Source: Patescibacteria group bacterium (GTDB lineage Bacteria; Patescibacteriota; UBA1384; XYA2-FULL-43-10; 1-14-0-10-43-13). Taken from it: a stretch of 64,000 nucleotides of DNA. The stretch is taken from the NCBI GenBank assembly GCA_041671645.1, contig JBAZBD010000001.1, positions 799,234-863,233 of the forward strand. The letters are read 5' to 3'. The notes below the pieces were generated by a model. The model did not search any database. It had not been told where the DNA came from and saw only the letters and a list, made by a program, of their open reading frames with translations. Shown one piece after another: positions 1 through 64,000 of the stretch. The position numbers and the translations under genes were made by a program. Every line of letters begins with the position of its first letter. The first letter of the stretch is position 1.

Positions 1-13
1 GCTGTTTTTTTGA

Positions 14-41
14 TATAAAAATCCCCGCCGGAGAGGCGAGG
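14..41 (-). terminator. Rho-independent terminator (CCTCGCC-tctcc-GGCGGGG stem followed by a U-run on the minus strand). It is identical to the copy at 1788..1815.
   Basis: GC stem with one G-U pair, then ATTTTT on the minus strand, immediately downstream of the stop of the 56..1720 ORF. A 26-nt identical copy follows the next gene. Confidence 0.5.
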
Positions 42-55
42 AGAGGCAGGTAGTA

Positions 56-1720
56 TCAAACGCGTCTGGCGTTAAAACGCCATTGAATCATCAAGTGAAT
101 TCGCCTATAGAGTTTGATTGGCCGCTTGAGCGCCATTCTTAAATCATAGGGCAATTGTGAAAAAATGAGAATTTGCTTGCCACGATCACCAGCAGCGATA
201 ACAATTCTCTCAGCCCAGGCAGAGCCTAGACTTGGTGCATCGTCATGCCAACGAATTGACCCGGCTACCGAAAGGAGGAAAAAGTTTAGATCTAGCGATT
301 CTTTGCGGATACTTTCGAGCGCTTTCTTGGTCCTTTCAAAATCAAATTGAGTGATCGATCGCAAGATTATCCGCCATTTTTCCCTTGGCCAAGCATGCAA
401 TAGTTTGTGTAATTCTGAATCATTTTCGCAACGCAACAACGCTCCCGAAAAATCGAGTCGAAGTTCTCTTCTGATTCGACTGAGTGACTGAATCGCCTCC
501 TGACGGCCAAAAACTGTTTTTAATAGATTTCTGATCTTGTAGGTAGGCGGATTTTCGTTCAGAAAATCATTTGAAAAGAGCGGGTTCCTGGCCATACTGC
601 TGATCGCCAGGATTTCCATCGAGGAAAATCCCAGTTTGCGGAAATGCTCCTCAAGTATCTCCAGCACAGCTGGAAATATTTCAATATTGTGTTCTATCCA
701 AAGAATCCGCAGGATTTCTTTTCTGCGAGCTTCATCGCTAAACCAATAGCCCCAGCTTGTTGTAGCTTGGCCCCACCTCAGAAGAGCAAGATGGTTGAAA
801 TCTGAACGAGCGAAAGCGCTGACAACTTCATGCCGCCACAAGGGACGACGATGAAAATTCAGGGCGGACTCAAAAACCCATCCCAAAAACCGAGGTGTAA
901 CCTCAAACTCTTTGGCGTACCGAAGAATTTGAGTGATCTCGGCAATTGTCCCATAACGAGAACGAATTGGCTGAAGAGTAATCTCGGCAAATTCTGGTAC
1001 GGATAATCCGATAGACCGTACCAGGTCAATCGCCAATGATATCTCGGCCTCGTTCTCGGCAGAAGTATTTCGATAATAGTAGCCCGACCTAACAATATGC
1101 TTTAGAAAGGAGACAACTGTTTGGCCGCTAAAGCCTTCTGCATAAAATTGGTCGAAGAGAGATTTTGTTTTCTCATATCCCAAAGCCAGGGTTATGTAGC
1201 AGTATTCTCCCCTGCGATCGTTCCACGCCCTCTCAACATCCCAGTATTTTTGCAAAACCGGTGGTTCGGCAATATCGCTCGGCCTTGGCGCCAAAGCGAT
1301 CCCCCTTTCCATTTCATCTTCACGTTTTTGCTCTATAGCAATTATCAGCTTAGACAGAGGGACATGATGCCGAATGCAACTATGTGAGTAACGAAAATCT
1401 ATGGCTCGATGGACTAATTGACTTCGGCCGGTCGCAAGATACTCTGCGATATCGTCTCCATACCAAGTCAACCAAATATGTTCGTTGACGAGCTTGAGAA
1501 ACTCAACAAATATCGATTTACCATATTTGTTCTTGACTGTACTTAAGCTTTTTCTGGCCTCGTTGATGCCAGATTGCGATGGATGATAGTGGGAAACGAC
1601 ATACTCCACTACTTTATCAAAAATGTCATGCCATTCTGGAAGAAGGGCGGCGACGCCTTCAAACAGATTTTGGAATGCTTTTGTCCGAAGACAATCGTCT
1701 TTCCTGGGCATTGTGCTCAC
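56..1720 (-). CDS. Hypothetical soluble protein, 554 aa, of unknown family.
   Basis: Long ORF with no recognisable catalytic motif (no Walker A, no HExxH). It is flanked by identical terminators. Confidence 0.5.
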   Translation of the reverse strand: MSTMPRKDDCLRTKAFQNLFEGVAALLPEWHDIFDKVVEYVVSHYHPSQSGINEARKSLSTVKNKYGKSIFVEFLKLVNEHIWLTWYGDDIAEYLATGRSQLVHRAIDFRYSHSCIRHHVPLSKLIIAIEQKREDEMERGIALAPRPSDIAEPPVLQKYWDVERAWNDRRGEYCYITLALGYEKTKSLFDQFYAEGFSGQTVVSFLKHIVRSGYYYRNTSAENEAEISLAIDLVRSIGLSVPEFAEITLQPIRSRYGTIAEITQILRYAKEFEVTPRFLGWVFESALNFHRRPLWRHEVVSAFARSDFNHLALLRWGQATTSWGYWFSDEARRKEILRILWIEHNIEIFPAVLEILEEHFRKLGFSSMEILAISSMARNPLFSNDFLNENPPTYKIRNLLKTVFGRQEAIQSLSRIRRELRLDFSGALLRCENDSELHKLLHAWPREKWRIILRSITQFDFERTKKALESIRKESLDLNFFLLSVAGSIRWHDDAPSLGSAWAERIVIAAGDRGKQILIFSQLPYDLRMALKRPIKLYRRIHLMIQWRFNARRV

Positions 1721-1787
1721 CTCCTTCTAGATTTCAAAGTCATAATGGTGCTTATTACTTCATACCTTGTATCACGCTCAAAGTCAA

Positions 1788-1815
1788 AATAAAAATCCCC
1801 GCCGGAGAGGCGAGG
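1788..1815 (-). terminator. Rho-independent terminator, the second copy of the 26-nt element.
   Basis: Identical sequence ataaaaatccccgccggagaggcgagga, located downstream of the lipase-like gene stop at 1823. Confidence 0.5.
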
Positions 1816-1822
1816 ATTAGAA

Positions 1823-3607
1823 TTAGCGCTTGTGCAATCCGGAAAATTTAATAGCCGGATATGCGCCACGAGTTCTAGTTTTTGGGGCAGAAAATCCGAC
1901 ACCTGGAATTGTTAGAACAAGATGTCGATCTACCTTGAGATTATTTCCATGATCATCCTGGTAACAGGCGTTTATAATGAAAGTTCGGGCCTGCAGATTT
2001 GGGCTCAAATCAGAGATCATCAAACTTCCGTCACAGGAGGCCAGCAGGGAAATACCTAACTCTTCAGTATCGCCTGGAGCGATAGCGAAATCCATTTCTA
2101 CTGGAGCTGAAGGAAACACCTCATCCGCAGCTATGCTGGGGTCGTACCAGCTGAGGTAGAGCCAATCGCCCGAACCATCATATTGGTCGAAGGTAATGCT
2201 TTTAACCAGGAGTTCGGAATTACCTCTATTGTTCAAAGCAATCGTCCAATTCCACTCGGTATCTGTGGGAGAGGCTTCTATCCTGGAGCTGGGAGTGATG
2301 GTCAATCCAAGCTGGCCGGTAGCGATCGGCCTAGCGTAATTAAGTAACTCCTTAACGCCACCATCGGTGTCTATCAACCCGTCATGGTCATGGATAGTCG
2401 TGATTTTAGTGATAGTTCCAAGAGTCATCTGGCGCAGATCGGTATGATCGGCTAAAGCACTTGCGTTCCCGACTATTAAGTCACTCCATGCTGCACCGGC
2501 TACCAATATGTAATTTACGTTTCCAAGCTGGACATTGGGCAAACCGGAATTTAGTTGAGTGAGAAAACTGCTATTAGCTGCGATCTGAGCGGTTGAGTAA
2601 GTATCGAATGCCGGCAAATATAGACCAGCACGAGCATTTTCCGGTTTATTGAGATAATCGTCCCTAAGATATGACATGATATTCTCAACTCTTCCCAATA
2701 TTGAGCCTTCGTTCGCCCCACAAATCGAGACGAAGGAACGAACATTTTTGGTAGCCTTGCAATATTCCAGAGCATAACGAGAGACCAGCGCTCCCATCGA
2801 ATGAGCCCAAATGTCCATTCGCCGATTTTTGATAGCTAGTACCTTGATACTGTACCCCAGATACCCGCCAGAACTCTCGATGTAGTCGCACCAGCTGTAT
2901 TCGTAGGCATAAATGTTGGAATACCTCTTGCTCGCAATGACTGCCTCGATAAGTCGATCAAAGACGTGCCTGGTGGCATTCCAACCATGAACAAGTATCA
3001 GATCATGGCCATTGGTCATATCGGGATTGGTATAAACCTGGACAAGATCCATTTTCCTTTCTGGCTTGGCCCAGCCCAACTTGCCTATCACGCCTGTGAC
3101 CTTTTTACCAAAGGTCGAGAAGGCTACTCGGTCAATGACGACTTTGGCACCCCATTTGAGGTACTCTGCCGAAGTCGCAGGCAATTTGCTGATCATAGCC
3201 CATTTACCATCTGACAGTTTGGTAAAAAATCCGTAGATGGCAGTGACGGCAGATGTCCTGCCGCCGTAGAGAAGCACTTCCGATGGAAGGTCGATAACTA
3301 TATCATCGTTGACCTCGGCAGAAACTGTAATAGTAACTTCTGGCTCTGACCCCACAGATTTGAAATTAGAAATCGCCGGAGTGCTAGTAGGAGTAGCACA
3401 GTCAATACGCACAGACGTATCTGACAAGAAAGTACCAGCGGGAACAGTGACAGTAATGCCACCGATTGATTTAGAACTGTCGATTTCGGAGTCGGCAGTG
3501 ACCTGAATTTGGCCGGAAGTGCCCGGCTTTGTCAGGTTAGTGCTATTGTTGGTGCCGCAACCGGCGACCAGAGTGACAAGTAACAATACGAAAAAGCAAC
3601 GTAACAA
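1823..3607 (-). CDS. Secreted lipoprotein with an alpha/beta-hydrolase (lipase/esterase-like) core, 594 aa.
   Basis: Lipobox LVAGC at the N-terminus. LILVHGW and AHSMG (GxSxG-type nucleophile elbow) resemble the Bacillus LipA-type lipase fold. Extra N- and C-terminal beta-rich domains are present. Confidence 0.6.
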   Translation of the reverse strand: MLRCFFVLLLVTLVAGCGTNNSTNLTKPGTSGQIQVTADSEIDSSKSIGGITVTVPAGTFLSDTSVRIDCATPTSTPAISNFKSVGSEPEVTITVSAEVNDDIVIDLPSEVLLYGGRTSAVTAIYGFFTKLSDGKWAMISKLPATSAEYLKWGAKVVIDRVAFSTFGKKVTGVIGKLGWAKPERKMDLVQVYTNPDMTNGHDLILVHGWNATRHVFDRLIEAVIASKRYSNIYAYEYSWCDYIESSGGYLGYSIKVLAIKNRRMDIWAHSMGALVSRYALEYCKATKNVRSFVSICGANEGSILGRVENIMSYLRDDYLNKPENARAGLYLPAFDTYSTAQIAANSSFLTQLNSGLPNVQLGNVNYILVAGAAWSDLIVGNASALADHTDLRQMTLGTITKITTIHDHDGLIDTDGGVKELLNYARPIATGQLGLTITPSSRIEASPTDTEWNWTIALNNRGNSELLVKSITFDQYDGSGDWLYLSWYDPSIAADEVFPSAPVEMDFAIAPGDTEELGISLLASCDGSLMISDLSPNLQARTFIINACYQDDHGNNLKVDRHLVLTIPGVGFSAPKTRTRGAYPAIKFSGLHKR

Positions 3608-3687
3608 TTAGTACACCTCCAAAAAGAGATTTTCGTTGTCAAAGGACAACAATTAGTCTTATCTTAGAACAATAACTGGCTGATAGC

Positions 3688-3713
3688 AAACACCTCACAT
3701 ATGTGAGGTGTTT
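3688..3713. repeat. Palindromic hairpin element AAACACCTCACATATGTGAGGTGTTT, copy a of a terminator-like repeat family.
   Basis: Perfect 12-bp arms. It lies 8 nt downstream of the minus-strand VIT gene stop. Near-identical copies are at 33159..33184 and 62388..62413. Confidence 0.6.
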
Positions 3714-3720
3714 GGTTGCT

Positions 3721-4188
3721 TTAGAACGATGTTTTGATGAATTGACCGATAACGAATCCAATCACGATCACCACCATACCGATCAGGAGATGCTCAGAAA
3801 TCGTTTCCCATTTTTTATCTTTTGGCGCAATGATGTAGTTCAATAGACCAAGCAGTAATGTGCCCCAAGCAATACAGATGATGAGGGCAACCGTGGAGGA
3901 GAAAAAGGCCAGAGGGATTAGGAATGAGAGAGCGATCACTAACTTTGAGAAATAAGTGCTTAGGGTGGCTGTCCAAATTTCCTTCTTGGTGTGAGTTTCC
4001 TCAGATTCTTCAGAAATATGAATCCCCAAAGCGTCCGAAAAAGCATCGGCGAATGCAATAGTCAAAACGCCGCCGATTACGACCGCCCTAGTGGCATCGC
4101 TTGCAGTCAAGCCCACTATCAATCCGAGCGTTGTAATAATGCCAGAAGTAGCACCGAAGCTGAAACCGATTTTTGATGAGTGATCCAT
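3721..4188 (-). CDS. VIT1/CCC1-family (DUF125-like) small membrane protein, 155 aa.
   Basis: GFSFGATSGIITTLGLIVGL...AFADAFSDALG resembles the C-terminal half of VIT family proteins, with three or four TM helices. Confidence 0.45.
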   Translation of the reverse strand: MDHSSKIGFSFGATSGIITTLGLIVGLTASDATRAVVIGGVLTIAFADAFSDALGIHISEESEETHTKKEIWTATLSTYFSKLVIALSFLIPLAFFSSTVALIICIAWGTLLLGLLNYIIAPKDKKWETISEHLLIGMVVIVIGFVIGQFIKTSF

Positions 4189-4303
4189 GTGCCTCCCAAT
4201 AATTATGAGCTAACGTTTCCTATGATGTAATTGACTACGACAATCGCCCCGTAAAAAGGGGCGACAATTTGAGTATCCAAAATATAAAGTGCGAATAATT
4301 GTG

Positions 4304-4380
4304 ATGGTCGGGGATGCGAGACTCGAACTCACGACCTCTCGGTCCCAAACCGAGCGCTCTACCAACTGAGCCAATCCCCG
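4304..4380 (-). tRNA. tRNA-Pro (anticodon TGG).
   Basis: The reverse complement folds as a cloverleaf: acceptor CGGGGAT/ATCCCCG, anticodon loop TTTGGGA, T-loop TTCGAGT and an encoded CCA. Confidence 0.85.
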
Positions 4381-4389
4381 AACTAAATT

Positions 4390-4418
4390 ATCTTACATTA
4401 AATCAAGAATTTTTTCAA
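4390..4418 (-). promoter_or_regulatory. Putative sigma70-type promoter for tRNA-Pro (TTGAAA-N17-TAAGAT).
   Basis: Minus-strand sequence ttgaaaaaattcttgatttaatgtaagat, ending about 8 nt upstream of the tRNA 5' end. Confidence 0.3.
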
Positions 4419-4446
4419 TCTTTTCGCGATATTTCTTTGGTATGAA

Positions 4447-6402
4447 CTATTCATACCTCAAAGCTTCCATCGGCGAAAGCTTGCTCGCTCGTCTAGCCGG
4501 ATACACACCAGCCAATAATGAGACTAATGTTGTGACCACAATCATTTCTAAGGCAAAGAGCATTGGGGTAGCGAATATATTGAGACTGCCATCAATTGAG
4601 CTAACCTGCATTAAATAATTGATCAGAGCATTGATCGATTCCCCAAAAATCCAAGCGCCAACAACGCCAGCGATAGAACCAGTCAGACCGAAAAGTAAAA
4701 CTTCATACTCAAAAATCTTTTTGATGTCTCGGTTCGTGGCACCGATCGCCTTCATCGTACCGACCTCGTGTGTCCTCTCAAGCAACGAAATGGTCATGAT
4801 ATTGATAATTCCAATCAAGGCAACCATCAGAGCCACACCGCCGATAATACCTAAGATTATTTCTGTGATAAAAAAGATCTTGTCGACTTTCTTGATTAGA
4901 TCAACGACAGAGGTGGTCTGATAGCCAAGGTCGTCGATAGCATCCCTGGCGGCCTCCACATGCTTCCGATCGCTCACTTTCGCCTTGAGAGAGCTATATA
5001 TCGTGGTCTCATTGATCTTGGCCAATTCGTCGATAGGTAGGAATATCGCCGCGACAAGTTCATCATTGGAAACCCCGACGATTTTCTTTTTTGAGGTAGT
5101 TTCGTGAATGCTGGTCAAATCATTTGTATCCTTCGGCACGACCAAAAACGTAAGGTCCACCGTCTTGTTCAAAGCTGATGTCGGCTCCTTGATATCAAAA
5201 TTTTTGAGTGCTGCTTTGGATATCACTATCTCGTCATTTTCATCAAAACCTTCGCCTGCCACGGCGTACACTCCTTCAAAGGAGAGGGCTGACGCCTCGA
5301 GACCATAGGCGATGACCTGCTGAGCGCTGCTATCAATGGCGATTCTGGCAGTCGAAGTGATCGAAGGACTGACTAGGGTCACGTTTTGCACGTTTTTGAG
5401 CTCGAGGAGGGCGGTCTGATCCAGATGTTTAGTCGAATTTTTGTCGACATTTACATTTATCGTAACGAGAGAATCAAGAGAGGCAAGCTGATTTGAGGTA
5501 ATATTTTGCAAACCCATCCCCAAAGAAACGAGGGTGACGATAGACCCAACCCCCAAAGCTACGCCCAAGGCCGTCAGAAGTGTCCGCATCTTTTTGCTTA
5601 TGAAATGAAGTCGGGAAATCCGCAATATTTCCAGAAAACGAAGAGAGCCCCTCTTCTTTGGCACAAAATATTTCAAGCCATCATCTTCTAGATTATCGGG
5701 TGCAAGCACGCTTCGGGTCGCTTCGCTTTTGACAATCTTGCCATCCTTCATATGCAAAATTTTGTCACCGTAGTGAAGAAAATCCGGATTGTGAGTAACT
5801 AAAACGACCGTCCTGCCCCACTTCGTGCTGATGGTTTTGATCATTCTCATGATTTCAAGCCCCGTCGGCTCGTCCAAATTGCCGGTTGGCTCGTCCACTA
5901 GCAAAATCCAAGGATTGGCGACCAGTGCTCTAGCGATGGCGATCCTTTGTTGCTGTCCCCCAGAGAGTTCCACGGGCTTGTGATTCGCGCGGTCGCTCAA
6001 TTCCACCACAGAGAGCAATTCGCTCGCCCGTACATAAGCTTTTTTGCGGTCAACTCCAGAGAGAATCAGAGGCATTGCGATATTATCAATGGCAGAAAGA
6101 GTAGGAATTAAATTAAATTGCTGGAAAACCATCCCGATTTTGGTCCGACGATATTCCGCGAGTTCTGCCTCGGAAAGTGTGTAGATGTTTTGGTCATGCA
6201 CCCAAACTTGGCCGGCGGTCGGCTTGTCCAGTCCTCCCATCAAGCTAAGCAGGGTCGTCTTGCCGCAACCAGACGGACCGTAAATGACAACAAACTCTCC
6301 CGGCATGATATCAGTCTCAACACCCTTCAAGGCTTCAATATATTGATCTCCTACAAAAAAAGTCTTCTCGAGACCGGAAATTTTGATCACTGGTTTAGTC
6401 AT
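4447..6402 (-). CDS. Fused ABC transporter of MacB/FtsX type, with an N-terminal ATPase and a C-terminal 4-TM permease carrying a large extracytoplasmic domain.
   Basis: Walker A GPSGCGKTT, signature LSGGQQQR, Walker B LLVDEPTGNLD and a MacB-like permease topology. The start is trimmed to the ATG at 6402 (MTKPVIKISGLEK). Confidence 0.8.
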   Translation of the reverse strand: MTKPVIKISGLEKTFFVGDQYIEALKGVETDIMPGEFVVIYGPSGCGKTTLLSLMGGLDKPTAGQVWVHDQNIYTLSEAELAEYRRTKIGMVFQQFNLIPTLSAIDNIAMPLILSGVDRKKAYVRASELLSVVELSDRANHKPVELSGGQQQRIAIARALVANPWILLVDEPTGNLDEPTGLEIMRMIKTISTKWGRTVVLVTHNPDFLHYGDKILHMKDGKIVKSEATRSVLAPDNLEDDGLKYFVPKKRGSLRFLEILRISRLHFISKKMRTLLTALGVALGVGSIVTLVSLGMGLQNITSNQLASLDSLVTINVNVDKNSTKHLDQTALLELKNVQNVTLVSPSITSTARIAIDSSAQQVIAYGLEASALSFEGVYAVAGEGFDENDEIVISKAALKNFDIKEPTSALNKTVDLTFLVVPKDTNDLTSIHETTSKKKIVGVSNDELVAAIFLPIDELAKINETTIYSSLKAKVSDRKHVEAARDAIDDLGYQTTSVVDLIKKVDKIFFITEIILGIIGGVALMVALIGIINIMTISLLERTHEVGTMKAIGATNRDIKKIFEYEVLLFGLTGSIAGVVGAWIFGESINALINYLMQVSSIDGSLNIFATPMLFALEMIVVTTLVSLLAGVYPARRASKLSPMEALRYE

Positions 6403-6664
6403 CGTTTCTCTTCCTGGCCAAAATTTGTTTGAGTTGATCCTCGATGAGCAATAAATCATGCATTGACTCGAACACTGAGAAAGCAAGAGCGAAAACGGCG
6501 ATGGCCGATATCAGCAAACCAGCTATGACCAATATTTTCTTGAGCAGCGAGGCGTCAGGGAAATTAACCAACAGCGATATGACGAATATCAATATCAAGG
6601 CGGCGATAATAATGCCTATAATCAAGACGAGGTAAGAGCCAAATTTTATTAGAAATCTTTTCAT
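6395..6664 (-). CDS. Small two-TM membrane protein, 89 aa.
   Basis: Two hydrophobic helices. It overlaps the ABC transporter start by 8 nt and sits between the FN3 protein and the transporter. Confidence 0.4.
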   Translation of the reverse strand: MKRFLIKFGSYLVLIIGIIIAALILIFVISLLVNFPDASLLKKILVIAGLLISAIAVFALAFSVFESMHDLLLIEDQLKQILARKRNDD

Positions 6665-6666
6665 AA

Positions 6667-7386
6667 TTAGCTATTAAACCATTTCGCAAAGCCCTCAAAG
6701 GCACGCGACAACGCATCGATAATCACTTGGAAAATCGAAAGATCTTTGGCTGGATTTTTGGTCACAAACATCTGATCATCTGACTCGGCAGAATCAGTCG
6801 CGCCCTTGTTCACCGCCTTGATCTTCAGATGATATGTAGTAGCTGGTTTGAGTTTGTCCAGAATAATGGTATGACTCTGGTTTAGGCTCTCCTCTACCGC
6901 GGTCTCTGAGCCATATGATAGAGTTTCGCCATAAAACACCTGGCCGGTCGAGAGTATTTCTGTCTTGAAGGTCACAATCGCTTGAGATTCCGTCTTGCTA
7001 GTCGCGCCAGCTTCGATTTTGATTGCGGTGACTAAAGGCCTCCCAATCACGTCAATCGCCGAGGCGGAAGTAAACGAAATATTTGTGTTTGACACACGAT
7101 AAATATACGCGGCCAATGCAGTCACGTTTGAATCCATGTAGAAATTCAAATCGGTTTGGCCAAGCGTTGAATATGTTTTGCCTCCGTCCCCGCTCCTCTC
7201 GACGGTGACTGTGCCCTTGCCTTTCGGCCACGACAGAGCAAAGCCCGCCGTGTCCTTGGTCGAAATATTCGAAACTGTCAATCTGTCTTCAGCCGAAACT
7301 AATCCGATCTGGAAGAGGCTTATCAGTGCAGCAAGACCCAGGGCGACTAACCATTTTTTCTTGTTTAGAAACATATCTTTTTCCAT
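6667..7386 (-). CDS. Secreted protein with two FN3-like domains, 239 aa.
   Basis: Signal peptide (LVALGLAALISLFQIGLVSA) followed by FN3-like beta-sandwich sequence. It lies 3 nt downstream of the giant gene. Confidence 0.55.
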   Translation of the reverse strand: MEKDMFLNKKKWLVALGLAALISLFQIGLVSAEDRLTVSNISTKDTAGFALSWPKGKGTVTVERSGDGGKTYSTLGQTDLNFYMDSNVTALAAYIYRVSNTNISFTSASAIDVIGRPLVTAIKIEAGATSKTESQAIVTFKTEILSTGQVFYGETLSYGSETAVEESLNQSHTIILDKLKPATTYHLKIKAVNKGATDSAESDDQMFVTKNPAKDLSIFQVIIDALSRAFEGFAKWFNS

Positions 7387-7389
7387 TTG

Positions 7390-10300
7390 TTATTTATCGC
7401 GATCGATCTCTATCTTCCTTGAAACAGTTTGGAGCTTCTCCTGGGCATCCATATGCGTAGCGTCAGAAGGTTTGTATCCAGCTTTGGCAACCAGGAGTTT
7501 GTATTTGCCCTTTGGCAGGACGGTTGAGAATTTGCCCTTTTCGTTTGTGACTGCTGTTCGAATTAATCTTTTGCCTTCGCCGTCCATGATTCTGACTAAT
7601 GCCAATGAAACTCCCGAGTGATTGACGCTATCTAGGACATTGCCCCAAGGTGAGACTTTGACGAAAGACTTGATGTTGACGTACCAAAGCAGTGGGAAGA
7701 GCAGAGCTGAGACCAGGGTGACCGTGTCACGGTGACTGTGAGCCAAGCTATTCAGGATAGAGACGGTGCCAAAAATCAGGAAGCCGAGGGAAACGTAGAC
7801 CAATACTTTTTCGACAACCCCGATTTTCTCGATAAATGAAAATCTCTTGGCGATGCTCTTGTCGTTCATCGAAAGCAAAATATTTGGTACGATCAGTCCT
7901 TCTTGCTCGCTCTTAACCTCGATGATCTGACCCTTTTTGTAGAAACCTGGGGCTTCAGAAACTTCATATAGATCTTTGGTCACCTCAATCTCATATTTGC
8001 CTGGATCAGCGACAAAGCTGAAGTTGCCTTCGATATCAGAATATGTATTGGCTACCGGCCTCTTTGAGAACGAGCCAGGGAAAGTTTGAGTTAATTTGAA
8101 GAGCGTCAGTTTGGCTTGAGCGATTGGGATATAAGTGCCAACCTCAAGTACTCGGCCCCACTTGCGACGGCTTTTCTTGGTGCCGAGAGAGGCAAGGGCG
8201 AAGATCAAAGAGCGAATGTATTCAGGAAGTGAGAATAGAGTGGCGGCATTGGCCAGTGGAGCGGCGGCGGCAGAGATAATCGCTATGCCAGCGACAGCAG
8301 CGGTGCTGGCTGGAGTAGTTGTCGATGTTGGTATGCCAAAGACTACGGGTTGGCCTGAATTGTTGACGCCCACGATTTGCATCTGACCAATAATATCGCG
8401 AACTTTCATGGCTGTGCCAGAGAGATTGGAGATAACAGTATCTAGGACCGATTGCTCCTTGAAAATATCCTTGGTGGCGAAAGTAAAGTCTGTCGATTCG
8501 GCAGTTTGGCCATATTTATCTTTGGAAATGACAGCGAAATGGTAAGTTTTGTTGAAGTCCAAATCGGACAAAACAACTGTATGGAAAGAGTTGAGCCCAG
8601 TATCAACCTCGGTCGTGTAAGGGTATGGAGCAGAAGCGCCATATTTGACTTGAGTGGTGGCTGGAACGGTAGTTTTCCAAGTGATGGTGGCTTGAGCCTT
8701 CTCTGACATCAACTCGCTAGGAGTTGCCTTCACGTCTGATATCTCCAAAGTGCCCTCGCCTGGCTCATCTGGCGGCAGGATAACACAGCCAGAACAATCT
8801 ACAACCGTAGTTGTCTGGAACTCAGCTGCCATACTAGCTGTCTGGTTCTTGGCTAGATCAAAAGAGAATACGGAGTAGTTGAATTGGGTATTTGGCGTGA
8901 CTGTGTCGACATAAGAAGCGTAGCCAGAAGCGTCGACCTGGACGCCAGAGGTTGATTCAGAAATTATATTGTTGCCGTTTTTGACGATAGTGTAGCCGAG
9001 CAACCCAGAGCCAGTGTCAGTACTGGCCTTCCAGCGAAGCATCACTCGGTAGTCAGAGTTGACCCGATCAGAGATGTCGAAAGCTTCTACCTTTTCTAAT
9101 GATGATGGGAGGACCGTATCTAAGATGAAGGTAAGTTCCTCTGACCAAGCGAACTGATTGCCTAGATTATCGTTTGCGGCCACTCTGACGTAGTAAGTGC
9201 CGTCGGCCAGAGCACTGGCACCATCCAAGGTCAGAGAATTTGAAGGAGAAGTCAGCGTAGAGAGAGACAGAGCGTCATTTGCGTTGGCGCAGCCAGAAGT
9301 CTTGCAGATCTTGATACTGTAATTTAAAATTCCTGAATTTGTATCTGTTGCGGCTGGCCAAGTCAAAGTGACGGCTGGCTGATTGTAATATTCAATGTTG
9401 TCGATAGTGTTGGTCTTACCAGATACCGTTGGCTTGCCAGGAGCTGTTGGCTTGTCGCTGTCTGGCTTGCCAGAAGCTTGATTGGAGGCGGCTGAATAGT
9501 TGTCGACGCTATCGATAGCTTCAACTTTGTAATAGTATGTGACACCGCTTGTGACGTTGCTATCAATGTAAGTGGCAGTCGAAGATAGAGTCGTATAAGC
9601 GATCTTGTTCGTACCGATATTTGGTGTGAAATCGGCCTCGGTGGAACGGAAGATAGCGACATTGGCGAAGTCTGTGTCGGTCGGATTGACCCAAGAGAGC
9701 GAAACAGAAGCGCTAGCAGAGAGAGCGGTCAGATTCGTCGGTGCGGATGGCGCTGTGATATCTAGGATAATTGATGCCGAAGCAGTCGGCGACTCATCAC
9801 CATCGATATCTTTGACTTTCAGGTAAACCGTCTTCATCCCGTCAACAGTAGGAGCGGCCAAAGTCCATGACTTGCTGGTTGAGAATGTTTCATACTCGCT
9901 GCCAGAGAAATCAGGAGAATTTGAGACCTTCATTTGTGTGCCAGTGCTAGAAGAAAGCGTAAGTGTTTGATCTATTTGATTTGTCCTAGCCGAAGAGAAT
10001 GAGATCGTGCCAGTCGGCGGGAACCATTTGTTGGTATTGCCGAGATTGATCGAATTTGAAGGATCGATGACCGCACTGCTTAGATTCTTGGAGTTTTCGA
10101 CAGAAAGATAGGAAGTAGAGGTCGAGCCCTTTGGATCAATCTTCCATTGATCTGTACCTGTGCCGCCAGATCTACTGAGCGTGATATTTCCAGCAGAAGT
10201 TCCGTTCAAGCTTAATGCACCGTTGACCGTCTGAGTCGTATCAGAAGCGAAACTAATTGTTCGAGCCGCAGACGCTGTGGCAGATAGATTATTGAAAGTG

Positions 10301-13300
10301 TTAGATCCAGCGACCGTCTGACCTCCGATGCCATTCAAGGTAATCGTTGATGTGCCAGGATCTACCGTCATGCCAGTGAAATCAATATTCCCGCCGATTG
10401 ATACTGATGACGACTCAAGGTTCAATACGTTGGTGTCGTCAGTCGAACCAGTGTATCTAAAGATTCCATTTGTGAATTCATGAGTACCAGAGCCAAGATT
10501 TGCTGTTCCAACGCCATATACGGGATAGGCAAGATAAAGATTTCTTGCAGTTAGATTGTTGTCAACAGCATTTAACGTTGTCCTCTTGCCAGTAGTTATA
10601 GAATAGGCGTAGATGTCACGAGTCGTCGTCACATCAGATGACAGAGTGATCGCGACATCGTTTGTCACACCGGAATAAGCGACTGACCCTTGGCCGAAGT
10701 TTTGGCCAGCGACCGTGACGTCAGATGATGGTCGATAAACAAGGAAAGTCGAAGCAGTAAAATTTGCGCCTGTGTTGACGACGGCATCGCCGTCTGACTT
10801 GTACATCCTGAACGCATATCTGTTGTCACCGTTCAATGTACCACCCGCGTAAGTGTAGAGAACATTTGAGGTAGTGACCGATGAAATCGCGTTGGTAGTA
10901 TTGCCGTTGTGCGCCAACTTCAGATTATAGAAATCATAGGGAGCCGCAGCATAACCTTTTGATTGCAACGTTCCAGTCCCGGTCAAGTCAACAGTTGAAG
11001 TGCCAGGGGTGACAGTGATATTGCTCGTATCCCAATTCCCGCCAACATTGATCGTTCCTGATCCAAGATCAAGCTTATTGCCGATATTTGAAGCATTGCC
11101 ATGCGAAAGACTGCCGGCAATATTTGTTGTGCCGGATCCTAACTTCAAATAGCCAGGGATTGTAGCGTACTCGTTGGTAGAGGTCGAGCCAATAGTCAAA
11201 TTTTTGCACGTTAGATTGTGCGTACTCATATCGACGTAGCCGGCTGGAGTGGTCGTTCTATCTTTTGCGACTATGACATTGCTGTTGCCAAAGTTGAAAT
11301 TGCCAGTTGCCGTAAGAATCCCTGTCGGATCTTGTTGGAATGAAAAGGTTGTAGCAAAATTACTTGGCAATGTTATCGCCTTCTGTGTCATATCAGCAAT
11401 TTGTGGATATATTGCAAGGACTCCCAGTCTTGAATCAGCAGTCAAGTTGTTCACTGTCACGCTGTCGTTGCTCCTAGAGTACACGATGACAGCTTTGCCA
11501 ATACCCATTAGCGTCCCAGGGCCTACTGTGAACGCGCCAGCAGAGCCAGAACCCAAGCCCACAGAGACACCGGCGGTCATAGTAGAAGTAATCCCGGAGC
11601 CCGCCGCAACCAGGCTACCAAAAGTATTATGCATATCAGGGTTGGCAATATTCCCGCTAGACGACTGGGTCCATACGCCGGTAGAGGCGAGAACGCCGAC
11701 TTTGTTTGCAATAATTATGTCACCAGCAATATTAACCGACTTTCCACCGTCAACTAATGTTCCGGCGTTTGCAGTCAATGATTGGGCCGACACATTATCT
11801 TGGAAAGTCCACCCTGCAGTAAGCGTATGATTCGCAAGCAAAGAGATATTATTATTTAGCAAAGTCACATTCGGGTCGATAACCGCATCAACACCGTTGA
11901 AGATAAGATTTCCAAGTACTTGACCATTTGTCGTAATCGTCTTGCCGGTCGTTGTCGGATTGAAGTTGATAGTGCTAGTACCTTCGTTGAACACTGCGGT
12001 TGGATCGGCGGTCATGGTTAAGGAGCCAGCGATATTTAAGGTTTGAGCATTTGCGGTGAATGTGCCGGCGTTAAGAGTAAAGTCGCCATCATCGTTCAAA
12101 GTAGTATTTGCCGAAATTGTCCCGCTGTAGCCGGTGTTGACTGATAGTGATTTGATGTGACTCGTAAAGCTAGCATCAAGCGTCGAATCTTTGGTTGATG
12201 TAGCGTCGAAAATAACATCGCAAGTTGCGCTTGGGATAATATTTGCCGTCCAGTTATCAGCACTTGACCAATTGTCATCCGCTGCTTGGCCGTCCCAGAC
12301 GCAAGTGTTGTTGGCGGCGAACGACACAGAGATTGAATGAGTTGCAGTTACATTTGTAAATGTATATGACGATGGTAAAGTGCCACTGATTGCGCTGCCA
12401 TCGACGACAACATTTGAGATATAATAGCCGTCGCTAGGCGTGATCGTGTACTCCGGGCTAGTCCCATAATTGGCTAAATTATCTCCGAGAGGAGAGATAG
12501 CCCCGTTACTGCCAGCACTTGAGCTAATAGTGTATGTCTTCAAGGTGAATGTGGCGGTGATGGTCTTGTCAGCAGTAATATTTGTTAGTGCCGCACTACC
12601 TGTGCCAGCGGCATCGCCGCTCCAACCAGTAAAGTCAGAAGATACAGCAGGCGTAGCAGCAACTGTCAAATTAGCGCCGTAAGTCACTACTTGTGTCGAT
12701 TGATCGAGATCACCGGTACCATTGCCAGCCTTGCTGATGGTGACTGTGTAACTTCTGATTGTAAATGTGGCCGTAATTGTCTTGTTAGCTGTGATGTTGG
12801 TGAAAGATGCGTCCCCTGTGCCAGTTGCGTCGCCAGACCAACCAGCGAAGGTAGAAGAAGCCGCTGGTGTGGCCACAACCGTTAGATTGGCGCCATAATT
12901 TACTGTTTGGGTTGCCTGATCCAGATCACCCATGCCAGTACCAGTTGTGTTGATAGTAATAGTATAAGTCTTGATTGTAAATGTGGCCGTAATTGTCTTG
13001 TTAGCTGTGATGTTAGTGAAAGATGCGTCCCCTGTGCCAGTTGCGTCGCCAGACCAACCAGTAAAGGTTGAAGAGATGTCAGCTGTCGCGACAACAGTCA
13101 AATTTGCGCCATAATTGACATCTTGGGTTACTTGGTCCAGATCACCCGTGCCAGTACCGGCTTCGTTGATGGTGATAGTGTAGGTTTTGATTGTGAAGAC
13201 CGCAGTAATGGATCTGTCTGCTGAAACATCAGTCAGATAGCAGATGTTGGTAGCGACTGTATCGCAACCAGTCCAGGAAACAAAGTCCGAGGAGGCTGCA

Positions 13301-16300
13301 GCGGTCGCAGTGGTAGTAACGTCTGCGCCAGCGTCAACAATCTGGGTCACCTGGTCGAGACTGCCCGAACCGCTACCGTCAGAGCTGATTGTCACAGAGA
13401 AGTTGTCTAGCGTTGTAGTATTGTTGGTCGCGCCGAAATCAGTTGCAACATTGTCGCCATTTCTAGCTTTGATCTTATAAATATAATTGGTATTTTTGGT
13501 GAGACCAGTATTCGCAAAACCTGAATCTCCGCCCCAGTCAGCGTAGAGCTGCCAGTCCTCTGAGACCTGGGTCGTACCATCAGCGTTTTTGACATAATTC
13601 CAAGTGCTTCCAGCATCAGCTGAAACGGCAATCGCGTATCGTGTATTTGCATTTGGATTGCCATTCTTGTCAACGGTGATTCTAATGCGAGATGACGACA
13701 ATGTTGTGACCGTAGGCTGGCCAGGAACCGCAGCCAAAGTATAGACGGTATCAGAGTTTGAATCTTGGCTACCGCCGCCGTTGTAGACATTTACGTGACG
13801 AGTGTAACCAGTGTTGGCCGAGAGAGGAGTCTCGTTGTAAGAAGTCGAGCCGGCATCGAGATTTCCAGAAAGGCTAGTGTGGGCAGAGTCCTCAACTTTG
13901 TAACCAGTTTCTTCACTGGTAATATCGCTCCAAGTCCAATTGATCTGCGTTGTCGAAGCGGCTGAGCCAGCAAAATCATCAGGAGATTCGACGCCACAAT
14001 TAGAAGTCTCAAAGCTTGATGGCGCGGCGTATGGGCCGGTACCGTTTGCAGTTGAAGTAGCAGAAGCTTTCCAATAATAGGTAGTGGTGTTTGAGAGTCC
14101 AGTAATCTGCTTGCTGGTCGTCGCTGTTGTCAATGTGCCAATGTTGGTTGCCGCCGTATCAGTACCATAAGAAACCGTATAGCTGTCTGCGCCAGTAGCG
14201 GCTGTCCAGGTCGTGGTAGCTTTGGTAGTACAAATATTCGTTATGTTCAATGCTGTTGGAGCGGCTGGAGGAGTGACATCAGCAACTGAGGTCGAGGTGT
14301 AAATAGTTTCAACATTATCGCCATTCTTGGCCTTCACCTTCATCCAATATTGAGTATTGGCAGCAAGATCAACGTTGTCTTTGTCTTTCTTGAATAGATA
14401 AGTCGTTTCAGTCTGCCAGGCCATCGCATTTGGATCGTAGAAATTGCCAGCACCGGCGCCATCATTGGTCGAGTATTGAATATAATAGTTTGTCCCTGCT
14501 GGATTGGCGCTCGCATTAATAGTAGTATCCAGATGCCAAAGGTCTGCGTCAGAATAGTCCCCTGCGACAGTGGTGAAAGTCGGGACATTGGCCAGAGTAT
14601 ATTTGGGCGCCGCATATGCCGGAGCAGAATCACCGCCGGAATTGGTCGCTACTACCTTGGCACAATATTGAGTATTAACTGATTTACTGGCGATAGCCTG
14701 GCTGACTGCATCAGCCGACGTCGTAGTATCTGGTGTACCAGAATATGAAGCGGCAGAACAATCTGCGTTGCCGTCAGCAGTATAGACCTTGTAGCCAGTC
14801 TCGATCGAAGAATTGTCCGTCCAAGTCACATTAAACGTAGTCGACGAAGTCGGAGTAATAGTGACTCCCGTTGCGCTGGCCGGTGCGTCAAGAGCAAAAC
14901 TAGCAGTCACTGCGATATCACCTGCTACGTTTGAGTCAGTTCGAGCCGCGGTCATGACATCATCAGACCAGGAGACGAAGTGGTAATTGGCGGCAGGAGT
15001 AGCGGTAACTTGGGAGCCATTCGCACCGTAATTGACTGTTTGAGGCGTGGAACCAACGACTGAGCCATTGGCGCCAGCAGAGTAAGTAAGAGTGTGAGTA
15101 TCGATGGCAAAACTAGCAGTCACTGATTTATCGGTGATCACATTGGTTTCCGTTCTCGCTGCAGTTAGAACACCATCAGACCATGAAGTGAAGTGGTAAT
15201 TAGCAGCAGGGGTAGCGGTAACTTCTGACCCGTTCGCGCCATAGTCAACTGTTTGAGGAGTTATGCCAACTATAGAGCCGCCCGAACCGGCCGAGTAAGT
15301 CAAGACGAATGCGCTAGGGCCGCCATCAGTAATTGTCCAAGTGTGAGCACTAACTAGATGAGCTCGGCCGTCAGCCGCCGCTCCAAGAGTATACTTTTTA
15401 GTTGCAGCACCAAGAGTCACGTTGCTCTTCACTGCCTGTGCCGACCAGCCAATCAAAATATTACTATAATTAGCGTTAGAAAGTGCCGAGCTACTAAACA
15501 TATTTGTCATATCCGTCACATTAACCACATTCCAGCTGGCCAAGTTTTGGTTGAAGGCTGCCGCGGAGTAGAACATTTGATTCATATTAGTCACAGCGCC
15601 AGTATTCCAATTGCTGATGTTTTGGTTGAAGGCACTGTTGTTCCAGAACATTTCACGCATAGTGGTCACAGAGCCGGTATTCCAACTGCTGATGTTTTGG
15701 TTGAACGCCCAAGCAGACTCAAACATATAGGCCATATTAATCACGTTAGTTGTATTCCAACTACCGATGTTTTGATTAAATACAAAGGCGTTGTAGAACA
15801 TGGCGTACATACTGGTCACGGCACCAGTATTCCAGCTACTAATGTCTTGATTGAAAAGAGAGGAAGACTCGAACATGCAGTACATATCTGTTACGGCTGA
15901 CATATCCCAGCTATTCATCGAGGGTACAGTGTCAATACCGCTATCTCTAAAGGAATTTTTCATTGTTGTCGTACCAGTCGTATTCAAGACATCGGTGGCG
16001 GTGATTTTAAGATTCTTCGTGCCGGAAAAATAACCGTCGGAGTTACCCAGTCGGAGTGGACCGAATTGACTGATTTGAGAAAGCTTTAACTTGTCACCAG
16101 CGTTGTTAAATCTGAATCCAGTAATTGTCCCACCAATTTTGAGATCATAAATACCGCCGCTGGCGTAGGTGTGAGTGGTTTCAGCTTGGTTCCAGGTAGT
16201 GATGGTACTAGTGGAGCTGTCACCCCAGTCAACGATAAAGTTGTAGGTGCCAGTGGATTCTAGGGGCAGATGAATTTGGGTTGCCGTACTGGAACCGCTT

Positions 16301-19300
16301 GAAGTCTTGCTGGTATCCCACCTGGAGAGGAATTGGAGGGCAAAGTTGGCCGTGACGGTGATATCAACGGTGACATTGGTGTCGGTGCGGGCGGCAGTAG
16401 TATTGGCATCTGACCAGTCTACGAAATAATAGCCAGCTGCTGGGGTAGCGGTAACTTGTGAACCGTTGGCACCGTAGTCAACAGTCTGTGGCGATGTACC
16501 AACAACTGAACCATTCGATCCAGCGTTGTAGGTCAAGGTGTAGGTGTTGATAGCAAATGTAGCCGTAACTGAAATATTATCAGCAACATTGAGATCAGTT
16601 CGAGCCGCGGTCATGACATCATCAGACCAAGATACGAAATGGTAGTTAGCAGCAGGAGTAGCGGTAACTTCTGAGCCGCTTGAGCCATGGTCAACAGTCT
16701 GGGGGGTGGTACCGACAATCGAGCCATTGGCGCCAGCAGAGTAAGTAAGAGTGTGGGTGTCGATGGCAAAACTAGCAGTCACTGCGATATCACCTGCTAC
16801 GTTTGAGTCAGTACGAGCAGCAGTCATGACGTCATCAGACCAAGATACGAAATGGTAGTTCGCAGCAGGAGTAGCGGTAACTTCTGAGCCGCTAGCGCCG
16901 TGATCAATGGTCTGAGGGGTGGTACCGACAATCGAGCCATTGGCGCCAGCAGAGTAAGCCAAAGTATGAGTGTCGATTGCGAAACTAGCCGTTGTCGTAA
17001 TGTTGGCCGTGACGTTGGTATCCGTTCGGACTGGATTAGTAGAGTCATTGTCTGACCATTTGACAAAATGGTAATTGGCGGCAGGAGTGGCAACAACTTC
17101 TGAGCCGCTTGACCCATGGTCAACAGTCTGAGGAGAGCTGCCGATAACTGATCCGTTGGCGCCAGAGTTATAGGTAAGGGTGTAGACGGCCAAGGTTGAT
17201 TGGTCGGCAGTAGCAGAATAAGCAGTCGCAACACTATCGCCATTTGTAGCGGCCACGGAGAAAGTATATAGGGTGTTGGCGGTCAGACCGGTCACGGTCT
17301 TGCTCGAACCCCAGGTCGCATAAGCTTGCCAGACAGCTGAATCGCCGAGTGTGCTGTTGGCTTGAACATATTTCGTCGTAGCGCCGTAGACTACTTTGAT
17401 GGCATAAGTCGTATTGGATGGATTGGAGTTTTGGGCAATCAGGACTGGAATAGTAGTCGAAGTGACTGTACCAAAAGTTGGAGTGCCAGGTACATTAGCC
17501 AAAGTATACTTGGCAGCAGTAGAGCTAAATGCTGTTTCGGTATTGTCACCATTTCTAGCTTTGACTTTGTAGGTGTATTGAACATTTGGACTCAAGGAAA
17601 CATTGTCAAATCCAGAAGCACCACCCCAGGCGGCATAGTTTTGCCAGTCTTCAGAAGCTTGATTGGTGCCGTCTGCATGTTTGACATAATTCCAAGTACT
17701 TCCGCCATCAGCTGAGACAGCGATAGCATAAGTAGTAGAAGAGTTGTCAGTAAGTTTGATATTGATGACGCTAGCAGATGAAGCAGCTAGGGTTGGAGCG
17801 TCAGGGGCGGCGGCAAGGGTGTATTTGGGCGCAGCATATGCTGGAGCAGAATCGCCAATTGCATTGGTGGCGATCACCTTGGCACAATATTGAGTATTGA
17901 TTGATTTACTCGTAATAGCTTGGCTAATAGCGCCAGCGGCAGTCGTATAATCAGGAGTGCCAGAGTAACTGGCGGCCGAACAATCAGCATTGCCAGCGGC
18001 AGTATAGACCTTGAAGCCGGTCTCGTTGCTGGAAGCGTCAGTCCAAGTCACTGTAAATCCAGTGGTAGTCAGCGTCCCAATGGCAACTGTGTTTGGCTCC
18101 GTTGGGGCAACGTCGACTGTGGTCTGAGCAGTTCCGCTAGATAGAGCGGTCTCAACATTGTCTCCGTTCTTGGCTTTAACTTTATAGGTATATTCTGTGT
18201 TGGCGGTGAGGCCAGTATTGGTAACTCCAGAAGCGCCACCCCAGGTAGTATAATCTTGCCAGACAGCAGAAGTATCTGAAGAACCGTCCGCCTGGACATA
18301 TTTGCTCAGAGTATCATTGTAAACGGCATAATTGGTGCCGGCTGGGTTGGAATTCTGGTTAATTTTGACGGTTAGAGAGCTCGAGGAAGTGGCGTCTACT
18401 GTCGGAGCAGAAGGTACATTAGCCAAAGTATACTTGGCAGCAGTAGAGCTAAATGCTGTTTCGGTATTGTCACCATTTCTAGCTTTGACTTTGTAGGTGT
18501 ATTGAACATTTGGACTCAAGGAAACATTGTCAAATCCAGAAGCACCACCCCAGGCGGCATAGTTTTGCCAGTCTTCAGAAGCTTGATTGGTGCCGTCTGC
18601 ATGTTTGACATAATTCCAAGTACTTCCGCCATCAGCTGAGACAGCGATAGCATAAGTAGTAGAAGAGTTGTCAGTAAGTTTGATATTGATGACGCTAGCA
18701 GATGAAGCAGCTAGGGTTGGAGCGTCAGGGGCGGCGGCAAGGGTGTATTTGGAAATCGAGTCGGTAGCTGCTGTGGTCTCTCCGTCTCCGTTTCTAGCCT
18801 GAGCGGTGTAGGAATACTGAGTATTTGGCGAAAGGCCAGTATTGGTAAGGGTATTGTTGTTGGTATTCCAAGAAGCAAAACCCGTGCCAGTTCCGGCAGA
18901 TTTAGTAATGTAGAGGCCAGATGAGCCAACGGACAAGTTGGTAAATGTGCCGGTAGCAGAGACTTGGATCGAATCAGTAGCTATCGTCCCGAAGGTGATA
19001 CCGGAAGCGGCCTCGATAGAGGAGTAGGCAGAAGCAGTAGAGGAAGCCTGGCCCAAAACTCCGTTGTAAGCACGGACGTAATTTGTATATTGAGTATTGG
19101 CTGAGAGTGAACCTTGATCATACGCCGAAGCGGATGGGCTCCCAACGTCTGAATCATCGGAGCTCTTTAGAAGTCTGTAGCTAGAGGCACCTGCGACATC
19201 AGCCCAATCCCAAGATATTTGAGAAGCGGTGTTGGCGGTGTGAGTCAAGCTTGCAGGCTGTGCCGGAGCGGAAGTAGCAGTGCCAGCAGAAGAGGCAGAA

Positions 19301-22300
19301 GTTTCGGTGGTGTCACCGTTTCGAGCCAGCGCTTTGACGGAATACAACGTGTTTGAGGTAAGATTTTTCAGGTAATTGACTGTGCCAGTTTCCCAATTTA
19401 CCTTGGTCTTCCAAACCTTTGATGCGCCGCAAGTGCCATCGCCCTGTAGCCATGAGTCTGGAGTTGCGTTGCAGGAAAGAGCAAACTCAGTCCCGGCTGG
19501 ATTTGAGTTGACATTGATTACCGCGGCCATATTATTTCCGCTGGCTGCGCTCCAATCGTAAGCAGTGACAGTGGGGGCATCTGGCGTATTAGCCAAAGTA
19601 TATTTCGGTGCAGCAAAGGCTGGATCAGAATCCCCGTCTGCATTGGTAGCGATCACTTTGGCGCAATATTGAGTATTGATAGTTTTGCCCGTAATGGCCT
19701 GGCTGGTAGCATCTGCGGCAGTGGTATAGTCTGGGGTGCCAGAATACGAAGCGGCGGAACAATCAGCGTTACCAGCGGCAGTGAAGACTTTGAATCCGGT
19801 CTCGTCGCTGGAATTATCAGTCCAAGTAACGGTAAATAAAGTAGAGTCAATCGAAGTGATCGCCACAGTGCTAGCCGCATTTGGCGGAGCCGAAGCGAAC
19901 CAGTTTACATTATTACCGGCGCTCGTAACGTTTGAACCTGAGTTATCGGTATAGATCGCAGTCGCGTTTGCATTTATCGAATCTTTCACTGAAGCATAAG
20001 AGATTGCTCTTGTGCTCTGAGGATCTATAGACCATGTAGAGCCATCAGAGGAAGAATTTAGAGAGATAACTCGACCAGAAGCTCCAGAAACCGTCAGCGC
20101 ACCTGCGATTGTTTGAGTTTTACTTGCCTCAAATTTCAAGGTTTTTGTTGTTGTCGCCCCAGGCTGTATTGTCACAGCGCTAAAAGTGGTATCGCCTGAA
20201 ATATCCTGGATGGAGCTATCTCCTCCATTGAAGACGACCGTGCCAGAATTGTGGGTGAAAGTACCAGCAGTGTGAGTGAAATCATTCGCAACGCTCATAG
20301 TGGTTGACGGAGCAGCGAAGGTACCGTCAGTTTGGATAAAACTACCCACAGTAACTGCATTTGCGCCAGAAGTGAAAGTGCCAGAGGAAACCGTTAGATT
20401 GTTCGAGGCGACAAGAGCGTCAGAAAGCGTAATTGATCCTGTCCCGCCCTGGCTCAAAACAATTTTTTTGTATGCATAGCCAGTAAAGTCACCAAGAGAA
20501 TACGGCGCTAGTCCTGTGTTTATCGTTGCAGCAACAACATTGGTTGATCCATTTATTTTGGAAACTGAATTTGCGCTGGAATTAGTAACCCAGACAAAAC
20601 CGCTTGCATCCACCGCAACACCGCAAGGAGCGCTTCCAACTGTGACTGTCGCAGCTACAGCATTTGTGGCTGTATTTATCTTGGTTACAGTATTTGTACC
20701 TAAATTTGAGACCCAAACAAAGCCGTTGGCATCAGCCGCAACGCCAAATGCATTCGTCCCCGCAGAAACAGTCGCTACAACTGTGTTTGTTGTTGGATTG
20801 ATTTTCGAAACATCACTTGTGCCATAATTCGGAACCCAGACAAAACCATTCAGATCAACTGCGACACCAGCAGGCTGTGTACCGACCGTAATAGTTGCCA
20901 CAACTGTGTCAGTCGTAGCATTGATTTTTGAAACTGTATTGCTATTAAAGTTTGCAACCCAGACAAAACCACTTGAATCGGCGGCGATTCCATAAGCACG
21001 CGCACCGACGTTCACTGTTGCTGCAATTGCATTTGTTGTCGGATTTATCTTGTACGCTACATTGTTCGTACCGCTAGCTACCCAAACAAACCCATTAGAA
21101 TCTATGGCCACGCCATAGGGATCAGAACCAATCGTAATCGAAGCATCTACGCTATTAGTGGAAGCATTAATTTTTGTTAAAGTACCGTTTGATCTGTTGG
21201 TTTGCCAAATAAACCCAGAATTATCAACAGCCACGCCAAATTCGGCCGCTCCGATTGTATGTGTAGTCACTGCGTTTGAAGATGTATCAATTTTTGTCGT
21301 CGTGGTTGCGCCAGAATTTGCAATCCACGCATAAGGAGTTGAAATCGTACCGGCCTGACCAGCCACAGTAATATTGTAAAAATCGTTGCTATTGCTAGCG
21401 ACTGTAGCAGCTGCTGTACCGTTGAAGTTTACCGTTGAAGTCCCTTTGGTGAATGTGCCACCAGTATTATTCCAGCTTCCACCAATATTTATTGTGTAAT
21501 TTCCCGCACTTAGAGTTCCCTCAGCAAGATTCAACGCTCCATCATCATTCAAATCCGCGCCGAGAGTAACCGTATCCGTGTAGCCAGTATTGATAGAGAG
21601 AGATTTGATGTGAGCAGTGAAACCGCTATCGAGAGTTGACGCCTTGGTCGAGGTGGAGTCAAAGACGACATCGCAAGCAGCATCAGGTACAGTATCAAGA
21701 GTCCAGTTCTCAGCTGTACTCCAATTGTTCCCTGTACCGCCGCCATCCCAAACACAACCAGGCAAAACGTCCCAATTGGTCACATTCACACCCTTGGTCC
21801 AGTTGGTCGGGCTTATTGGATTGGCCGCGTTATTCTTCGAATTTGAGACTGAAACATAGTCGACAGTCCACTGATTATCCATGCTCGTGCTTGGAGTGAT
21901 TTCCCATTGTGCACCAGTACCGTTGCGTTGAAGTGTTAACAAATTATCAGCGATACCGGTAGCGGTCCACTGGCCAGTCACAGTCTGATTCGTGCCTGGA
22001 TTGAAGCTGATCGTCCGAGCAGTCGAAGTCGTCATTGTAAAATTGTAAAATTCAGTCGAGCCGCCAACGACTTGGGCCAAGCTCGCAGAATTGAGCTCTA
22101 CGGTACCGTAGTTGTTGCTGAAAGTACCTCCGTCCCGAATAAAATCACCACTAACTTTCATGGTGCCGTTTGGAGCTGAAAAAGTACCAGTGTCCTGAGC
22201 AAAGTGTTTTGTCTCTACGTTGTAGCCATAAGCATTGAATGTATTCGCGAGCGTAATATTCAGCGAATGCTCGACAAGTAAAGTGTCCTGAGTCACGACT

Positions 22301-25300
22301 GTACCGTTAGCAGAGTTTGCAGATAATTGGTAGAACTGGTTGCTGCCGCATTTAACATAGTATGTGTTGGCAGAGTTGATATTGTTGATCCATACCGCGC
22401 CGTCGTTATTCACAAACGTACCACCGCCAGACATGTCGAAGAGGAAGTCAGTGGCAACATCATTGGCGTCAAGTGTTAGGACCTGGGCAGGCGCGTTAAA
22501 TGTACCGCCATAGAGATAAAAATTGTAACTTTTAATTGTAACGGTGGCTGTGTTGCTGTTGAAGGTGCCCGAGATAATAGTAGTAGAATAACCGTTCAAG
22601 ACCAAGGTTGAAGAATTGGAATTAAAAGTGCCGCCGTTTAAGTATAGTCCGCCTACTGTCACAGTGCCTGTACCAGCATTGAAAACAGCACCAGACTCAA
22701 CATAGAAGCTGCCCATGTCGCTAGAAGTAAATGTGGCAGTGGCATTGATTGTACCGTAAATATATGCGCCAGAAGAACCAACACTTGCACCTGGGGTATA
22801 AACTTTTGAAGCCGGGATATGAAGAGAATAACTAGTCGAGAGTACATTGGAACCATCGACACTGAACAAGATTTTTCCATTCGCGTCAGAACAATTATCA
22901 GCAGTCGCAAGAATAGTATTGGTCATCGGGCCAGAGTCTTCATAGGTGAGAGAAACCAGGTAAGAGTAAAGCGACAAGCCCGTGATGTCGCTAGAGCCGG
23001 CCGCAACAGTCACAATATTACCAGCTGAATAATTGCCATCTTCGAAGAAAATTGTAATAACTGTTCCGGCGGTAACACCGCCGGCGACGAAATCAAAAGC
23101 GCCATTCCCATCGGTTGCCATTGTCTGTTTTGCACCACCATTAACCGAGGCAGAAACATTTTGCCCAGAGCCAACATTCCCCTGCCCAATTCCCTGATAT
23201 GCAGTACCCGAGATATGACTGCCGAGCCAGTTGGTATTATTACTACCAGATGCAGTTGAGTTGGTCGGTGCGATTGGTCGAGAATTTAGATTGTTTGAAT
23301 CAGAATAAGTAACACGATCGACTGTCCAAGGCGACATCCCACTGGTGTTCGCATTTATCTTCCATTGGCCCGAGCCTGCAGTGCCGTTGAGCTTCATGAC
23401 AATGTTATTCCCAGCCGCGCCCTGTATTGTGAGCGCTCCAGAAATAGTCTGGGTTGAGTCTGCTGCAAAAGATAATGTCTTGCCAGCAGTGGCACAAGTA
23501 AAGCTAGAAGGAGCGTTGTCGCCAGAGATCACCGATTCTTGAGCAGTATCAAATGTCACGACATAAGGCGAGAAAGTGCCGCCAGCCGTCGTAGTCAGAT
23601 TGCGTCCGATTGTAATATCGCTACCTGAGAAATAAGCGCCTGAGCTGATAGCCGCATCGCGCCCAACAACAACTGCATAAGACGGCGATAAATAGCCGTT
23701 CGTCACAGAAAAGTCATTCGATACCGTAAAGCCAGCACTATAACCTACTGTCCCATCACCAGTGTTTGCGTAAATATAATTATAGATAGGCGGAACGTTT
23801 GTAAACGTATATGGATTGTAACTGCTATTAGCAGGAATTGAGCCAATTTTGAAAGTACCATTGGCGTTATTGAAAGTACCGCCAGAGATATTCCAAGTAT
23901 AATCACTATAATATCCGTTTGAGTCAGTTGTAATAGTCAATGTGCCCGAAGTAGATGTAAATGTACCACCGCTCATCGCAAATGATGCGTTTAGCATAGT
24001 AATCGTAGCAGTGTCACCATTAAATGTAGCACCGGTGCTAACCGTAATTTGATAATTTGATAAGGTCAAATTTGAAGTGTTAGCATTGAAAGTACCGCCA
24101 GAGAAAGTAGGAGTAGCCAAGATGTGAGTACCGCTACCAGCATTGAACTCGCCGCCAGCCTGATAAAATGAGCTGGAAAGAGTGAGGTTATTGGCTTCCA
24201 TCTCAACAATGCCATCGTTATACATACCATAGGCGTTTACATTGCCGCCAGGAGTAAACATCGTATACTGAGTGACATAAAGATCATACATAGTACTGAG
24301 AGTCGAACCAGAGACCGAGAAATCAGAGAAACAGCCGCAGTCATCAGCAATCGCTAAATCTGCGTTTGTAATAGCCCCTGCGGTATAGTCACTGTAAAGA
24401 GTGGTCTTGTATCGATACATATTGAGACCAGTTTTGTCTATGGCGGATTCAGGCAAATAGACGATACTGCCGGAATTGTAGCTCGGATCATTATCAATAA
24501 AGATGGTGACTGGTTTGCCAGCAACAAGCTCGACCCCGCTAAAGGAAAAAGTACCACCGGAGCCAGTGACGCCCGACATCTTTCCGCCACCGTTTGAGGT
24601 AATGGAAATCGGGATATCAGCGCCCAAAACGCTGCCGCCGATACCATCGTAAATTGTGCCGGAAATCGTATTGCCGCCAGAATATGTAACTGTTAATTTT
24701 GGATCGAGTGCCGTACCATCATTTTCTGCAAAGTAGCCATAGAAGTAGACACTATCATAATCGGCATTTATGGTTGGCTGACTATCTGCAGCATCAGCAG
24801 TGATTCTAAGACCAAGCTTCGTAACACCAGATGTACTAATAGCTGCTAGACCGCTTGCATTCATCGCGAAATCGTTGTATCCCATATCGTTGTAACTGGC
24901 GTACGGAATCGCAGATGCAAATGCAGTTGTTCCGAAAGTGTCGTAATCCGATGCTTGAAGCGAAGTGTTGCTAGAAGGGTTCGAGGAATACAGACCCAAA
25001 CTCGAATTCCAACCCGAAGGGTCACCCATCTTGTATGCGCCATATACGGAAAAATTGGCAGCTGAGATAGTCGCGGTGTTTGGGATGCTAGAAGTATCAA
25101 AGAGAAACGCACTTCTTGAGACGTAAGCCCAAGCAGCGTTGTTGCCAGCGGCGATTGCGGCCATATCACCGCTTGTTCCGTCATCAGCAGCGCTATATCC
25201 GCCAGACCTTATGGAAGCCCAGTCCCAATTGCTCCTACTGCTGTAAGTGTACCCATCAACAGACGTGACTTCAGTATGAGTATTTGGATAATAAATAACA

Positions 25301-27273
25301 TCAGTATCAATCTTCATGTCAGACTTTGGCGCTGTCTCTTGCCAGACAAAGCTTGAATCCAAGCTGCCTTCGATCTTTTTGGCTTCGACTGCGACAACCT
25401 TGTCTTGGCCAGTCTCATCTTTGACGACTTCACCAGTTGAGGCATTTACATCAAAAGCTTCTGGCTTGTCTCTGAATTTGAGATCGTCTTTGACGACGAC
25501 AGTCTTGTTTTCTTTGGTCTCTGGGTCGGTGACGACAACACTTCCTTCTTTCCCGCCATCAGTCTTGGTCACATTCCACTGGAAATTCTTCGGCGCGTCT
25601 TCGCCCTTGATTGTCTTCCAGAGACGTACACCATACTCAGAGATGTCAAATTCAAATTTGAGGTTACCGTCATCGGTTGTGACCTGGCTATCCTCAGCCA
25701 AAATCTGTGGTGCAATCCATTTGGAAAGCGCGTTTCTGGTATCTTCGGCCATCTTCTGGTCAGGAGTGTTGATATCGGCCCAAGCCACTTTGCTGTCAGT
25801 TCCCTTTGATTTTGATAAAACTGGATTGCCATCGACGTCTTTCAGGGTCACCGTATATTTGTCGCCAGTTTGTCGAGACTCGATTTCATAGCCAATCTTG
25901 TCTTTGAAAACTTTGACAGTAGAGGGCATCTGGTCAAAAAGCACATATTCGGGCGTATCGATGGAATGATTTGGGTTGATATCCTTCCAGCTTGAGTCAG
26001 CCTTGGCATAATCTTCTTTGTAGTGGACAAGGCCGGTATAGGACTCTAGAGTCTTGGTGCCGTTCTTGTTGTCGATTGTCTTGGTAGTCTCTGTGCGATC
26101 AGCGACAATCTCATTTGGATTGGCCAAAATCTGGTCAGTGCCGTTGTTTGAAATAGTAGTATTCTTCTGGCCCTCTTCTTTGGCGATGACAAATGAATAT
26201 TCCTGGCTCCATGGCGACCAAGCGCCAACAGAGTCCTGATAGCGAACGCGAGAGTAGTAGGTTCCTTCGGTGAGTAGAGTTGTTAGCTTGATATTTGTCA
26301 GTTCGTCTTTGGGCTCTGTCTTTGTCTGATCGAAGATCGGAGAAGCATAATCGCCAGATTTGGTCGAAATCTGCCACTCTGAAGCGTTTTGCGTGTCATT
26401 GTCGATATCAAGATAAGAGCTAGCGCTTAGGGTCTGAGTATTTCTAAACAAGCTTTTGTCAGCAGTGAACGAGAGACCGGTTGGTGTATTTGGAAGTCTA
26501 GAGTAGAGCAAGGTCAAAGAGTGCAAAACAGGCGAAAGACTAGCGTCGCCAGTCGAAAGGGTCAAGCGTATGTAGAGAGTCTCGGAATCGGCCATCTCAA
26601 GGACATCGCTCGAAAACAAAATGTTGTCAGTAGAAAATTCCTTTTTGACAGCACCGCCGTTGAGTACTTCGCTGGCCTCGATCGAAAGCCAATCGACAAA
26701 CTCACCCTTGGCCGGGGTGTAGGCCAAAATCGCGTTGCCAGATTCCTGGTACTGATTTTGTGTAATATCTGAGTCTAACTTCGCACTTTGGGAAAGAGAG
26801 AGAGAATTGGGGTTATCGGCTGTCGAAAGTCCAGAAATAGTCCAACTCTGCCAAGCTTCCTGTGTGCCCCAAGCCACTTGTGAAGAGGCGAAAGTGCGAA
26901 TGACGCTGGTAGCAAAAACGGAGGTGAAGATAAGGGCCACGATGCCAGACATGTAGCCGGAGAGTGAAACCCAGTGAATTGCAGAAGCAAACGGGCTCAT
27001 GTGCCACTTGTAGTACCATCTGAATTTCATCCGAAGATTGTTGTGGAGGGTGGCGAAGACTGGAAAAGTAACCTTGGTCGAACGCTGGATCAAAATGATT
27101 TCACGTTCAAGCTGAGCTTCCTTCTTTTGGAGCTCTTTTTGCTTCTCCGCGACAATCACCTCTTCTTTGGTGAGACCTTCAATCGCTGCCTTGTCCTGAG
27201 GCAACAAAGTGTACTTCTCCAAAGGTGCTTTTTTGGAAAAATGACTGCGGAAAAATTTGCGTAGGCCCTTCAA
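7390..27273 (-). CDS. Giant cell-surface protein (adhesin-like), 6,627 aa. From N to C it has a cytoplasmic coiled tail and TM signal-anchor, many FN3 domains, a YVTN 7-blade beta-propeller, WxGGG..NW beta-helix repeats, Listeria-Bacteroides repeats, DUF285 repeats and a C-terminal TM with CarbopepD_reg-like modules.
   Basis: Single uninterrupted ORF. TTG start at 27273 with an AGGAGG RBS 4 nt upstream. The TM MSGIVALIFTSVFATSVI sits about 115 aa from the start. Recognisable repeat classes are listed in the findings. Confidence 0.8.
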   Translation of the reverse strand: MKGLRKFFRSHFSKKAPLEKYTLLPQDKAAIEGLTKEEVIVAEKQKELQKKEAQLEREIILIQRSTKVTFPVFATLHNNLRMKFRWYYKWHMSPFASAIHWVSLSGYMSGIVALIFTSVFATSVIRTFASSQVAWGTQEAWQSWTISGLSTADNPNSLSLSQSAKLDSDITQNQYQESGNAILAYTPAKGEFVDWLSIEASEVLNGGAVKKEFSTDNILFSSDVLEMADSETLYIRLTLSTGDASLSPVLHSLTLLYSRLPNTPTGLSFTADKSLFRNTQTLSASSYLDIDNDTQNASEWQISTKSGDYASPIFDQTKTEPKDELTNIKLTTLLTEGTYYSRVRYQDSVGAWSPWSQEYSFVIAKEEGQKNTTISNNGTDQILANPNEIVADRTETTKTIDNKNGTKTLESYTGLVHYKEDYAKADSSWKDINPNHSIDTPEYVLFDQMPSTVKVFKDKIGYEIESRQTGDKYTVTLKDVDGNPVLSKSKGTDSKVAWADINTPDQKMAEDTRNALSKWIAPQILAEDSQVTTDDGNLKFEFDISEYGVRLWKTIKGEDAPKNFQWNVTKTDGGKEGSVVVTDPETKENKTVVVKDDLKFRDKPEAFDVNASTGEVVKDETGQDKVVAVEAKKIEGSLDSSFVWQETAPKSDMKIDTDVIYYPNTHTEVTSVDGYTYSSRSNWDWASIRSGGYSAADDGTSGDMAAIAAGNNAAWAYVSRSAFLFDTSSIPNTATISAANFSVYGAYKMGDPSGWNSSLGLYSSNPSSNTSLQASDYDTFGTTAFASAIPYASYNDMGYNDFAMNASGLAAISTSGVTKLGLRITADAADSQPTINADYDSVYFYGYFAENDGTALDPKLTVTYSGGNTISGTIYDGIGGSVLGADIPISITSNGGGKMSGVTGSGGTFSFSGVELVAGKPVTIFIDNDPSYNSGSIVYLPESAIDKTGLNMYRYKTTLYSDYTAGAITNADLAIADDCGCFSDFSVSGSTLSTMYDLYVTQYTMFTPGGNVNAYGMYNDGIVEMEANNLTLSSSFYQAGGEFNAGSGTHILATPTFSGGTFNANTSNLTLSNYQITVSTGATFNGDTATITMLNASFAMSGGTFTSTSGTLTITTDSNGYYSDYTWNISGGTFNNANGTFKIGSIPANSSYNPYTFTNVPPIYNYIYANTGDGTVGYSAGFTVSNDFSVTNGYLSPSYAVVVGRDAAISSGAYFSGSDITIGRNLTTTAGGTFSPYVVTFDTAQESVISGDNAPSSFTCATAGKTLSFAADSTQTISGALTIQGAAGNNIVMKLNGTAGSGQWKINANTSGMSPWTVDRVTYSDSNNLNSRPIAPTNSTASGSNNTNWLGSHISGTAYQGIGQGNVGSGQNVSASVNGGAKQTMATDGNGAFDFVAGGVTAGTVITIFFEDGNYSAGNIVTVAAGSSDITGLSLYSYLVSLTYEDSGPMTNTILATADNCSDANGKILFSVDGSNVLSTSYSLHIPASKVYTPGASVGSSGAYIYGTINATATFTSSDMGSFYVESGAVFNAGTGTVTVGGLYLNGGTFNSNSSTLVLNGYSTTIISGTFNSNTATVTIKSYNFYLYGGTFNAPAQVLTLDANDVATDFLFDMSGGGTFVNNDGAVWINNINSANTYYVKCGSNQFYQLSANSANGTVVTQDTLLVEHSLNITLANTFNAYGYNVETKHFAQDTGTFSAPNGTMKVSGDFIRDGGTFSNNYGTVELNSASLAQVVGGSTEFYNFTMTTSTARTISFNPGTNQTVTGQWTATGIADNLLTLQRNGTGAQWEITPSTSMDNQWTVDYVSVSNSKNNAANPISPTNWTKGVNVTNWDVLPGCVWDGGGTGNNWSTAENWTLDTVPDAACDVVFDSTSTKASTLDSGFTAHIKSLSINTGYTDTVTLGADLNDDGALNLAEGTLSAGNYTINIGGSWNNTGGTFTKGTSTVNFNGTAAATVASNSNDFYNITVAGQAGTISTPYAWIANSGATTTTKIDTSSNAVTTHTIGAAEFGVAVDNSGFIWQTNRSNGTLTKINASTNSVDASITIGSDPYGVAIDSNGFVWVASGTNNVAYKINPTTNAIAATVNVGARAYGIAADSSGFVWVANFNSNTVSKINATTDTVVATITVGTQPAGVAVDLNGFVWVPNYGTSDVSKINPTTNTVVATVSAGTNAFGVAADANGFVWVSNLGTNTVTKINTATNAVAATVTVGSAPCGVAVDASGFVWVTNSSANSVSKINGSTNVVAATINTGLAPYSLGDFTGYAYKKIVLSQGGTGSITLSDALVASNNLTVSSGTFTSGANAVTVGSFIQTDGTFAAPSTTMSVANDFTHTAGTFTHNSGTVVFNGGDSSIQDISGDTTFSAVTIQPGATTTKTLKFEASKTQTIAGALTVSGASGRVISLNSSSDGSTWSIDPQSTRAISYASVKDSINANATAIYTDNSGSNVTSAGNNVNWFASAPPNAASTVAITSIDSTLFTVTWTDNSSDETGFKVFTAAGNADCSAASYSGTPDYTTAADATSQAITGKTINTQYCAKVIATNADGDSDPAFAAPKYTLANTPDAPTVTAYDWSAASGNNMAAVINVNSNPAGTEFALSCNATPDSWLQGDGTCGASKVWKTKVNWETGTVNYLKNLTSNTLYSVKALARNGDTTETSASSAGTATSAPAQPASLTHTANTASQISWDWADVAGASSYRLLKSSDDSDVGSPSASAYDQGSLSANTQYTNYVRAYNGVLGQASSTASAYSSIEAASGITFGTIATDSIQVSATGTFTNLSVGSSGLYITKSAGTGTGFASWNTNNNTLTNTGLSPNTQYSYTAQARNGDGETTAATDSISKYTLAAAPDAPTLAASSASVINIKLTDNSSTTYAIAVSADGGSTWNYVKHADGTNQASEDWQNYAAWGGASGFDNVSLSPNVQYTYKVKARNGDNTETAFSSTAAKYTLANVPSAPTVDATSSSSLTVKINQNSNPAGTNYAVYNDTLSKYVQADGSSDTSAVWQDYTTWGGASGVTNTGLTANTEYTYKVKAKNGDNVETALSSGTAQTTVDVAPTEPNTVAIGTLTTTGFTVTWTDASSNETGFKVYTAAGNADCSAASYSGTPDYTTAAGAISQAITSKSINTQYCAKVIATNAIGDSAPAYAAPKYTLAAAPDAPTLAASSASVINIKLTDNSSTTYAIAVSADGGSTWNYVKHADGTNQASEDWQNYAAWGGASGFDNVSLSPNVQYTYKVKARNGDNTETAFSSTAAKYTLANVPGTPTFGTVTSTTIPVLIAQNSNPSNTTYAIKVVYGATTKYVQANSTLGDSAVWQAYATWGSSKTVTGLTANTLYTFSVAATNGDSVATAYSATADQSTLAVYTLTYNSGANGSVIGSSPQTVDHGSSGSEVVATPAANYHFVKWSDNDSTNPVRTDTNVTANITTTASFAIDTHTLAYSAGANGSIVGTTPQTIDHGASGSEVTATPAANYHFVSWSDDVMTAARTDSNVAGDIAVTASFAIDTHTLTYSAGANGSIVGTTPQTVDHGSSGSEVTATPAANYHFVSWSDDVMTAARTDLNVADNISVTATFAINTYTLTYNAGSNGSVVGTSPQTVDYGANGSQVTATPAAGYYFVDWSDANTTAARTDTNVTVDITVTANFALQFLSRWDTSKTSSGSSTATQIHLPLESTGTYNFIVDWGDSSTSTITTWNQAETTHTYASGGIYDLKIGGTITGFRFNNAGDKLKLSQISQFGPLRLGNSDGYFSGTKNLKITATDVLNTTGTTTMKNSFRDSGIDTVPSMNSWDMSAVTDMYCMFESSSLFNQDISSWNTGAVTSMYAMFYNAFVFNQNIGSWNTTNVINMAYMFESAWAFNQNISSWNTGSVTTMREMFWNNSAFNQNISNWNTGAVTNMNQMFYSAAAFNQNLASWNVVNVTDMTNMFSSSALSNANYSNILIGWSAQAVKSNVTLGAATKKYTLGAAADGRAHLVSAHTWTITDGGPSAFVLTYSAGSGGSIVGITPQTVDYGANGSEVTATPAANYHFTSWSDGVLTAARTETNVITDKSVTASFAIDTHTLTYSAGANGSVVGSTPQTVNYGANGSQVTATPAANYHFVSWSDDVMTAARTDSNVAGDIAVTASFALDAPASATGVTITPTSSTTFNVTWTDNSSIETGYKVYTADGNADCSAASYSGTPDTTTSADAVSQAIASKSVNTQYCAKVVATNSGGDSAPAYAAPKYTLANVPTFTTVAGDYSDADLWHLDTTINASANPAGTNYYIQYSTNDGAGAGNFYDPNAMAWQTETTYLFKKDKDNVDLAANTQYWMKVKAKNGDNVETIYTSTSVADVTPPAAPTALNITNICTTKATTTWTAATGADSYTVSYGTDTAATNIGTLTTATTSKQITGLSNTTTYYWKASATSTANGTGPYAAPSSFETSNCGVESPDDFAGSAASTTQINWTWSDITSEETGYKVEDSAHTSLSGNLDAGSTSYNETPLSANTGYTRHVNVYNGGGSQDSNSDTVYTLAAVPGQPTVTTLSSSRIRITVDKNGNPNANTRYAIAVSADAGSTWNYVKNADGTTQVSEDWQLYADWGGDSGFANTGLTKNTNYIYKIKARNGDNVATDFGATNNTTTLDNFSVTISSDGSGSGSLDQVTQIVDAGADVTTTATAAASSDFVSWTGCDTVATNICYLTDVSADRSITAVFTIKTYTITINEAGTGTGDLDQVTQDVNYGANLTVVATADISSTFTGWSGDATGTGDASFTNITANKTITATFTIKTYTITINTTGTGMGDLDQATQTVNYGANLTVVATPAASSTFAGWSGDATGTGDASFTNITANKTITATFTIRSYTVTISKAGNGTGDLDQSTQVVTYGANLTVAATPAVSSDFTGWSGDAAGTGSAALTNITADKTITATFTLKTYTISSSAGSNGAISPLGDNLANYGTSPEYTITPSDGYYISNVVVDGSAISGTLPSSYTFTNVTATHSISVSFAANNTCVWDGQAADDNWSSADNWTANIIPSATCDVIFDATSTKDSTLDASFTSHIKSLSVNTGYSGTISANTTLNDDGDFTLNAGTFTANAQTLNIAGSLTMTADPTAVFNEGTSTINFNPTTTGKTITTNGQVLGNLIFNGVDAVIDPNVTLLNNNISLLANHTLTAGWTFQDNVSAQSLTANAGTLVDGGKSVNIAGDIIIANKVGVLASTGVWTQSSSGNIANPDMHNTFGSLVAAGSGITSTMTAGVSVGLGSGSAGAFTVGPGTLMGIGKAVIVYSRSNDSVTVNNLTADSRLGVLAIYPQIADMTQKAITLPSNFATTFSFQQDPTGILTATGNFNFGNSNVIVAKDRTTTPAGYVDMSTHNLTCKNLTIGSTSTNEYATIPGYLKLGSGTTNIAGSLSHGNASNIGNKLDLGSGTINVGGNWDTSNITVTPGTSTVDLTGTGTLQSKGYAAAPYDFYNLKLAHNGNTTNAISSVTTSNVLYTYAGGTLNGDNRYAFRMYKSDGDAVVNTGANFTASTFLVYRPSSDVTVAGQNFGQGSVAYSGVTNDVAITLSSDVTTTRDIYAYSITTGKRTTLNAVDNNLTARNLYLAYPVYGVGTANLGSGTHEFTNGIFRYTGSTDDTNVLNLESSSVSIGGNIDFTGMTVDPGTSTITLNGIGGQTVAGSNTFNNLSATASAARTISFASDTTQTVNGALSLNGTSAGNITLSRSGGTGTDQWKIDPKGSTSTSYLSVENSKNLSSAVIDPSNSINLGNTNKWFPPTGTISFSSARTNQIDQTLTLSSSTGTQMKVSNSPDFSGSEYETFSTSKSWTLAAPTVDGMKTVYLKVKDIDGDESPTASASIILDITAPSAPTNLTALSASASVSLSWVNPTDTDFANVAIFRSTEADFTPNIGTNKIAYTTLSSTATYIDSNVTSGVTYYYKVEAIDSVDNYSAASNQASGKPDSDKPTAPGKPTVSGKTNTIDNIEYYNQPAVTLTWPAATDTNSGILNYSIKICKTSGCANANDALSLSTLTSPSNSLTLDGASALADGTYYVRVAANDNLGNQFAWSEELTFILDTVLPSSLEKVEAFDISDRVNSDYRVMLRWKASTDTGSGLLGYTIVKNGNNIISESTSGVQVDASGYASYVDTVTPNTQFNYSVFSFDLAKNQTASMAAEFQTTTVVDCSGCVILPPDEPGEGTLEISDVKATPSELMSEKAQATITWKTTVPATTQVKYGASAPYPYTTEVDTGLNSFHTVVLSDLDFNKTYHFAVISKDKYGQTAESTDFTFATKDIFKEQSVLDTVISNLSGTAMKVRDIIGQMQIVGVNNSGQPVVFGIPTSTTTPASTAAVAGIAIISAAAAPLANAATLFSLPEYIRSLIFALASLGTKKSRRKWGRVLEVGTYIPIAQAKLTLFKLTQTFPGSFSKRPVANTYSDIEGNFSFVADPGKYEIEVTKDLYEVSEAPGFYKKGQIIEVKSEQEGLIVPNILLSMNDKSIAKRFSFIEKIGVVEKVLVYVSLGFLIFGTVSILNSLAHSHRDTVTLVSALLFPLLWYVNIKSFVKVSPWGNVLDSVNHSGVSLALVRIMDGEGKRLIRTAVTNEKGKFSTVLPKGKYKLLVAKAGYKPSDATHMDAQEKLQTVSRKIEIDRDK
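12757..12850. repeat. About 95-bp perfect intragenic repeat, copy 1. It is the coding sequence of a 72-aa Listeria-Bacteroides-type repeat unit.
   Basis: The sequence gattgtaaatgtggccgtaattgtcttgttagctgtgatgtt.gtgaaagatgcgtcccctgtgccagttgcgtcgccagaccaacca recurs 216 bp later. Confidence 0.7.
12972..13068. repeat. About 95-bp perfect intragenic repeat, copy 2.
   Basis: See copy 1. The period is 216 bp, or 72 aa. Confidence 0.7.
17489..17828. repeat. 340-bp perfect intragenic duplication, copy 1. It encodes an FN3-type segment.
   Basis: The stretch from ggtacattagccaaagtatacttggcagcag to gcaagggtgtatttgg is identical base-for-base to 18413..18752. Confidence 0.85.
18413..18752. repeat. 340-bp perfect intragenic duplication, copy 2.
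   Basis: Identical to 17489..17828. The period is 924 bp (308 aa, roughly three FN3 domains). Confidence 0.85.
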
Positions 27274-27312
27274 CTTCCCTCCTGCGACAACCAGTCTTAT
27301 TATTATGAGTAT

Positions 27313-27341
27313 ATTTTAACAAGAGAAGTGAACTCGTTCAA
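27313..27341 (-). promoter_or_regulatory. Putative promoter of the giant gene (TTGAAC-N17-TAAAAT), with a GTGAAC-tc-GTTCAC inverted repeat overlapping the -35 element.
   Basis: Minus-strand sequence cccttgaacgagttcacttctcttgttaaaat, about 35 nt upstream of the RBS. Confidence 0.25.
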
Positions 27342-27429
27342 GGGCAAAAGAGGGTCTTGGCTGTTGATAAGATACAGAAAAATAGAACAAATTTATTTGC
27401 CTCATATTTGTCTTTGCTAGACTAGATAA

Positions 27430-28158
27430 TTAGTAAATTTTCTTTTGCAAATTTTGACGGATTTTCCACGAATCAACTATCATTTTGAGCCCATCTTTCA
27501 ATGGGTTGACAGTCGAATGTGGATCATCGTGCCAGGTGATCCCCTCCTCCTTTATTTTGTATCCTAATTTTTTGGCAATAGCTAAAACTTCAATATCGAA
27601 AGAGAAGTCAAATATGGTCAGCTTCTCGAAAATCGCTCCGGCCGCCTCTTTCGAAAATAATTTGAAACCGCACTGTGTGTCTTTGATCCCAGGCGTCACA
27701 AGGGCTTGGATCATCCAGTTCAAAGCTCGGCTGCCCGCTCTTCGAGTGAATGACTGTGGGATGGCTAATTTGCCACCTTTGCAGTATCTGGAGCCGATGA
27801 CGACATCGTATTTATCGATATGGGCAAGAAGTTTGTCGACCTGTTCGATTGGGGTAGAATTATCAGCATCGGCGAATAACACATACTGGCCCTTTGCCAA
27901 TTTGATTCCGTCCTGCACTGCACCACCCTTCCCGCGGTTCTGTTCGCCTTCGTAGATCACCAGATTCGGAATTCTGTCCACAAAATGTTCGGCGGAGCCA
28001 ACCGTGTCATCAGGGGATGCATCAATTGCAACTATCGTTTCGACGATGAAGTCTTTGGTTTTAACATATTTTTCTATCGCTTCCAGAATAACGTGGATCC
28101 GTTTTTCTTCACGATATGCCGGAATCACAATTGATAAATAGATTTTCTCGTCCATCAA
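27430..28158 (-). CDS. GT2 polyprenol-phosphate glycosyltransferase (DPM1/GtrB-like), 242 aa.
   Basis: Matches the dolichol-P-mannose synthase family through LSIVIPAYRE, the DAD motif (FADADNSTP) and GSRY. Confidence 0.8.
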   Translation of the reverse strand: MMDEKIYLSIVIPAYREEKRIHVILEAIEKYVKTKDFIVETIVAIDASPDDTVGSAEHFVDRIPNLVIYEGEQNRGKGGAVQDGIKLAKGQYVLFADADNSTPIEQVDKLLAHIDKYDVVIGSRYCKGGKLAIPQSFTRRAGSRALNWMIQALVTPGIKDTQCGFKLFSKEAAGAIFEKLTIFDFSFDIEVLAIAKKLGYKIKEEGITWHDDPHSTVNPLKDGLKMIVDSWKIRQNLQKKIY

Positions 28159-29993
28159 AGTCCTATTTTGTGATTAATATTTGGTCTGGGATAATCAAGA
28201 TATTTGATCGGATACGGAGATTTGGGCGGATGTTGCTTCAAGTCTTCCGGAGTAATGTTGTAGACCAGGATAGAGCCACCAATAATCGCCTTTGGCTTAA
28301 TATCGTCAAGCCAGTTGTACGACCATTTGCCCTCTTCTGGACCACGTAATTTTGACAATTGATAGAAAGTCGCAGAGACAGCCAACCAGCCCGTAGTGGG
28401 TCCGTAGCTAGAATGCCAGTCTGTACGACTTGGCAAGTAATAGGTGGGGACTGAACCGAAATAATCCACCTTAATATTCGTGATATTATTGTCGCCTACG
28501 TATTTCTTGAGTCGGAGAAAGTCCTGGCCCCAATCAAGTGAAGAGTCAACTAGCCTGGTGTAGCGCTTGTCTTTGGGGGTGAGTTCATTGAAATACGCGA
28601 TGAAATTAGGGAAATTTGAGATTGTTGAAACAGCTAAATATGCCAGAAGAATAACTAGGGCGATCTGCATCCGACCCAGTTTCCGCCAATTCCAGCTGGG
28701 ATTCACAATTGGATAAATTGCATAACCGATCATCAATAATACGAAGGGAATCGTTGGCATGAGATGACGAATACCAATGTTCAGCGAACCCTGCAATGTG
28801 ATAGCCCAGTAAATAACCCATGGCACGATTAGGAGCGAGAGCATCCATTTGATTTCTTTTTGCTTTGGCCAATTACGAATTATCGAATAAACAGAAAAGA
28901 AAAACATAGCTATGATTGGTAAGGGAGTTTTGAGCAACCAAGCGACCGGGAAATACCAGGGGATTGATTTGTCAGAAAGATGACCCCAAATAAAGGTTGC
29001 ATTGCCACCGCCAACACGGCCGATAACTAGGAATATTCCCAGGATATAGTGGCCAAGTGCTCGCAAGTACGGATTATTTTCAAATAAGTGGAGAAAGTTT
29101 CTAAGGGGCAAAGTCCTCGCATCGGACGTCATATTTGTGTCTATCAATTGATGCTCGATAGCAGGCGGAGTCTTCCAAACCAAAGGTAGGTAAACCAACC
29201 AGACGACCACCAATGAGATCAGACTGACATATACTAGAGGCATGAAATTTGCAACAAAATTATGCCGGAAGCCTTTCTCCTTTCTATCCAAAACGGCCCG
29301 AACTACCACGAGAATGAAGAAAATCGGGAACAGCAAAACCCCAGAAAACTTTAGGAGTTCAGCTATCCCGAGCGCAACTCCGGCAAGCAAAATGCTCGAC
29401 AAAGTTTTCTTAGTGACCGCCTTGTCAAAGGCATACGTCGCCAAGACAAAACCAAATGCCGCCGCTACGTCGGTAGTGACTAGCCGGCCGTGAGCGATGA
29501 CGTCAGGGTAAAGCGCATATAGGAAAAGGATGACTACGCCGACTTTCCAGCCGAAGAGCTCAATCGCCCACTTGAAGAGCAACAGGCCCAGCCCAATCAT
29601 GAGCAGCATCATCGGAAGTCTGGCAAGAGAGAATACTTCGGCAGGATCGTTGCCTTGACGATAAATCATGCTCCAGCCCGATTCCCATTGGTTTATGTCT
29701 TTGAAGCTTGAATCGTCCTCTGGACCCTTGATCTTACTATTCATGACGAGAGGAACACCGGCCAGAACTTTCGCCAGAGGCGGATGCTCTGGATTCAATC
29801 GATAATCTTGATCTTTTAAGTAGGTATAGCCAGCGGGAATATGTGCGATTTCATCGACAATAGCAGAATCACCCGGCGTGTTTCCGATCCCTCGGGAGGA
29901 AAATAGGGCGAGCAAGAACATAAACAGGAGAATCCCCGCAGGCACGAAATATTTATATTGTATTTTACTGCAGATCCTCTTTAGCAATTTCAT
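28155..29993 (-). CDS. GT-C glycosyltransferase of PMT_2 / GT39-like type (phospholipid-carrier-dependent, YkcB/ArnT-like), 612 aa.
   Basis: DEIAHIPAGYTY...NPEHPPLAKVL is the DE-x-H plus PPL signature of PMT/ArnT-type GT-C enzymes. About 11 TM helices and a C-terminal soluble domain are present. It overlaps the neighbouring genes by 4 nt and 29 nt. Confidence 0.7.
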   Translation of the reverse strand: MKLLKRICSKIQYKYFVPAGILLFMFLLALFSSRGIGNTPGDSAIVDEIAHIPAGYTYLKDQDYRLNPEHPPLAKVLAGVPLVMNSKIKGPEDDSSFKDINQWESGWSMIYRQGNDPAEVFSLARLPMMLLMIGLGLLLFKWAIELFGWKVGVVILFLYALYPDVIAHGRLVTTDVAAAFGFVLATYAFDKAVTKKTLSSILLAGVALGIAELLKFSGVLLFPIFFILVVVRAVLDRKEKGFRHNFVANFMPLVYVSLISLVVVWLVYLPLVWKTPPAIEHQLIDTNMTSDARTLPLRNFLHLFENNPYLRALGHYILGIFLVIGRVGGGNATFIWGHLSDKSIPWYFPVAWLLKTPLPIIAMFFFSVYSIIRNWPKQKEIKWMLSLLIVPWVIYWAITLQGSLNIGIRHLMPTIPFVLLMIGYAIYPIVNPSWNWRKLGRMQIALVILLAYLAVSTISNFPNFIAYFNELTPKDKRYTRLVDSSLDWGQDFLRLKKYVGDNNITNIKVDYFGSVPTYYLPSRTDWHSSYGPTTGWLAVSATFYQLSKLRGPEEGKWSYNWLDDIKPKAIIGGSILVYNITPEDLKQHPPKSPYPIKYLDYPRPNINHKIGL

Positions 29994-31500
29994 TTTGTCC
30001 CTCCAAAATATTTGACCTCTTTGTTGATTTCGTAGTCACTCTGAAAACTTCAAGATATTTACCAAACATCAGCCGAGTCTGTGATTCCATAGCTGGGATG
30101 GAAGAAAAGAAAATGTTGGAAATCGGCATTACAAATGGGGTCAGGCACCAGTCGAGTAGAATTCGACCAAATGGTTTCCTGCCTTGTCTCTTCGGCATCA
30201 GAAGGGTAGAAATCACAAGTGTGACAATCATACCGAGCCATGCGATAGTCAGCATTTTGATATACACTCCGCGAAAGCTATATGCCAAAATGTCTCCCTG
30301 AAAGGCAGAGCCGAAAAAAACCGGAATCCAGGCTGAAGTGATCAGGACCAACGATGTCGTCGACCAGGAGATATGTGATTCCCATAATATCAAAGCGTTC
30401 GCCCACCTGTCAAAAAACGGTATTTTGTGGTTTCCTATCGTATTTTCCATCACAAAAGGGATGTCTGACACACCCCAAGCCCAACGTTTTTTCTGCAAAT
30501 ACTGCTCACGCATAGTATTCCTGAAAGTGTCAGCCAAGACTGCGTCCTGATAGATTGGAGTATACATCGGTACCACTTCGTGACAGCCGTCAAACCGATA
30601 ATAAGTTCGCCAAAACTGATGGCCGTCTTCCACAATCGTCTTGGTCGACCAGAAATCTGTTTGGACTAGTGCGGCTAGACTCTGTGCATGGGCAGAGAAA
30701 TTACGAAGCCGAGAAGGTCTTGTCGTAACAATTAATTGCCAAAAAGACGAACCCATCGCCATCAACCGATTCATCATCGGCACGTCCCAAATATTGTTGA
30801 AAAACATAGGCAACGGCTGAAAACTTTTGTGGATGGGATCGGGATCAGTGACATATTTATAAGTCAGATCGAGGAGATAATTTTTGTCCATGATATGGTC
30901 CGAATCCATCGTTGTCACGACCACATTTTCGTAAGGAATTTTCTCTTTGTCGATTTGTTCGAGTACCTTTCTGGCCGCGTAGGTGATGTTCCCACCTTTA
31001 CCGATCACTTCACCGGGAATATCCTTGGGATGCATTACGGTCATGAAAAGATGAAACTTCTTGCCGTGCTTTTCGGTTAATATTTTGGAATACTCCCCTG
31101 CCCGTTCTTTGTCGCGCTCCTCCGTCCCCAAGACATAAATAACATGATCCTGCGGGTAATTCGAAGTGAGAACGGAACGAATAGATGATTCTAGAATTTC
31201 AATATCTTCCTTGTATGTCGGAACAATCACAAGATGATATATCTCCTTCCATTTGCCGTCCGTCTGGTCTAATTTTGCTTGCCAATCAGTTTTCATGTCA
31301 CGTCGATAATTTCGATAACCCAGGATTAACCGATAAGACATCACAAATGTTCTTATCAACCAGTAAGTTAGATAAAAAATCATGTAAATAGCAAATACTT
31401 TTGGCGAGACTAGGACAACGACGAAAGGCAAAAGCAATATTGACCAAGAAATCAAACCGGGGAGTACTTCAAACAATCTTTTGTATTTCCAGGTGTTCAT
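29965..31500 (-). CDS. Membrane-embedded processive GT2 (cellulose/chitin/hyaluronan-synthase-like), 511 aa.
   Basis: D, DxD (TMDSDH), (T)ED and QKKRW (QxxRW) motifs, with TM helices on both sides of the catalytic domain. Confidence 0.7.
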   Translation of the reverse strand: MNTWKYKRLFEVLPGLISWSILLLPFVVVLVSPKVFAIYMIFYLTYWLIRTFVMSYRLILGYRNYRRDMKTDWQAKLDQTDGKWKEIYHLVIVPTYKEDIEILESSIRSVLTSNYPQDHVIYVLGTEERDKERAGEYSKILTEKHGKKFHLFMTVMHPKDIPGEVIGKGGNITYAARKVLEQIDKEKIPYENVVVTTMDSDHIMDKNYLLDLTYKYVTDPDPIHKSFQPLPMFFNNIWDVPMMNRLMAMGSSFWQLIVTTRPSRLRNFSAHAQSLAALVQTDFWSTKTIVEDGHQFWRTYYRFDGCHEVVPMYTPIYQDAVLADTFRNTMREQYLQKKRWAWGVSDIPFVMENTIGNHKIPFFDRWANALILWESHISWSTTSLVLITSAWIPVFFGSAFQGDILAYSFRGVYIKMLTIAWLGMIVTLVISTLLMPKRQGRKPFGRILLDWCLTPFVMPISNIFFSSIPAMESQTRLMFGKYLEVFRVTTKSTKRSNILEGQNEIAKEDLQ

Positions 31501-31829
31501 TGGTGAGATAGATAATAAATTTCCAAAATCATTACAAGTGCTACTGCCAAGATATTGCCGATGAAGAGGAGATAGCCAATTTCGCGTTCTCTTTTGAAGG
31601 AAGAAAAGGCCAAAACAGTGTTGAGAATCAGAATGATGAAAAGCAGTTTGATTGGGTAAACACCGATTCTGATATAGACAAAAATGTCTGGAGAGCTAAG
31701 CAAGAAATGCCAGATAAGATAATCTACAAACGACCAGATTAGGGAAATAGAAAACAAATACCGATTCACGATATCGTCAACCAGAAATTCCTTCAGGAAC
31801 GGACCAAGGGTGGTTATATATTTTTTCAT
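31497..31829 (-). CDS. Small polytopic membrane protein (possibly a GtrA-like flippase partner), about 110 aa.
   Basis: Three or four TM helices, 4-nt overlap with the processive GT2 gene. The start is trimmed to Met9 to avoid overlap with tRNA-Thr. The GtrA assignment is inference from context only. Confidence 0.35.
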   Translation of the reverse strand: MKKYITTLGPFLKEFLVDDIVNRYLFSISLIWSFVDYLIWHFLLSSPDIFVYIRIGVYPIKLLFIILILNTVLAFSSFKREREIGYLLFIGNILAVALVMILEIYYLSHQ

Positions 31830-31842
31830 ATTTTTTGTATTT

Positions 31843-31918
31843 TGGAGCCGCATTCGAGATTCGAACTCGAGACCTCCACTTTACGAAAGTGTTGCTCTAC
31901 CAGCTGAGCTAAAGCGGC
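31843..31918 (-). tRNA. tRNA-Thr (anticodon CGT).
   Basis: The reverse complement folds as a cloverleaf with anticodon loop TTCGTAA, T-loop TTCGAAT and CCA encoded. There is one T-T mismatch in the acceptor stem. Confidence 0.8.
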
Positions 31919-31919
31919 A

Positions 31920-31993
31920 TGGAGCGGGTAGTGGGAATCGAACCCGCGACTCATCCTTGGGAAGGATACATTTTACCACTAAACTATACCCGC
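31920..31993 (-). tRNA. tRNA-Gly (anticodon CCC).
   Basis: The reverse complement folds as a cloverleaf: acceptor GCGGGTA/TACCCGC, anticodon loop TTCCCAA, T-loop TTCGATT, discriminator U and CCA encoded. One C-A mismatch lies in the T-stem. Confidence 0.75.
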
Positions 31994-32145
31994 ATTAATA
32001 ACGACGATATTATCTACTACTAGAAAATTTATCACTTTGGGGTTGAAAAAACAATCGCTTGCCAATATTTTGTGTAAATAGAAATTCCAAGCTTGAAGAT
32101 CACTCAGAAAAATTGTATAGTTATTGCAAATCAAGAAAGGATTTC

Positions 32146-33153
32146 ATGGAACAGAAAAAAGTTATATTGACAGGAGACAGACCGACAGGCAAACTTCACC
32201 TCGGTCATTTTGTCGGTTCACTCCAAAATCGAGTCAAATTGCAACATGAGTATGAACAATTCATACTGATAGCCGACCTCCAGGCCCTGACAGACAACTC
32301 TGAAAATCCGGAAAAAATTAGGTCAAATGTCCTCGAAGTAGCCCTAGACTACCTAGCGGTTGGAATAGACCCGGAGATTTCCACAATATGTATTCAGTCC
32401 GAACTGCCCGCACTTTCTGATTTGACAATGTACTACTTAAATCTCGTCTCGCTTGCCCGACTTCAACGCAATCCTACAGTTAAAGATGAAATGAATCAAA
32501 AAGGCTTTGGAGCTGAAGTCCCTGCCGGATTTTTGACATATCCGATCAGCCAAGCCGCCGATATATCTGCATTTAAGGCAACTTTGGTACCAGTCGGCGC
32601 TGACCAGCTCCCGATGATTGAGCAAACCAACGAGATCGTTCGCAAATTTAATCGTGTTTACAATTCCAACGCATTAGTTGAATGTGAAGCACTAGTATCC
32701 GAAACTGGTCGACTTCCTGGTATCGACGGTAGCAACAAGATGTCCAAGTCCCTTGGCAACTGCATATATCTCTCAGATTCAGCTGAGGAGATCAAACAAA
32801 AAGTCATGAATATGTACACCGACCCGGATCACATCCATGTCGAAGATCCAGGAAAAGTTGAGGGGAATACTGTATTCGCCTATCTCGACATTTTTGATGA
32901 AAACAAAGACGAGATCGCGAAATTAAAAGAAGAGTACAAAAAGGGCGGCCTTGGCGACGTAACACTTAAGAATCGTTTGAATGATATTTTGCAGGAATTG
33001 CTCAATCCAATCAGAGCAAAGCGCGAAGAATTGGCCAAAGACCCAGATGCAATTATGAAAATTTTGGAAAAAGGCTCAGAGAAAGCTCGGGCAATTACTG
33101 GCAAAACGTTAGAGGAAATTAAATCTGCGATGAAGCTGGATTATTTCGCATAA
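32146..33153 (+). CDS. trpS: Tryptophan--tRNA ligase.
   Basis: Class I HIGH-type motif TGKLHLGHF and KMSKS. Length and conservation fit TrpS. The ATG at 32146 has an AAAGGA RBS. The upstream extension in the ORF track is rejected. Confidence 0.9.
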
Positions 33154-33158
33154 GATTC

Positions 33159-33184
33159 AAACGCCTCATATGTCTGAGGTGTTT
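33159..33184. repeat. Palindromic hairpin element AAACGCCTCATATGTCTGAGGTGTTT, copy b of the repeat family. It is the likely trpS terminator.
   Basis: Starts 5 nt after the trpS stop. The arms AAACGCCTCA / TGAGGTGTTT are shared with copies a and c. Confidence 0.55.
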
Positions 33185-33238
33185 CCGATATCCACTTCAT
33201 TGATTTTTGAGTCCAAATTTGTTATAATCCATTCTATT

Positions 33239-33287
33239 GCGGGGGCGTAGTTTCAGCCAAAGGCTGATCAGCCTCTGGCTGACAGTT
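33239..33287 (+). pseudogene. tRNA-Asp 5' fragment (GGGGGCGTAGTT...CAGTTGG) interrupted by a 30-nt double-hairpin insertion.
   Basis: gggggcgtagtt and cagttgg match nt 1-19 of the intact tRNA-Asp at 33564. Between them lies tcagccaaaggctga-tcagcctctggctga, two tandem hairpins. Confidence 0.5.
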
Positions 33288-33294
33288 GGAAAAT

Positions 33295-33573
33295 ATGCAT
33301 TTTGTTTATTTCTTAAAAAGTATTACCAACGGAAAGTATTACGTCGGTCAGACAGATCGCGAACCTTCTGTACGTTTACAAGAGCATAATTCTGGCCATA
33401 ATTCATGGACAAAAAAGAATGGCCCCTTCGAACTGATTTACCACGAAAGTTATGCATGCAAAGAAGATGCTAGGAGGAGAGAAAACTTTTATAAATCTGG
33501 TATTGGCAAAAGGGTTATGAAAGCGATAATCGAGATATTTGTTAATAAGGAAAAACCAACTACGGGGGCGTAG
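33295..33573 (+). CDS. GIY-YIG nuclease family protein (YhbQ/UPF0213-like), about 92 aa.
   Basis: VYFLKSITNGKYYVGQT...RLQEHN matches the GIY-YIG core. The ATG at 33295 is preferred over the upstream TTG. The 3' end overlaps tRNA-Asp by 10 nt. Confidence 0.65.
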   Translation: MHFVYFLKSITNGKYYVGQTDREPSVRLQEHNSGHNSWTKKNGPFELIYHESYACKEDARRRENFYKSGIGKRVMKAIIEIFVNKEKPTTGA

Positions 33574-33640
33574 TTCAGTTGGTTAGAACGCCACACTGTC
33601 ACTGTGGAGGTCGCCGGTTCGAGCCCGGTCGCTCCCGCCA
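33564..33640 (+). tRNA. tRNA-Asp (anticodon GTC).
   Basis: Cloverleaf with acceptor GGGGGCG/CGCTCCC, anticodon loop CTGTCAC, T-loop TTCGAGC, discriminator G and CCA encoded. Confidence 0.9.
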
Positions 33641-33723
33641 TATGTTGGTTTTTCCTTAAGAATAATGTCTCTCTAGCAGGTCTGGGGCAGAGGCCCGCCC
33701 ATCCTCGACTGGGCTCCCGCCAT

Positions 33724-33756
33724 AAAAAAGGATAGCTCTTCGAGCTATTTTTTTGT
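33724..33756 (+). terminator. Rho-independent terminator (ATAGCTC-ttcg-GAGCTAT followed by T7), possibly bidirectional.
   Basis: A6 run, 7-bp stem, tetraloop and T7. It sits directly after the 12-nt repeat of the tRNA-Asp 3' end (gctcccgccata at 33715..33726). Confidence 0.6.
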
Positions 33757-33825
33757 TGCAGAGCCGTCAAGACTCGCACGAGATTAGCGTATTTGATATA
33801 ATCAAAAAAATAAATTGGAGTTAGA

Positions 33826-34815
33826 ATGTCTGAGCATAATCTTGGCGCGAGTAAAAGCGATACAAAATTTTCAGCATCGGATGAACAAGTTAATCCAATA
33901 CAACCTGGCGGTCCTTTGCCAGACCATATGCTATGGGAAACCAGTGTAGATCAGAATGATCCATCAATAGAATTGGGTATTACAACACCTGATGGCGATT
34001 ATTTTCCATTCGATCATGGCGAATCGCTAATTATGATCATGATGGCAGATGGCCAGAGACAACCATTTGTTAGACTGAAAAGTGGCCAGGAAGTCAGGTT
34101 TGAATCTTGGAGATTATCAAGAAGACAAGAATTTGCTGAAGTATTAGACAATGTCGACGAAGATTATAAGGCAGCATATCTCGCGGCACTGGAAGACTTC
34201 CCCCATCTTGACCAGATGCAAGTCGAATTGGCAACTTCCCAGCAATATCCAAATCTGAAGTATACTGGCGGCTTTTGGCGAAAACCTCAAAGCGACGCAG
34301 ATGCTCCAAAAATTGTTGTTATTATGGGGCAAAATGGGCTATATGAACAGCTACTAATCGATCGAGAGCTCTCGGCCAGAAAAAGTGCTGAGATAATCGG
34401 TATCGATTTCGAGGTGATGAAAGAACACCCAAATATTTTAAAACTTTTTATTTTCCTCCATGAAATCGGCCATGTTGAGGATTATATAACAAACTTTCGC
34501 AAGAAAAGTGAATTAGACGGTTCTGATCCAGTGCAGGCAAAACGAGAAAAACGCAATCGAGAAATGGTCACTTTGCCTATTCCTGGAGTAAGTCCAGATT
34601 TGGCGAGACGAATGTACGACAGCGGAGAGCTCCAAACATACTACGCAAAATATCAACAAAATTACCAAAGGATTAGAGGGTTAATGTCGGTTGAAGAATT
34701 GCTAGATGCCAACGAGATTGCTTACCATGAGCTCCCGTCAGAGAGATATGCTGATCAACGGGCAGGAGAGATATTAAGAAAACATTGGAACGTATTAATC
34801 AATCACACCAAATAG
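33826..34815 (+). CDS. Hypothetical protein with an HExxH zinc-metallopeptidase motif, 329 aa.
   Basis: LFIFLHEIGHVEDY (HEIGH). It has its own TGaTATAAT extended -10 element and a GGAG RBS. No signal peptide is present. The family is not recognised, though ImmA/IrrE-like is possible. Confidence 0.55.
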   Translation: MSEHNLGASKSDTKFSASDEQVNPIQPGGPLPDHMLWETSVDQNDPSIELGITTPDGDYFPFDHGESLIMIMMADGQRQPFVRLKSGQEVRFESWRLSRRQEFAEVLDNVDEDYKAAYLAALEDFPHLDQMQVELATSQQYPNLKYTGGFWRKPQSDADAPKIVVIMGQNGLYEQLLIDRELSARKSAEIIGIDFEVMKEHPNILKLFIFLHEIGHVEDYITNFRKKSELDGSDPVQAKREKRNREMVTLPIPGVSPDLARRMYDSGELQTYYAKYQQNYQRIRGLMSVEELLDANEIAYHELPSERYADQRAGEILRKHWNVLINHTK

Positions 34816-34886
34816 TGATGTATTAATTCGAGATAAAAATGTATTCAGACCGATAGTTCTAACTTCCGCCACTATGCCCCGCCGTT

Positions 34887-34928
34887 AAGAATCACCAATC
34901 TTTGTAAAAATTGGTGATTCTTTATTTG
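34887..34928 (+). terminator. Rho-independent terminator (12-bp stem AAGAATCACCAAT / ATTGGTGATTCTT followed by a T-run).
   Basis: Long perfect stem followed by TTATTTG. This argues against the ORF-track start of the next gene at 34911. Confidence 0.6.
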
Positions 34929-34994
34929 CTAATACTCTTGCATTTAGGTCAAGATCGTTGTACTGTGGAGCTGATAATTAATAGAAAGGGTGTT

Positions 34995-35750
34995 ATGTCC
35001 TATTGGCTCATTCCGATCGCGATCTTGGTCTTTTCTGCCCTCAGAGTCGTTCAGCAATATGAAAAAGGTGTCGTTTTCCGCCTTGGTAAGGTCATCGGCG
35101 AGCGAGGCCCAGGTTGGCGAATTATGATTCCGATCATAGACATTATGCGCAAAGTTTCCTTGCAGATAATCACCATGCCGATTCCTTCACAGAAAATTAT
35201 CACGAAAGACAATGTTTCGATCGATGTAGCCGCTGTCGCCTACTTTCAGATCGTTGACGCGACCAAATCCTTGGTTGCAATTCAGAATGTTGTCTCAGCC
35301 GTGAATCAAATTTCCCAGACCACGATTAGAAATTTTGTTGGACAATTCACACTTGATGAAGTATTGTCCGAGACCGATAAGATAAATAAGAAGGTCAAGA
35401 ATATCATCGACACTCACACTGAGGCCTGGGGCGTTTCAGTCAAAACTGTAGAGATCAAAGATATTCAACTCCCAGACACAATGCAACGAGCGATGGCCAA
35501 ACAGGCCGAAGCTGAGAGAGAAAAGCGGGCCAAAATCATCGCAGCTGAAGGTGAATTTCAATCAGCAGATCAGCTTGGCAAGGCCGCCGATGTCATAGCT
35601 AAGCATCCAATTGCTCTGCAACTTCGCAATCTCCAGGTCTTGTCCGAAATAGCAGTGGAGAAGAATTCGACAATTGTCTTCCCATCCCAACTATTCTCAA
35701 GCGTTGATAACTTGAAAAAATTCGTGGGCGACGAGATAAGTTCTAAATAG
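34995..35750 (+). CDS. SPFH/band-7 (stomatin/HflK-like) membrane protein.
   Basis: N-terminal TM followed by the [12 protein letters not shown]...[25 protein letters not shown] core and a C-terminal coiled coil. The ATG at 34995 has an AAAGGG RBS. Confidence 0.8.
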
Positions 35751-35772
35751 TTCATACAATTTCATACATAGA

Positions 35773-35805
35773 AAATTGCCCCGCCACACTGGGGCAATTT
35801 TTTTG
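35773..35805 (+). terminator. Rho-independent terminator (AAATTGCCCC-gccacact-GGGGCAATTT followed by T7).
   Basis: 10-bp stem followed by a T-run directly after the SPFH stop. Confidence 0.7.
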
Positions 35806-35807
35806 TC

Positions 35808-35837
35808 TTGAAATTTATAGTAAGAAATTGGTAAGAT
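35808..35837 (+). promoter_or_regulatory. Putative promoter of eno-gpmI (TTGAAA-N18-TAAGAT).
   Basis: cttgaaatttatagtaagaaattggtaagat lies about 35 nt upstream of the eno ATG. It shares the hexamer pair with the tRNA-Pro promoter. Confidence 0.35.
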
Positions 35838-35870
35838 GAGTGAGCATTATTATTTATTGGAAGGCATTGA

Positions 35871-37157
<1,287 letters not shown>

Positions 37158-37171
37158 TCGAATCTAATATT

Positions 37172-38689
37172 ATGAAACAGAGCGACAGAAAAGTTGCGCT
37201 GATTATTTTGGATGGCTGGGGATATAGTCCAGACACAGAGCACAATCCGATCAGTATCGCCGAGACTCCATGTTTTGATCGTTTGTGGGGAAAATGTCCT
37301 CATGCTTTTCTGGAAGCTAGCGGCGAGGCAGTCGGTCTGCCCGCTGGGCAAATGGGTAATAGCGAGGTTGGCCATACCGTAATTGGAGCTGGCAAAATAG
37401 TCTACACTGATCTGGCAAAAATTTCTAAGGCCGCAAGAGAAAAAGAACTTTCAACAAATTCAGCTTTGATTGCACTCTTTGACCACGTGAAAGAATACGA
37501 CTCGGTACTCCATGTTGCAGGACTGATTGGTCCTGGCGGAGTCCACAGCCATTCGGAGCACCTCTACGCTTTCCTCCGAGCCGCCGACAGAGCCGGGATT
37601 AAGAAGATAGCCATCCACGCCTTCATGGACGGCCGCGATACTCCTCCCCAAAGCGGACGACAATACTTGAAGGAACTAGAAGAAGTAGTCGACGAGATTG
37701 GAATTGGTTTTATTGCCACAGCTTCAGGAAGGTTTTACGCTATGGACCGAGACAACAACTGGGATCGGCTCCAAATGGTGGAGAATATGATATTTGATGG
37801 CAAGAGCGGTCGGCGCGAAAGTCGAAAACCGTCAGAAGTAATTGCTGAGCTATACGAACATGGTATTATAGACGAACATATTGAACCAACAATGTTCTTG
37901 GATGATTCTGGGATAAGTTACCAAATCGGCAAGAATGATGGCGTATTTTTGTTTAATTTCAGAAAAGATCGGGCCAAGATGATGACGAGCAAAATCATCG
38001 AAAGAGGCAGGGGCAATAACAACTTTTTGGTTACTATGACAGAATATGATAAAAGCTTCCCCTGTCTACATGCGTTTACCGAAGAAATCATCGAAACTAC
38101 CGTTGCCAAGGAGATCTCGAGAGCAGGGATGAGACAGGCTCATATCGCAGAAACCGAGAAATTCGCCCATTGCACATATTACTTGAATGGCGGGAAGAAG
38201 GAGCCATATCCCGGAGAAGAACATATCCTTGTCGAGAGTCGAAAGGACATCAAGACTCACGACCAGGCCCCAGAAATGAAAGCAGAGGAAATAACGGAAA
38301 AAGCTATCGAGCAGATAGAGATTGACACAAATTTCATCTTCATAAACTACGCAAACCCAGATATGATCGGTCACACCGGCAATAGAAGTGCGGCCGTTAA
38401 GGCCATCGAATCCCTCGATTGCCAATTGGGAAGGCTCGTTCAAAGAGCCGAAAAATCAGGTTACAATATTCTAATTACCGCTGACCATGGAAATGCTGAG
38501 GTTATCTTCGACGCCGTCACGAAGCAACCTCATACGGCTCATACCACAAACAAAGTCCCCATCATCTATTCGGGTGGAGAGGGGCACACACTTTCGGACG
38601 GGAATCTAAGTGATATCGCGCCCACAGTGCTATCCTTGCTGAAGATACCAATCCCCGAAAGCATGACTGGCAAAATATTGCTTAAATAA
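37172..38689 (+). CDS. gpmI: 2,3-bisphosphoglycerate-independent phosphoglycerate mutase.
   Basis: LIILDGWGYS, NSEVGHT, the ADHGN motifs and a length of about 505 aa. Confidence 0.95.
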   Translation: MKQSDRKVALIILDGWGYSPDTEHNPISIAETPCFDRLWGKCPHAFLEASGEAVGLPAGQMGNSEVGHTVIGAGKIVYTDLAKISKAAREKELSTNSALIALFDHVKEYDSVLHVAGLIGPGGVHSHSEHLYAFLRAADRAGIKKIAIHAFMDGRDTPPQSGRQYLKELEEVVDEIGIGFIATASGRFYAMDRDNNWDRLQMVENMIFDGKSGRRESRKPSEVIAELYEHGIIDEHIEPTMFLDDSGISYQIGKNDGVFLFNFRKDRAKMMTSKIIERGRGNNNFLVTMTEYDKSFPCLHAFTEEIIETTVAKEISRAGMRQAHIAETEKFAHCTYYLNGGKKEPYPGEEHILVESRKDIKTHDQAPEMKAEEITEKAIEQIEIDTNFIFINYANPDMIGHTGNRSAAVKAIESLDCQLGRLVQRAEKSGYNILITADHGNAEVIFDAVTKQPHTAHTTNKVPIIYSGGEGHTLSDGNLSDIAPTVLSLLKIPIPESMTGKILLK

Positions 38690-38691
38690 CG

Positions 38692-38720
38692 AAAAATCGA
38701 CCCTGAATGGTCGATTTTTC
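38692..38720. terminator. Bidirectional rho-independent terminator (AAAAATCGACC-ctgaat-GGTCGATTTTT) between convergent gpmI and the PPIase gene.
   Basis: A-run, 10-bp stem and T-run, located between the stops at 38689 (+) and 38740 (-). Confidence 0.7.
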
Positions 38721-38739
38721 TAGTGTAGGATATTTGTGT

Positions 38740-39783
38740 CTATTTTATATCATACATTTTCAAAATAAAACTTTTGTCCTTGAGCTCAGAAATCCAATCA
38801 GCAAATTTTTTCTGTAAAATCCCACCCCTGCTTTCTACTTTGATAATGTGCCAGCCGTAGATAGTCTTGACCGGTTCAGACACTTCTCCAACTTTTGTGC
38901 CGAAGGCGACGTCGGAGAATTCCTGAACCATCTCACCGTCTGCAAATGGCTCAAGTTTGCCCCCGTTTGGAGCGCTACTTGAGTCTTCTGAGTATTTCTT
39001 GGCCGCTTCTGCGAAATCAAGTCCGCCGCTAATTTCTGCTTTTATGGAATCTGCCTTGACTTTGGCTTTTGCGATATCGTCAGCAGAGGCGTTTTCAGCC
39101 ACTCTGATCAAGATATGGTCAACCGTAACCTTTGCGATAACTTTCTCATTTAGTTTGTCTCTCATAATCTGGATTCTGACTAATTGCCTAAACCTTTTCA
39201 GATTTATTCCGTACATTTCGTTCAGTATTTTTTCAACTTTGTCCTGGCCACCATTTTGCTGAACAATACCGTCGATAACTTGGTCTTCGTCCTGCTTGGT
39301 AACTTTGACTTTGTATTTGACAGCCTGGATCTGGATAATTTTATTTTCGATTAATTGGTCTACAATTTGCTGATCAATTTCCTTGAAATCTACTGAGGTC
39401 TCCATCTGAGTTGCCTCATAGAAATGATGGATATAATCAGACTCCGCCGTGTACGAGTCGTAAGTGATGAACTGATAATTCACGACCGCAATTGGATAAG
39501 GAATAAAACTAGTTGCGAATTTTACATTTTTCGACTGCGATTTGAATCCGTAGATCATAACTCCTGTCACAACAACGTAAGCGACAAATATGACAATAAA
39601 TATCCCGACAATCACCGATGTTTTCTTGTAGAGCGGGCTGGCCATAAACTCCTTGCATTTGATCGCTCGGATTTTCGTCCAGCATGCAGAACAAAAACTA
39701 GAAACTGGTTTTGGTATTTTAATCTTATCAACCCAAATAAATAACTTTTTCAATCTCTTAAATACGTCCTTATCAATCTTCAT
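38740..39783 (-). CDS. Membrane-anchored parvulin-type peptidyl-prolyl isomerase (PrsA/SurA-like).
   Basis: N-terminal TM, a SurA-like chaperone region and a C-terminal PpiC domain (FSDVAFGTKVGEVSEPVKTIYGWHIIKV). An alternative start at 39645 (MASPLYKK) also has an AAGGAG RBS. Confidence 0.7.
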   Translation of the reverse strand: MKIDKDVFKRLKKLFIWVDKIKIPKPVSSFCSACWTKIRAIKCKEFMASPLYKKTSVIVGIFIVIFVAYVVVTGVMIYGFKSQSKNVKFATSFIPYPIAVVNYQFITYDSYTAESDYIHHFYEATQMETSVDFKEIDQQIVDQLIENKIIQIQAVKYKVKVTKQDEDQVIDGIVQQNGGQDKVEKILNEMYGINLKRFRQLVRIQIMRDKLNEKVIAKVTVDHILIRVAENASADDIAKAKVKADSIKAEISGGLDFAEAAKKYSEDSSSAPNGGKLEPFADGEMVQEFSDVAFGTKVGEVSEPVKTIYGWHIIKVESRGGILQKKFADWISELKDKSFILKMYDIK

Positions 39784-39828
39784 ATAGCTTCCTTTTAATG
39801 TGAGTTTATTATAGTTTCTTTGTCTTCT

Positions 39829-40398
39829 CTACACAAGCCCACCCCAGCTGGAGGTCAAGAAGACTATCGTGATGGCTAGCACAGTAATCGTCGCGTAAGT
39901 AAAAAACTTGTTGTCTGTATGCTTAGCCAGAACAGTATAGCAAAATCCGACGAAAAGATAAGAAACCGCTGCGATTATCAATCCCTGGCTAGTTGGATCG
40001 ACCAAAAAATAACTCAATATCAGGAAAACCTCGAGGATAATCAGAGAAAAAAGTACAAGATAAATCAACCGCTTGTCTCCGAGAATACCGATCTTTTGCT
40101 CGACATATGTGAATAAGTATGAAAATATGATCAGTGTTCCGATCATCGCGAACCAAAGGGGCAGGGACATTTGATATAAGACAGAATATAGGGCATGGCC
40201 AGATGTAAATGAAAGCAAGATTAGCGTAAATATTGGTGAAAGTTCCCGCCATATGACAAAAAGACCAAAAACAGAAATCCCGATCATCGTATACAAAAGA
40301 AAATCGCTAGACACATTTTGGGCATAGGTGAAAACACCCCAGGCCAAAATGGCTGTGAGCATAGATTTTCTAGTAAATTGACTCTTCAGAAAAGCCAT
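39829..40398 (-). CDS. Hypothetical polytopic membrane protein, 189 aa.
   Basis: About six TM helices and no recognisable motif. The start overlaps the LCP stop (TAATG). Confidence 0.45.
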   Translation of the reverse strand: MAFLKSQFTRKSMLTAILAWGVFTYAQNVSSDFLLYTMIGISVFGLFVIWRELSPIFTLILLSFTSGHALYSVLYQMSLPLWFAMIGTLIIFSYLFTYVEQKIGILGDKRLIYLVLFSLIILEVFLILSYFLVDPTSQGLIIAAVSYLFVGFCYTVLAKHTDNKFFTYATITVLAITIVFLTSSWGGLV

Positions 40399-41822
40399 TA
40401 ATTTTTGGTCGAATTATAATCTTTACCAATATAGATCGCAATTTCGGAGGAAGGATTTGCTGGCGCAGTTTTGCCTGCAGTAACCCCAACCTTGAGGAGA
40501 GAAGAAAGATCGTCGAGCGCTTTCTTCTTGTTTCCATTTGAATAGTCGTAAATAACCGTTTTCTCCATCACTGACTTGGCATTTGAGACTGTCAGCACAT
40601 CAACTTCCCCCGATCGAGCTAACTCTTTGGACAGATTTGTGGCCAGGCCGGGCGTGCCAGAAGCGTTATAAATTTCTATCTTTGCAGTCGTACCCGCCGG
40701 TTCATCAAAAATGTTTTTGATCATGCTATTGATTTTGATGTAATTACCACCCTTCGGCAGAAGGTGATAGGTCCCGTCAGATGAACTCTCCAAATAACCA
40801 TCTTTGCCGGTGTTCAACACCTTGGTGCTCATATTGTTCCTGTCAATTTTTGAAGCTAGCGAAAGAAATTCTTTTAGTTCTGGCAGGGACATATTCGTTT
40901 TCATAGAATCGCCGAGTGTGTTAATTAAATCCAATATCTTCTTGGGGTTAGCCAAGGTACCGCCAGCCGTTGCCTTCTCCTTTACGGCAGTCAAAATTTG
41001 TTGTTGTCTAGCCGCTCGGTCGAAATCGCCTCCGCTAGTCCCATGGCGAGATCTGGCATATTTGAGAGCAGTTTTGCCGTCCAAATGATGCTGCCCGGCT
41101 TTGATATAAAATGGAGCGTATCCCTCCATTTTGTCGTCTGGGAACTCAGGATCGTAGATATCGCTCGCCACTGTGACGTCAATTCCGCCCAATTGATCAA
41201 TTAGCTTTTCGAATCCGCTGAAATCGGTGGATACGTAATAATGAATTGGAATATCAAAAAGTTTTGAAATTACGTCGCTTTCGTAATTGGCGCCAGATGT
41301 AAGCGCCTCACCTCTACACTGGCTAAGCTTCTTTTTGGTGCAATTCTTCGCCAGATAGGAATTATAGCCGATCGAGAGTGCGGAATTTATCTTGGCTTCC
41401 CCACCACTTGGCATTTTGACCCAGAGATCACGAGGAATCGAAATCATAGCGGCTTTGTTGTCAGAAGGTCTAACGCTCAGAATCATAATCGAGTCAGTAA
41501 GCAACCCTCCGTCATGGCCGACTCCGCCTGATCCGAATAGCAGGATGTTGATTCTATTTTCTTTTTGTCCCTTGAGGATATCTTTGCTGCCGTATATGGT
41601 TTTGATCAGGTCTGCTCCGTTGCCAAACCCATTCTCAAAAATTTTTGATCCTGAGGAAATAGCATAAGATATGACCGATATTCCGAGTACAACAATAATT
41701 CCCAATATGATAAAGAAAATTTTCCAGAGCCTTTTCTTCTTTGATTGAGCTACAACTGGTTGGTCTTCGGTCTTTCTGACTTTTCGTCTCAAAAACATTA
41801 AAATATCCGCTATTTGTTTCAC
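40398..41822 (-). CDS. LytR-CpsA-Psr (LCP) family cell-envelope phosphotransferase with a C-terminal LytR_C domain.
   Basis: N-terminal TM followed by ILLFGSGGVGHDGGLLTDSIMILSVRP...ISIPRDLWV, the LCP core. Confidence 0.85.
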   Translation of the reverse strand: MKQIADILMFLRRKVRKTEDQPVVAQSKKKRLWKIFFIILGIIVVLGISVISYAISSGSKIFENGFGNGADLIKTIYGSKDILKGQKENRINILLFGSGGVGHDGGLLTDSIMILSVRPSDNKAAMISIPRDLWVKMPSGGEAKINSALSIGYNSYLAKNCTKKKLSQCRGEALTSGANYESDVISKLFDIPIHYYVSTDFSGFEKLIDQLGGIDVTVASDIYDPEFPDDKMEGYAPFYIKAGQHHLDGKTALKYARSRHGTSGGDFDRAARQQQILTAVKEKATAGGTLANPKKILDLINTLGDSMKTNMSLPELKEFLSLASKIDRNNMSTKVLNTGKDGYLESSSDGTYHLLPKGGNYIKINSMIKNIFDEPAGTTAKIEIYNASGTPGLATNLSKELARSGEVDVLTVSNAKSVMEKTVIYDYSNGNKKKALDDLSSLLKVGVTAGKTAPANPSSEIAIYIGKDYNSTKN

Positions 41823-41854
41823 TAATCAATAGTATCAAAAACGAGGGCGAAGGT

Positions 41855-42217
41855 CTAGCTTTTGGGCTGTGAAATCTTTGGTGCAAAAGCATAGACTGGC
41901 AGAACAGGCTTTTCAAAATTTCTGGTTTGAATGTCAGACATTTGAGCAACAACTGGAATATCCAGACTAAATGCCAAACTATTTGCAACACTAACCCCAA
42001 CTCTTACTCCCGTGTATGGCCCAGGGCCTGGATTAACTACAATTGCTGAGAGATCTGACTTTTTTTTGCCAGCGTCTTTCAAAATACGCTCAATGTTGGA
42101 GAGCAACTCTTCGGTATGATTGTGTACCACTCGCCAATTTAATGAGCCGACTAAACTTTCTCTGTCATAGAGACAAAGTCTGGCTTCCCAATCTGCTGTA
42201 TTTATCTCAAGTATCAT
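41855..42217 (-). CDS. tsaB: TsaB-like (YeaZ) protein, N-terminal domain only, about 120 aa.
   Basis: AIVVNPGPGPYTGVRVGVSVANSLAFSLDIPV matches the GPGSFTGlRiG motif. The start ATG overlaps the tsaE stop (ATGA). It is much shorter than canonical TsaB. Confidence 0.6.
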   Translation of the reverse strand: MILEINTADWEARLCLYDRESLVGSLNWRVVHNHTEELLSNIERILKDAGKKKSDLSAIVVNPGPGPYTGVRVGVSVANSLAFSLDIPVVAQMSDIQTRNFEKPVLPVYAFAPKISQPKS

Positions 42218-42636
42218 CGGTATTCTACCTCTCTTGAATTTTCGTCGATGTATTTGAACATAATGGTTTTCGTTCGCTCTTTGGGAATTAACTTGGATAT
42301 TTTCTCTGGCCACTCAATTACACAAATGCTTTTGCCGTCCGCAAAATATTCCTCGAGCCCAATTGAAATTGCATCATCCTCGTTTGCAAGCCGGTAACAA
42401 TCTACATGCACCATTTTACGGTCCGTAGCTTCAATCTCATACTTTTTCATAATAGTGAAGGTCGGGCTTGTGACTGGGTTGGTAATACCCAACGCCTCGG
42501 CAAAAAATTTCGTAAACGTGGTTTTCCCAGATCCGAGATCGCCTTCCAGGGCCAAGATTTGGCCATCGCAAACCTCACCAGCTATGTCAGCGGCGAATTC
42601 AGACATCTCACCCAAATTATTCAGAACTTTTTTCAT
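42214..42636 (-). CDS. tsaE: tRNA t6A biosynthesis ATPase TsaE (YjeE).
   Basis: P-loop GDLGSGKTTF followed by SPTFTIMKKY, in a typical 140-aa protein. Confidence 0.8.
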   Translation of the reverse strand: MKKVLNNLGEMSEFAADIAGEVCDGQILALEGDLGSGKTTFTKFFAEALGITNPVTSPTFTIMKKYEIEATDRKMVHVDCYRLANEDDAISIGLEEYFADGKSICVIEWPEKISKLIPKERTKTIMFKYIDENSREVEYR

Positions 42637-42681
42637 TTGGTATTCAAATAATCAATGCAAAGAGGATTTCGACAAATATGA

Positions 42682-43422
42682 TTATAACTTAATCTCCTTC
42701 CCCTCTTCCAACTCCCCATTTCTTTTTTTTTCTTCGCCCCTGTTCAAATCACCAAATATTTTTTTGGACTCTTCACTTTCGAAAACGGGACTCTTCATTC
42801 TTTCGGACAAGTTCTTCTTTTTTATCAGAGTCTTGGCCTCTCTTTCAAGATGTTCATACTTTTTATGAGTTCCTGGCTTTTGGTCTGGCAGGTTCTCTAT
42901 GTGATGCTCGTGGAGATTTATAATTCTCTTTGCCACTAAATATGGGTTGGGAATCGACAAGAACTGAAAGTTTTCCCTCTCTCCTGCGGTCTGAATCATC
43001 ACGTCACCGAAATGTAACAGAGTCGGAAAAATTCCATTAATTCGTGCATTCACATCCTGGACCTGATGCAAATGTAATTCTGAGATCTGGCGATGGAAGA
43101 ATCCGGCTTGATCAATATCGACAATCCTTCTGTCAGTGACGATATAAACATCTAGATAGTAGGAAATAAAACCATAAAGCTGAAGGCCTATGGTAAACAA
43201 TAGATAGATACTCAAAAGTAGCATAAGCGAAAGTCTGAGCAGGCCGTCTAGCGATTGGCCGTAGGCAATGAAATAGTAAATCGCGAAAATTGCAGGCACG
43301 ATCATAAACAAACCAATCCCGGCAAACGGGACATAGTTGAACCAGTGTTTCCTGATCAGCAGAAAAACTTTTTCTTCTTTTTCTTGGCTAGGGAATAATT
43401 TGTCTTCGTCTGTTTTGGCCAT
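42682..43422 (-). CDS. Membrane protein with a bacterial PH domain (bPH_2/YdbT-like).
   Basis: Two TM helices followed by YIVTDRRIVDIDQAGFFHRQISELHL...FGDVMIQTAG, the bPH_2 pattern. The C-terminal tail is Lys/Glu-rich. Confidence 0.55.
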   Translation of the reverse strand: MAKTDEDKLFPSQEKEEKVFLLIRKHWFNYVPFAGIGLFMIVPAIFAIYYFIAYGQSLDGLLRLSLMLLLSIYLLFTIGLQLYGFISYYLDVYIVTDRRIVDIDQAGFFHRQISELHLHQVQDVNARINGIFPTLLHFGDVMIQTAGERENFQFLSIPNPYLVAKRIINLHEHHIENLPDQKPGTHKKYEHLEREAKTLIKKKNLSERMKSPVFESEESKKIFGDLNRGEEKKRNGELEEGKEIKL

Positions 43423-43423
43423 T

Positions 43424-43624
43424 TTAGGGTAATTCGACTATTGCGAATATTAATGTTGTCACAATGATAGCGACAGAAACGATAGAATAAATCACTATGG
43501 CAAGCTTGGAAAGGTCACCCGAGTAGCCAAAACGCCAGAGATGATAAATCCCCACGCCGCTGTAGATAACGAAGGCGAGGACAACACAAAGATAGATTAC
43601 GATAACAGCATAATTATAATTCAT
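43424..43624 (-). CDS. Small two-TM membrane protein, about 66 aa.
   Basis: Two hydrophobic helices. The start is trimmed to Met14 to abut the queH stop. Confidence 0.3.
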   Translation of the reverse strand: MNYNYAVIVIYLCVVLAFVIYSGVGIYHLWRFGYSGDLSKLAIVIYSIVSVAIIVTTLIFAIVELP

Positions 43625-44205
43625 TCTAGGCGTCCTTCCGCTTTTGAATCCTTGCATCCGCAAAAAGTTGGAGACTCCAAATCATGATTTTTGGCATAAT
43701 TTCTTCCCTTCCAGTAACCTTTGCGGAAATCTTGATAATAAAACGTCAAACCATAGTCGAGAGCCCTCTCGTTGCAAATCTCGACAATTTCGTCGTGGTC
43801 TTTGTACGGAGAACAAAGTAAGGTGGTAGTAAAATAATTAATCTTCAGCTGTTTGGCCTGTTCAACTGTCTGCTGTATTAGAAGAGAGTTGCAAAAGCGA
43901 CAGCGGCGTCGGCGGTATCGATCAATCTCAGTAATATATTTGATTGAACTCTTGTCCTTGTACGGGGCTATGATATCGAGGAGGTCATCTGGATGATGCT
44001 CTGGCAGAATAAGCTGAATGTCATTCTCCTGGCAATAATTTTCGATATTTTCTCGCCTTTTCTGGTATTCCTCGTGCCCATCGATTTCGGGATTGTAAAA
44101 GAAGGCTACAGGCACAAATCCGGCCTTTTGGAGCTCAGCAAAAACATAGCTGGCGCACGAGGCGCAACAGGTATGAACAAGAATTTTCCGAATTTTGCTG
44201 GTCAT
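43621..44205 (-). CDS. queH: Epoxyqueuosine reductase QueH (DUF208).
   Basis: LVHTCCASCASY (conserved CC..C cluster), a further Cys pair CRFC and a length of about 190 aa. Confidence 0.75.
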   Translation of the reverse strand: MTSKIRKILVHTCCASCASYVFAELQKAGFVPVAFFYNPEIDGHEEYQKRRENIENYCQENDIQLILPEHHPDDLLDIIAPYKDKSSIKYITEIDRYRRRRCRFCNSLLIQQTVEQAKQLKINYFTTTLLCSPYKDHDEIVEICNERALDYGLTFYYQDFRKGYWKGRNYAKNHDLESPTFCGCKDSKAEGRLE

Positions 44206-44207
44206 CT

Positions 44208-45257
44208 TTAGAAAAGACTATTCTTCTGGCTATTCTTTATTTTTAAATGGTCGAATGCCAGTGGTGTCACGATTCTACCACGATTTGTCCGATTTATGAA
44301 GCCTAGCTGTAACAAATATGGCTCGATCACATCCTCAATCGTATCCTTGTCCTCCGAAAGTGCGGCCGCAATTGTTTCAAGCCCCACTGGTCCGCCGCCG
44401 AATTTTTCGATAATGCAGTTGAGATATTCTCTATCATTTCGGTCGAGACCGATTTCATCAATATTGAGCTTGGAGATCGCTTCGCGAGCAATCGGCTGGT
44501 CGATCTTGCCATGATGTTTCACCTCCGCGTAGTCCCTGACCCGCTTCAAGATACGGTTGGCAATTCGAGGAGTGCGACGCGATCTCTTGGCAATCTCACC
44601 CTTGCCCTCATTGTCGATAGAAACATTTAGTAAATCAGCTGAGCGATTGATGATTTCAGAAAGTTCAGGATCAGAGTAAAATTCCAGCCGATGAACCAAA
44701 CCAAACCGATCACGCAAAGGAGACGAAAGAGAGCCAAATTTGGTGGTGGCGCCGATAAAGGTAAATGGTTCGAGATTGATTCTCATGCTACGGGCCGACG
44801 GGCCCTTGCCAACAACCAAATCAACGACATAATCTTCCATCGAAGAGTATAATACCTCTTCGAGATTGCGATTCAGTCGATGAATTTCATCAATAAATAG
44901 GACGTCGCCCTTCTGAAGATTGGTTAAAATTGCCACTAAGTCGCCCGCTCGCTGAATAGCGGGGCCAGAAGTAACCTTGATCCCGACACCAAGCTCATTG
45001 GCGATAATGTGGGCCAAGGTTGTCTTGCCAAGTCCTGGAGGGCCGTAGAGTAAAATATGTTCGATTGAATCGCCCCTTCTTCGCGCTGCTTCAATCACGA
45101 TTGCCAGATTGCTCTTGATCTCATCTTGGCCGACATAATCTTTCAGCGCTCTCGGGCGTAGGGAGCTATCGAACCTTTCGTCCTCAGAAGAAGCCTCTTC
45201 GCCGGAGACGAGGGTAGAAATATCAGTTTCTAAATTTTGTTCTAGATCTCTATCCAT
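44208..45257 (-). CDS. ruvB: Holliday junction helicase RuvB.
   Basis: AAA+ motifs [14 protein letters not shown] and DEIHRL, plus the C-terminal winged helix. Confidence 0.95.
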
Positions 45258-45330
45258 GAGGCCATTATAACAAAAAGAGAGCTCAATACTAGCTCCCTGC
45301 TCCTATTTGATCTCCATCCGTAAATAAAGC

Positions 45331-45897
45331 CTAGCTTTTCGCTAGTTTTTTGAGACACCAGCGAATTTTCTCCTCCGTGGTAATAATTTCGGCTGGAATT
45401 TTGTTGATGAAAGATGCAATCTCGTTTTTCTTGTAGCCGAGAGACTCTAATGCATCGAAAAGGTCGTTGTTTTCTCCGCCAGCGAGGACATTGATATTCT
45501 GATCTCCCGACAACTTCGACTTCAATTCAAGGATTATTTTGGCCGCCACTTTCTTGCCGATTCCTGGAACGGCTGTAAAGAAATTTAAGTCGTCAGAAAT
45601 GATAGCACGAATTATCTTGTCCGACTTGCCTGATGACATAATATTCAATCCAGCCTTCGGTCCAACCCCCGATACAGTGATCAATTTCTCGAACATATTT
45701 AGCTCGTCGAATGACTGGAAGCCGTAAAGATCATCTAGATCTTCGCGAATATGTTGGTGGATGAATAATTCCGTTGACTCGCCGTTGGCCAAGACGGTAG
45801 CTGAGTCGACATTGACGCCATAACCAACCCCGCCAGTTTCTAGAATAATGAAACCGGTCCGGCTGACCACAACTTTTCCTTTCAAATATGAAATCAT
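45331..45897 (-). CDS. ruvA: Holliday junction DNA helicase RuvA.
   Basis: MISYLKGKV...GVGYGVNV OB-fold, HhH motifs (GVGPKAG, VPGIGKKVAAKI) and a C-terminal RuvB-binding domain. Confidence 0.9.
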   Translation of the reverse strand: MISYLKGKVVVSRTGFIILETGGVGYGVNVDSATVLANGESTELFIHQHIREDLDDLYGFQSFDELNMFEKLITVSGVGPKAGLNIMSSGKSDKIIRAIISDDLNFFTAVPGIGKKVAAKIILELKSKLSGDQNINVLAGGENNDLFDALESLGYKKNEIASFINKIPAEIITTEEKIRWCLKKLAKS

Positions 45898-47018
45898 TTT
45901 CGCAACAGCTCGATAAACAACCGTTCATAGCTATCAACCATTTTCTCGATATCAAATTTTTCTCGGGCATGATTATGAGAAGCGACGGCCATTCCTTCGT
46001 ACTCAGCGTCGCCAAGAGAATCAATTTTGCGAATCGCTTGCTCGAGACCGCCAACACCAGTCTTGGCTATCACCCTTCCTCGATCAACTTTCCCCTCTGC
46101 CGGATCAATTAAATATCCGGTTTTCCCGTCGATGATGAGTTCGGGCGCTGAGCCGTTCGCATATACAATCGCTGGCTTTCCAGCCGCCATACTTTCCGCC
46201 ATCACTAGACCGAACGCTTCTTCCACTTGCATCGGATTTACCAACGCGATACTTCCAGCCAACAATTCGCTCTTCTCCGCATCATTCACTTCGCCCACAT
46301 AAAAAATCTGCTGATTATCAATTTGCGGCTTTATTCTTTCCTCAAAATATAATTTGTCCTCGAGACGAGGATAGCCCCCTGCGATTTTCAATTGAACGCC
46401 TGCCTTCTTGGCTGCTTCAATCGCAAGATGGACACCTTTCTCCTCGGTGATACGGCCCAGAAAAACGAAATAATTACCTTTTTCAGTTGTGAACTTTATT
46501 TTTGAGAGGTCTATCCCATTGTAAACGAAATTGTGGTATTCAATGGAGTCGAATATTTCTTGTTGGTGTTTGCTAACCGTAACCAAAGAGACATTCTTCA
46601 TTTTGCTTATTTCAGTATATATCCTAGCACGGTAAGGTGGGGAACCAACAGGAGCATGGATGGTTGAGACGATTGGTTTATTTATCAGACTTGCGTGCAT
46701 GAGAAAACGCCACCCTATGTTGTCGTGGATAACATCAAAATCTTCTTGAAGCCGGACTATCTCATCTAACGCCTTATTCTTGTAATGCTCATTCAGGGCC
46801 TCAAACCCAGAGGAGCACAGTTCGGCGTCTTCTCGAATACTCTTTTCGATAACGGGTACAAGTTTGGCGCTGGTTTCTGAATTAGAAGATGCGAAAAGTG
46901 TGACGTTATGACCGCGCTTGACTAGGCCCTCGGCCAACCAAAAAGCTATTCTATTGACCCCGCCACTCTTCGAAGGAGGAACCGGATCCAATAATTCGGC
47001 CAATATCGCAATTTTCAT
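45894..47018 (-). CDS. GT4-family (GT-B) glycosyltransferase.
   Basis: N-terminal GGV..RIAF..A..L..GH.VT fold and the C-terminal E..G....EAMA.G.P motif. Confidence 0.8.
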   Translation of the reverse strand: MKIAILAELLDPVPPSKSGGVNRIAFWLAEGLVKRGHNVTLFASSNSETSAKLVPVIEKSIREDAELCSSGFEALNEHYKNKALDEIVRLQEDFDVIHDNIGWRFLMHASLINKPIVSTIHAPVGSPPYRARIYTEISKMKNVSLVTVSKHQQEIFDSIEYHNFVYNGIDLSKIKFTTEKGNYFVFLGRITEEKGVHLAIEAAKKAGVQLKIAGGYPRLEDKLYFEERIKPQIDNQQIFYVGEVNDAEKSELLAGSIALVNPMQVEEAFGLVMAESMAAGKPAIVYANGSAPELIIDGKTGYLIDPAEGKVDRGRVIAKTGVGGLEQAIRKIDSLGDAEYEGMAVASHNHAREKFDIEKMVDSYERLFIELLRK

Positions 47019-47020
47019 TT

Positions 47021-48196
47021 TTAATTCGCAATTAATGATTTGTAGAGTTTCTCAATTTTCTTCGAAATTTCTGGCCATTGGAATTTTTCGACTGCCCGCT
47101 TGTGGCCAGCTTCGCCCAATTTTAATCTCAATTTTTCATCCGAGAGCAGACGAATAGCATATTTGGCGAAGCCGTGGATGCTATTGTAACCACTAACTAG
47201 ATACCCGTGTTCACCGTGTTGGAGCACGTATGGTACTCCCCCACATTTAGTGGCTACTACTGGGACCTTAGAATACATCGCCTCGGCCAATACGATACCG
47301 AAGGCTTCATAGATGGTTGGTGAGATCAACACTTGTGACATCCTATAGAAAGCAACTTTTTCTCGGACATTGGAAATATAGCCACAAGCAGTCACCCTCT
47401 TCTCAAGTCCGTATGAGCTTATCATCTCTTTCAGTTCAGGCGAGGTGTCTGTGTAGGCCCCAATAATTAACAGATGCGCGTCAGGGATCTTTTTGGCGAT
47501 CAGATCAAAAGCTTTGATCGATCTGTCCAAGCCCTTCCGAAGATCAGTCATCGATCCGAAAACCAGGACATATTTCTTGTTTTCAGGGATTTTGAATTTC
47601 TTCCTTACGTCTCTTCTCGGTTCCGATTCACTCACGATATTAATATCGATGCCATTTGGGATTATTCGGAGTCGATCGATATTGATCTCTGGATATTTCC
47701 GCTTCAGCAACGCCTTCTCGTAGTCGGAGACACAGATGGTAGCAGAGGAATTTCTGATGACTGGAACGGTCAGCATCCGCTCAAAATATTTTCGAATATT
47801 TTTGACTTTCTCGGTATCAAAAACGTTCCAAGGATGATAATGAGGCGTGAAAACATATGGCTTCTTCTTGCATTTGGCCGCAATGGCGCCGACCTGGGAG
47901 GATTGGCAAAGTGTGCCATGAACATGGAGCACATCAAAGTCATGCTCTAACAAATAGGATAATAGAGTTGGAAAAACGACTTGATTGGCCGGCTCATCGA
48001 GTGGATAGGCTGGCAACACTACAATTTTGACCCCTTCAAGCTTGAGCGACTTCTTGAAGCTGGCCAATTCTCCGATATCACTAGTAATGATCGTGACGCT
48101 GTGGCCCAACTTGACCAAGTTTTTTGAAATATTAAAGACGTGACGCTCCTGGCCACCACCGTAATAAAATCTTTGACAAATTTGAATAATTTTCAT
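47021..48196 (-). CDS. GT4-family (GT-B) glycosyltransferase.
   Basis: GG.ERHV..ISK.L...GH.VT at the N-terminus and EAFGIVLAEAMYSKVPVVAT at the C-terminus. Confidence 0.8.
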   Translation of the reverse strand: MKIIQICQRFYYGGGQERHVFNISKNLVKLGHSVTIITSDIGELASFKKSLKLEGVKIVVLPAYPLDEPANQVVFPTLLSYLLEHDFDVLHVHGTLCQSSQVGAIAAKCKKKPYVFTPHYHPWNVFDTEKVKNIRKYFERMLTVPVIRNSSATICVSDYEKALLKRKYPEINIDRLRIIPNGIDINIVSESEPRRDVRKKFKIPENKKYVLVFGSMTDLRKGLDRSIKAFDLIAKKIPDAHLLIIGAYTDTSPELKEMISSYGLEKRVTACGYISNVREKVAFYRMSQVLISPTIYEAFGIVLAEAMYSKVPVVATKCGGVPYVLQHGEHGYLVSGYNSIHGFAKYAIRLLSDEKLRLKLGEAGHKRAVEKFQWPEISKKIEKLYKSLIAN

Positions 48197-48213
48197 GTTT
48201 GCTTCCCTGACTC

Positions 48214-49290
48214 CTATTTATTCTCAGTTGATGTAGTATTATTTCTAATCTTGTTAATTTCTCTCGCTCTTCTTAATACTTCTGCGGCGTAGGCGACGCT
48301 GTGCGGACCCTTACGACCCTTTTTCTCGACATAAAACAACGCATGTTCTCCTTGATTTGTCGGCACGTATTTAAAGCTACCCGCTCCAGTTACATCTTCT
48401 TTATTGACAATATCGTCTATGGCCTCATCAAGTTCTGGCTTTGACCCACCAACTTTTACTTTAGCAACTTTATCGATACTATTTTCGAACATCGGAATAT
48501 CATTTCCACTATCACCCGCTACGATCCCAGAGTCAATATCTAATTCTTCAACTAAGTAATTGATCGCGTCCGCTTTATCAAGTGCCAATAGATCCACATA
48601 GTAGAGGCTTTTGCCCCCGTCTAATTTCTGGATTTGACAAACTGAGACCCTGAATTTTGGAAATAATTCCGTGAATCTATCACGGACACTCTGCATCTTC
48701 TGAATATTACCTTCGAACTGAAGGCTAACTTTGAACTCTTGGTTCTCTAGATATGGTGCTCCGTCCAGGAACGCTTGTTCTTCGGCTGGCCACTGGAATT
48801 GTAATTTTAATTCTTGGTCGGAAGCTGACTCACCATCAATTTCTTCTTTGGCAGTCTCTACCACTTCCTTGCGGTTGAATCCTGTTGCCAACACGCGTTC
48901 TCGATATTTTGAATCCGGGACATAAAACAATTTATCTCCCTCTCGCTTTAATACCCAGATCTGTGAACCCACCGAACTACAAATCGCTTGGAAATAGGGC
49001 AGTTCTCCTTTGGCGATTCTTTCCCCCACTACCTGAATTTGATTTCCTGTATCAGCAATAATTGGGTAGTTCTCTCTCTTGGCCCCGTCAAACAGTATTT
49101 TGGTTGTTTCTGGTTCGCTCGGGAGAAAAGCTGTGTCATCAATATCGGTAAAAACCGCCACGGATTCTCCGTTGCTTTTCCTCTGGGCGTCTAGCATCGC
49201 GACCAATTCAGAATCAGTATAAGCTGACGGCGCTTCCTCGGCTGGGCTTTCTAGATCGATGCCATAGTTTACTTCGCCACGGTCTATCAT
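48214..49290 (-). CDS. HAD-IIB (Cof/sucrose-phosphatase-like) sugar-phosphate phosphatase.
   Basis: Motif I VFTDIDDT (DxDxT) and motif IV AGDSGNDIPMF (GDxxND), with a cap-type insertion between them. Confidence 0.7.
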   Translation of the reverse strand: MIDRGEVNYGIDLESPAEEAPSAYTDSELVAMLDAQRKSNGESVAVFTDIDDTAFLPSEPETTKILFDGAKRENYPIIADTGNQIQVVGERIAKGELPYFQAICSSVGSQIWVLKREGDKLFYVPDSKYRERVLATGFNRKEVVETAKEEIDGESASDQELKLQFQWPAEEQAFLDGAPYLENQEFKVSLQFEGNIQKMQSVRDRFTELFPKFRVSVCQIQKLDGGKSLYYVDLLALDKADAINYLVEELDIDSGIVAGDSGNDIPMFENSIDKVAKVKVGGSKPELDEAIDDIVNKEDVTGAGSFKYVPTNQGEHALFYVEKKGRKGPHSVAYAAEVLRRAREINKIRNNTTSTENK

Positions 49291-50279
49291 TTATCTTTCC
49301 CTTTTAAGTAGTGTGAGGCCTCTTCTGGCGGCATAGTATTGATGATGATTTCGCTACCCAATTCAAATCCTCCGTAGCGTGAAACCCTGGGCGCAATTTC
49401 CATGTGCCAGTGATATGAAGCTGAGTCATCAAATATGGTCGGTAGTGTATGAATATAGAAGTTTAGAGGTGGATTGTCAAGAGTTTTGTCGATCATTTGG
49501 AGCACCTTGTGGGCCGCTTCGGAGAATTCTTTCATGCTAACTTTCGAAGTCATCTCAAATTGGCTCTCATGACTCTTCGGCATTATCCAAGTTTCAAATG
49601 GAAATCGGGAGGCATAAAAGTTGAAGGCAATAAATCGGTCATTTTCATAAACAATTCTCATCTTCTCTTTCTTCTCGTGCCGAATCATGTCGCAATAGAC
49701 ACAGGTACCATTGATACCAAAATATGTATCAGAGCCGTTCAACTCTCGGCCGACCATGTTAGAGACAACTCCTGAGGCAAAAATCTGGGCATGAGGGTGA
49801 TCTATCGAAGCACCTGCCTCAGCTCCATGATTGTAAATTGGCACAATCGAAGAAATCTTCTCGTGATCCTTCATCCAGATATAACGGTCGCGGATAACTT
49901 CGAACAATTCGTCCAGTATAGCCTGCGGCATCTTGAACAGGGTCATCTCGTGCTCTTTGACGATGACGACTTCATGGTCGCCTACCGAAGCCCGAGCGCG
50001 ATAAAATCCTTCCTCGGGATAGAAGCTTCGAACGCTCTTGTGCGATTCGTCCTCAAGGAAAGCCGGAAAACGATTCTCTACAACATAGACGTGAGGAGTC
50101 TGGCATTTTCGTACTTTTTCGTTTTGTTTGTAGCCCTCGGAATCGACGCAAAAAGGACAATTCGTCTTGTCGGCTACCTTAACACTTTTGGGGATAATAA
50201 AATCACGAGGCCGTTTGGCACGCTCCGGCGCTACAACAACCCAGTCACCGGTGATAATATTTTGACGTAATTCAGGCAT
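49287..50279 (-). CDS. galT: Galactose-1-phosphate uridylyltransferase-like HIT-family nucleotidyltransferase.
   Basis: N-terminal CPFC zinc motif and the HPHAQI histidine triad (a HxHxQ variant). Confidence 0.7.
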   Translation of the reverse strand: MPELRQNIITGDWVVVAPERAKRPRDFIIPKSVKVADKTNCPFCVDSEGYKQNEKVRKCQTPHVYVVENRFPAFLEDESHKSVRSFYPEEGFYRARASVGDHEVVIVKEHEMTLFKMPQAILDELFEVIRDRYIWMKDHEKISSIVPIYNHGAEAGASIDHPHAQIFASGVVSNMVGRELNGSDTYFGINGTCVYCDMIRHEKKEKMRIVYENDRFIAFNFYASRFPFETWIMPKSHESQFEMTSKVSMKEFSEAAHKVLQMIDKTLDNPPLNFYIHTLPTIFDDSASYHWHMEIAPRVSRYGGFELGSEIIINTMPPEEASHYLKGKDK

Positions 50280-50377
50280 GATTCCCTCCGGTCAAATGTT
50301 CAATGATCAAGTGTCAATTTTCAACTAATTTTGAAATTAAAAAAATGAAATGATCATTGATAACTGATACTTGATAA

Positions 50378-50899
50378 TTAATCGGCCTTTAGCCGATTGT
50401 TGGTTTGTGCGTGTGTAATCGCAACTGCCAGGGCGTCTGCCGCATCATCTGGCTTGGGGCAATCTTTCAGATCGCAGACGACCCGCACCATCTCCTGCAT
50501 CTGCTTCTTGTCCGCCCTGCCATACCCAGTCAGGGCTTGCTTGACCTGGAGAGGCGTATACTCGAAAACTGGCAGACCATATTTCAATCCGGTCACGACT
50601 GCCACGCCTCGCGCCTCTGCCACCGATATGACCGTAGTCGCGTTCTTGAAAAAGAACAGCTCCTCCACAGCCATTTCGTCTGGTCGGTTCTTTTCAATTA
50701 TATCACAAAGAGAGGTGTAAATATGAAGTAACCGCTTCATTTTGTCGGTCTTGGGCGGGGTAATAACACAGCCATATTTGAGCGGTTTGATCTTGTCGCC
50801 GCTCTTCTCGATCAGCCCCCAGCCAAGAATTCCGGTGCCAGGATCAATTCCTAGAATCCTGACGGATTTAGTTTTCAGTTTACAGTTTACAGTTTCCAT
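50378..50899 (-). CDS. ruvC: Crossover junction endodeoxyribonuclease RuvC.
   Basis: RILGIDPGTGILGWGLIE, with an RNase-H fold and conserved acidic residues. Confidence 0.9.
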   Translation of the reverse strand: METVNCKLKTKSVRILGIDPGTGILGWGLIEKSGDKIKPLKYGCVITPPKTDKMKRLLHIYTSLCDIIEKNRPDEMAVEELFFFKNATTVISVAEARGVAVVTGLKYGLPVFEYTPLQVKQALTGYGRADKKQMQEMVRVVCDLKDCPKPDDAADALAVAITHAQTNNRLKAD

Positions 50900-50965
50900 T
50901 TATTTTTTGTAATTAAAAATTATTAATTGATAACTAATTGAAAACTGCTAACTGACAATTGCTAA

Positions 50966-51697
50966 CTATAAGTTCGCGTTGCTATATACATTGTTCACAT
51001 CATCGAGGTCGTCTAAATGATCGATAATTCTTTCGATCATTTCTTTCTTGTCATCAGCCAAATCAATATAATTGGAAGCAATTTGTACTGCCTCGGCTGA
51101 ATCAACCTTGATGCCAGCAGACTCTAAATTAACTTTGACTGAATGGATATCAGTGAAGGCGCAGGTGACAACGATCAGATTCTCTTCTTTGTCAAAATCT
51201 TCTGCCCCAGAGTCGAGAATTGCCATTTCAATATCATCGGGACTGATTGAATTTTTACTGAGATCAATAATCATCTGGCCTGTTTTCTTGAACAAATATG
51301 AGACCGAGCCGGCCGAAGCGAGAGAACCGCCATTTTTGTTCAAAACCGTTTTGATTTCCCCAAGCGCTCTGTTTTTGTTGTCAGTCAAGCATTCGATAAG
51401 GATGGCAACCCCTGCTGGACCGTATGCCTCGTACGTAATTTCTTCGAGTGCTGCGCCACCGTCAAGACCGCCAAGACCACGCTTGATCGCTCGATCAATA
51501 TTGTCCTTCGGCATCGAAACAGACTTGGCATTATCAACGGCAACTTTAAGCCCTGGGTTCATCGTCACATCGCCAGATTTGCCATCACGAGCCGCAATAG
51601 TGACCAACTTCGCCGCTTTAGTGAAAACTTTGGCCCGCTTGGCGTCGATCACGCCCTTCTTATGTTTGGTCGTCGCCCATTTACTATGTCCTGACAT
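50966..51697 (-). CDS. yebC: YebC/PmpR family DNA-binding regulatory protein.
   Basis: MSGHSKWATTKHKKGVIDAKRAK is canonical. The ATG at 51697 has an AAGGAAA RBS. The 16-aa upstream extension in the ORF track is rejected. Confidence 0.9.
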   Translation of the reverse strand: MSGHSKWATTKHKKGVIDAKRAKVFTKAAKLVTIAARDGKSGDVTMNPGLKVAVDNAKSVSMPKDNIDRAIKRGLGGLDGGAALEEITYEAYGPAGVAILIECLTDNKNRALGEIKTVLNKNGGSLASAGSVSYLFKKTGQMIIDLSKNSISPDDIEMAILDSGAEDFDKEENLIVVTCAFTDIHSVKVNLESAGIKVDSAEAVQIASNYIDLADDKKEMIERIIDHLDDLDDVNNVYSNANL

Positions 51698-51803
51698 AAT
51701 TTCCTTGTCATCCCGAACTTGTTTCGGGATCTTAATTACAAACAATAGCGCCCATCTCTGGACACTATTGTTATAACAAACTTCAAACTATAAATCTATC
51801 TAG

Positions 51804-53609
51804 CTAATTGGTGAATTGGAAAGTAGAAGTGATTTTATCCTGAGTTGCCGATAGTTCGCCCGGACTGAAATGAATCCAATATACCTTGGAATTATGTTCT
51901 GCAGCTATTTGATAATATGCATCGCCGATTCCACCAGTTAAATATTTGTAGGCCTTTTCTCCATCTAATGTTGTGACGGCTATCTCTGAATTCGTAACAT
52001 CATTTCGGATAAAGCTATCTAAAGTCTTATCGTCGTTGTTAAATTTTGTAAATTCGGCAAGAGAGCTAACTGTCTGAACAATGATATTTGGTGAATAGGC
52101 TTCATTTTGCGTACCACTATTTTTTATAGCTTCATTCTTAGGAGAATTAAACGTGGCAGAGTCTGCTAAGACTCCTTTGGTCCAGTCAGCGGGGTATTTT
52201 ACAGAGTAGCCAAAAGCTGTGTCTGTATATGTCTTCCAAGTCAGAGTTTCGTCGTAAGTCAACGAATCGGCAATCAAACGAGCTGTCTCGATCTTTGCAT
52301 TTAGGTCAGAATAATCACCATTTTTAATCTTCTCCGCGATCTGTCTCGAGGATCCAACTCCGTCACATACATCTTCCTTGAGGGCAAGGCGCGCCGCCGC
52401 CGAGTCAGCAGTCATAGCCGCAGAAGATGAAGTGATACTTATTTCAATATTTGGAAATTCACTGTTAAGCGCAGTAACAACCTTCAGAGAACTACTCGGA
52501 GAACACTCACTGTTGAAATAATCGTAGACCAGCAGACTCTTATTGCTTAACTTTTTGACCATCAATACCTCCGGTATGGCTTGCGCACCGAACATGTTCG
52601 TTTGCAAATCTGCAACCGACCAAGAAGTATCTACCTTGACCTGGCTATAGGATGTATTAATTACAGGCAGTCCTTGAATATAAGCCTTTGCTTGGGCGCT
52701 TATGTCAAAAGATTTATCAGGGTCAAAATGAACAATTCCATTTTTGCCGTCAGAACTAGATATAAATTTGCCACCATATCCATCTTTTAGATTGTCGATC
52801 AGGTTAAGCTTCATGCTGGACCAATCTTGCGGATATTTAAGAGTGAATCCGACTTCTGTATTTGTATATGTCTTCCAGCCGAGGGTAGGATCAATCGCAA
52901 ATGTATTCAAAATATTCTTTTCCGTGGTGGTCAGATCGCTATCTACTTTTTTGTTCAATGAACTAATTTTATAAATATGACCGCTGCTTTCTAAAACAAT
53001 TACATATCCGCTGACATCTCCCGCTTGTGTCGCCGAATATGCGGTCTGACCAGCAAAAGTAATTTGTTTACTGTCGGAGAAACCAGATGTTTTCACATAA
53101 TCAGCAAGAGTCGCGGGCTTCGCTCCACCCAGACCGCCATAAGTGTCGCTAATACTAGCGTAGTAAGTCACCCCCATATTCGGGAAGACGGCTGCTCTTG
53201 AGGTAGGGTTTGCGACAGCATAATCATCGTTTGTTTTTTTGGTTTCTGGACTAGTTAGAGCGATAGAATTGGCGCCGAATACCGTTGCGGCATCAGCAAG
53301 CGTCCAATCAGTTGGGTATTTGATTGAATAACTAAACGCGGTGCTAGTGTATGTCTTCCAATCTGCAGTCGCGTCTACTGCTGTTGTCGTTGTGGTCGTG
53401 TCAGTCGTGGTAACCGTTGAAGCTGTGTCATCGCTTGATTTGGAGTTGATATAGCGATAGTAATAGGCGCCGGCAGCGACTACGAGAAGGAGGACGACGA
53501 GAGCCAATAATAGAATTACTTTGCTTCGTACTTTGGTCGATAGCACAAAACTTTTGTGCGATTCTGTCTTCTCCGTTTTTTGATCCATATTAATCTCTCC
53601 CTCTTTCAT
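51804..53609 (-). CDS. Hypothetical membrane-anchored surface protein with a Thr-rich linker and three similar repeats (WKTYT.T.FGYS.KYP.DW).
   Basis: N-terminal TM, a poly-Thr stretch and a thrice-repeated 20-aa motif at the start of repeated domains of about 170 aa. Confidence 0.5.
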   Translation of the reverse strand: MKEGEINMDQKTEKTESHKSFVLSTKVRSKVILLLALVVLLLVVAAGAYYYRYINSKSSDDTASTVTTTDTTTTTTAVDATADWKTYTSTAFSYSIKYPTDWTLADAATVFGANSIALTSPETKKTNDDYAVANPTSRAAVFPNMGVTYYASISDTYGGLGGAKPATLADYVKTSGFSDSKQITFAGQTAYSATQAGDVSGYVIVLESSGHIYKISSLNKKVDSDLTTTEKNILNTFAIDPTLGWKTYTNTEVGFTLKYPQDWSSMKLNLIDNLKDGYGGKFISSSDGKNGIVHFDPDKSFDISAQAKAYIQGLPVINTSYSQVKVDTSWSVADLQTNMFGAQAIPEVLMVKKLSNKSLLVYDYFNSECSPSSSLKVVTALNSEFPNIEISITSSSAAMTADSAAARLALKEDVCDGVGSSRQIAEKIKNGDYSDLNAKIETARLIADSLTYDETLTWKTYTDTAFGYSVKYPADWTKGVLADSATFNSPKNEAIKNSGTQNEAYSPNIIVQTVSSLAEFTKFNNDDKTLDSFIRNDVTNSEIAVTTLDGEKAYKYLTGGIGDAYYQIAAEHNSKVYWIHFSPGELSATQDKITSTFQFTN

Positions 53610-53698
53610 CTTGTTCCTCTCAGTCAGTTAGTGAACACATTGATTTTAAAATTGTATCTAGCTTTTATTGTACAACAAAAATAGTTTGGACAATAGTT

Positions 53699-54565
53699 TT
53701 ATAAGCTGTTTCCAAGTTTTGATCGCGATAATTTACCCGCCTTGTCGATTTCGAAGCAGATGTCCCCGTCCTGATCGGTGCGGGAGATTTGGATATTGTG
53801 CTGATTCAGCCCATCGAGCGTTTCCTGGTTGGGATGACCGAATTGATTGTTTAGCCCATCTGAAATGACAGCAAACTCTGGATTTGCTTTATCATAGACA
53901 GAGCTTAAATAAGCATTTTTGGAGCCGTGATGGGCGACTTTGACGACTGACTCCTTGGACAAATTCGGAAGCAGATCAGACTGTCTATCCGCTTCGATGT
54001 CACCAGTAAGGAGGAAACAATTTTCTTGGGCGCAAAAATCCAAGACGAGCGAAGAGTTGTTGAGATTGTCAATTTTCTGCTTCACATATTCTCCTCCCGG
54101 ATAGAGAAAGCGAATCTGGCCAGGTGGGACTTCAATTGTTGAATCAATTTGTGGCACCGACAGGGACAGATTTTTGTCCTTCAAACTGTTCAAAAACTTT
54201 AGATATTGATCTGACTCAGCCACCACTCCAGTGCCGTAAACCTGACCAACGGTGTAGCGAGCTAAGACTTCATTGATCCCGACAATGTGATCGGCGTGTG
54301 GATGAGGAAGTATGATGAGATCGATTTTTCTGTCTTCCAGAGCCATCATTTTCGGTAATTTTTCCAAGACTTTGGCATCTGGCCCGCCGTCAATTAGTAT
54401 TTGGAAATCGCCCTTGGATATCATGGCCGCGTCTCCTTGGCCAACGTCGAAATAACAAACTTTGGTCAAGTCTGTGGCTGGAGAATTGAAAATCAGAAAG
54501 ATAAAGGAAATCGGCAGGAGCAAAGATACCATGATTATTTTTTTGGCGTGTTTTCTCATGATCAA
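53699..54565 (-). CDS. comEC: ComEC/Rec2-type metallo-beta-lactamase domain protein (C-terminal module of ComEC encoded as a separate gene).
   Basis: Own N-terminal TM. CYFDVGQGDAAM and LIILPHPHADHIVG form the MBL-fold HxHxDH motif. The ATGA overlap with the upstream ComEC membrane gene implies translational coupling. Confidence 0.75.
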   Translation of the reverse strand: MIMRKHAKKIIMVSLLLPISFIFLIFNSPATDLTKVCYFDVGQGDAAMISKGDFQILIDGGPDAKVLEKLPKMMALEDRKIDLIILPHPHADHIVGINEVLARYTVGQVYGTGVVAESDQYLKFLNSLKDKNLSLSVPQIDSTIEVPPGQIRFLYPGGEYVKQKIDNLNNSSLVLDFCAQENCFLLTGDIEADRQSDLLPNLSKESVVKVAHHGSKNAYLSSVYDKANPEFAVISDGLNNQFGHPNQETLDGLNQHNIQISRTDQDGDICFEIDKAGKLSRSKLGNSL

Positions 54566-56001
54566 AAAGTTAGCGAAGCTAGCGGAACACGAGCTAAATA
54601 ATGAATTGCCAAGATAACGTATTCGAGCATCGGCCAGAGCAGGAGGGCAATGGCTTGAGCGAAAGGCGCCCAGATGAAGCCCAAAATTATGGCGACAAAA
54701 GTGAATAGCATGATCCAGGCCACGCTCCAGACGACCAAGAGATTGGCAATCGGCGAGATCAATGAAATTGTTCGGAAATTGTAGAAAATGATCGGAATTA
54801 CGGCGAGCTGAGCCGCCAGAGTCTCACAGGTCATCTTGGCGAAGTCAGGTGTTTCGGAACGCTTCGAGATTTTTTGATACAAATCAGAGAGCAATGGAGC
54901 GAGATATATGATACCGATGAAAGCGGCGAATGAAAGTTGGAAGCCGAGATCATAGAATAATAGATACGGATTTTGCAGCAACATAACAAGCGCAGTCAGA
55001 GTCAAAATATTGAGCTGATCAGCCCTCCGGCCGTAAGTCGTGCCGAAAAGAATCAGCATCGAGAAGATTCCGGCTCGGACAACCGAAGCGGAGCATCCGG
55101 TCGCCAAGATGAAAATGATGACGAAGATTAGTCCGGCCCAAAACGATCTCTTCTTGCCCAGAAACCCAGCAAGGACCCAGGCTAGAGCGATCGTAATGAT
55201 AGTGACGTTAAATCCCGAAAGAGCCACGATGTGAGTCAGCCCCGTTTTCTGGAGATCATCCTTCAGCCCCTGGCTCATATTGGATTGGCTGCCAAGCAAG
55301 ATTCCACTAGCGAGCGAGGCGTGTGGCTCAGGCAGGGATCGGCTGATCAGACTGGCTGATTTCTCTATTGCCAAGAAGAGCGCACCCTTAACCGTCACCC
55401 AGATAGAGCTATCCTGCCCAACGATCGTAATCTGCTCGCTCTCTAAGATGCCATAAATCCCCTTCCCTTTGAGATATCCTGGATAATCAAAATCTTCAAT
55501 TTTCTCTGGTTTGACTATTTTCCCATTAATCTCTAATTTGTCGCCATATCGATAAATCGGAAAAACTGGAGCCTTCAGAAGCAAACGAGTTTTCTTGCCT
55601 GCCTCGGCGGCAGACGGGCCATTTATATCCGCCAGTACTGTCAATTTTTGATTGGTCGCCGTCACCGCCGGTCGCTCCGCCACGACGACATTAAAGCTCG
55701 CGCTTTGGTCAAAAATGAGGCTGGGCGTGCTTTTGTAGGAAAAATATGATAAATAGAAAAGTCCAAGGGAGAAAAATAAAAAGGCAAAGGAGATCAGGAC
55801 CAGCCCCCGTAATTTAAGAAGAAAATTGATGAAAGCGGTCAGAATGAGAGCGCAAAATAGAAAAATAAACAGACGGAAATCTGCTAAATAATTGAGAGTC
55901 AGGAAATTCGCAAAAGTTAGGCCAACCAAAAATGAGATCGCAAGAACTGTGAAAAGACGAAAGGGATAAAATAAATTCTCCCACCAATCTTTGAAAAGCA
56001 T
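54562..56001 (-). CDS. comEC: ComEC/Rec2 membrane channel module (DUF4131 plus Competence domain).
   Basis: Polytopic membrane protein with THIVALSGFNVTIITIALAWVL (ComEC 'SGxH' region). The combined size with the MBL gene, about 767 aa, equals canonical ComEC. Confidence 0.75.
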   Translation of the reverse strand: MLFKDWWENLFYPFRLFTVLAISFLVGLTFANFLTLNYLADFRLFIFLFCALILTAFINFLLKLRGLVLISFAFLFFSLGLFYLSYFSYKSTPSLIFDQSASFNVVVAERPAVTATNQKLTVLADINGPSAAEAGKKTRLLLKAPVFPIYRYGDKLEINGKIVKPEKIEDFDYPGYLKGKGIYGILESEQITIVGQDSSIWVTVKGALFLAIEKSASLISRSLPEPHASLASGILLGSQSNMSQGLKDDLQKTGLTHIVALSGFNVTIITIALAWVLAGFLGKKRSFWAGLIFVIIFILATGCSASVVRAGIFSMLILFGTTYGRRADQLNILTLTALVMLLQNPYLLFYDLGFQLSFAAFIGIIYLAPLLSDLYQKISKRSETPDFAKMTCETLAAQLAVIPIIFYNFRTISLISPIANLLVVWSVAWIMLFTFVAIILGFIWAPFAQAIALLLWPMLEYVILAIHYLARVPLASLTF

Positions 56002-56061
56002 ATTGATTTAGGATTTGAGAATACTATATCATAAACGAAGGGATTAATAAGGAATACCAAT

Positions 56062-56538
56062 ATGAAAAGCAAAAAAGTACAACCAGATACAACAATAGAA
56101 TCAGAGCAAAAGATTGCCGAGCTGACCCTTGGCTGGCAGAGAACTCAAGCTGATTTTCAGAATTTCCGACGCCAGGTCGAGTTAGATCGGCAGAAACTGC
56201 TCAAGACGGCTAGCGCCCAGGTGCTGGAAGATATTTTGCCGGTGTTGGACAACTTCCAGCTTGCGGCCAAGCACGCTCCGGCAGAATTGGAAAATAATAA
56301 TTGGGTTATCGGCATCAAACAGATCGAGAAACAGCTCGAAGGCATCCTGGCCAACGAGGGCTTGGTAAAAATAGAAACAATCGGCCAACAATTTAACCCA
56401 GAATTTCATGAAGCAATCGAGCATCTCTCCTCCGACAAACCAGAAAATGAAATTGTGGAAGAAGTTTCGTCTGGCTACACTTACGAGACCATCGTCCTCC
56501 GACCAGCAAAGGTAAAGGTCTCTTCAGGAAAACAATAA
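56062..56538 (+). CDS. grpE: Nucleotide exchange factor GrpE.
   Basis: Coiled-coil N-terminus, LEDILPVLDNFQLA and the C-terminal beta domain. Confidence 0.9.
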   Translation: MKSKKVQPDTTIESEQKIAELTLGWQRTQADFQNFRRQVELDRQKLLKTASAQVLEDILPVLDNFQLAAKHAPAELENNNWVIGIKQIEKQLEGILANEGLVKIETIGQQFNPEFHEAIEHLSSDKPENEIVEEVSSGYTYETIVLRPAKVKVSSGKQ

Positions 56539-56664
56539 GCCCTAATTTACAGAAGAACCAAAAAAGTCGGCCTAGCCGTCTTTTTTGATAGGGGGTCTTG
56601 ATCCGTCCTTCGTTAAAACTACGGAGGATCAACCCCTCCGTAGCTCCTGCGGAGCAAAGGGGGG

Positions 56665-56694
56665 TTGACAAAATGTAAAGTCTACTTTACATTT
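56665..56694 (+). promoter_or_regulatory. dnaK promoter (TTGACA-N17-TACATT) overlapped by a perfect 11-bp inverted repeat, AAATGTAAAGT-ct-ACTTTACATTT, a candidate heat-shock operator.
   Basis: Consensus -35 hexamer. The inverted repeat spans the spacer and the -10 element. It is neither CIRCE nor HAIR. Confidence 0.4.
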
Positions 56695-56727
56695 TAGATA
56701 GTATTATTTTATTAACAAGGAGTTCAT

Positions 56728-58632
56728 ATGTCCAAAATCATCGGTATCGACTTAGGTACCACCAACTCAGCTGTCGCTATTATGGAAGGTGGCGAAGCCA
56801 AGATTATCACTTCCTCAGAAGGCGGACGAACCGTCCCCTCAATCGTGACTGAGACCAAAAAGGGCGACCGATTAGTCGGTCAATTGGCCAAGAGACAAGC
56901 TGTCACAAATGCAGAAAACACTGTTTTCTCGATCAAACGTTTCATCGGTCGTAAGTTCGACGATGCTGACGCACAGGCAGATATCAAGAAAATGCCTTAT
57001 GGCGCCAAGAAGGCCTCTGATGGATCGATCCGAGTCAGCATGATCGGTCAAGAGTACAGCCCACAAGAAATCTCTGCCTTCATCTTGCAGAAATTAAAGA
57101 CCGATGCTGAGACCTATCTCGGCGAGAAAGTAACAGAAGCCGTCATTACTGTGCCTGCCTATTTTAATGATGCTCAGCGCCAAGCGACCAAAGATGCTGG
57201 CAAAATTGCAGGTCTCGAAGTCAAAAGAATTATCAACGAGCCGACCGCGGCCGCTCTTGCTTACGGACTAGACAAACAGAAGAATGAAAAAATCGCTGTT
57301 TACGACCTCGGTGGCGGAACATTTGATATTACCATTTTGGAGCTGGGCGATGGCGTTTTCGAAGTCAAAGCAACCAACGGTGACACTCATCTCGGCGGCG
57401 ACGACTTTGATCAGCGAATCATGGACTACATTATCGATGAGTTCAAGAAGGATCAGGGCGTCGATCTACACGCCGACAAAGCAGCAGTCCAAAGAGTCAA
57501 GGAAGCAGCCGAAAAAGCCAAAATTGAGCTCTCGACCGCTCTTGAGACTGAAATCAACCTACCTTTCATCACCGCTGATGCCTCCGGTCCAAAACATTTG
57601 ACCCTGACAATCAAACGCGCTGATCTCGAAAAAATGGTTGGCGAGTTGATCGAAAAGACGATGAAGCCATGCCAGAAGGTCTTGGACGACGCTAAGATGA
57701 AAAAAGAGGATATCAATGAAGTGATCCTGGTCGGTGGCATGACACGTATGCCAGCCGTTCGTGAGGCAGTCAAGAAATTCTGGGGCAAAGAGCCAAACCA
57801 TTCCGTCAATCCTGACGAGGCCGTCGCTATCGGTGCCGCTATTCAGGGCGGAGTCTTGGCTGGAGATGTCAAAGATTTGCTCCTGCTAGACGTGACTCCA
57901 CTCTCTCTTGGAATCGAAACTTTGGGCGGTGTCTCGACCAAATTGATCGAGCGCAATACTACTATCCCAACCAGCAAATCACAGATTTTCTCTACCGCAG
58001 CTGACAATCAAACTTCTGTAGAAATTCATGTCTTGCAGGGCGAGCGCGAAATGGCCGCCGACAACAAGACGCTTGGCCGATTCATGCTTGATGGCATTCC
58101 ACCTGCCCCACGCGGCATTCCACAGGTCGAAGTTTCCTTCGACATTGACGCCAACGGCATTGTGAATGTCAAAGCTACCGACAAAGCAACCAACAAAGAG
58201 CAGAGAATCACTATTACTGCTTCGAGCGGACTATCTGAATCTGAAATTGAAAGAATGAGAAAAGAAGCCGAAGAGCATGCTGACGAAGACAAGAAGAAAA
58301 AAGAGGCTGTCGAAGTCAAAAATATGGCTGACACATTGATCTATACTGCTGAAAAGACACTAAAAGACGCAGGAGACAAAGTTGATTCTAACTTGAAATC
58401 TGATGTCGAGCAGAAAATCCAAGCCTTGAAGGACGTCAAAGACAAAGATAATCTCGAAGAGATCAAGACCCAGACAGAATCTCTCAGCACTGCTCTGCAG
58501 GAAATTGGCAAGAAGATGTACGAACAGGCTGCCAAAGAGCAACCAAAAGCCGACGGTGCGAAGGAAGAGGAAAAGGCCGAAGAACCCAAAAATAATCCGC
58601 CAGCTGGCGGAGATGAGCCAAAAGCTGAATAA
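56728..58632 (+). CDS. dnaK: Molecular chaperone DnaK (Hsp70).
   Basis: [18 protein letters not shown] and the rest of the canonical Hsp70 sequence. The RBS is AAGGAG. Confidence 0.97.
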
Positions 58633-58748
58633 TTTGCTTCCATATTTGCCCTCTATTGCTTAGAGGGCAAGATGGAGTTAAAATTATAGAGATCTGGTTT
58701 TGTCCGATTTCAACTTAACATGGAGGGTCCCCTCAGGGGGAAAGTTTT

Positions 58749-59408
58749 GTGAATTTGTTTCGTAATCCTATCTTTATACTTTTCTTCGTCGTCGCCCTAA
58801 TCGTGTCGATCGTCTGGAGTTATATTTCGAACAAGAAAACTAATACTCCGGTCACGACCGAGACGACTGAGACGACAACAACAGACACACCCAAGGTGAC
58901 CAATCTGACAAACCTTGACCCTGTCGACTTCGACTCGACCTTGAAGGGATATCTCGATATCGCAGCCACTAAGTCAGCGGAGATCAACAAGGATTACAAG
59001 TTGGCCGATATCGAAGTAGAGATAGGCCAATCCCTCCAACCAGCCGACGCCACTATTCGATATGCGTACAATCTCGGGGCCACAGACACAAGCAATTGGA
59101 TAATTTCATTTGCCCAGGACACCGGCAGTTATGTTCGTTCGCTTATCCCAAGTGAGGATTATCTCGGCCACCCCAAGCAGATTGACACGACACTCTGGAA
59201 ATTTAATTACGTCACCGCTCTGCAATTGGCTGAGAAGAATGGCGGCCTCGAATACCGTGAGAAAAATTCTGACTTTTCCAGCGTCAAAATGAGTTTGAAA
59301 CATACTGGCGAAAAAGCCTGGCTCCTCTGGAGTGTGGAGTACAAAGGTACGACCAGCGGCCTAACTGTCCTAATCGACGCAAACTCAGGTGACAAAGTCA
59401 CTCAATAA
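58749..59408 (+). CDS. Membrane-anchored protein with PepSY-like repeats, 219 aa.
   Basis: GTG start. N-terminal TM and a Thr-rich linker. WLLWSVEYKGTTSGLTVLIDANSGDKV resembles the PepSY motif. Confidence 0.45.
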   Translation: MNLFRNPIFILFFVVALIVSIVWSYISNKKTNTPVTTETTETTTTDTPKVTNLTNLDPVDFDSTLKGYLDIAATKSAEINKDYKLADIEVEIGQSLQPADATIRYAYNLGATDTSNWIISFAQDTGSYVRSLIPSEDYLGHPKQIDTTLWKFNYVTALQLAEKNGGLEYREKNSDFSSVKMSLKHTGEKAWLLWSVEYKGTTSGLTVLIDANSGDKVTQ

Positions 59409-59493
59409 AGCAGTAATATATAAGCTTATAAGTCCGATAAGCGCTCTGCTACTTGCTTACCAACTTAGGATTTATAGCTAATTGCTTATTTTT

Positions 59494-60144
59494 ATGTCAA
59501 CAGATTATTACAAAACTTTGGGTGTCTCAAAATCGGCCTCGGCCGAGGAAATCAAAAAAGCTTATCGAAAGCTTGCTTTGGAGCACCATCCTGATCGAGG
59601 CGGCGGCAACAATTCCGACGCCAAGTTCAAGGAGGTCAACGAGGCCTATCAGGTCCTCTCTGACCCCGAGAAACGCAAGACATACGATCAGTTTGGCGAT
59701 GCCGCCTTCAAAAACGGTGGAGCTGGGGCTGGAGGCTTTGGCGGATATCGACAGGGCGGATTCCAGGGCGACTTTTCTGATTTTGACTTCTCTGGATTCG
59801 GATTTGGTGGAGGAATTGGAGATATTTTTGAAGACTTTTTCGGCGCCCAGATGTCTCAGGTCCAAGCCGAATTACAAATTTCCCCTGCTCAGGCCGTACT
59901 TGGGGATAAAGTTTCCGTCCAGATCAATGGCGAGAATCTGGAGTTCTCTCTTCCCGCAGGCACAAACGATGGCACTTCATTCCGTTTTCAGGGCAAGGGT
60001 CGTGCAACACGAAATGGCCGCAAAGGAGATCTCATCCTAACAATCAAAATTGTAATGCCAAAACACCTGACAAAGGAACAGCAAGAACTCTGGCAACGTC
60101 TCCGCGACGAAGAATCCAAGAAAAAAGGTTGGTGGGGCGCTTAG
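59494..60144 (+). CDS. dnaJ: J-domain co-chaperone (DnaJ/CbpA-like, lacking the zinc-finger domain).
   Basis: DYYKTLGV...HPDR J-domain, a G/F-rich region and a single C-terminal DnaJ_C-like domain. No CxxCxGxG repeats are present. The ATG at 59494 is preferred over the TTG at 59482. Confidence 0.75.
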
Positions 60145-60170
60145 CGCCCCCTTAACCACGCTAAGCGTGG
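60134..60170 (+). terminator. Tandem GC-rich hairpins (GGGGCGC-tta-GCGCCCC and CCACGC-taa-GCGTGG) at the dnaJ stop. They are a possible terminator.
   Basis: Two perfect palindromes, the first including the TAG stop. There is no clean U-tract, hence the low confidence. Confidence 0.3.
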
Positions 60171-60354
60171 TGGCGGTAGGCCAAAAAAGGATTACCCCGC
60201 AGGGGACCCTTTGGGTCAAATTTTCCTAATTACAGATATTAATTTGATATTCGTAATTTGAACGATCCGTAATCCGTTATGTTGTTTCTTGACTTGAAAC
60301 AAGAAAAAACCGATAATAGAAGAAACAAAAAGGTAAGTTAGAGGGGTAAAAAGA

Positions 60355-60864
60355 GTGCAGCTTCCTAGTGTGGATGTTTTTATCGGGTTGTTATTCTTAG
60401 TCGGCATCGCCTACGGCTTTATTTTGCAACGAGAAAAAACGATCACGACACTGATTTCTGTCTACATCGGGCTGGTCGTTGCATCGAGCTTCTCCGGAAC
60501 AGTATTTGACTTCTTCAATGGCAACAAGGTGATTGCCAATCAGATTTGGATCAGAGGCAACGCTTCAAATCCGACAATAGCGATCGTAATATTCTTGATC
60601 ACTACTTTCCTCGTCTCGGGAGCAATCAACTCAAAATCAAAAAAAGGTGACGGCAGTATTTCTCTCCTCGAGACGATTGTCTACAGCGCTCTGATGATGG
60701 CCCTAATCCTCTCCTCCATCTTGGGATTCCTCCCCGAAGCGACCAGAACCCACTATATCGAAACTTCTATGTCCGCAAAATATCTTTGGAATATGCGGAC
60801 ATTATTTGTAGTTTTACCCCCGATCATGTTGGTCTTCCTGAATTGGAAAAGAAAAGAGAAATAG
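60355..60864 (+). CDS. Polytopic membrane protein, possibly CvpA-family, 169 aa.
   Basis: GTG start with a GAGGGG RBS. Four TM helices. The N-terminal pattern resembles CvpA only weakly. Confidence 0.35.
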   Translation: MQLPSVDVFIGLLFLVGIAYGFILQREKTITTLISVYIGLVVASSFSGTVFDFFNGNKVIANQIWIRGNASNPTIAIVIFLITTFLVSGAINSKSKKGDGSISLLETIVYSALMMALILSSILGFLPEATRTHYIETSMSAKYLWNMRTLFVVLPPIMLVFLNWKRKEK

Positions 60865-60978
60865 CAGAAAATTATTACTTATTAGTTCTTAATTTTTATT
60901 CAATTATTAATTAATAATTATAAATTGATTAGAAATTAAGCCGAAGGCTCCCCTTCGGGGGAAATCAATTATTAGAAA

Positions 60979-61350
60979 TTGAGGAATATGCTTTTACTTC
61001 GTTGGATCTTAAATACTTTGGTTCTTTTGCTAGTTAGCTACCTTGTGCCTGGTGTAAAATTTTCAGGGTTTTGGGCCGCTTTGATCACTGCACTAGTCTT
61101 AGGTTTACTGAACGCTCTAGTAAGACCGCTGATCATCTTACTCACCTTGCCTGTCAATTTCCTGACCCTTGGTTTCTTCACTTTGGTCATCAACGCTCTC
61201 ATGTTCTGGCTCGCCAGCACCATCGTCAAAGGATTTGATATCGCAGGATTCTGGCCCGCTTTCATCGGCGCTTTGGTCTATTCGATCATCATCATGATCA
61301 TAAATATGATGACACTCAAACAACCGCCTAAGCAAACGATCAAAAAATAG
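60979..61350 (+). CDS. Phage-holin-4-like (DUF360/YvlD-type) small membrane protein, 123 aa.
   Basis: YLVPGVKFSGFWAALITALVLGLLNALVRPLIILLTLP...LINALMFWLAS is the characteristic PF04020-type sequence. Confidence 0.55.
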   Translation: MRNMLLLRWILNTLVLLLVSYLVPGVKFSGFWAALITALVLGLLNALVRPLIILLTLPVNFLTLGFFTLVINALMFWLASTIVKGFDIAGFWPAFIGALVYSIIIMIINMMTLKQPPKQTIKK

Positions 61351-61434
61351 TTCTGATCTATTTTCACCTGATATCAAAACATTGCTTTCAGAGTTGATTT
61401 TTTGTTGGAAATTATGTATTATAACAGCTAATGT

Positions 61435-61509
61435 GGGCTGTTAGCTCAATGGTAGAGCAGTGGCCTTTTAAGCCATTGGTTCTGGGTTCGAGTCCCAGGC
61501 GGCCCACCA
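61435..61509 (+). tRNA. tRNA-Lys (anticodon TTT).
   Basis: Cloverleaf with acceptor GGGCTGT/GCGGCCC (two G-U pairs), anticodon loop CTTTTAA, T-loop TTCGAGT and CCA encoded. Confidence 0.9.
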
Positions 61510-61543
61510 AAAAAAGTTTCTGATTCGTCAGAGACTTTTTTTA
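61510..61543 (+). terminator. Rho-independent terminator (GTTTCTG-attcgt-CAGAGAC followed by T7).
   Basis: A-run, 7-bp stem and T7, directly after tRNA-Lys. Confidence 0.65.
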
Positions 61544-61649
61544 TTGACCAAATCAATCAATAATGATATAGTTCTATACATCTTAAAGCTTTCAAAGAAA
61601 GCCTTGGGAAGCACGCTGGAATGCGTGACACTACTCCGGAGGGTCTCAA

Positions 61650-62240
61650 ATGACCACATTATCAGTAGCACAAGTTGCAGAAACAGGTGCCCTTGAAGCT
61701 GGCGTAATTTATAATTATGCGACCAGCGCCGCTATCAAAGCGGCTCGACTACGACTTGCTAACATGCGCGATCAGTTGGCAGGAATTATCGCTGAAACAG
61801 ATTTGTCCGATACCGCACATGGTGATGTTGACGCAGGTGTCGTGAATGATGCGATACAGTGCGGCGCCCTTTTGACAGCGATCGACAATCTTGACTTTGA
61901 GATTAGCAATCCGAATCTCATAATAGTCGACTGGATGGACCACGGGCCAGAACCCAAGGTTGTCCCCGGGACGGAAATCACCGCCCTTTTGGATGGAGAA
62001 GAAAAGTCCTGGATATTCCTGGATTCGCTGGACTTGACGTACGGAGAGCATTCGCCAGAGATTACCAGCCGATTAATTACAATTAGTAGCACCATCGGCG
62101 AAGCGATCTTCGGCAGTTCAGCCGAAGATGAGATTACCATTCTGAAGCCCATCAGAGGGCAAAGGAACAGAAAGGTGAAAATCCTTTCAATCGAACCGTG
62201 GCCACCCCGAGCCACAAAAAAACGCAGTAACAAAGATTAA
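61650..62240 (+). CDS. Divergent GreA/GreB-family protein, with a C-terminal FKBP-like GreA domain and an atypical N-terminus, 196 aa.
   Basis: The C-terminal ITISSTIGEAIFGSSAEDEITILKPIRGQRNRKVKILSI aligns with the GreA ISxxSPIGxALxGxxxxDxVxVxxPxGxxxxxI motif. The N-terminus is not a typical coiled coil. Both strands are open here, and the segment looks richer in GC than its neighbours. Confidence 0.5.
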   Translation: MTTLSVAQVAETGALEAGVIYNYATSAAIKAARLRLANMRDQLAGIIAETDLSDTAHGDVDAGVVNDAIQCGALLTAIDNLDFEISNPNLIIVDWMDHGPEPKVVPGTEITALLDGEEKSWIFLDSLDLTYGEHSPEITSRLITISSTIGEAIFGSSAEDEITILKPIRGQRNRKVKILSIEPWPPRATKKRSNKD

Positions 62241-62270
62241 CTGCTTCCCCAAATAGTTCGTATTTAGCCC

Positions 62271-62304
62271 GGCACCGTCCCCAAGACGGTGCCTCGCTTT
62301 TTTT
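62271..62304 (+). terminator. Rho-independent terminator (GGCACCGTC-cccaa-GACGGTGCC followed by T7).
   Basis: Perfect 9-bp stem followed by tcgcttttttt, after the GreA-like gene. Confidence 0.7.
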
Positions 62305-62387
62305 GTATAGCTCAATTCGCTTCGGAGGACACTTCGACACGACTGACCGATCTGTCGACTCGTCTACAAGGAGCTAATCATTTCTTT

Positions 62388-62413
62388 AAACGCCTCACAT
62401 ATGTGAGGCGTTT
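62388..62413. repeat. Palindromic hairpin element AAACGCCTCACATATGTGAGGCGTTT, copy c of the repeat family.
   Basis: Differs from copy a at one base pair (G-C versus A-T). It lies downstream of the minus-strand gene ending at 62451. Confidence 0.6.
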
Positions 62414-62450
62414 AACACAGTGCCCGTATCGGATAGAGAACGAAATAATG

Positions 62451-63812
62451 TTAGTTGAAATGGTTAATATCGTTGTTATTGTCCACGACAGGATTCTCTG
62501 TTTCTGGAGTCGGAGTCGAAATTGGAGGTGCAGTTGAGGTAAAGGTGGAAATTGGGGTAGCTGTGATTGTAGCAGGGGTGGATCCTTGAGCGCGGCCTGT
62601 CATTTTCAGATCTATTTTTCTGTTTCGATAGAGAAAGAATCCCAGCAATAGCAATCCGAGTAAAAGAGCGACGCTGCTCCAAAACCAAGGGTTCTGAAGT
62701 AATCCGGAAGACCAATCATTCTGAATCACGATTGGAGTTGCATAGGCTTTCTCTGGATCGACCTGAAAGGTAAGTTCGTCTGCCGCTTTGGTCGTCTCTG
62801 TCGCTGTAGTAGAGAGTGCATATGCTTTATGGACGCCCGCTTCTATGCCGTCGCTGACTGTGATACTCCATTTGCCCTCTGCATCGGTTGTGACAGATTT
62901 TGTGATCAGTGTGCTAAAGACATAGACTGTCACAAGAGAGTTCGGCTTGGATATACCCTTAAAGGTTAGATTGGTTAGAGATTTTTTGTCTTGAATGTTG
63001 GCGACAACTGCTTGGTCAGAATTTAATAATATTGTGGTTTCTGAACTAGCGCTAATCTTTTTGATTTCTTTTTGAAATTTCTTCTCGCTATCTGGCATTG
63101 TCGGCGCGACTAGTACGGGCGCCTCTGCTGTAGCTGGAACTGGCGTCTCTGTCATGACGGCTGGTGTCTCTGCTGTCGCGGCGGGTGTCGTAGCAGCAGG
63201 GGTAGCAGTTGTGGCAGAGCTTGGAGTGGTGGTCTTTTTGGTTGTGCTTGGAGTTGTGGGTGTAGTATCGGCTGGGTTGGTAGCTGGGACATCTGGTGTT
63301 GTCGGAGTATCTGGTATCGGGTCTGGGATGACTGGTGCTGCCGCTATGGTGTAGCTACCTCCTGAGACAGAAGACAAAATATTGGCTGGTTCATCGCCTG
63401 AGCTGACGACTTGGCCACCCGACAAGGAAATTGTGGCTGTGCCGGCATTCGTGCCTTTGACTACCAAAGTGTAAACGGTAATGGTACCAACACCATCACC
63501 AGTCGAACCACAGCTGAAACTTAGCGATGGGGTGCTTGGGTCGGTAGTACACATAGAAACGGAGCCTTTGGTCAGGCTCACCACGGTCAAGTTGCTGACT
63601 GATACGCTTGCCTTGTAAACCGACATATTTTGGCCGCCGCCATCTGCAACGATACCAACTGAAAATTCCTCGCCGACAGTATGGCTACCTGTTGCTGAGC
63701 TCACCGAAATTGTGGCTGTGTTTGCTGCCCGTATAGGGGTAATTGCTCCAAAGATAGCAACTATCGCTGAGATAGTGACAATAGCACTAGTTTTTTGTAT
63801 TACGTTGAACAT
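62451..63812 (-). CDS. Membrane-anchored surface protein with an N-terminal cohesin-like domain, a Pro/Thr-rich linker, an Ig-like domain, a C-terminal TM and a cytoplasmic tail.
   Basis: Signal peptide. About 120 aa (ATISVSS...GTITVYTLVVKGTNAGTATISLSG) has a cohesin-like beta-sandwich pattern. PTTP repeats are present. The TM WFWSSVALLLGLLLLGFFLY is followed by RNRK. The ATG at 63812 has an AGGGAG RBS. Confidence 0.5.
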   Translation of the reverse strand: MFNVIQKTSAIVTISAIVAIFGAITPIRAANTATISVSSATGSHTVGEEFSVGIVADGGGQNMSVYKASVSVSNLTVVSLTKGSVSMCTTDPSTPSLSFSCGSTGDGVGTITVYTLVVKGTNAGTATISLSGGQVVSSGDEPANILSSVSGGSYTIAAAPVIPDPIPDTPTTPDVPATNPADTTPTTPSTTKKTTTPSSATTATPAATTPAATAETPAVMTETPVPATAEAPVLVAPTMPDSEKKFQKEIKKISASSETTILLNSDQAVVANIQDKKSLTNLTFKGISKPNSLVTVYVFSTLITKSVTTDAEGKWSITVSDGIEAGVHKAYALSTTATETTKAADELTFQVDPEKAYATPIVIQNDWSSGLLQNPWFWSSVALLLGLLLLGFFLYRNRKIDLKMTGRAQGSTPATITATPISTFTSTAPPISTPTPETENPVVDNNNDINHFN

Positions 63813-63826
63813 ATCCACTCCCTAAA

Positions 63827-64000
63827 TTATTTATTCCAGTTTGTAAGTAAGGTCGCAAAGTCTAGTTCATCCACAACCCTATCTCTATTGTAGTCAGCCA
63901 TTACATTCTTTGGTGCACCCCAGTTTCCAAGCATACTAGCAAAGTCAAGCTCATCGATGGCGCCATCATTATTTATATCGCCACTTTTGTGGATGATGAG
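63827..64000 (-). CDS. C-terminal end of a dockerin-containing protein (the gene continues beyond the window).
   Basis: The minus-strand translation ends ...GDINNDGAIDELDFASMLGNWG...ADYNRDRVVDELDFATLLTNWNK*, two canonical dockerin Ca-binding repeats. Confidence 0.6.
   Translation of the reverse strand, partial: LIIHKSGDINNDGAIDELDFASMLGNWGAPKNVMADYNRDRVVDELDFATLLTNWNK

Follow-up and report, generated by a model that had tools for sequence, protein, structure and literature searches.

Systems in which a cytoplasmic GT-A glycosyltransferase, a GtrA flippase and a GT-C glycosyltransferase act to decorate envelope polymers are established (PMC8035078). A second mode of glycan building is represented by PgaC/PgaD and IcaA/IcaD, in which small integral-membrane partners are required for full activity of the GT2 synthase (PMC7112194). 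The locus described here lies within a 64 kb stretch (hereafter, the window) of the genome of a tiny, uncultured, Berkelbacteria-like member of the Patescibacteria, and unites these two otherwise separate modes in a single group of genes. The envelopes of CPR/Patescibacteria are almost uncharacterised, and the cells are host-attached, a lifestyle for which their surface glycans are probably important; the module is one of few multi-gene envelope units conserved through a whole CPR lineage. We regard it as plausible, if tentative, that this lineage-conserved module directs the synthesis of an envelope glycopolymer and its extracytoplasmic decoration.

The module is composed of four co-directional ORFs on the minus strand. 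Reading along that strand, the order is tRNA-Gly, tRNA-Thr, a 110 aa membrane protein, a 511 aa GT2, a 612 aa GT-C and a 242 aa GT2 (Table 1). A sequence-only reading of this DNA had placed two tRNA genes at the 5' end of the operon, and these were located there, on the same strand. The 13 nt between tRNA-Thr and the first ORF leave no room for a promoter, hence the two tRNAs and the four genes are probably transcribed together. The start of this ORF at 31829 is backed by homologues of 110 aa, and an alternative 118 aa ORF would run into tRNA-Thr. Overlaps are found at each of the internal junctions: the first two genes share 4 nt at an ATGA, the synthase and GT-C genes share 29 nt, with a GGAGGG ribosome-binding site preceding the GT-C ATG, and the GT-C and 242 aa GT2 genes share 4 nt at a TTGA, as had been noted for a DPM1-like GT2 gene overlapping a PMT_2 GT-C gene, or 1 nt should translation begin at the following ATG.

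Table 1. Positions in the window of the module, its flanking features and other genes discussed in the text.
Feature	Position	Strand	Basis or remark
tRNA-Gly(CCC)	31920..31993	-	ARAGORN; conserved 5' boundary of module
tRNA-Thr(CGT)	31843..31918	-	ARAGORN; 3' end 13 nt before ATG of 110 aa ORF
110 aa membrane protein, uncharacterised family	31497..31829	-	proposed synthase accessory subunit; not GtrA
511 aa membrane-embedded GT2, predicted hyaluronan/cellulose-synthase type, divergent CPR family	29965..31500	-	motifs, AF2 model, Foldseek
612 aa GT-C glycosyltransferase (PMT_2), ~11 TM segments	28155..29993	-	PF13231, PF02366, AF2 model
242 aa soluble GT-A (GT2), DPM1/PpgS-class candidate polyprenol-phosphate sugar synthase	27430..28158	-	PF00535
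Spacer between module and giant gene, 156 nt	27274..27429	-	promoter-like site, no terminator-like hairpin
Promoter-like site in spacer	27341..27313		TTGAAC-17-TAAAAT with TG; consensus match only
Lineage-specific cassette, outside module	4447..27273	-	between module and tRNA-Pro
Giant gene	7390..27273	-	6627 aa
fn3-like gene	6667..7386		239 aa
MacB-type ABC ATPase-permease gene	4447..6486		
tRNA-Pro(TGG), ancestral 3' neighbour of module	4305..4380	-	23 kb past 242 aa GT2 gene here
LCP-family gene	40398..41822		

The 511 aa protein is predicted, from its motifs and modelled fold, to be a QxxRW synthase of the hyaluronan/cellulose-synthase type. It contains PTYKE (residues 94-98), GKGGN (167-171), D199xD201, VEDGH (290-294) and QKKRW (336-340), all five of which are invariant across 33 homologues; the catalytic motifs D, DxD, (T)ED (E291-D292) and QxxRW (Q336xxR339W340) are also kept in homologues 32-44% identical to a Doudnabacteria-type reference synthase. 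The earlier description of a processive QxxRW synthase thus agrees with the motif and its companions, whilst processivity itself, and export-coupled polymer synthesis, we infer. In the AF2 model (pLDDT 74.5, pTM 0.74), the GT-A domain is flanked by two long N-terminal helices (7-31 and 33-70) and three to four C-terminal ones (326-355, 362-389, 404-434 and 444-478). The best Foldseek matches in the PDB are Chlorella-virus HAS (7sp8, 6.5e-7), BcsA (4p00, 8.5e-7) and Xenopus HAS1, with low TM-scores of 0.35-0.46; PcManGT, which may be non-processive, is another good match. The HMM check proposed by the sequence-only reading returned matches below the gathering scores (PF00535, 21.7 against 23.3; PF13641, 17.7 against 27). 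The NCBIfam CelA, NodC and BcsA models matched at E values of 1e-4 to 0.02, far under their cut-offs, and no PDB match was found by sequence or profile search.

In all 19 loci of a first survey and all 12 of a second, the small gene immediately precedes the synthase gene, giving a total of 31 of 31 loci of one synthase subfamily, including loci without a nearby GT-C or DPM1-like GT2. Its product is therefore probably a partner of the synthase. It has three hydrophobic segments, with peaks beginning at residues 25, 57 and 84, and, in the manner of IcaD and PgaD, is a small integral membrane protein encoded beside a GT2 synthase and co-inherited with it. The predicted likeness would be one of shared way of working only, since even IcaD and PgaD share no homology with one another (PMC7112194).

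Two other roles were considered for this protein. The suggestion that it might be GtrA-like did not survive: it matched neither PF04138/GtrA nor any other Pfam or NCBIfam family, PF04138 was absent from it and from 17 syntenic homologues at E values up to 1, and alignment of an 18-sequence profile of the family to eight CPR GtrA sequences with hhalign gave a probability of 0.67%. Furthermore, the family coexists with true GtrA in L005, L018 and the loci where GtrA is fused to GT-C, which together rule out its being the flippase. Alternatively, the protein might be a membrane anchor or activator of the soluble 242 aa GT2, rather than a synthase subunit, by analogy with GacJ, a small three-TM protein partnering the cytoplasmic GT-A GacI (PMC8035078). 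The three hydrophobic segments are consistent with this, as is the lack of a TM helix in the 242 aa enzyme. However, none of the 18 family members matches DUF2304, nor do they consistently match any other Pfam family, and the gene is always immediately 5' of the synthase, never adjoining the GT2 gene, from which it is separated by two to three genes. It is also retained in loci with no recognisable DPM1-like GT2 inside 10 kb (L040, L087, L088, L145 and L148), and in L046, where the sole candidate is a weak 45-bit GT2-domain match in a 1012 aa ORF around 5 kb away. A GacJ-like role hence appears very improbable.

The 242 aa GT2 matches PF00535 with 92 bits and has a DAD motif at residues 97-99. 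Its best relatives of solved structure are the P. furiosus Dol-P-Man synthase PfDPMS (5mlz, 3e-14), GtrB (5ekp) and ArnC, the alignments covering approximately 170-190 residues; these similarities favour its earlier assignment as a DPM1/GtrB-like enzyme. The best NCBIfam matches are to AglJ, Dol-P-hexose transferase, PgfS and PpgS, each falling far short of its equivalog cut-off, with those of PpgS and AglJ type extending over the full length of the protein. No hydrophobic segment exceeds the threshold for a TM helix. In the loci of relatives at the Berkelbacteria level that have downstream sequence, the gene lies directly after GT-C, with the exception of L023, which lacks it.

The 612 aa protein matches PF13231 (36 bits) and PF02366 (26.2 bits against a cut-off of 22.7) above the gathering scores, the latter over residues 122-268 only, so its designation as a PMT_2/GT39-type GT-C holds; PMT_4TMC was found neither in it nor in any of 120 homologues. 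It has a polytopic GT-C fold (AF2 model pLDDT 85.8, pTM 0.87) with a catalytic-type acidic motif in the first outer loop, VDEIAH (46-51), of which E48 and H51 are invariant and D47 is at least 90% conserved. A conserved, aromatic-rich extracytoplasmic alpha/beta domain, carrying the motif DSSLDWGQD (483-491), forms the C terminal region (approximately 470-600). The closest structure is C. thermophilum Pmt4 (9i5k, 1e-7, TM 0.53/0.64), followed by STT3/AglB/PglB, ArnT (5ezm, 1.7e-5) and Pmt1/2. As PF13231 also covers ArnT, which matches structurally, and ArnC is among the relatives of the 242 aa GT2, the GT-C might be taken for an enzyme that, like ArnT, modifies lipid A or some other lipid. However, no ArnT NCBIfam model is matched at E values up to 0.1, and ArnT is only tenth among the structure matches (TM 0.30), under Pmt4 and the oligosaccharyltransferases; CPR bacteria are also generally regarded as devoid of LPS. 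Such a function is thus extremely improbable, and the grouping with ArnT that the sequence-only reading had named as evidence against itself was not seen.

That reading had proposed a three-component system, of which the GtrB-class GT2 and the PMT_2 GT-C are present, but not the flippase: an HMM built from 15 CPR GtrA sequences matches no ORF of at least 50 aa in the window, and PF04138 is not matched in the module cluster. Hence two of the three classical components are found here. In relatives, GtrA occurs either as a separate gene (L005, L018, L021 and L030) or fused to the N terminus of the GT-C (loci L013, L014, L016, L019 and L024; homologues P0108 and P0116). These arrangements lend independent, Rosetta-stone support to the view that a system for extracytoplasmic glycosylation from polyprenol-phosphate sugars has as its core the DPM1/GtrB-class GT2, translationally coupled to the PMT_2 GT-C.

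The module is conserved across the Berkelbacteria-like CPR lineage. Amongst relatives at this level, taken as those with a GT-C at least 49% identical, the synthase adjoins or is near the GT-C in 17 of 18 assessable loci, with the gene order small gene, synthase, GtrA where present, GT-C and GT2, and with start and stop codons overlapping at the junctions. For most of the more distant CPR GT-C homologues (33-40% identity, around 55 loci), the nearest 10 kb contain no synthase, so this family of GT-C can function with no synthase beside it. The second survey took the Doudnabacteria-type synthase as its centre. Members of one synthase subfamily adjoin a PMT_2 GT-C from the family of the module's own GT-C in seven of nine assessable loci, in two gene orders, co-directional and divergent. 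Neither the small ORF nor GT-C adjoins the other subfamily (around 60 loci). The small gene and synthase also occur with no GT-C nearby (L148 and L089), and neither a DPM1-like GT2 nor GtrA was detected near the synthase and GT-C pairs from outside the Berkelbacteria. Upstream of the module, 14 of 16 related loci carry the tRNA-Gly(CCC) and tRNA-Thr(CGT) pair in the module's own orientation, and tRNA-Pro(TGG) is found 0.1-1.2 kb past the 242 aa GT2 gene in L001, L005, L012, L013, L014, L018, L019 and L024, and 3 kb past it in L030, such that the tRNA genes bracket the module in relatives.

In the window, a cassette of around 23 kb, composed of the giant gene, the fn3-like gene and the ABC ATPase-permease gene, intervenes before tRNA-Pro. 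Because this conserved boundary now lies beyond it, the cassette is a recent, secondary insertion in the source lineage, beside a tRNA gene. In 12 related loci, sequence extends at least about 6 kb past the module, and in none of them does an ORF of 1000 aa or more follow it; a giant gene is found within 10 kb in one relative genome only, where it is upstream and on the opposite strand. The linkage to giant genes on which the sequence-only reading had staked its proposal is therefore contradicted: the adjacency is a local accident of secondary insertion, not a functional unit. Nothing in how the genes are arranged points to O-glycosylation of the giant protein, and the tempting story of a dedicated system for glycosylating it is removed as unsupported.

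Protein O-glycosylation can also be framed more broadly, with the DPM1-like GT2 making a polyprenyl-P-hexose, the PMT-like GT-C transferring the sugar to Ser/Thr residues on proteins that are secreted or at the cell surface, the giant protein possibly among them, and the synthase and its small partner making an unrelated polymer and sharing only the operon. The PF02366 match above its gathering score, the DE-type motif in the first outer loop, the PgfS match of the 242 aa GT2 and the distant GT-C homologues without a nearby synthase all suit this, as does the giant protein itself, which is membrane-anchored, 25% Ser+Thr and encoded 156 nt past the module, across a spacer that contains no terminator-like hairpin. 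The nearest GT-C structures (Pmt4, then the oligosaccharyltransferases STT3 and PglB) are moreover all protein glycosylators, which counts against polymer decoration. However, PMT_4TMC is not detected, and the giant gene is missing downstream in the 12 relatives, with the cassette splitting the module from tRNA-Pro. Such an explanation also leaves the recurrent, tight linkage of GT-C to the small gene and synthase, in differing gene orders, unaccounted for, and we consider it rather unlikely.

A further alternative is that the GT-C and GT2 pair decorates some other envelope polymer than the synthase product, either a polymer of teichoic-acid-like or secondary wall type, whose attachment would fall to an LCP enzyme, or a lipoglycan, as with CsbB/YfhO, GtlA/GtlB and PpgS/Rv3779. 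The targets of the bacterial multi-component systems of this type characterised so far are, without exception, LTA, WTA, rhamnan, O-antigen or arabinogalactan (PMC8035078). The window contains an LCP-family gene, the PpgS and AglJ-type matches cover the whole 242 aa GT2, and in L087 a WecA/MraY-type (PF00953) gene follows the synthase. This is nevertheless unlikely, as the conserved partner of the GT-C is the synthase pair, and no teichoic-acid or ABC/Wzx-Wzy polymer genes lie beside the module in any locus inspected.

Starting from the gene identities, folds, motifs, synteny patterns and GtrA fusions set out above, we infer a scheme for polymer synthesis and decoration. The role of the small protein and the donor sugar are conjectural in it, and the acceptor of the GT-C is the most conjectural part. 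The 511 aa GT2 would polymerise a nucleotide-sugar at the cytoplasmic face, threading the chain through its own membrane channel, with the 110 aa three-segment protein as an accessory subunit that may act in the manner of IcaD or PgaD without homology to them. The soluble 242 aa GT-A would load one sugar onto polyprenyl phosphate, and the lipid-linked sugar would then be flipped across the membrane, in relatives by the cluster-encoded or GT-C-fused GtrA and here by a flippase that must be encoded elsewhere. The PMT-like GT-C would transfer the sugar outside the membrane, most likely to the polymer from the neighbouring synthase. Synthesis of an exopolymer, which the sequence-only reading had offered as an alternative, thus fits better than O-glycosylation of the giant protein, although the association of that polymer with the giant protein does not stand.

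It is possible, but somewhat doubtful, that these steps constitute a CPR-specific pathway in which a hyaluronan/cellulose-synthase-type polymer, made by a synthase needing a new three-segment membrane subunit, acquires branches outside the membrane from a PMT-like GT-C using polyprenyl-P-sugar. In the literature searched, no characterised system joining a synthase-made polymer with GT-C branching was found; if the proposal is correct, it would mark the first case of GtrA/GT-C decoration on a synthase-dependent glycan. The product would also be a major envelope polymer of the Berkelbacteria and related ultrasmall bacteria, the genes for which are kept as a tRNA-bracketed unit amid a rearranging genome. 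The divergent synthase family, the new small partner family and the GT-C with its distinctive C terminal domain are all testable parts.

The module shares with GtrA/GtrB/GtrC, CsbB/GtcA/YfhO, GtlA/GtcA/GtlB, GacI/GacJ/GacK/GacL and PpgS/Rv3779 a GT-A GT2 translationally coupled to a polytopic GT-C, and its relatives carry GtrA in the cluster or fused to the GT-C. It differs from these multi-component systems in having no flippase gene in the cluster or the window, and in that its conserved neighbour is a synthase-type GT2 rather than an ABC- or Wzy-dependent polymer pathway. Its GT-A lacks the TM helices of GtrB and is nearer DPM1 or PpgS, whilst its GT-C is PMT_2/Pmt4-like, unlike YfhO or GtrC. 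The combination of a Pol-P-hexose synthase-like GT2 with a PMT-matching GT-C is reminiscent of the actinobacterial Ppm1 and Pmt (GT39) and the streptococcal PgfS and PgfM1/M2, and the DE-type motif in outer loop 1 and the nearest structure, Pmt4, are shared with Pmt. However, the GT-C has its own C terminal alpha/beta domain with DSSLDWGQD and no PMT_4TMC domain, the matches to the named NCBIfam equivalogs are far below the cut-offs, and the pair is linked to a polysaccharide synthase. That synthase resembles PgaC/PgaD, IcaA/IcaD, HAS, BcsA and NodC in being a GT2 embedded in the membrane, in its D, DxD, ED and QxxRW motifs and in having TM helices on either side; HAS and BcsA are its closest structural matches. 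As with PgaC/PgaD and IcaA/IcaD, the adjacent gene is for a small polytopic membrane protein, here with overlapping start and stop codons; unlike IcaD and PgaD, to which its product is not homologous, the small gene precedes the synthase. The module also differs from synthase-dependent systems in lacking a PilZ domain or c-di-GMP module, and deacetylase and porin genes, and its synthase falls below all the Pfam and NCBIfam synthase thresholds. Unlike all of these enzymes, the synthase is coupled to a GT-C and Pol-P-sugar pair.

The module, four protein-coding genes behind two tRNA genes, occupies 27430-31993 of the minus strand in the order listed in the table; the sequence-only reading had placed a tRNA pair at the 5' end of this operon, and tRNA-Gly(CCC) and tRNA-Thr(CGT) are indeed found there, at 31843-31993. 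The longest form of the small ORF, at 118 aa, runs into tRNA-Thr, and its homologues are 110 aa long; hence the start was assigned to the ATG at 31829, 13 nt past the tRNA, a gap that suggests a shared tRNA-mRNA transcript. The small ORF and the synthase gene meet at an ATGA junction, the synthase and GT-C genes overlap by 29 nt, with a GGAGGG ribosome-binding site ahead of the GT-C ATG, and the junction of the GT-C and 242-aa GT2 genes is TTGATG. The nearest homologues are labelled Candidatus Berkelbacteria or Patescibacteria.

Coordinates of the module, the adjacent cassette and other features of the window
Feature	Position	Strand
tRNA-Gly(CCC)	31920-31993	minus
tRNA-Thr(CGT)	31843-31918	minus
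110-aa ORF (small membrane protein)	31497-31829	minus
511-aa ORF (synthase)	29965-31500	minus
612-aa ORF (GT-C)	28155-29993	minus
242-aa ORF (GT2)	27430-28158	minus
Giant gene (6627 aa)	7390-27273	minus
239-aa fn3-like gene	6667-7386	co-directional with giant gene
MacB-type fused ABC ATPase-permease	4447-6486	co-directional with giant gene
tRNA-Pro(TGG)	4305-4380	
Region of the 95-aa ORF with GIY-YIG domain, up to the end of tRNA-Asp(GTC)	33286-33640	plus
tRNA-Asp(GTC)	33564-33640	
LCP (LytR-CpsA-Psr) family protein with LytR_C domain	40398-41822	minus
Two GT4 glycosyltransferases, S6PP-like HAD phosphatase and GalT/HIT-like protein among queH, ruvB, ruvA, ruvC	43621-50899	minus

Three of the four products could be assigned to glycosyltransferase types, in each case as originally proposed. 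The 242-aa GT2 is DPM1-like: it scores 92 bits against PF00535, and its closest solved relatives are the P. furiosus Dol-P-Man synthase (3e-14), GtrB and ArnC. Its top NCBIfam matches (AglJ, Dol-P-hexose transferase, PgfS and PpgS), all far under equivalog cut-offs, are all polyprenol-phosphate sugar synthases. A hydrophobicity scan detected no TM segment, hence GtrB is a poorer likeness than soluble DPM1 or PpgS. The 612-aa protein, which has around 11 hydrophobic segments, is a PMT_2-type GT-C, scoring over the gathering cut-offs of both PF13231 and PF02366; the search assigned it no NCBIfam family. As sequence and profile searches of the PDB with this protein and the synthase returned no match at E values up to 1, the structures of both were predicted. 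The confident GT-C model (pLDDT 85.8) is nearest to C. thermophilum Pmt4 (E 1e-7, TM-scores 0.53/0.64), followed by STT3/AglB/PglB, then ArnT (1.7e-5) and Pmt1/2. The GT-C alignment shows conservation of a motif in loop 1, VDEIAH, and, strongly, of a C-terminal domain with DSSLDWGQD, in which W488, Y498, Y511, F512, W526, W557, Y559 and W561 are invariant; this aromatic-rich domain is compatible with glycan binding, which is only a lead.

The matches of the 511-aa protein to Pfam GT2 families fall under gathering scores, though its designation as a QxxRW synthase holds, with the motifs PTYKE, GKGGN, DxD, VEDGH and QKKRW invariant in 33 homologues. Its model (pLDDT 74.5) has long helices, two N-terminal and three or four C-terminal, and best matches the Chlorella-virus and Xenopus hyaluronan synthases and BcsA (E ~1e-6), at low TM-scores. 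On the strength of these motifs and model matches, it is taken to be a membrane-embedded, putatively processive synthase of the HAS/BcsA kind, representing a divergent CPR family.

The small protein has three hydrophobic segments and no match in Pfam or NCBIfam. A word-based homology search returned only three proteins, so its family was assembled by synteny; none of the 18 members matched GtrA, DUF2304 or any consistent family, and profile-profile comparison with CPR GtrA gave a probability of 0.67%. A true GtrA is encoded by a separate gene between synthase and GT-C in loci L005, L018, L021 and L030 of relatives, and is joined to the GT-C N-terminus in L013, L014, L016, L019, L024 and the homologues P0108 and P0116. 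The earlier suggestion that the 110-aa protein is GtrA-like was consequently rejected, the most telling point being that relatives carry the true flippase in addition. Natural GtrA::GT-C fusions, of ~750-770 aa with the GtrA domain N-terminal to the PMT_2 transferase, occur in several Berkelbacteria.

Within its synthase subfamily, a small ORF lies directly upstream of the synthase gene at every locus (19/19 in a first survey, 12/12 in a second), including those where the GT-C gene is missing or lies on the opposite strand, and those with no DPM1-like GT2 nearby. Hence the small protein tracks the synthase. IcaD and PgaD are small, mutually non-homologous membrane proteins without which their GT2 synthases are not fully active (PMC7112194), and we infer that either offers the best analogy for the 110-aa protein. 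It might instead be a partner of the TM-less 242-aa GT2, in the manner of GacJ (PMC8035078); this is the weaker proposal, given that the small ORF is kept beside the synthase even where that GT2 is missing from the vicinity, and the lack of any DUF2304 match among the 18 family members led to identity with GacJ being discarded.

Comparison of gene order indicates that conservation of the module is robust. The synthase lies beside or near the GT-C gene in 17 of the 18 assessable Berkelbacteria-level loci (GT-C identity of at least 49%), in the order small ORF, synthase, (GtrA), GT-C, GT2. The only exception, L023, is a 237 kb contig labelled delta proteobacterium, with a 53%-identical GT-C and at least two other GT-C ORFs or fragments, and neither synthase nor DPM1-like GT2 within 10 kb; its bin label may be wrong. 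In 14 of 16 relatives (L001, L003, L005, L007-L009, L012-L014, L017, L019, L024, L030 and L074), the tRNA-Gly(CCC)-tRNA-Thr(CGT) pair is found upstream of the module and co-directional with it, the flanking protein genes being otherwise reshuffled; upstream TrpRS, SPFH and enolase are common only to the closest relative, L007. In L003, queH, ruvB, ruvA, an S6PP-like gene and two GT4 genes lie a few kb downstream of the module. The GIY-YIG ORF of the window ends 10 nt inside tRNA-Asp(GTC), and weakly similar ORFs are found near the module in L015, L018 and L074.

The second survey, seeded with a Doudnabacteria-type synthase, revealed two subfamilies within the CPR synthase family. In the first, the small ORF is always upstream, and a GT-C of the same family is adjacent, either co-directional or divergent, in seven of nine assessable loci; the other, larger subfamily (~60 loci) has neither. 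That this adjacency recurs under more than one gene arrangement speaks for the synthase pair and the GT-C family being functionally linked. Around 55 remoter GT-C homologues (33-40% identity) are mostly without a synthase within 10 kb, hence the family does not depend strictly on an adjacent one. In L087, the synthase is surrounded by two PMT_2 genes and a WecA/MraY-type PF00953 gene.

The giant gene begins 156 nt downstream of the module; in this spacer, consensus-level scans, which are not informative for CPR, found a promoter-like site but nothing resembling a terminator hairpin. In none of 12 related loci with at least ~6 kb beyond the module does a downstream ORF reach 1000 aa, and a giant fn3-rich gene occurs within 10 kb in only one genome (L003/L011), upstream of the module and on the opposite strand. 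In eight relatives, tRNA-Pro(TGG) follows the 242-aa GT2 gene within 0.1-1.2 kb, and in a ninth at 3 kb; in the window it lies 23 kb away, separated by exactly three co-directional genes, namely the giant, fn3-like and MacB-type genes. This cassette is therefore probably a lineage-specific 23-kb insertion beside a tRNA gene, into the spacer between module and tRNA-Pro. No direct repeats of at least 8 nt are common to 27274-27429 and 4291-4500, so no insertion scar is seen at its borders. A dedicated link between the glycosylation genes and the giant protein, the most striking claim of the sequence-only reading, which envisaged O-glycosylation of that protein or an associated exopolymer, is thus not supported by that reading's own standard of linkage in related genomes, although such a link may still exist; that the GT-C acts on proteins seems unlikely. 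Within the giant protein itself, long stretches are duplicated almost without change (KYTLAAAPDAPTLAASSASVINIKLTDNSS...AAKYTLANVP, for instance, is present twice); the protein also has numerous fn3-like and repeat modules, is anchored by a TM segment at its N-terminus and carries further TM segments at its C-terminus.

A working scheme can be proposed in which the synthase and its small partner would polymerise and export a glycan, whilst the soluble GT2 would load one putative donor sugar onto polyprenyl phosphate. GtrA, encoded in the cluster or as a fusion in relatives and presumably elsewhere in this genome, would flip the lipid-linked sugar, which the PMT-like GT-C would pass on outside the membrane. 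The gene identities, folds, motifs, GtrA fusions and synteny behind this scheme are observed, whereas processivity, the donor sugar, the acceptor and the part played by the small protein are inferred. We tentatively favour the product of the neighbouring synthase as acceptor. The LCP protein encoded in the window indicates that this organism anchors a polyprenyl-linked glycopolymer to its wall and so speaks for another envelope polymer in this role, which we consider slightly more doubtful than a protein acceptor.

We found no published description of a synthase-type GT2 and small partner that share a conserved operon with a Pol-P-sugar/GT-C pair, which given limited coverage is weak evidence of novelty, nor anything specific on CPR or Berkelbacteria glycosyltransferase systems. 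The GT2/GT-C(/GtrA) part would operate like multi-component transmembrane glycosylation systems (PMC8035078); this locus, however, has no flippase gene and encodes a TM-less GT-A. The synthase and small protein, in turn, would operate like IcaAD or PgaCD, although here the synthase scores under curated family thresholds and the other genes of those systems are absent.

Follow-up and report, generated by a model that had tools for sequence, protein, structure and literature searches.

By analogy, SegB of phages T4 and T6 is the closest known relative, in logic, of the locus described here. SegB is a GIY-YIG enzyme encoded in the T4 tRNA cluster that recognizes the sequence GGTTCRANTCC within tRNA genes and homes (PMC2330249), and its homologues are likewise linked to tRNA genes and drive segmental amplification (PMC13096335). 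The likeness begins with position, given that the SegB gene lies among or next to tRNA genes and is inherited by homing together with them. Association with tRNA genes is significant both for SegB homologues and for the cassette loci (17 of 41), and the amplification of a tRNA-containing segment by SegB has its parallel in the tandem partial tRNA copies found with the cassettes. A more circumstantial likeness is that the SegB target contains the T-loop box GGTTCRANTCC, and hairpin pairs in relatives of the cassette sit inside the same box, between GGTTCG and AATCC. There are also clear differences. SegB is encoded by a phage and has a DNA-binding region in addition to its catalytic domain, and its gene lies between genes and splits no tRNA. 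The cassette protein, in contrast, is a catalytic-only protein of 92 amino acids that is chromosomal in CPR and other bacteria and was not found in the viral collection searched. Its gene is nested in a disrupted copy of the tRNA that it carries, with double hairpins alongside.

A second parallel comes from the mitochondrial atp6 gene of Allomyces, where Paquin, Laforest and Lang reportedly found in 1994 a GIY-YIG ORF that carries a duplicate of the displaced part of the gene. In both situations a nuclease ORF resides in an essential gene and brings a replacement for what it displaces, with the original left as a downstream pseudogene fragment. The Allomyces gene is mitochondrial and protein coding and only its 3' part is replaced, whereas the cassette replaces a whole tRNA and is flanked by remnants on both sides. 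Within CPR bacteria, GIY-YIG-encoding insertions have been described in rRNA genes; they are not group I or group II introns and are found at stem-loops of a structured RNA gene (PMC11270868). The host group and the nuclease superfamily are the same as for the cassette, but that paper makes no mention of tRNA genes, hairpins, or target duplications (PMC11270868).

At the level of the protein, the best sequence and fold matches of the nuclease lie with the Slx1, HIGLE, and UPF0213 proteins (1zg2, 1ywl). Slx1 and HIGLE are structure-specific nucleases that cleave junctions and branched DNA, an activity that would suit a hairpin, cruciform, or cloverleaf DNA substrate; Slx1 differs in needing Slx4 and in having a RING domain. 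To our knowledge, UPF0213 has no assigned function, and we know of no reported link between Slx1, HIGLE, or UPF0213 and tRNA-gene mobility. Paired hairpins also have reported precedents, namely the mitochondrial double-hairpin elements of Paquin et al. (2000) and the bacterial REPINs of Bertels and Rainey (2011). As with the hairpins here, each unit is short, GC-rich, and built from two stem-loops; there is evidence that such units move, and they lie in structured-RNA genes and intergenic DNA. They differ in number, each genome having tens to hundreds of dispersed copies, and REPINs depend on RAYT transposases, whereas the cassette hairpins are present as one copy in 64 kb and are linked to a GIY-YIG cassette and tRNA loops.

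Anatomy of the tRNA-Asp locus

The window, meaning the whole 64-kb stretch of DNA that was analysed, derives from a metagenome-assembled genome (MAG), and its host is bacterial by DnaK, PrsA, and LCP. All features of the locus are on the forward strand. The promoter of the resident tRNA-Asp gene (33200–33228) has a TTGATT hexamer, a 17-nt spacer, and a TG-extended TATAAT, matching at 10 of 12 positions. It is situated directly 5' of a tRNA fragment, with the nuclease ORF and then the replacement tRNA now following further downstream. In a relative, L053, whose site is empty, an uninterrupted tRNA-Asp is preceded by the same −35, −10, and leader (tctattgc). An earlier suggestion that the upstream fragment acts as a decoy promoter or leader is not supported, because promoter and leader are the resident tRNA gene's own and are conserved at the empty site.

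The 5' fragment (33241–33289) was reported by the first-pass annotation as a piece of tRNA split by tandem hairpins upstream of a GIY-YIG ORF, and it is found exactly there. It equals nt 1–19 of the intact tRNA-Asp at 33564–33640, interrupted after nt 12 by a 30-nt hairpin pair. The first part of this outer, resident remnant (GGGGGCGTAGTT, nt 1–12, 33241–33252) is an exact match to 33564–33575 and aligns to nt 1–12 of the L053 tRNA right after the common leader. The double-hairpin module between nt 12 and 13 (33253–33282) consists of two hairpins in tandem, each with a 6-bp stem and a loop of 3 nt (AAA and TCT); hairpin 1 is TCAGCCAAAGGCTGA (33253–33267) and hairpin 2 is TCAGCCTCTGGCTGA (33268–33282). 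The remnant resumes with nt 13–19, CAGTTGG (33283–33289), and the cassette junction comes next, at position 19/20 in the D-loop.

The nuclease ORF (33295–33573, 92 aa) overlaps the inner tRNA, with its last three codons and TAG stop lying in tRNA nt 1–10 and the stop itself occupying nt 8–10. The inner tRNA-Asp(GTC), with an encoded CCA, is intact (33564–33640; found by ARAGORN, Rfam 67.9 bits) and is the replacement copy borne by the cassette. It is bracketed by an inverted repeat of 22 nt, 86% complementary and with 15 bp of perfect pairing, whose 5' arm (33539–33560) falls within the 3' end of the ORF and whose 3' arm (33644–33665) is conserved in the relative L001. The predicted duplex energy is −27.1 kcal/mol, compared with −30.9 kcal/mol in L001 and −3.7 for the tRNA at the empty site.

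Downstream of the cassette, a GC-rich spacer (33666–33712) separates it from the outer 3' remnant (33713–33724), which comprises tRNA nt 68–77 (GCTCCCGCCA) and the trailer TA and is homologous, along with the terminator, to a 3' fragment in the relative L054. The spacer has no significant similarity to tRNA nt 20–66, so the middle of the resident gene has been lost or replaced in the window; a decayed middle within 33641–33712 was considered and rejected, with 106 of 300 shuffles aligning as well. The 12-nt repeat of the tRNA 3' end reported earlier is present before the terminator (GCTCCCGCCATA at both 33631 and 33713), but the gap between the copies is 70 nt rather than 75 (82 nt from start to start). 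The terminator that was said to follow is there as well, as a stem and T-run at 33726–33755 (ATAGCTC-TTC-GAGCTAT and then T7), and its equivalent in L053 directly follows the tRNA, marking it as the intrinsic terminator of the resident gene.

Taken singly, the 12-mer repeat is weakly above chance, being seen in 2 of 100 shuffles with up to one mismatch. The pattern can be accepted as real because pieces of 12, 7, and 10 nt are collinear, the same layout is found in the independent assembly of L001, and the pieces align to the empty site. At a permissive threshold, Rfam matched only the tRNA in 33100–33900, with no intron, riboswitch, or known leader. The placement of the ORF is thus free-standing, between tRNA-Asp remnants and with no intron family in this interval. 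No other GIY-YIG copy or hairpin pair was found within the 64-kb window.

Empty, scarred, and occupied sites

Relatives of the host show the orthologous site in several states. In L053, where TrpRS is 89% identical and the gene order is the same, the shared promoter and leader are followed by one uninterrupted tRNA-Asp and the terminator and nothing more; the hairpin module is absent. By comparison with the empty site, the two fragments in the window are what is left of the resident gene at either end, and everything between them (hairpins, ORF, tRNA, and spacer) is inserted. The intact tRNA is part of the insert and so is not the resident gene, even though it is identical to the empty-site tRNA-Asp at 77 of 77 positions. 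In L054 and L055 there is no ORF; the intact tRNA is followed by a spacer, a 3' fragment, and a homologous terminator, and of the duplications only the 3' one is kept. The 3' fragment and terminator of the window align to those of L054 with a score of 50, which none of 300 shuffles reached, and the duplication in L054 and L055 looks like a scar.

The site is occupied in L001, which comes from an independent ENA assembly and encodes a protein 75% identical to that of the window. It reproduces the 5' fragment and hairpin pair of the window, followed by the ORF and a tRNA with the bracketing repeat, and hairpin 1 differs from that of the window by two compensatory base-pair changes. L001 also keeps more of the outer tRNA, with nt 20–29 and 37–68 retained downstream of the cassette. 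Alignment of the orthologous tRNA-Asp regions shows the cassette to be present or absent among relatives, and the arrangement is neither universal nor fixed. These alignments show an insertion/absence polymorphism at an orthologous site, with the three relatives fitting gain or precise loss alike. They bear out the core of the first-pass proposal, that a GIY-YIG cassette has inserted into a tRNA gene, with mobility that would be of the homing type: the orthologous site is empty in L053, scarred in L054 and L055, and occupied in L001.

The nuclease

The protein matches Pfam PF01541 over residues 1–68, scoring 57.8 bits where the curated cut-off is 22.6 (E 1.4e-15). Across 26 cassette proteins, conservation is 90% or higher at Y5, Y16-x-G18, R27, E30/H31/N32, and E63, and we take the conserved Tyr, Tyr, Arg, and metal-binding Glu to be the catalytic residues known from I-TevI. 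The AF2 model (pLDDT 86.4) has the element order E-E-H-H-E-H-H and shows the three-stranded sheet and helices of the GIY-YIG fold. Among Foldseek neighbours, UPF0213 (1zg2), HIGLE, and Slx1 come ahead of I-TevI and UvrC, and the sequence matches in the PDB are 1zg2 and 1ywl. NCBIfam has no model for the protein, and a PHROG match spans only the catalytic part of a 574-position profile. The 92 residues make up the catalytic domain and one C-terminal helix; unlike I-TevI or SegB, the protein has no DNA-binding domain. Relatives of the nuclease were not found in IMG/VR viral contigs.

Comparison of the window with L001 gives a dN/dS of 0.12 at a dS of 1.39, showing the ORF to be under purifying selection. 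Judged from its sequence, the protein is probably functional.

Recurrence at tRNA and rRNA genes

The same layout recurs at many tRNA genes of other bacteria. In 17 of 41 non-redundant homologous loci, a tRNA on the same strand starts within 40 nt of the ORF stop, where 0.005 would be expected per locus (P ~1e-28). The tRNAs involved cover eight isotypes, or nine with the Asp of the window. In most loci examined, fragments of the cassette's own tRNA lie on either side of it, as a rule matching the intact copy at 100% identity, and they carry hairpin pairs in the D, anticodon, or T loop; partial tRNA copies in tandem are frequent. Analogous loci number in the dozens and come from unrelated projects. 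At L040–L042, a relative of the nuclease is located at a 16S gene, and a duplicated 16S 5' end there carries the palindrome CCTGCCTGCCGGCAGGCAGG.

The bracketing inverted repeat does not belong to this general layout. Although pronounced in the window, in L001, and in a few other loci, it was rejected as a hallmark, with no significant difference from other tRNAs (P 0.22). The identity of inner and outer tRNA sequences, together with the tandem partial copies, is an indirect hint of copying by repair. The arrangement seems to be undescribed, as full-text literature searches found no description of nested GIY-YIG/tRNA cassettes or their hairpins.

The hairpin pairs

Within the 64 kb the 30-nt double hairpin occurs only once (0 expected). 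Hairpin pairs of the same geometry recur in the loci of relatives, with 17 found. They sit in the D, anticodon, or T loop of a disabled tRNA copy. Pairs in the T loop always split the box between GGTTCG and AATCC (L005, L010, L017, L035, L038, L039, and L043); those in the D loop are mostly just 5' of G18, and anticodon-loop pairs are found in L010, L046, and L049. Hairpin family tracks protein clade in 18 of 21 cases and does not track tRNA identity.

Several features show the hairpins to be constrained and covarying. In the stems, double changes are present in 8 of 12 pairs, among hairpins that were chosen by a perfect-stem detector. Between the window and L001, the hairpin-bearing non-coding 5' fragment differs at 8 of 49 positions, as against 0.63 per synonymous site. 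Folding of the 30-mer as one long hairpin is feasible in the window, but this form was rejected, being 81% paired across relatives versus 100% for two hairpins, a figure that is partly by construction given the detector; relatives retain the two-hairpin form and disrupt the long one. An origin of the palindromes from the adjoining tRNA sequence, as P-nucleotides or by fold-back, was also considered and rejected; the Asp D-loop does have TCAG in common with them, but no such relation is seen at the Pro or Ser loci. On this evidence the double hairpin is a recurrent module under structural selection, inherited with the nuclease clade, and no incidental insertion. Non–Watson-Crick pairs in the stems are few (about three G:T and three A:C) and there is no strand bias; the near-absence of G:T pairs and the lack of bias lean weakly towards a structure at the DNA level. 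Some pairs are also found away from tRNA fragments (L044/L045 and L058), and hairpin pairs may accordingly be independently mobile. One pair was seen in a virus-labelled contig, without a tRNA.

A proposed mechanism

The explanation we favour, with a probability of about three in four, is that the resident tRNA-Asp (33241–33724) was invaded by a selfish, free-standing nuclease cassette of the homing type that carries a replacement tRNA. The cassette is a single-domain GIY-YIG gene fused head-to-tail to a complete tRNA-Asp and placed in the resident D-loop after nt 19. From the resident promoter, leader, and nt 1–19, a single RNA spanning nuclease ORF and replacement tRNA is presumably transcribed, and what remains of the resident gene downstream is its last 10 nt and the terminator. 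The cell would retain a working tRNA-Asp because the element supplies one. The double hairpin at 12/13 probably belongs to the element and not to the target.

For its spread, the nuclease is envisaged to break tRNA genes that are still unoccupied. It might do so in the manner of T4 SegB, at conserved tRNA boxes, or through recognition of a DNA structure, a possibility suggested by the Slx1/HIGLE-like fold. Repair would then copy the cassette in, with tRNA sequence providing the homology arms. By interrupting the D-loop GG and T-loop TTCGA boxes, the hairpin pairs may render the disabled copy uncleavable; alternatively or additionally, they may serve as a structured binding site for the nuclease. 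Repeated cycles of cutting and repair between copies could give rise both to the sequence identity and to the tandem partial copies. The stop codon inside the tRNA might also limit nuclease synthesis, in that processing by RNase P would strip the stop from the mRNA. Two points speak against homing: the presumed target has the same sequence as the replacement tRNA, and the 92-residue protein is without a DNA-binding domain.

A bolder version, to which we give little credence, is that the nuclease has no sequence specificity of its own and is directed by structure or by a guide. It might recognize four-way-junction (cloverleaf) DNA extruded by tRNA and rRNA genes, which would fit the Slx1/HIGLE-like fold, or the hairpin pair might be a protein-binding scaffold, with flanking tRNA-identical sequence pairing with the target and positioning the cut. 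Either would explain why near-identical tiny proteins are found at nine tRNA isotypes and a 16S gene, why the fragments are 100% identical to the intact tRNA, and why hairpin type coevolves with the protein. If true, the cassette would be a natural "cleave-and-rescue" element with its own rescue tRNA.

Alternative explanations

One competing view challenges only the part of the favoured explanation that concerns the hairpins. It holds that the pairs are independent miniature palindromic mobile elements, mobilized in trans by the cognate GIY-YIG nuclease and with no role in cassette immunity or regulation; they would accumulate only in disabled copies because insertion into a functional tRNA is lethal. 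We regard this as possible but the less probable account. It draws on the target-derived tRNA sequence between the pair and the ORF (33283–33289, and 48 nt in L038), which one contiguous insertion would not readily produce, and on the several pairs within one outer copy in L017, L038, L049, L030, and L035. Duplications that have hairpin pairs but no ORF (the second site in L003, and L010), pairs outside a tRNA context (L044/L045, L058), the tracking of nuclease clade by hairpin type, and stems that are almost strictly Watson-Crick and without strand bias all point the same way. Yet the 64-kb window holds one copy, with none at its four other tRNA genes, and no transposition signature such as a target-site duplication was seen. 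The pair is also strongly conserved between the window and L001 at a dS of 1.39, which argues for function within the cassette over neutral hitch-hiking. More doubtful is the idea that the system is domesticated and not selfish, with a tRNA- or RNA-directed GIY-YIG enzyme acting in processing, repair, or quality control and co-expressed with the tRNA. The hairpins and bracketing stem would then be RNA signals (a 5' UTR stabilizer, or control by RNase III or RNase P) and the fragments by-products of an old duplication. The fusion of ORF and tRNA in one transcription unit behind a tRNA promoter, the strong purifying selection on ORF and leader, and the 15-bp perfect stem bracketing the tRNA in the window and L001 are what one would expect under domestication, and a published account notes a prokaryotic protein that joins an Slx1-like GIY-YIG domain to TrmH, the tRNA Gm18 methyltransferase, and takes this as hinting at RNA metabolism (PMC1564403). 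However, the orthologous locus of a close relative lacks the gene, the ORF is gone from that of another, and similar proteins are found at eight tRNA isotypes and a 16S gene with fresh partial duplications each time. The hairpin pair of L023 follows the ORF, in a disabled copy, and so is not a 5' UTR element; moreover, the hairpin stems have no G:U pairs, and the bracketing stem is not general.

Readings that dispense with a homing-type cassette fare worse. The first-pass annotation had also raised att-like, site-specific insertion, and the distal border does carry the tRNA 3' end as a short direct repeat, which is what island att sites show; insertions in tRNA loops likewise recall archaeal introns, which would make the insert an intron spliced from a functional outer tRNA. 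Both are very improbable. The GIY-YIG gene is the only ORF in an insert of ~470 bp, with no integrase and no kilobase-scale cargo, and the tRNA 5' end is duplicated as well as the 3' end, with the intact tRNA inside the insert. As for an intron, Rfam found neither group I nor group II in 33100–33900, the host is bacterial, and with outer nt 20–66 missing in the window and the outer copy damaged in L017, splicing would yield no functional outer tRNA. A chance repeat or an artefact of metagenome assembly is scarcely credible. The recurrence of the 12-mer in 2 of 100 shuffles (up to one mismatch) and the origin of the sequence in a MAG could be cited for it, but the same layout is present in an independent ENA assembly, dozens of analogous loci come from unrelated projects, and the boundaries align cleanly to the empty site.

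Implications

Orphan single-domain GIY-YIG proteins of the UPF0213 type are widespread, two of them with structures determined (PDB 1zg2 and 1ywl), and the invasion of tRNA and rRNA genes now offers a context for them. A nuclease gene here splits an essential and often single-copy RNA gene, which would be harmless because the nuclease gene carries a replacement copy; this design was not found described for cellular genomes in the literature searched. The cassettes would also explain stray tRNA fragments and duplicated tRNA halves that confuse tRNA annotation in CPR and other genomes. The double hairpins at the D-loop GG and T-loop TTCGA boxes represent a new structural module, for which immunity, nuclease docking, and mobility are candidate roles. 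Should structure or a nucleic acid turn out to guide the targeting, these cassettes would constitute a very small programmable nuclease system.

Anatomy of the Nested tRNA-Asp Locus

The resident tRNA-Asp gene of the window has been split by an insertion that supplies an identical replacement. All the elements described in the first-pass annotation, i.e., a 5' tRNA-Asp fragment with a two-hairpin insert, a GIY-YIG ORF, an intact tRNA, and a 3' repeat, were found when positions 32700-34300 were read and ARAGORN was run. The intact inner tRNA-Asp(GTC) lies at 33564-33640 (ARAGORN; 67.9 bits with Rfam). Exact copies of its nt 1-12 (33241-33252) and nt 13-19 (33283-33289) represent the outer tRNA and are separated by the hairpin pair TCAGCCAAAGGCTGA and TCAGCCTCTGGCTGA (33253-33282), each with a 6-bp stem and a 3-nt loop; this 30-mer occurs once in the window, with 0 copies expected by chance. 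The tRNA 3' end, GCTCCCGCCATA, is found at 33631 and again at 33713, directly before a terminator with a stem and T-run (33726-33755). A near-consensus promoter (TTGATT-17-TGtTATAAT, 33200-33228) stands directly upstream of the 5' fragment, and both the resident promoter and terminator are reused. The ORF (33295-33573; Pfam E 1.4e-15), the only copy of the nuclease in the window, lacks a stop codon of its own and is closed by a TAG that tRNA nt 8-10 provide. Where a stop sits within the tRNA like this, RNase P cleavage would detach it from the mRNA, which may hold nuclease output low.

The intact tRNA is also bracketed by a 22-nt inverted repeat (15 bp perfect), with one arm within the 3' end of the ORF. 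A promoter-like sequence in the same ORF end (TTGGCA-16-GATAAT, 33503-33530), ~8 nt before the 5' arm, could supply the inner tRNA's own start; its conservation in L001, a contig with a related cassette, is not obvious. A similar repeat is seen at another cassette locus, L023, where the cassette-adjacent tRNA-Ala lies within a perfect inverted repeat of ~11-15 bp (cccacaccttt/aaggtgtggg, -33 kcal/mol; 1290-1390) and is followed closely by a stray tRNA 3' fragment, ggcggttcgattccgcctaggtcca.

Empty, Scar, and Occupied States of the Locus

The partial duplications had been proposed to mark insertion into a tRNA gene, and orthologous tRNA-Asp loci bear this out, with the cassette present (window and L001), absent (L053), or represented only by a scar (L054 and L055). 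The window neighbors TrpRS, enolase, iPGM, PrsA, LCP, and DnaK are bacterial. L053 is the syntenic contig with the closest TrpRS (89% identical) and has the order glycosyltransferase, tRNA-Thr/Gly, TrpRS, tRNA-Asp, Band_7, enolase, iPGM, and PrsA. It shares the promoter and leader of the window (…ttgttataat…tctattgc), followed by one unsplit tRNA-Asp, 77/77 identical to the window's intact copy, with the terminator directly after. Because this site is empty, 33241-33289 (minus the hairpins) and 33713-33722 can be assigned as the ends of the resident gene and the rest between them as the insertion. By this alignment the insertion is ~470 bp including the hairpins, and resident nt 13-19 are left isolated between hairpins and ORF.

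The independent 514-bp ENA contig L001 carries the sole close nuclease homolog in the protein index (75% identical), in the same layout as the window. It retains outer nt 20-29 and 37-68 downstream of the cassette, which shows that the point of entry was in the D-loop, at 19|20, and that the central part of the resident gene later disappeared from the window. In L054 and L055 (TrpRS 82% identical), a native-type promoter precedes an intact tRNA-Asp, after which come a spacer, a 3' fragment (GGTCGATCCCaCCA), and a terminator homologous to that of the window (score 50; 0/300 shuffles). Neither the nuclease gene nor the 5' fragment is present at their tRNA-Asp locus, as would be expected if the outer 5' repeat had recombined with the inner one.

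A 329-aa ORF directly downstream of the tRNA locus (33826-34815, + strand) has an HEIGH (HExxH-type) motif and no match in Pfam or PHROG. It is missing from L053 and present in L054 and L055, where it and tRNA-Asp together lie in inverted orientation with respect to TrpRS. The surroundings of tRNA-Asp therefore look like a hot spot for indels and rearrangement. The window's tRNA-Thr(CGT) and tRNA-Gly(CCC) (31843-31993, - strand) are separated by a single nucleotide, and the pair is also found in L053. A giant ORF of 6627 aa occupies 7390-27273 (- strand).

Recurrence at Other tRNA and rRNA Genes

The nested arrangement represents a whole class of loci and recurs at many structured-RNA genes. 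Back-translated pattern scans gathered relatives at 19 loci in genomes and 32 in metagenomes (41 non-redundant). A same-strand tRNA starts ≤40 nt after the ORF stop in 17 of the 41 (background 0.005 per locus; binomial P ~1e-28), and a tRNA ends just upstream of the ORF ATG in four. In addition to Asp in the window, the linked tRNAs are Val, Pro, Ile, Ser, Gly, Tyr, Cys, and Glu. Hosts are mainly CPR (Saccharibacteria, Giovannonibacteria, Komeilibacteria, and Paceibacteria), along with MAGs labeled Gammaproteobacteria, Bdellovibrionales, Ignavibacteria, and others. At most examined loci the cassette has fragments of the same tRNA on its flanks, generally with 100% identity to the intact copy (72/72 in L005; 67/67 in L039); in L017 the whole outer tRNA-Ser is present, interrupted in its anticodon loop. 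Hairpin-bearing partial tRNA copies form tandem arrays in L029, L035 (1064, 1286, and 1794), and L049 (1860-2035, including two identical 102-nt units).

In L040-L042 a relative of the nuclease is found at the 16S rRNA gene with a duplicated 16S 5' end, tttttcagaggatttgatcctggtccaggatgaa (about 90-260 in L042), into which a 20-nt palindrome, CCTGCCTGCCGGCAGGCAGG, is inserted. The same palindrome is found in the D and T loops of tRNA-Ser in L009 and L017. The 16S arrangement ties in with GIY-YIG insertions reported, but left unexplained, in CPR rRNA genes (PMC11270868).

The Hairpin Pairs

A disabled tRNA copy almost always contains tandem hairpins, placed within its loops. T-loop pairs are without exception at GGTTCG|AATCC; D-loop pairs are mostly directly before G18 (…GTT|GG…) or at 12|13 as in the window, and anticodon-loop pairs are found in L010, L046, and L049. 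Across ~280 kb of fetched sequence there are 17 exact 6-3-6/6-3-6 pairs, and 54 tandem hairpins of any geometry versus 11 in shuffles. Among 12 compared pairs, found with a detector that demanded perfect stems, two-sided changes occur at 8/12 stem positions and one-sided changes at none (consensus TCNNCC-NNN-GGNNGA). The window and L001 pairs, found by context and not with the detector, differ by two compensatory base-pair changes in hairpin 1, with hairpin 2 unchanged. Folding of the 30-mer as a single long hairpin is disrupted in relatives.

The 49-nt fragment and hairpin region has 8 differences between the window and L001 while 63% of synonymous sites differ, indicating constraint. Together with dS of 1.39 and dN/dS of 0.12 for the ORF in the same comparison, these substitution patterns indicate that ORF and hairpins are both under selection. 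In a relaxed scan, G:T pairs were nearly absent and there was no strand bias. The two loops are mutually complementary (AAA/TYT and ATCC/GGAT), so the module is dyad-symmetric as duplex DNA, and the evidence leans toward a structure acting at the DNA level.

Hairpin family tracks nuclease clade in 18 of 21 nearest neighbors (identity 62% within versus 43% between families) and does not track tRNA identity, so the hairpins belong to the element. The pair is also not simply a 5' UTR signal, since in L023 it sits downstream of the ORF, in the disabled copy.

A Candidate Structure-Specific Nuclease

The residues expected for GIY-YIG catalysis are kept across 26 cassette-linked proteins. Among solved structures, the UPF0213 proteins BH0048 and EF2693 are closest to it in sequence. 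When an AF2 model (pLDDT 86) is compared, UPF0213, HIGLE (a plant junction resolvase), and Slx1 match it ahead of the I-TevI catalytic domain and UvrC. The protein consists of the catalytic domain and one helix only; the DNA-binding modules seen in I-TevI and SegB are missing. There is no NCBIfam model for it, a PHROGs "homing endonuclease" family is matched over its catalytic part alone, and an IMG/VR search returned no relative. The modeled Slx1/HIGLE-like fold and the cruciform-capable palindromes would fit a structure-specific nuclease.

Origin and Spread of the Cassette

We class the cassette as a free-standing GIY-YIG homing-type element. The nuclease would break unoccupied tRNA genes, and repair of the break would copy the cassette with tRNA sequence as homology, as intronless homing does. 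The strongest precedent comes from T4 SegB, whose recognition sequence inside tRNA genes is GGTTCRANTCC; this enzyme cuts to give 2-nt 3' overhangs and homes along with adjacent tRNA genes (PMC2330249). SegB also drives amplification of tRNA segments (PMC13096335), which the tandem arrays in L029, L035, and L049 recall. In the disabled copy, hairpin pairs interrupt the two tRNA boxes with the highest conservation, which would fit a destroyed recognition or cleavage site.

Other explanations fare less well. An integrase-type island at a tRNA gene, in line with the att-like arrangement raised in the first-pass annotation, is excluded: the insert is only ~470 bp and has no integrase, and the tRNA 5' end is duplicated too. 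Introns are ruled out by the negative Rfam search, the loss of outer nt 20-66, and the bacterial host. Chance repeats or misassembly are excluded by the same layout in independent assemblies and by alignment to the empty site. A domesticated role in RNA processing is unlikely in light of the presence/absence polymorphism and the spread across tRNA isotypes.

For the hairpin component only, the pairs might instead be independently mobile mini-elements, a less likely but credible alternative. ORF-less layouts, with a hairpin pair in a partial tRNA 5' copy and an intact tRNA 18-31 nt later, are found for tRNA-Gly at a second site in L003 (4860-5021) and for tRNA-Ser in L010 (1-260, - strand), the latter with the pair in its anticodon loop and a second copy of the 5' leader "atctt". 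Pairs of the same family are found, rarely, in intergenic DNA (L058, an IMG/VR contig, 356-385; L044, 181-210; L045, 345-374), with no tRNA fragment nearby.

A full-text literature search, with subscription papers partly outside its coverage, returned no account of a GIY-YIG cassette lying inside a cellular tRNA gene, of such a cassette bringing a replacement tRNA, or of loop hairpins. With the homing-type cassette in tRNA genes, the orphan UPF0213 family gains a biological context, and the cassette loci expose the hairpin pairs as a conserved structural module.

Follow-up and report, generated by a model that had tools for sequence, protein, structure and literature searches.

The promoter of dnaK in a Patescibacteria contig is overlapped by a perfect palindrome, and the reading favoured here, with a probability of about 0.7, is that this palindrome serves as operator to a dimeric CylR2-like repressor of a chaperone regulon, with a fusion protein of an HTH and an Hsp20 domain as the likely regulator. 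The motif occurs at dnaK, groES and HTH-Hsp20 genes, and no description of this operator, of its chaperone regulon among candidate phyla radiation (CPR) bacteria or of a regulatory role for HTH-Hsp20 proteins was found in the searchable literature, which bears out the initial annotation of this DNA as containing an undescribed heat-shock control element. What is already known is the control of chaperone genes by repressors and operators, and CylR2 as the relative of the DNA-binding domain. Next to nothing is known of gene regulation in Patescibacteria, a very large group whose genomes are tiny, whose transcription factors are few and which has hardly any cultured members, and the promoter-operator offers a concrete, testable regulon together with a candidate sensor joining DNA binding and chaperone function. 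It would also provide a native, probably stress-inducible promoter for the emerging genetic tools of Saccharibacteria. The window referred to throughout is the whole 64,000-nt (64-kb) stretch of DNA that was analysed.

The grpE-dnaK spacer and the dnaK promoter

In order along this region are a divergent comEC-like gene, grpE, the spacer, dnaK, a 219-aa ORF and a short dnaJ, and the closest named relatives of the GrpE protein of the window come from Berkelbacteria. The features of the region are given below.

56062-56538, + strand: grpE, 158 aa (Pfam GrpE, E = 3.9e-41)
56539-56727: grpE-dnaK spacer, 189 nt, between the end of grpE and the start of dnaK
56559-56587, + strand: hairpin resembling a terminator at the end of grpE, CAAAAAAGTCGGC cta GCCGTCTTTTTTG and then a T run, with 13-nt arms that are 92% complementary
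56591-56664, + strand: G+C-rich structured spacer with overlapping hairpin arms, upstream of the dnaK -35 element
56591-56604 and 56626-56639: hairpin arms GGGGGTCTTGATCC and GGATCAACCCCTCC, 79% complementary
56619-56627 and 56635-56643: hairpin arms CTACGGAGG and CCTCCGTAG, 100% complementary
56665-56670, + strand: dnaK -35 hexamer TTGACA (promoter scan and direct reading)
56670-56695, no strand assigned: candidate operator AAAATGTAAAGT-CT-ACTTTACATTTT, a perfect 12+2+12 palindrome
56670-56681 and 56684-56695: arms of the candidate operator, 12 nt each and 2 nt apart
56688-56693, + strand: dnaK -10 hexamer TACATT, within the right arm (promoter scan)
56717-56722, + strand: dnaK Shine-Dalgarno sequence AAGGAG, in a short leader that is A+T-rich and predicted to be little structured
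56728-58632, + strand: dnaK, 634 aa (Pfam HSP70, E = 3.6e-266), the gene that the promoter-operator would control

The best promoter match for dnaK in the promoter scan, scoring 10/12, combines TTGACA, a 17-nt spacer and TACATT. Going by the usual distance between a -10 element and the start of transcription, dnaK transcription would begin near 56700, with the palindrome spanning about -31 to -6 relative to this predicted start. The perfect inverted repeat over the dnaK promoter that was noticed initially is present, its arms being slightly longer at 12 nt than the 11 bp first given, and the palindrome does reach into the -10 region, with the -10 hexamer falling inside the right arm. The promoter had further been described as a consensus -35 element followed by a 24-nt spacer; the TTGACA element stands, while the 24 nt correspond to the length of the palindrome and the real spacer is 17 nt. 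The conserved core of the operator is ATGTAAAGT-NN-ACTTTACAT.

Within the window the palindrome is a single-copy feature. Searching for the 24-mer with up to 3 mismatches gave one match in the 64-kb window and none in 100 shuffles, and no further copy was present in the window even at 4 mismatches. The half-site octamer TGTAAAGT is absent from the rest of the window, and both reading and a half-site search found no copy of the motif in the promoter region of grpE itself (56002-56061).

Upstream of the promoter, the terminator-like hairpin at the end of grpE appears in both the MFE and the centroid folds; a simple terminator scan missed this hairpin, the G+C core of which has only 4 uninterrupted pairs. 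The G+C-rich spacer behind it folds better than shuffled sequences, with a z-score of -2.6 alone and -3.7 when the terminator hairpin is included, and the overlapping, mutually exclusive hairpin arms described initially were found as such, with bases shared between the two pairs. The hairpin sequence is unique in the 64-kb window and was rejected as a dispersed repeat. The closest GrpE relatives (L002-L015) mostly have no dnaK after grpE and offer no counterpart spacer to align.

Conservation of the promoter-operator and its predicted regulon

For comparison, 80 metagenomic loci with a GrpE alignment were fetched. The motif lies 5′ of dnaK in 12 of the 80, with 0-2 mismatches over 18 core positions, and the GrpE proteins of these motif-bearing dnaK loci are only 40-65% identical to that of the window. 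Scanning one genome of each species for TGTAAAGT-NN-ACTTTACA yielded at least 120 loci and added dnaK sites in at least 4 further CPR genomes. The arrangement TTGACA-aa-ATGTAAAGT-NN-ACTTTACAwT precedes dnaK in at least 16 other loci of distant Patescibacteria, at 7-181 nt from the start codon. The promoter-operator was also found before groES in at least 2 Saccharibacteria (L136 and L198; Cpn10, E = 1e-29 to 1e-31). The initial annotation had allowed for an accidental palindrome should it lack further copies and conservation in relatives; the copies at dnaK, at groES and at the HTH-Hsp20 genes described below contradict this.

The consensus of 24 aligned promoter-operators is cTTGACA-aa-ATGTAAAGT-aT-ACTTTACA-wT, in which the two central operator bases are variable. 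The left arm, which is not read by the polymerase, equals the right arm in conservation. The -35 hexamer TTGACA is kept in most of the 24, its distance to the palindrome shifting by 1-2 bases, and the -10 position in relatives reads TACAAT, TACATT or TACACT. A comparison of the arms across orthologous dnaK upstream regions, as had been proposed for this element, revealed conserved arms and no co-varying changes, the deviations in L007, L018, L026 and L063 being left without compensation in the opposite arm. Arms that are conserved in sequence without compensation are the signature of a protein-binding site rather than of an RNA or DNA hairpin. Close relatives frequently carry a tRNA gene or another gene between grpE and dnaK, and where the two genes are separated the motif stays with dnaK and not with grpE.

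The best explanation is that the regulon in part of the Patescibacteria comprises dnaK, groES(-groEL) and the gene of the regulator itself. Possibly clpB and ftsH are further members. In L209 a promoter some 370 nt before ftsH is overlapped by a 3-mismatch site. In L202 a metallophosphoesterase gene and clpB come after the HTH-Hsp20 fusion gene in the same orientation, with no terminator detected along this stretch. Plain hsp20 genes were considered as regulon members and set aside; the only one examined (P0220, L212) has CIRCE-like repeats and lacks the motif.

Candidate regulators and proposed mechanism

A search with an HTH profile of the at least 120 motif loci, which come from many phyla, returned 66 CylR2-like ORFs at E <= 1e-10. 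Among the matches listed, 59 of the 66 lie within 700 nt of the motif, a zone that makes up 18% of the sequence (binomial p about 1e-35). The exact 18-mer sites among the matches listed number 123, of which 66 carry both flanking bases of ATGTAAAGT-NN-ACTTTACAT and 45 carry one. The 18-mer adjoins genes for XRE-type HTH proteins of about 70 aa in Firmicutes, Bacteroidetes, Chloroflexi, archaea and CPR, and these are often followed by a gene for a small membrane protein. No HTH gene stood beside the motif in the dnaK and groES loci examined. The linkage of the motif to CylR2-like HTH genes in many phyla, together with the conservation of the arms without covariation, supports the initial proposal of a palindromic operator for a dimeric repressor, and it assigns an operator sequence to a widespread and barely studied CylR2-like subfamily of about 70 aa found in the same five groups. 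In Paceibacteria the same motif, together with a stand-alone 70-aa HTH gene and a membrane-protein gene, is found before thioredoxin-like and CcdA-like genes, and an ATCCACA box precedes the motif there by 4-6 nt. These Paceibacteria operons indicate that a second type of regulator for the operator exists.

The promoter-operator also lies directly before a gene for a fusion protein of about 230 aa, with an N-terminal HTH_3 domain and a C-terminal HSP20 domain, in a Berkelbacteria locus (L110) and in a Saccharibacteria MAG (L188). It was found at all 8 distinct fusion genes examined (L110, L188, L202, L205, L207, L208, L209 and L210). The dnaK, groES and fusion-gene promoters share the -10 element within the right arm and a gap of 2-3 nt between TTGACA and the palindrome, the gap being 9 nt in L207. 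The ATG lies 7-8 nt past the -10 element in 5 of the 8 fusion genes, so that leaderless mRNAs are predicted for these five. The family comprises about 88 clusters at 90% identity, with roughly 55-75 full-length members among 1.84 billion representatives in an exhaustive profile search. Its named sources are only Patescibacteria, Berkelbacteria and WS2, to which L188 adds Saccharibacteria; the family is rare and restricted to CPR. In these sources the proteins are annotated only as 'Hsp20 family protein'.

In the AlphaFold model of the fusion a confident HTH domain (residues 8-65) is followed by a disordered linker (71-94), a helix (102-113) and an alpha-crystallin domain (125-216), which in structure comparison matches solved small heat-shock proteins. 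An alignment showed that most members keep a C-terminal I/V-x-I/V motif, which in small heat-shock proteins docks neighbouring subunits. The nearest solved structures to the HTH domain are a PbsX-family regulator (9k3w) and then CylR2 (E = 1e-8). CylR2 of Enterococcus faecalis represses the cytolysin promoter as a homodimer, in partnership with the membrane protein CylR1 (PMC3709268). On the strength of the shared promoter-operators, the HTH-Hsp20 fusion of related CPR lineages is most likely the regulator to be considered for the chaperone operators.

The window itself holds no gene for such a regulator. As stated initially of its surroundings, hrcA and hspR are missing, here across the whole 64-kb window, and the window likewise has no XRE-type HTH gene of any kind and no HrcA domain in its large ORFs. 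A hmmsearch of all window ORFs with the fusion and HTH profiles detected neither a CylR2-like HTH protein nor an HTH-Hsp20 fusion, and in a profile search of the protein collection none of the listed fusion clusters lay on the 867,751-bp host contig carrying this grpE. The regulator in the host genome may therefore not be the fusion. The 219-aa ORF between dnaK and dnaJ was rejected as a regulator, being membrane-anchored and Thr-rich and having no DNA-binding or known domain.

In the mechanism proposed, the candidate operator would fill the spacer and the -10 element of a sigma-70-type dnaK promoter, and a bound repressor dimer would keep RNA polymerase off it. It is the position of the palindrome, covering the spacer and -10 element of a near-consensus promoter, that leads to its being read as a repressor operator and that suggests repression rather than activation. 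Since the fusion gene carries the same operator layout, negative autoregulation is expected. At normal temperature the HTH-Hsp20 protein would occupy the operators; under proteotoxic stress, unfolded proteins may capture its Hsp20 part or heat may alter its oligomeric state, and the captured or reassembled repressor would then leave the DNA and release the chaperone genes and its own gene. We infer the sensing of stress through the Hsp20 part, and parallels for titration of this kind by chaperones are offered by HrcA, HspR and sigma-32. The full form of this model, a one-polypeptide switch in which a CylR2-like domain joined to Hsp20 represses dnaK, groESL, its own gene and perhaps clpB/ftsH until an Hsp20-mediated release, is put forward tentatively, with chances somewhat below even. 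If true, it would place a further class of heat-shock regulator beside sigma-32, HrcA, HspR, CtsR and RheA, one that replaces HrcA/CIRCE in reduced genomes, and if the Hsp20 part is the sensor it would be a simple case of chaperone titration built into a repressor.

A different source for the repressor is conceivable, if rather unlikely, namely that a stand-alone CylR2-like HTH protein of about 70 aa binds here, maybe with a CylR1-like membrane protein, and that dnaK answers an envelope or extracellular signal. Pairs of stand-alone HTH and membrane-protein genes do adjoin the motif in many phyla and in CPR, as in L085 and the Paceibacteria thioredoxin operons, CylR2 itself partners a membrane protein (PMC3709268), and the host contig has no listed fusion cluster. 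The 64-kb window, however, holds no pair of HTH and small membrane-protein genes either, and the dnaK and groES genes share their extended promoter layout with the fusion genes, whereas the thioredoxin operons carry the ATCCACA box instead. A regulator with a chaperone domain also fits a chaperone regulon better. Much less probable again is that the palindrome serves an activator, like the sites of MerR-type regulators or of GakR. Its place in the spacer between the -35 and -10 elements would suit such a role, but MerR-type activation relies on over-long spacers of 19-20 nt, the dnaK promoter is already near consensus with an optimal spacer of 17 nt, and the right arm holds the -10 element itself. 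GakR, a related CylR2-like regulator that reportedly acts positively, has its inverted repeat over the -10 element, and deletion of GakR lowers expression six-fold (10.64898/2026.09.04.749385, preprint). Against this, CylR2 is described as a repressor (PMC3709268), and a leaderless regulator gene with the same layout fits negative autoregulation.

The hairpins upstream had been read initially as an attenuator-like or thermosensor-like set of alternative structures, and the overlapping arms at 56591-56643 could in principle control dnaK in this way, either by themselves or together with the palindrome folded as an RNA hairpin. In its favour, the arms are present and mutually exclusive, and the spacer is more stably folded than its shuffles (z = -2.6 to -3.7), yet such a role is very improbable. 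The hairpins lie upstream of the -35 element and behind the terminator-like hairpin, and they are hence outside the dnaK mRNA made from this promoter. Folding at different temperatures, which had been suggested as a check, predicted an identical MFE fold of the spacer from 20 to 50°C, and the predicted unpaired probability of the dnaK ribosome-binding site was 0.49-0.54 at all temperatures, read-through transcript included. The grpE-dnaK spacer has no match in Rfam. In relatives grpE and dnaK are frequently separated and this spacer has no counterpart, whereas the palindrome moves together with dnaK, and its arms are conserved in sequence without the compensatory changes of a hairpin. The hairpins are probably the structured 3′ end of the grpE transcript or an insulator and not a sensor. 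That the palindrome is a functionless chance feature of an A+T-rich promoter can hardly be maintained; its single copy in the window would agree with this, but no match arose in 100 shuffles, it is conserved with dnaK, groES and the fusion genes over deep divergence, and the left arm, which has no role for the polymerase, is as conserved as the right.

Comparison with known repressor systems

Returning to the repressor reading, the closest precedent in DNA sequence is the cytolysin promoter, which on the cytolysin plasmid carries TTTTGTCAAGTG-T-CACTTGACAAAA, that is TGTCAAGT-GTC-ACTTGACA. CylR2 reportedly binds to exactly this repeat of the cyl promoter. The two systems are alike in having an inverted repeat with half-site TGTNAAGT over the core promoter, in the window as TGTAAAGT-CT-ACTTTACA across the spacer and -10 element. 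The cyl half-site TGTCAAGT is one base off the window half-site TGTAAAGT, and it is found in one arm of two dnaK operators (L016 and L059). The 8-nt half-sites of cyl are, however, spaced by 3 nt (TGTCAAGT-N3-ACTTGACA) and those of the window by 2 nt. CylR2 is likewise a small XRE-type HTH protein, the second-nearest solved relative of the fusion HTH, but it has no Hsp20 domain as the fusion does, and its target is a toxin operon governed by a quorum signal, whereas the window motif precedes a chaperone gene.

HrcA with CIRCE occupies the same place in the circuit. CIRCE was found in 18 of the GrpE-anchored loci, the match in L031 being weak at 4 mismatches, compared with 12 loci for the window motif and none for both together. 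In those loci CIRCE lies 5′ of the gene just before grpE, and the two gene products tested (L033 and L027) were HrcA. Usually hrcA opens an hrcA-grpE-dnaK operon; in the window the divergent comEC-like gene stands before grpE. HrcA/CIRCE is found in more distant relatives of the window grpE, and the best explanation of this distribution is that the motif probably stands, in these lineages, where other bacteria use HrcA with CIRCE. The systems resemble each other in having an inverted-repeat operator at the dnaK and groESL promoters, a repressor and chaperone-linked sensing; they differ in that CIRCE is a 9-N9-9 repeat of another sequence bound by a protein of another family.

HspR similarly represses dnaK operons through an inverted-repeat operator, HAIR, and the activity of HspR depends on the chaperone DnaK. 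HspR is, however, a MerR-family protein and hspR normally lies inside the dnaK operon, while the operon of the window holds no regulator. The initial statement that the palindrome is neither CIRCE nor HAIR holds for the window as a whole, in which no match was found to CIRCE (TTAGCACTC-N9-GAGTGCTAA) with up to 4 mismatches or to HAIR (CTTGAGT-N7-ACTCAAG) with up to 2. RheA of Streptomyces albus, a dedicated and autoregulated repressor tied to the small heat-shock protein gene hsp18, acts as its own sensor. The genes for RheA and the small heat-shock protein are separate and divergent, whereas in the CPR family regulator and small heat-shock protein form one polypeptide; the operator sequence of RheA is also different, and the predicted CPR regulon includes dnaK and groES as well.

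Letter for letter, the palindrome core agrees with TGTAAA-N6-TTTACA, the TyrR box of Gammaproteobacteria. The resemblance is probably a formal one, the conserved positions and the linked genes pointing to XRE HTH proteins, and the reading as a TyrR box was set aside. The conserved positions of the window motif reach into the N6 of the box (GT..AC) and outwards from it (A...T), and TyrR is a large proteobacterial protein of the enhancer-binding type whereas the motif-linked genes encode small XRE HTH proteins. The 64-kb window contains no TyrR-like gene. Among the matches listed in the one-genome-per-species scan, the multi-copy matches to the motif in Pseudomonadota MAGs may be TyrR boxes.

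Possible replacement of hrcA/CIRCE, and promoter architecture at dnaK

At the grpE/dnaK loci of relatives, CIRCE, the operator of the classical heat-shock repressor HrcA, was found at 18 loci (L019-L077; the two neighbouring gene products tested are HrcA) and the new motif, the palindrome lying over the window dnaK promoter, at 12 (L007-L063), with no overlap between the two sets. This mutual absence suggests evolutionary replacement of one system by the other. In two of the dnaK promoters (L020, near 1750, and L021, near 3483) the palindrome is followed after approximately 12 nt by a third half-site (CTTTACAAT), which may serve as an accessory site in cooperative binding.

The distance from the -10 hexamer to the start codon was 7-8 nt at the fusion genes L110, L202, L205, L208 and L210, which encode the candidate regulator joining a CylR2-like HTH to Hsp20, as well as at dnaK in L111 and at L085. 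Such spacing implies that mRNAs of the regulator gene would be leaderless, and in one lineage that of dnaK likewise. At the window dnaK the leader is 27 nt long and includes a Shine-Dalgarno sequence. Downstream of the window dnaK, the region 58728-60144 holds the following features ahead of dnaJ:

58728-58740, terminator-like hairpin 3' of dnaK
58749-59408, membrane-anchored Thr-rich protein of 219 aa, no Pfam match

The third feature after dnaK encodes a DnaJ of 220 aa in which Pfam matched the J domain and a C-terminal domain, with no zinc-finger domain reported.

The palindrome in a probable thiol-redox operon and in MAGs assigned to other phyla

Among the matches listed, six loci from Paceibacteria and relatives (L115, L118, L157, L161, L172 and L185) share a conserved operon in which a 70-aa CylR2-like HTH gene is followed by a gene for a membrane protein of ~130 aa, the same palindrome and a gene for a secreted thioredoxin-like protein, with a CcdA/DsbD-like protein also encoded in at least L118, L157, L172 and L185. 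An ATCCACA box lies 4-6 nt upstream of the palindrome, where dnaK promoters carry TTGACA. The operon looks like a two-part switch of the CylR1/CylR2 kind for envelope thiol-redox genes.

Several copies per genome of longer-armed palindrome variants (CCAAAATGTAAAGTCGACTTTACATTTTGG type) were present in Pseudomonadota MAGs among the matches listed (L082, L088, L104, L106, L108, L114, L116, L137, L145 and L183). No HTH gene was found near the variants at these ten loci, and a TyrR-box pattern fits their core; they may mark a separate regulon or be copies of a dispersed palindromic repeat. A full promoter-operator of CPR style occurs at L084 (7155-7239), on a contig assigned to a Sphaerochaetaceae MAG; a leaderless ORF beginning MRTEINRLRKEK comes after it and is truncated by the contig end. 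This contig may come from a CPR organism and have been binned with a spirochaete; alternatively, the system may be present outside CPR.

Other features of the window

3688-3713 and 62388-62413, perfect palindromes almost identical to each other, AAAC[A/G]CCTCACATATGTGAGG[T/C]GTTT
7390-27273, minus strand, single ORF encoding a giant protein of 6627 aa

These two palindromes lie 58 kb apart, each intergenic and at gene 3' ends; they could act as a common terminator hairpin, or another regulator could bind them. Giant proteins such as that encoded by the 6627-aa ORF are frequent in CPR genomes.

Follow-up and report, generated by a model that had tools for sequence, protein, structure and literature searches.

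A Patescibacteria cell-surface operon probably has its distal end at the right-hand edge of the window (the whole 64-kb stretch of Patescibacteria DNA analysed here), where it encodes what sequence and predicted structure suggest to be a non-cellulosomal cohesin-dockerin tethering pair. Of the two genes, the downstream one would be translated as a type-I membrane protein which, once its signal peptide had been removed, would be held in the cytoplasmic membrane by a C-terminal transmembrane helix, while an Ig-like stalk and a Pro/Thr linker of 76 residues that may be glycosylated would project a single type-I-like cohesin outwards. The upstream gene, probably co-transcribed with it across a gap of 14 nt, would yield a protein ending in a canonical two-repeat calcium-binding dockerin. 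If this cargo is secreted, as seems likely, its dockerin would plug into the cohesin, presumably in a calcium-dependent manner, and so hold the cargo non-covalently on the cell surface. By analogy with relatives, the cargo itself would be a structural or adhesive protein made of Ig-like domains, not an enzyme. Since no enzymes appear to be involved, the pair is best regarded as an instance of non-cellulosomal surface tethering; the first-pass annotation had spoken of a "cellulosome-style" arrangement, and while the tethering logic implied by that phrase survives, a cellulosome proper probably does not, no carbohydrate-active enzyme having been found among the window ORFs scanned or in relatives' dockerin proteins.

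The dockerin end of the upstream gene

The upstream gene enters the window from its right edge on the minus strand, its 3' end occupying 63827..64000 (the last 57 codons and the stop codon TAA at 63829-63827) and its remainder lying beyond the edge. The minus-strand translation of this part, LIIHKSGDINNDGAIDELDFASMLGNWGAPKNVMADYNRDRVVDELDFATLLTNWNK, is matched over residues 7-51 by the Pfam model Dockerin_1 (PF00404) with 29.5 bits (E 8.6e-7), against a gathering threshold of 22.9 bits, which bears out the earlier description of the gene as ending in two textbook dockerin repeats; the same 57-residue fragment scores 30.2 bits against a profile built from 67 dockerins encoded next to cohesin genes in relatives. 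As read from the sequence and from a regular-expression match, repeat 1 lies at 63920..63979 (minus strand; DINNDGAIDELDFASMLGNW, a calcium loop followed by a helix) and repeat 2, with the same loop pattern, at 63836..63895 (minus strand; DYNRDRVVDELDFATLLTNW). The fragment thus has the tandem pair of ~22-residue repeats, both made up of an EF-hand-like calcium loop and a helix, that defines a dockerin: Asp or Asn occupies loop positions 1, 3, 5, 9 and 12 in both, and the loops, DINNDGAIDELD and DYNRDRVVDELD, are each followed by F-A-x-x-L-x-N-W. Because the motif D-E-L-D-F is present in both repeats, the module is near-symmetric.

When the calcium-loop expression was run over the six-frame translation of the 64 kb it matched twice, both times in this ORF, and a dockerin HMM found no further dockerin in the window. 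A search of the 57-residue fragment against a collection of 5.8 billion proteins returned no protein having three 5-residue words in common with it; given that the product of the neighbouring gene is present in that collection, the cargo gene may have been missed by gene calling in the public annotation, may be a pseudogene there or may be unusual in some other way. An exact-protein look-up of the neighbour's product led to a 2.4-kb Logan contig that itself ends within the dockerin gene, and searches of that product against genome contigs and metagenome contigs gave no match.

The membrane-anchored cohesin gene

The downstream gene lies at 62451..63812 on the minus strand (stop codon included) and encodes a protein of 453 residues, called identically in two independent assemblies, NCBI (as MFA6963933.1) and Logan. 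The ORF listing had placed its start at GTG 63818, which is indeed 8 nt past the dockerin gene's stop, the spacing originally reported. However, ATG 63812 is the preferable start, because it is preceded by a Shine-Dalgarno sequence, AGGGAG (63818..63823, minus strand, read from the sequence), with a spacer of 5 nt, and because it gives the 453-residue product as called in both assemblies; measured to this codon, the gap is 14 nt.

Most of the layout first proposed for the protein is confirmed, all features being on the minus strand. Hydropathy points to a signal peptide at residues 1-29 (MFNVIQKTSAIVTISAIVAIFGAITPIRA, 63726..63812), with hydrophobicity peaking at residues 9-27 and an AxA-like cleavage site, IRA|AN. 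Next come the cohesin module (residues 30-160, 63333..63725), assigned by an AlphaFold2 (AF2) model, Foldseek and a leave-one-out profile and having no direct Pfam match, and the linker, described earlier as PTTP-rich, which is a Pro/Thr/Ala-rich segment (residues 161-236, 63105..63332) containing 16 Pro, 23 Thr and 14 Ala among its 76 residues. A PMT-family glycosyltransferase, of interest because this linker might be O-glycosylated, is encoded at 28155-29993. The membrane-proximal Ig-like domain (residues ~237-360 with a core at ~280-355; 62733..63104) is identified by several lines taken together: a Pfam Big_13 score of 25.9 bits, just below the 27-bit cut-off; homology to the corresponding domain next to the membrane in family members ~570-600 residues long; a core predicted by AF2 as a beta-sandwich with pLDDT 75-95; and matches of that core to Ig-like, fn3 and bacterial Ig adhesin folds in the PDB at E of about 1e-3. 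The strongest hydropathy peak of the protein, at residues 376-394, then marks the predicted transmembrane helix (residues 376-395, WFWSSVALLLGLLLLGFFLY, 62628..62687), and the RNRK that follows it agrees with the positive-inside rule. The tail that is predicted to be cytoplasmic (residues 396-453, 62454..62627) had been called basic, which is true of its juxtamembrane part (RNRKIDLKMTGR) but not of the whole, since over its 58 residues K+R and D+E both number 5 and the remainder is a Thr/Pro/Ser-rich segment.

Beyond the gene, 36 nt past its stop codon, lies a perfect palindrome of 30 nt (TTAAACGCCTCACAT/ATGTGAGGCGTTTAA, 62386..62415). It has no T-tract, and a terminator scan found no intrinsic terminator after the cohesin gene; the palindrome may nevertheless mark the end of the operon.

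Assignment of the N-terminal module as a cohesin

For the N-terminal module, a search with the Pfam cohesin model PF00963, as proposed in the first-pass annotation, gave a negative answer. Neither the full 453-residue protein nor its isolated N-terminal domain matched PF00963 at E<=10, so that its gathering threshold of 24.1 bits was not reached, and wider scans of both against Pfam and NCBIfam produced no cohesin match. A search of PDB sequences with a profile built from a 3-sequence alignment likewise gave nothing meaningful.

Three lines of evidence imply that the Pfam result is a failure of sensitivity and not a refutation. The first is homology to proteins that the Pfam model does recognise: the N-terminal domain is 28-32% identical to relatives' cohesins that pass the Pfam threshold, among them that of P0002, which scores 31.7 bits against PF00963 (cut-off 24.1) and aligns over residues 3-156 with 28% identity and E 1.6e-5 in a search of 5.8e9 sequences, and PF00963 matches 50 of 68 family members. 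The second is a leave-one-out profile of the family, from which the query was excluded, which gave the module 49.8 bits (E 1.7e-17). The third is predicted structure. The AF2 model of the module is all-beta, with a pLDDT of 91.3, and shows the nine-stranded beta-sandwich (jelly-roll) of the cohesin fold; when it was compared with the PDB using Foldseek, the top 48 matches were all cohesins, with TM-scores of 0.63-0.81, the lowest E belonging to 2xdh (E 1.2e-10, TM 0.77) and the highest TM-score to 4dh2 (0.81). Judged on homology and predicted fold, then, the module is a cohesin, and the earlier assignment holds in all but length, the beta-sandwich having been put at about 120 residues where the module (residues 30-160) comprises 131. 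That the Pfam cohesin model is blind to it does suggest that its dockerin-binding face may have diverged.

Gene order in relatives

The family to which the module belongs is large: at E<=1e-3 it comprises 8,919 cluster representatives, and many of these have 480-600 residues with the domain at residues ~30-170. In the Patescibacteria members, as in the 453-residue protein, the common layout is a signal peptide, an N-terminal cohesin, a membrane-proximal Ig-like domain and a C-terminal transmembrane helix. Gene order was surveyed in 80 loci from GTDB species-representative genomes, found using a 15-sequence alignment and belonging mainly to one subfamily. All 80 come from metagenome-assembled genomes (MAGs) of uncultured bacteria, nearly all labelled as Patescibacteria or a lineage thereof. 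Among the 59 having at least 4 kb of upstream DNA, 57 carry a same-strand ORF of ~620-670 residues that lies upstream of the cohesin gene by 0.5-1.5 kb and ends in a dockerin, and no second match to the dockerin profile was found among the ORFs of those ~20-kb loci. These loci are phylogenetically non-independent, since the synteny evidence comes mostly from one orthologous group, that of P0002; in this best-sampled subfamily an HSP20 gene lies between the dockerin and cohesin genes in every locus (67/67). A dockerin gene just upstream was seen in other, more divergent subfamilies also (the P0003 locus, L004, L007/L008, L089 and L091). There is no HSP20-like ORF in the 64-kb window.

Judged by gene order, therefore, Patescibacteria commonly have this arrangement and have conserved it, and the initial view of it as unexpected in an organism with so minimal a gene set is wrong; the reading as anchor plus cargo, in contrast, gains independent support from this conservation. 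Neighbouring genes in relatives encode giant surface proteins, WxL-interacting-protein-like proteins and a MacB-type ABC exporter. In some loci of the more divergent subfamilies there is a further membrane cohesin as well, accompanied by a protein of ~216-230 residues having one cohesin and one C-terminal dockerin. Such adaptors and second membrane cohesins are what one would expect a cohesin-dockerin assembly network to contain, and to this extent they support tethering. In Pfam scans the relatives' dockerin proteins showed only Big_13, Big_6, DUF4215 or no domain at all, and no catalytic domain; a PDB sequence search with a 560-residue example gave no match. The domain families concerned are known and the relatives are already annotated automatically as "cohesin domain-containing". 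A literature search on dockerins and cohesins in CPR, Patescibacteria, Parcubacteria, Saccharibacteria and episymbionts found no account of the operon.

Alternative explanations

It could be that the two products are genuine surface proteins of one envelope operon without being partners of one another: the membrane cohesin might take dockerin proteins encoded elsewhere in the genome, such as small cohesin-plus-dockerin adaptors or giant surface proteins, and the adjacent dockerin might bind some other cohesin. Partners in cellulosomes are often encoded apart, and relatives' loci do contain more than one cohesin protein as well as adaptor-like proteins, two cohesin-like ORFs being present in 11 of the 80. 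We nevertheless regard this as rather unlikely, because in the best-sampled subfamily each ~20-kb locus that has a dockerin-ending ORF has just one, always immediately upstream of the cohesin gene, while in the window the two genes are only 14 nt apart with no other cohesin or dockerin within 64 kb.

A second, distinctly unlikely possibility is that the module, cohesin-like in fold, has no dockerin-binding activity whatever and is instead a beta-sandwich that serves in adhesion or binds glycans, with a host cell as one example of a target. The dockerin would then be a calcium-stabilised terminal module, or itself a glycan or host binder, and the adjacency of the genes would reflect shared regulation of surface proteins. 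The failure of the module to reach the Pfam cohesin model fits this view, as does the existence of adhesins that have a cohesin-like fold with no known dockerin partner, such as TMEM132 (PMC6030884) and the CLIPPER domain 9ifr, which appears as PDB match 49; for an essential dockerin protein of a Saccharibacterium, binding to host glycans was indeed the speculation offered in a Cell study of 2023 (PMC10633639). Against this, all 48 structures that rank above 9ifr are dockerin-binding cohesins, and a dockerin-ending gene recurs beside the cohesin gene in several subfamilies, some proteins even fusing both modules, a combination that would be hard to account for without interaction.

That the locus might be a true minimal cellulosome, the dockerin protein being a glycoside hydrolase displayed for the degradation of plant polysaccharides, is very improbable. 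The window stops short of the cargo's N-terminal part, which leaves room for such an idea, and it was in cellulosomes that the cohesin and dockerin families were first defined. However, no GH, CE, PL or CBM domain was found in relatives' dockerin proteins or in neighbouring genes, the protein has one cohesin where a scaffoldin would have several, the host belongs to the Patescibacteria, and the neighbours examined within the window encode chaperones, ComEC, glycosyltransferases and a giant repeat protein, with no CAZyme among the window ORFs scanned; with no enzymes found among these, a true cellulosome was rejected. Chance juxtaposition or a spurious ORF, for which nothing speaks except the failed direct Pfam match, was rejected as a negligible possibility in view of the identical call in two independent assemblies, the strong ribosome-binding site, the high-confidence cohesin fold, the significant homology (49.8 bits against the family profile) and synteny kept across dozens of species.

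Wider significance

Few high-affinity protein connectors are understood as well as cohesin-dockerin pairs, and nearly all functional work on them concerns cellulosomes. Patescibacteria, for their part, have minimal genomes and a biology that is believed to rely on contact between their surface and other cells. A single cohesin anchored by a transmembrane helix, together with a co-encoded dockerin cargo, offers a concrete hypothesis for how these organisms might display large surface proteins, and one that could be checked with two small recombinant modules. Taken by itself the value of the locus is moderate, given known domain families, relatives already annotated automatically and a cargo lying beyond the window. 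It may, though, connect to a dockerin-domain protein, SEML1_0315, that Tn-seq identified as essential in Southlakia epibionticum, a Saccharibacterium available in culture (PMC10633639). A broader proposal, doubtful though by no means far-fetched, is that Patescibacteria possess a conserved, enzyme-free cohesin-dockerin system that assembles a surface apparatus by which these ultra-small organisms attach to host cells, which would explain why the Southlakia protein is essential. The system would consist of membrane cohesin anchors, small cohesin-plus-dockerin adaptors and dockerin-tipped Ig-repeat proteins, and the 64-kb window, if this is true, would hold a stripped-down version of its anchor-cargo core.

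Comparison with known systems

The closest known counterparts of the proposed tethering pair are in the Patescibacteria family annotated as "cohesin domain-containing" (P0002, P0003, P0078 and P0100, from Paceibacteria, Kaiserbacteria and Nomurabacteria MAGs), which has the same domain order and a same-strand dockerin gene upstream. The resemblance has clear limits: the cohesin of the 453-residue protein is only 28-33% identical to theirs, the relatives' middle fn3-like domain(s) and their conserved coiled-coil cytoplasmic tail are missing from it, a long Pro/Thr linker and a Thr/Pro-rich tail being present instead, and neither an HSP20 gene nor a second cohesin gene lies between the pair here.

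In structural terms the best match is the non-cellulosomal cohesin of Archaeoglobus fulgidus (2xdh), and modules of this kind are found apart from any cellulose-degrading setting; they are reportedly what Peer et al. in 2009 called "noncellulosomal cohesin- and dockerin-like modules", a phrase present in 19 papers. This cohesin is archaeal and belongs to a different protein architecture, and we know of no conserved operon described for it that combines a membrane anchor with an upstream dockerin. The cohesin-like modules of Clostridium perfringens (2jh2, 2w1n and 2vo8; PDB matches 27, 40 and 44) similarly use a non-cellulosomal cohesin fold for protein-protein assembly, but do so inside large secreted glycoside hydrolases, whereas the module described here sits on a dedicated membrane anchor. 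The adaptor scaffoldins of complex cellulosomes combine cohesin and dockerin in one protein, as do the relatives' proteins of 216-230 residues, which therefore suggest hierarchical assembly; these are nevertheless small, have a single cohesin and show no link to enzymes, and no such adaptor is encoded in the 64-kb window.

The anchoring scaffoldins of cellulosomes are held at the surface by SLH modules or by a sortase LPXTG signal. In the 453-residue protein, which has no SLH match in Pfam and no LPXTG motif, the anchor is instead the predicted C-terminal transmembrane helix, and whereas the cargo of anchoring scaffoldins consists of enzymes and other scaffoldins, the present locus shows no enzyme. 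Cohesins of the ScaE type, moreover, have extra helix and flap elements that are missing from the AF2 model. The single-cohesin members of this class (OlpC of Clostridium thermocellum, 4dh2, and ScaE of Ruminococcus flavefaciens, 2zf9) nonetheless show the basic plan that is proposed for the present locus, one cohesin on a surface anchor receiving a dockerin-bearing protein.

The dockerin gene and its linkage to the cohesin gene

The edge of the window at 64000 cuts through a minus-strand ORF and leaves only its last 57 codons inside (63827-64000); the translation ends in GDINNDGAIDELDFASMLGNWGAPKNVMADYNRDRVVDELDFATLLTNWNK, and the stop is TAA at 63829-63827 (-). Two textbook dockerin repeats had been claimed here in the first-pass annotation, and this is borne out: both repeats have Asp/Asn at loop positions 1, 3, 5, 9 and 12, and the two-repeat module scores 29.5 bits against Pfam Dockerin_1 (curated cut-off 22.9) and 30.2 bits with a profile of relatives' dockerins. 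No further dockerin module was found across the 64-kb window using a calcium-loop regular expression and a dockerin HMM. When the last 57 residues were sought in a collection of 5.8 billion proteins, no candidate shared three 5-residue words with them, whereas the product of the adjacent cohesin gene is present there from NCBI, JGI and Logan, so that public annotation may have missed the dockerin gene or marked it as a pseudogene.

The ORF listing starts the cohesin gene at GTG 63818, 8 nt past the dockerin-gene stop, and the 8-nt spacing originally noted matches that listing. However, a Shine-Dalgarno sequence (AGGGAG, 63823-63818, -) is spaced 5 nt from ATG 63812, and the 453-residue product from this ATG (62451-63812, -) is the one called both in a Logan assembly and in NCBI (MFA6963933.1, from an 867,751-bp contig and titled ‘MAG: Ig-like domain-containing protein [Patescibacteria group bacterium]’). 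The intergenic gap then becomes 14 nt, which suggests co-transcription of the two genes. A perfect 30-nt palindrome (62386-62415; 15-nt arms, no spacer, no T-tract) lies 36 nt past the cohesin-gene stop, and may be a hairpin closing the operon or a binding site for a protein.

The 453-residue protein

The protein has a predicted signal peptide (residues 1-29; hydrophobic peak 9-27, site between IRA and AN), followed by an all-beta module at residues 30-160, recognised with an AF2 model and Foldseek. This module had been described as cohesin-like, with Pfam PF00963 as the proposed check, and that check proved negative, neither the full protein nor the isolated domain giving a match at E ≤ 10. 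More sensitive homology, profile and fold evidence overrules the negative scan. The sole non-self matches in a search of 5.8 billion sequences fall on this module, at 28% identity (E 1.6e-5 and 4.8e-5), and in one of them, the relative P0002, the aligned domain reaches 31.7 bits on Pfam cohesin (threshold 24.1). A three-sequence profile then retrieved 8,919 cluster representatives (E ≤ 1e-3), of which 3,471 reach E ≤ 1e-10; PF00963 is present in most matches of the indexed search and is matched by 50 of 68 aligned family members, while a profile built leaving the query out recovers it at 49.8 bits (E 1.7e-17). When the AF2 model made from the family alignment (pLDDT 91.3, pTM 0.84) was compared with the PDB by Foldseek, the 48 best matches were all cohesins, led by 2xdh, a non-cellulosomal cohesin of Archaeoglobus fulgidus (E 1.2e-10, TM 0.77); by TM-score the closest, at 0.81, is the C. 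thermocellum OlpC cohesin (4dh2). Helix and flap insertions are absent from the model, implying a type-I-like module. On this combination of sequence comparison and modelling the module is classed here as a divergent cohesin, formally without a match to the curated HMM.

The linker, Ig-like domain and TM helix previously claimed can all be located. The linker (residues 161-236) has 16 Pro, 23 Thr and 14 Ala among its 76 residues. The Ig-like domain (residues ~237-360) scores 25.9 bits against Pfam Big_13, slightly below the 27-bit cut-off, shares homology with the domain nearest the membrane in larger family members, and has an AF2 core (pLDDT 75-95) whose structural matches are bacterial Ig-like and fn3 adhesin domains (E about 1e-3). 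Hydropathy places a single TM helix at residues 376-395, with RNRK after it. The remaining 58 residues (396-453) had been called a basic cytoplasmic tail, which is apt only beside the membrane; over the whole tail K+R and D+E are 5 each, and the remainder is rich in Thr, Pro and Ser. There is no LPXTG motif and, in a Pfam scan, no SLH match. The protein is atypical of its family in having neither the middle domain nor the coiled-coil tail.

Gene order in relatives

The cohesin family is mostly Patescibacterial. The 80 loci sampled come from GTDB species-representative genomes, all of them MAGs of uncultured bacteria, mostly labelled Paceibacteria, Kaiserbacteria, Nomurabacteria, Parcubacteria, ‘Saccharibacteria’ or Patescibacteria group, with a few plain ‘bacterium’ and one Legionellaceae. 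In the subfamily that they represent (58-80% identical to P0002), 57 of 59 loci with 4 kb or more of DNA upstream have a same-strand ORF of ~620-670 aa with a C-terminal dockerin, ending 0.5-1.5 kb ahead of the cohesin gene; most of the data on synteny come from one orthologous group. The suggestion that such a pair is unexpected in this kind of organism is not upheld. An HSP20-like (alpha-crystallin) gene, an unexpected companion to a pair of exported proteins, lies between the two genes in 67 of 67 loci of this subfamily (from L009-L088). The window has no HSP20 gene.

More divergent subfamilies preserve the arrangement. At the P0003 locus a Big_13+dockerin protein (505 aa) is followed by a 329-aa protein and a 591-aa cohesin protein, in L004 a 560-aa dockerin protein is followed by HSP20 and a 500-aa cohesin protein, and in L089 a dockerin-ending ORF precedes a 339-aa cohesin-like TM protein and a 582-aa cohesin protein. 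In L091 and L007/L008 the order is a DUF4215+dockerin protein, a second membrane cohesin, the ~585-aa cohesin protein and a 216-230-aa cohesin+dockerin protein. These small proteins (L007 8001-8693; L091 10518-11168), with one cohesin-like module, a C-terminal dockerin and genes adjoining those of membrane-anchored cohesins, look like adaptors in an enzyme-free hierarchical cohesin-dockerin network. Neighbouring genes in relatives encode WxL-interacting-protein-like membrane proteins (PF06030), fn3 proteins, giant repeat proteins and MacB-type ABC transporters. Several proteins encoded on either side of the dockerin and cohesin genes (L004 839-5422; L007 12732-13808) are 320-390 aa long and have a signal peptide and, at the C-terminus, a TM helix; one matches the WxL-interacting-protein peptidoglycan-binding domain (PF06030, 26.7 bits vs 27.3).

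Other genes in the window

A giant minus-strand ORF (7390-27273, 6,627 aa) carries fn3, NHL, DUF285 and Ig_Rha78A_N-like domains and about 10 divergent InlB B-repeats (Flg_new_2); neither dockerin nor cohesin was found in it. In relatives the cohesin gene has a giant gene as its next neighbour downstream (product >6,296 aa, Ig_Rha78A_N/DUF2341); in the window the two are ~35 kb apart. Directly downstream of the giant gene (4447-7386, -) are a 239-aa fn3/Pur_ac_phosph_N-like protein and a fused MacB-type ABC transporter (ABC_tran + MacB_PCD + FtsX, 679 aa); L004/L006 have the same module behind their cohesin gene, so that the surface-cluster modules seem dispersed over this genome. Just upstream (27430-29993, -) are a GT2 glycosyltransferase (242 aa) and a PMT_2/PMT-family protein mannosyltransferase-like membrane protein (612 aa); purely as speculation, these might O-glycosylate Pro/Thr-rich linkers, that of the cohesin protein included.

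Elsewhere, ComEC (53699-56001, -) is apparently two ORFs overlapping by 4 nt (Competence + DUF4131, 479 aa; a metallo-beta-lactamase domain protein, 288 aa). A gene for a 219-aa protein without a family match, either membrane-bound or secreted (58749-59408), interrupts the chaperone cluster grpE-dnaK-dnaJ (56062-60144, +). The cluster's DnaJ has just 220 aa, with a J domain and a partial C-terminal domain; no zinc-finger region was detected. A 601-aa protein (51804-53609, -) has PsbP-like domains (PF18933, PF01789), unusual for a non-photosynthetic Patescibacteria bacterium.

Interpretation and alternatives

The earlier reading of anchor plus cargo is supported in substance by the domains, the topology signals and a tight gene linkage conserved across several subfamilies. 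The 453-residue protein would be a single-cohesin anchor held in the membrane by its TM helix, with the cohesin presented on a stalk made of the Ig-like domain and Pro/Thr linker; the secreted protein encoded beside it would dock onto this anchor through a C-terminal dockerin and so be displayed on the cell. We infer that the two adjacent modules probably bind each other and tether the cargo, and its secretion and nature we infer also.

It is rather unlikely that both modules serve one surface system with their partners elsewhere. L091 and L007/L008 do encode a second membrane cohesin and the small cohesin+dockerin protein. In the ~20-kb loci of the P0002 subfamily, no other ORF gave a second dockerin-profile match. 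Somewhat less likely still is a cohesin fold used for adhesion with no dockerin binding; the recurrence of a dockerin gene beside the cohesin gene speaks against it. A genuine cellulosome is very improbable: enzymes and CBMs are not seen, the cohesin is single, and relatives' dockerin proteins show no catalytic domains. Chance juxtaposition is ruled out by the conserved synteny.

Comparison with known systems

Non-cellulosomal cohesins and dockerins occur in all three domains of life (e.g. 2xdh), and relatives of the 453-residue protein are already machine-annotated as cohesin-domain proteins, so that neither the domain families nor the tethering principle is new. Full-text searches of the literature on dockerins and cohesins of CPR, Patescibacteria, Parcubacteria, Saccharibacteria and episymbionts turned up no account of the conserved operon of dockerin gene and membrane cohesin. 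The nearest mention is of SEML1_0315, a dockerin-domain protein essential in the Saccharibacterium Southlakia epibionticum, which its authors read as possibly glycan-targeting, cohesin going unmentioned (PMC10633639). In contrast to cellulosomal anchoring scaffoldins, the present pair comes without enzymes, its anchor is a TM helix and its host lineage is different. The signal-peptide/TM proteins flanking the pair in relatives resemble the Gram-positive WxL/Csc surface-complex clusters.
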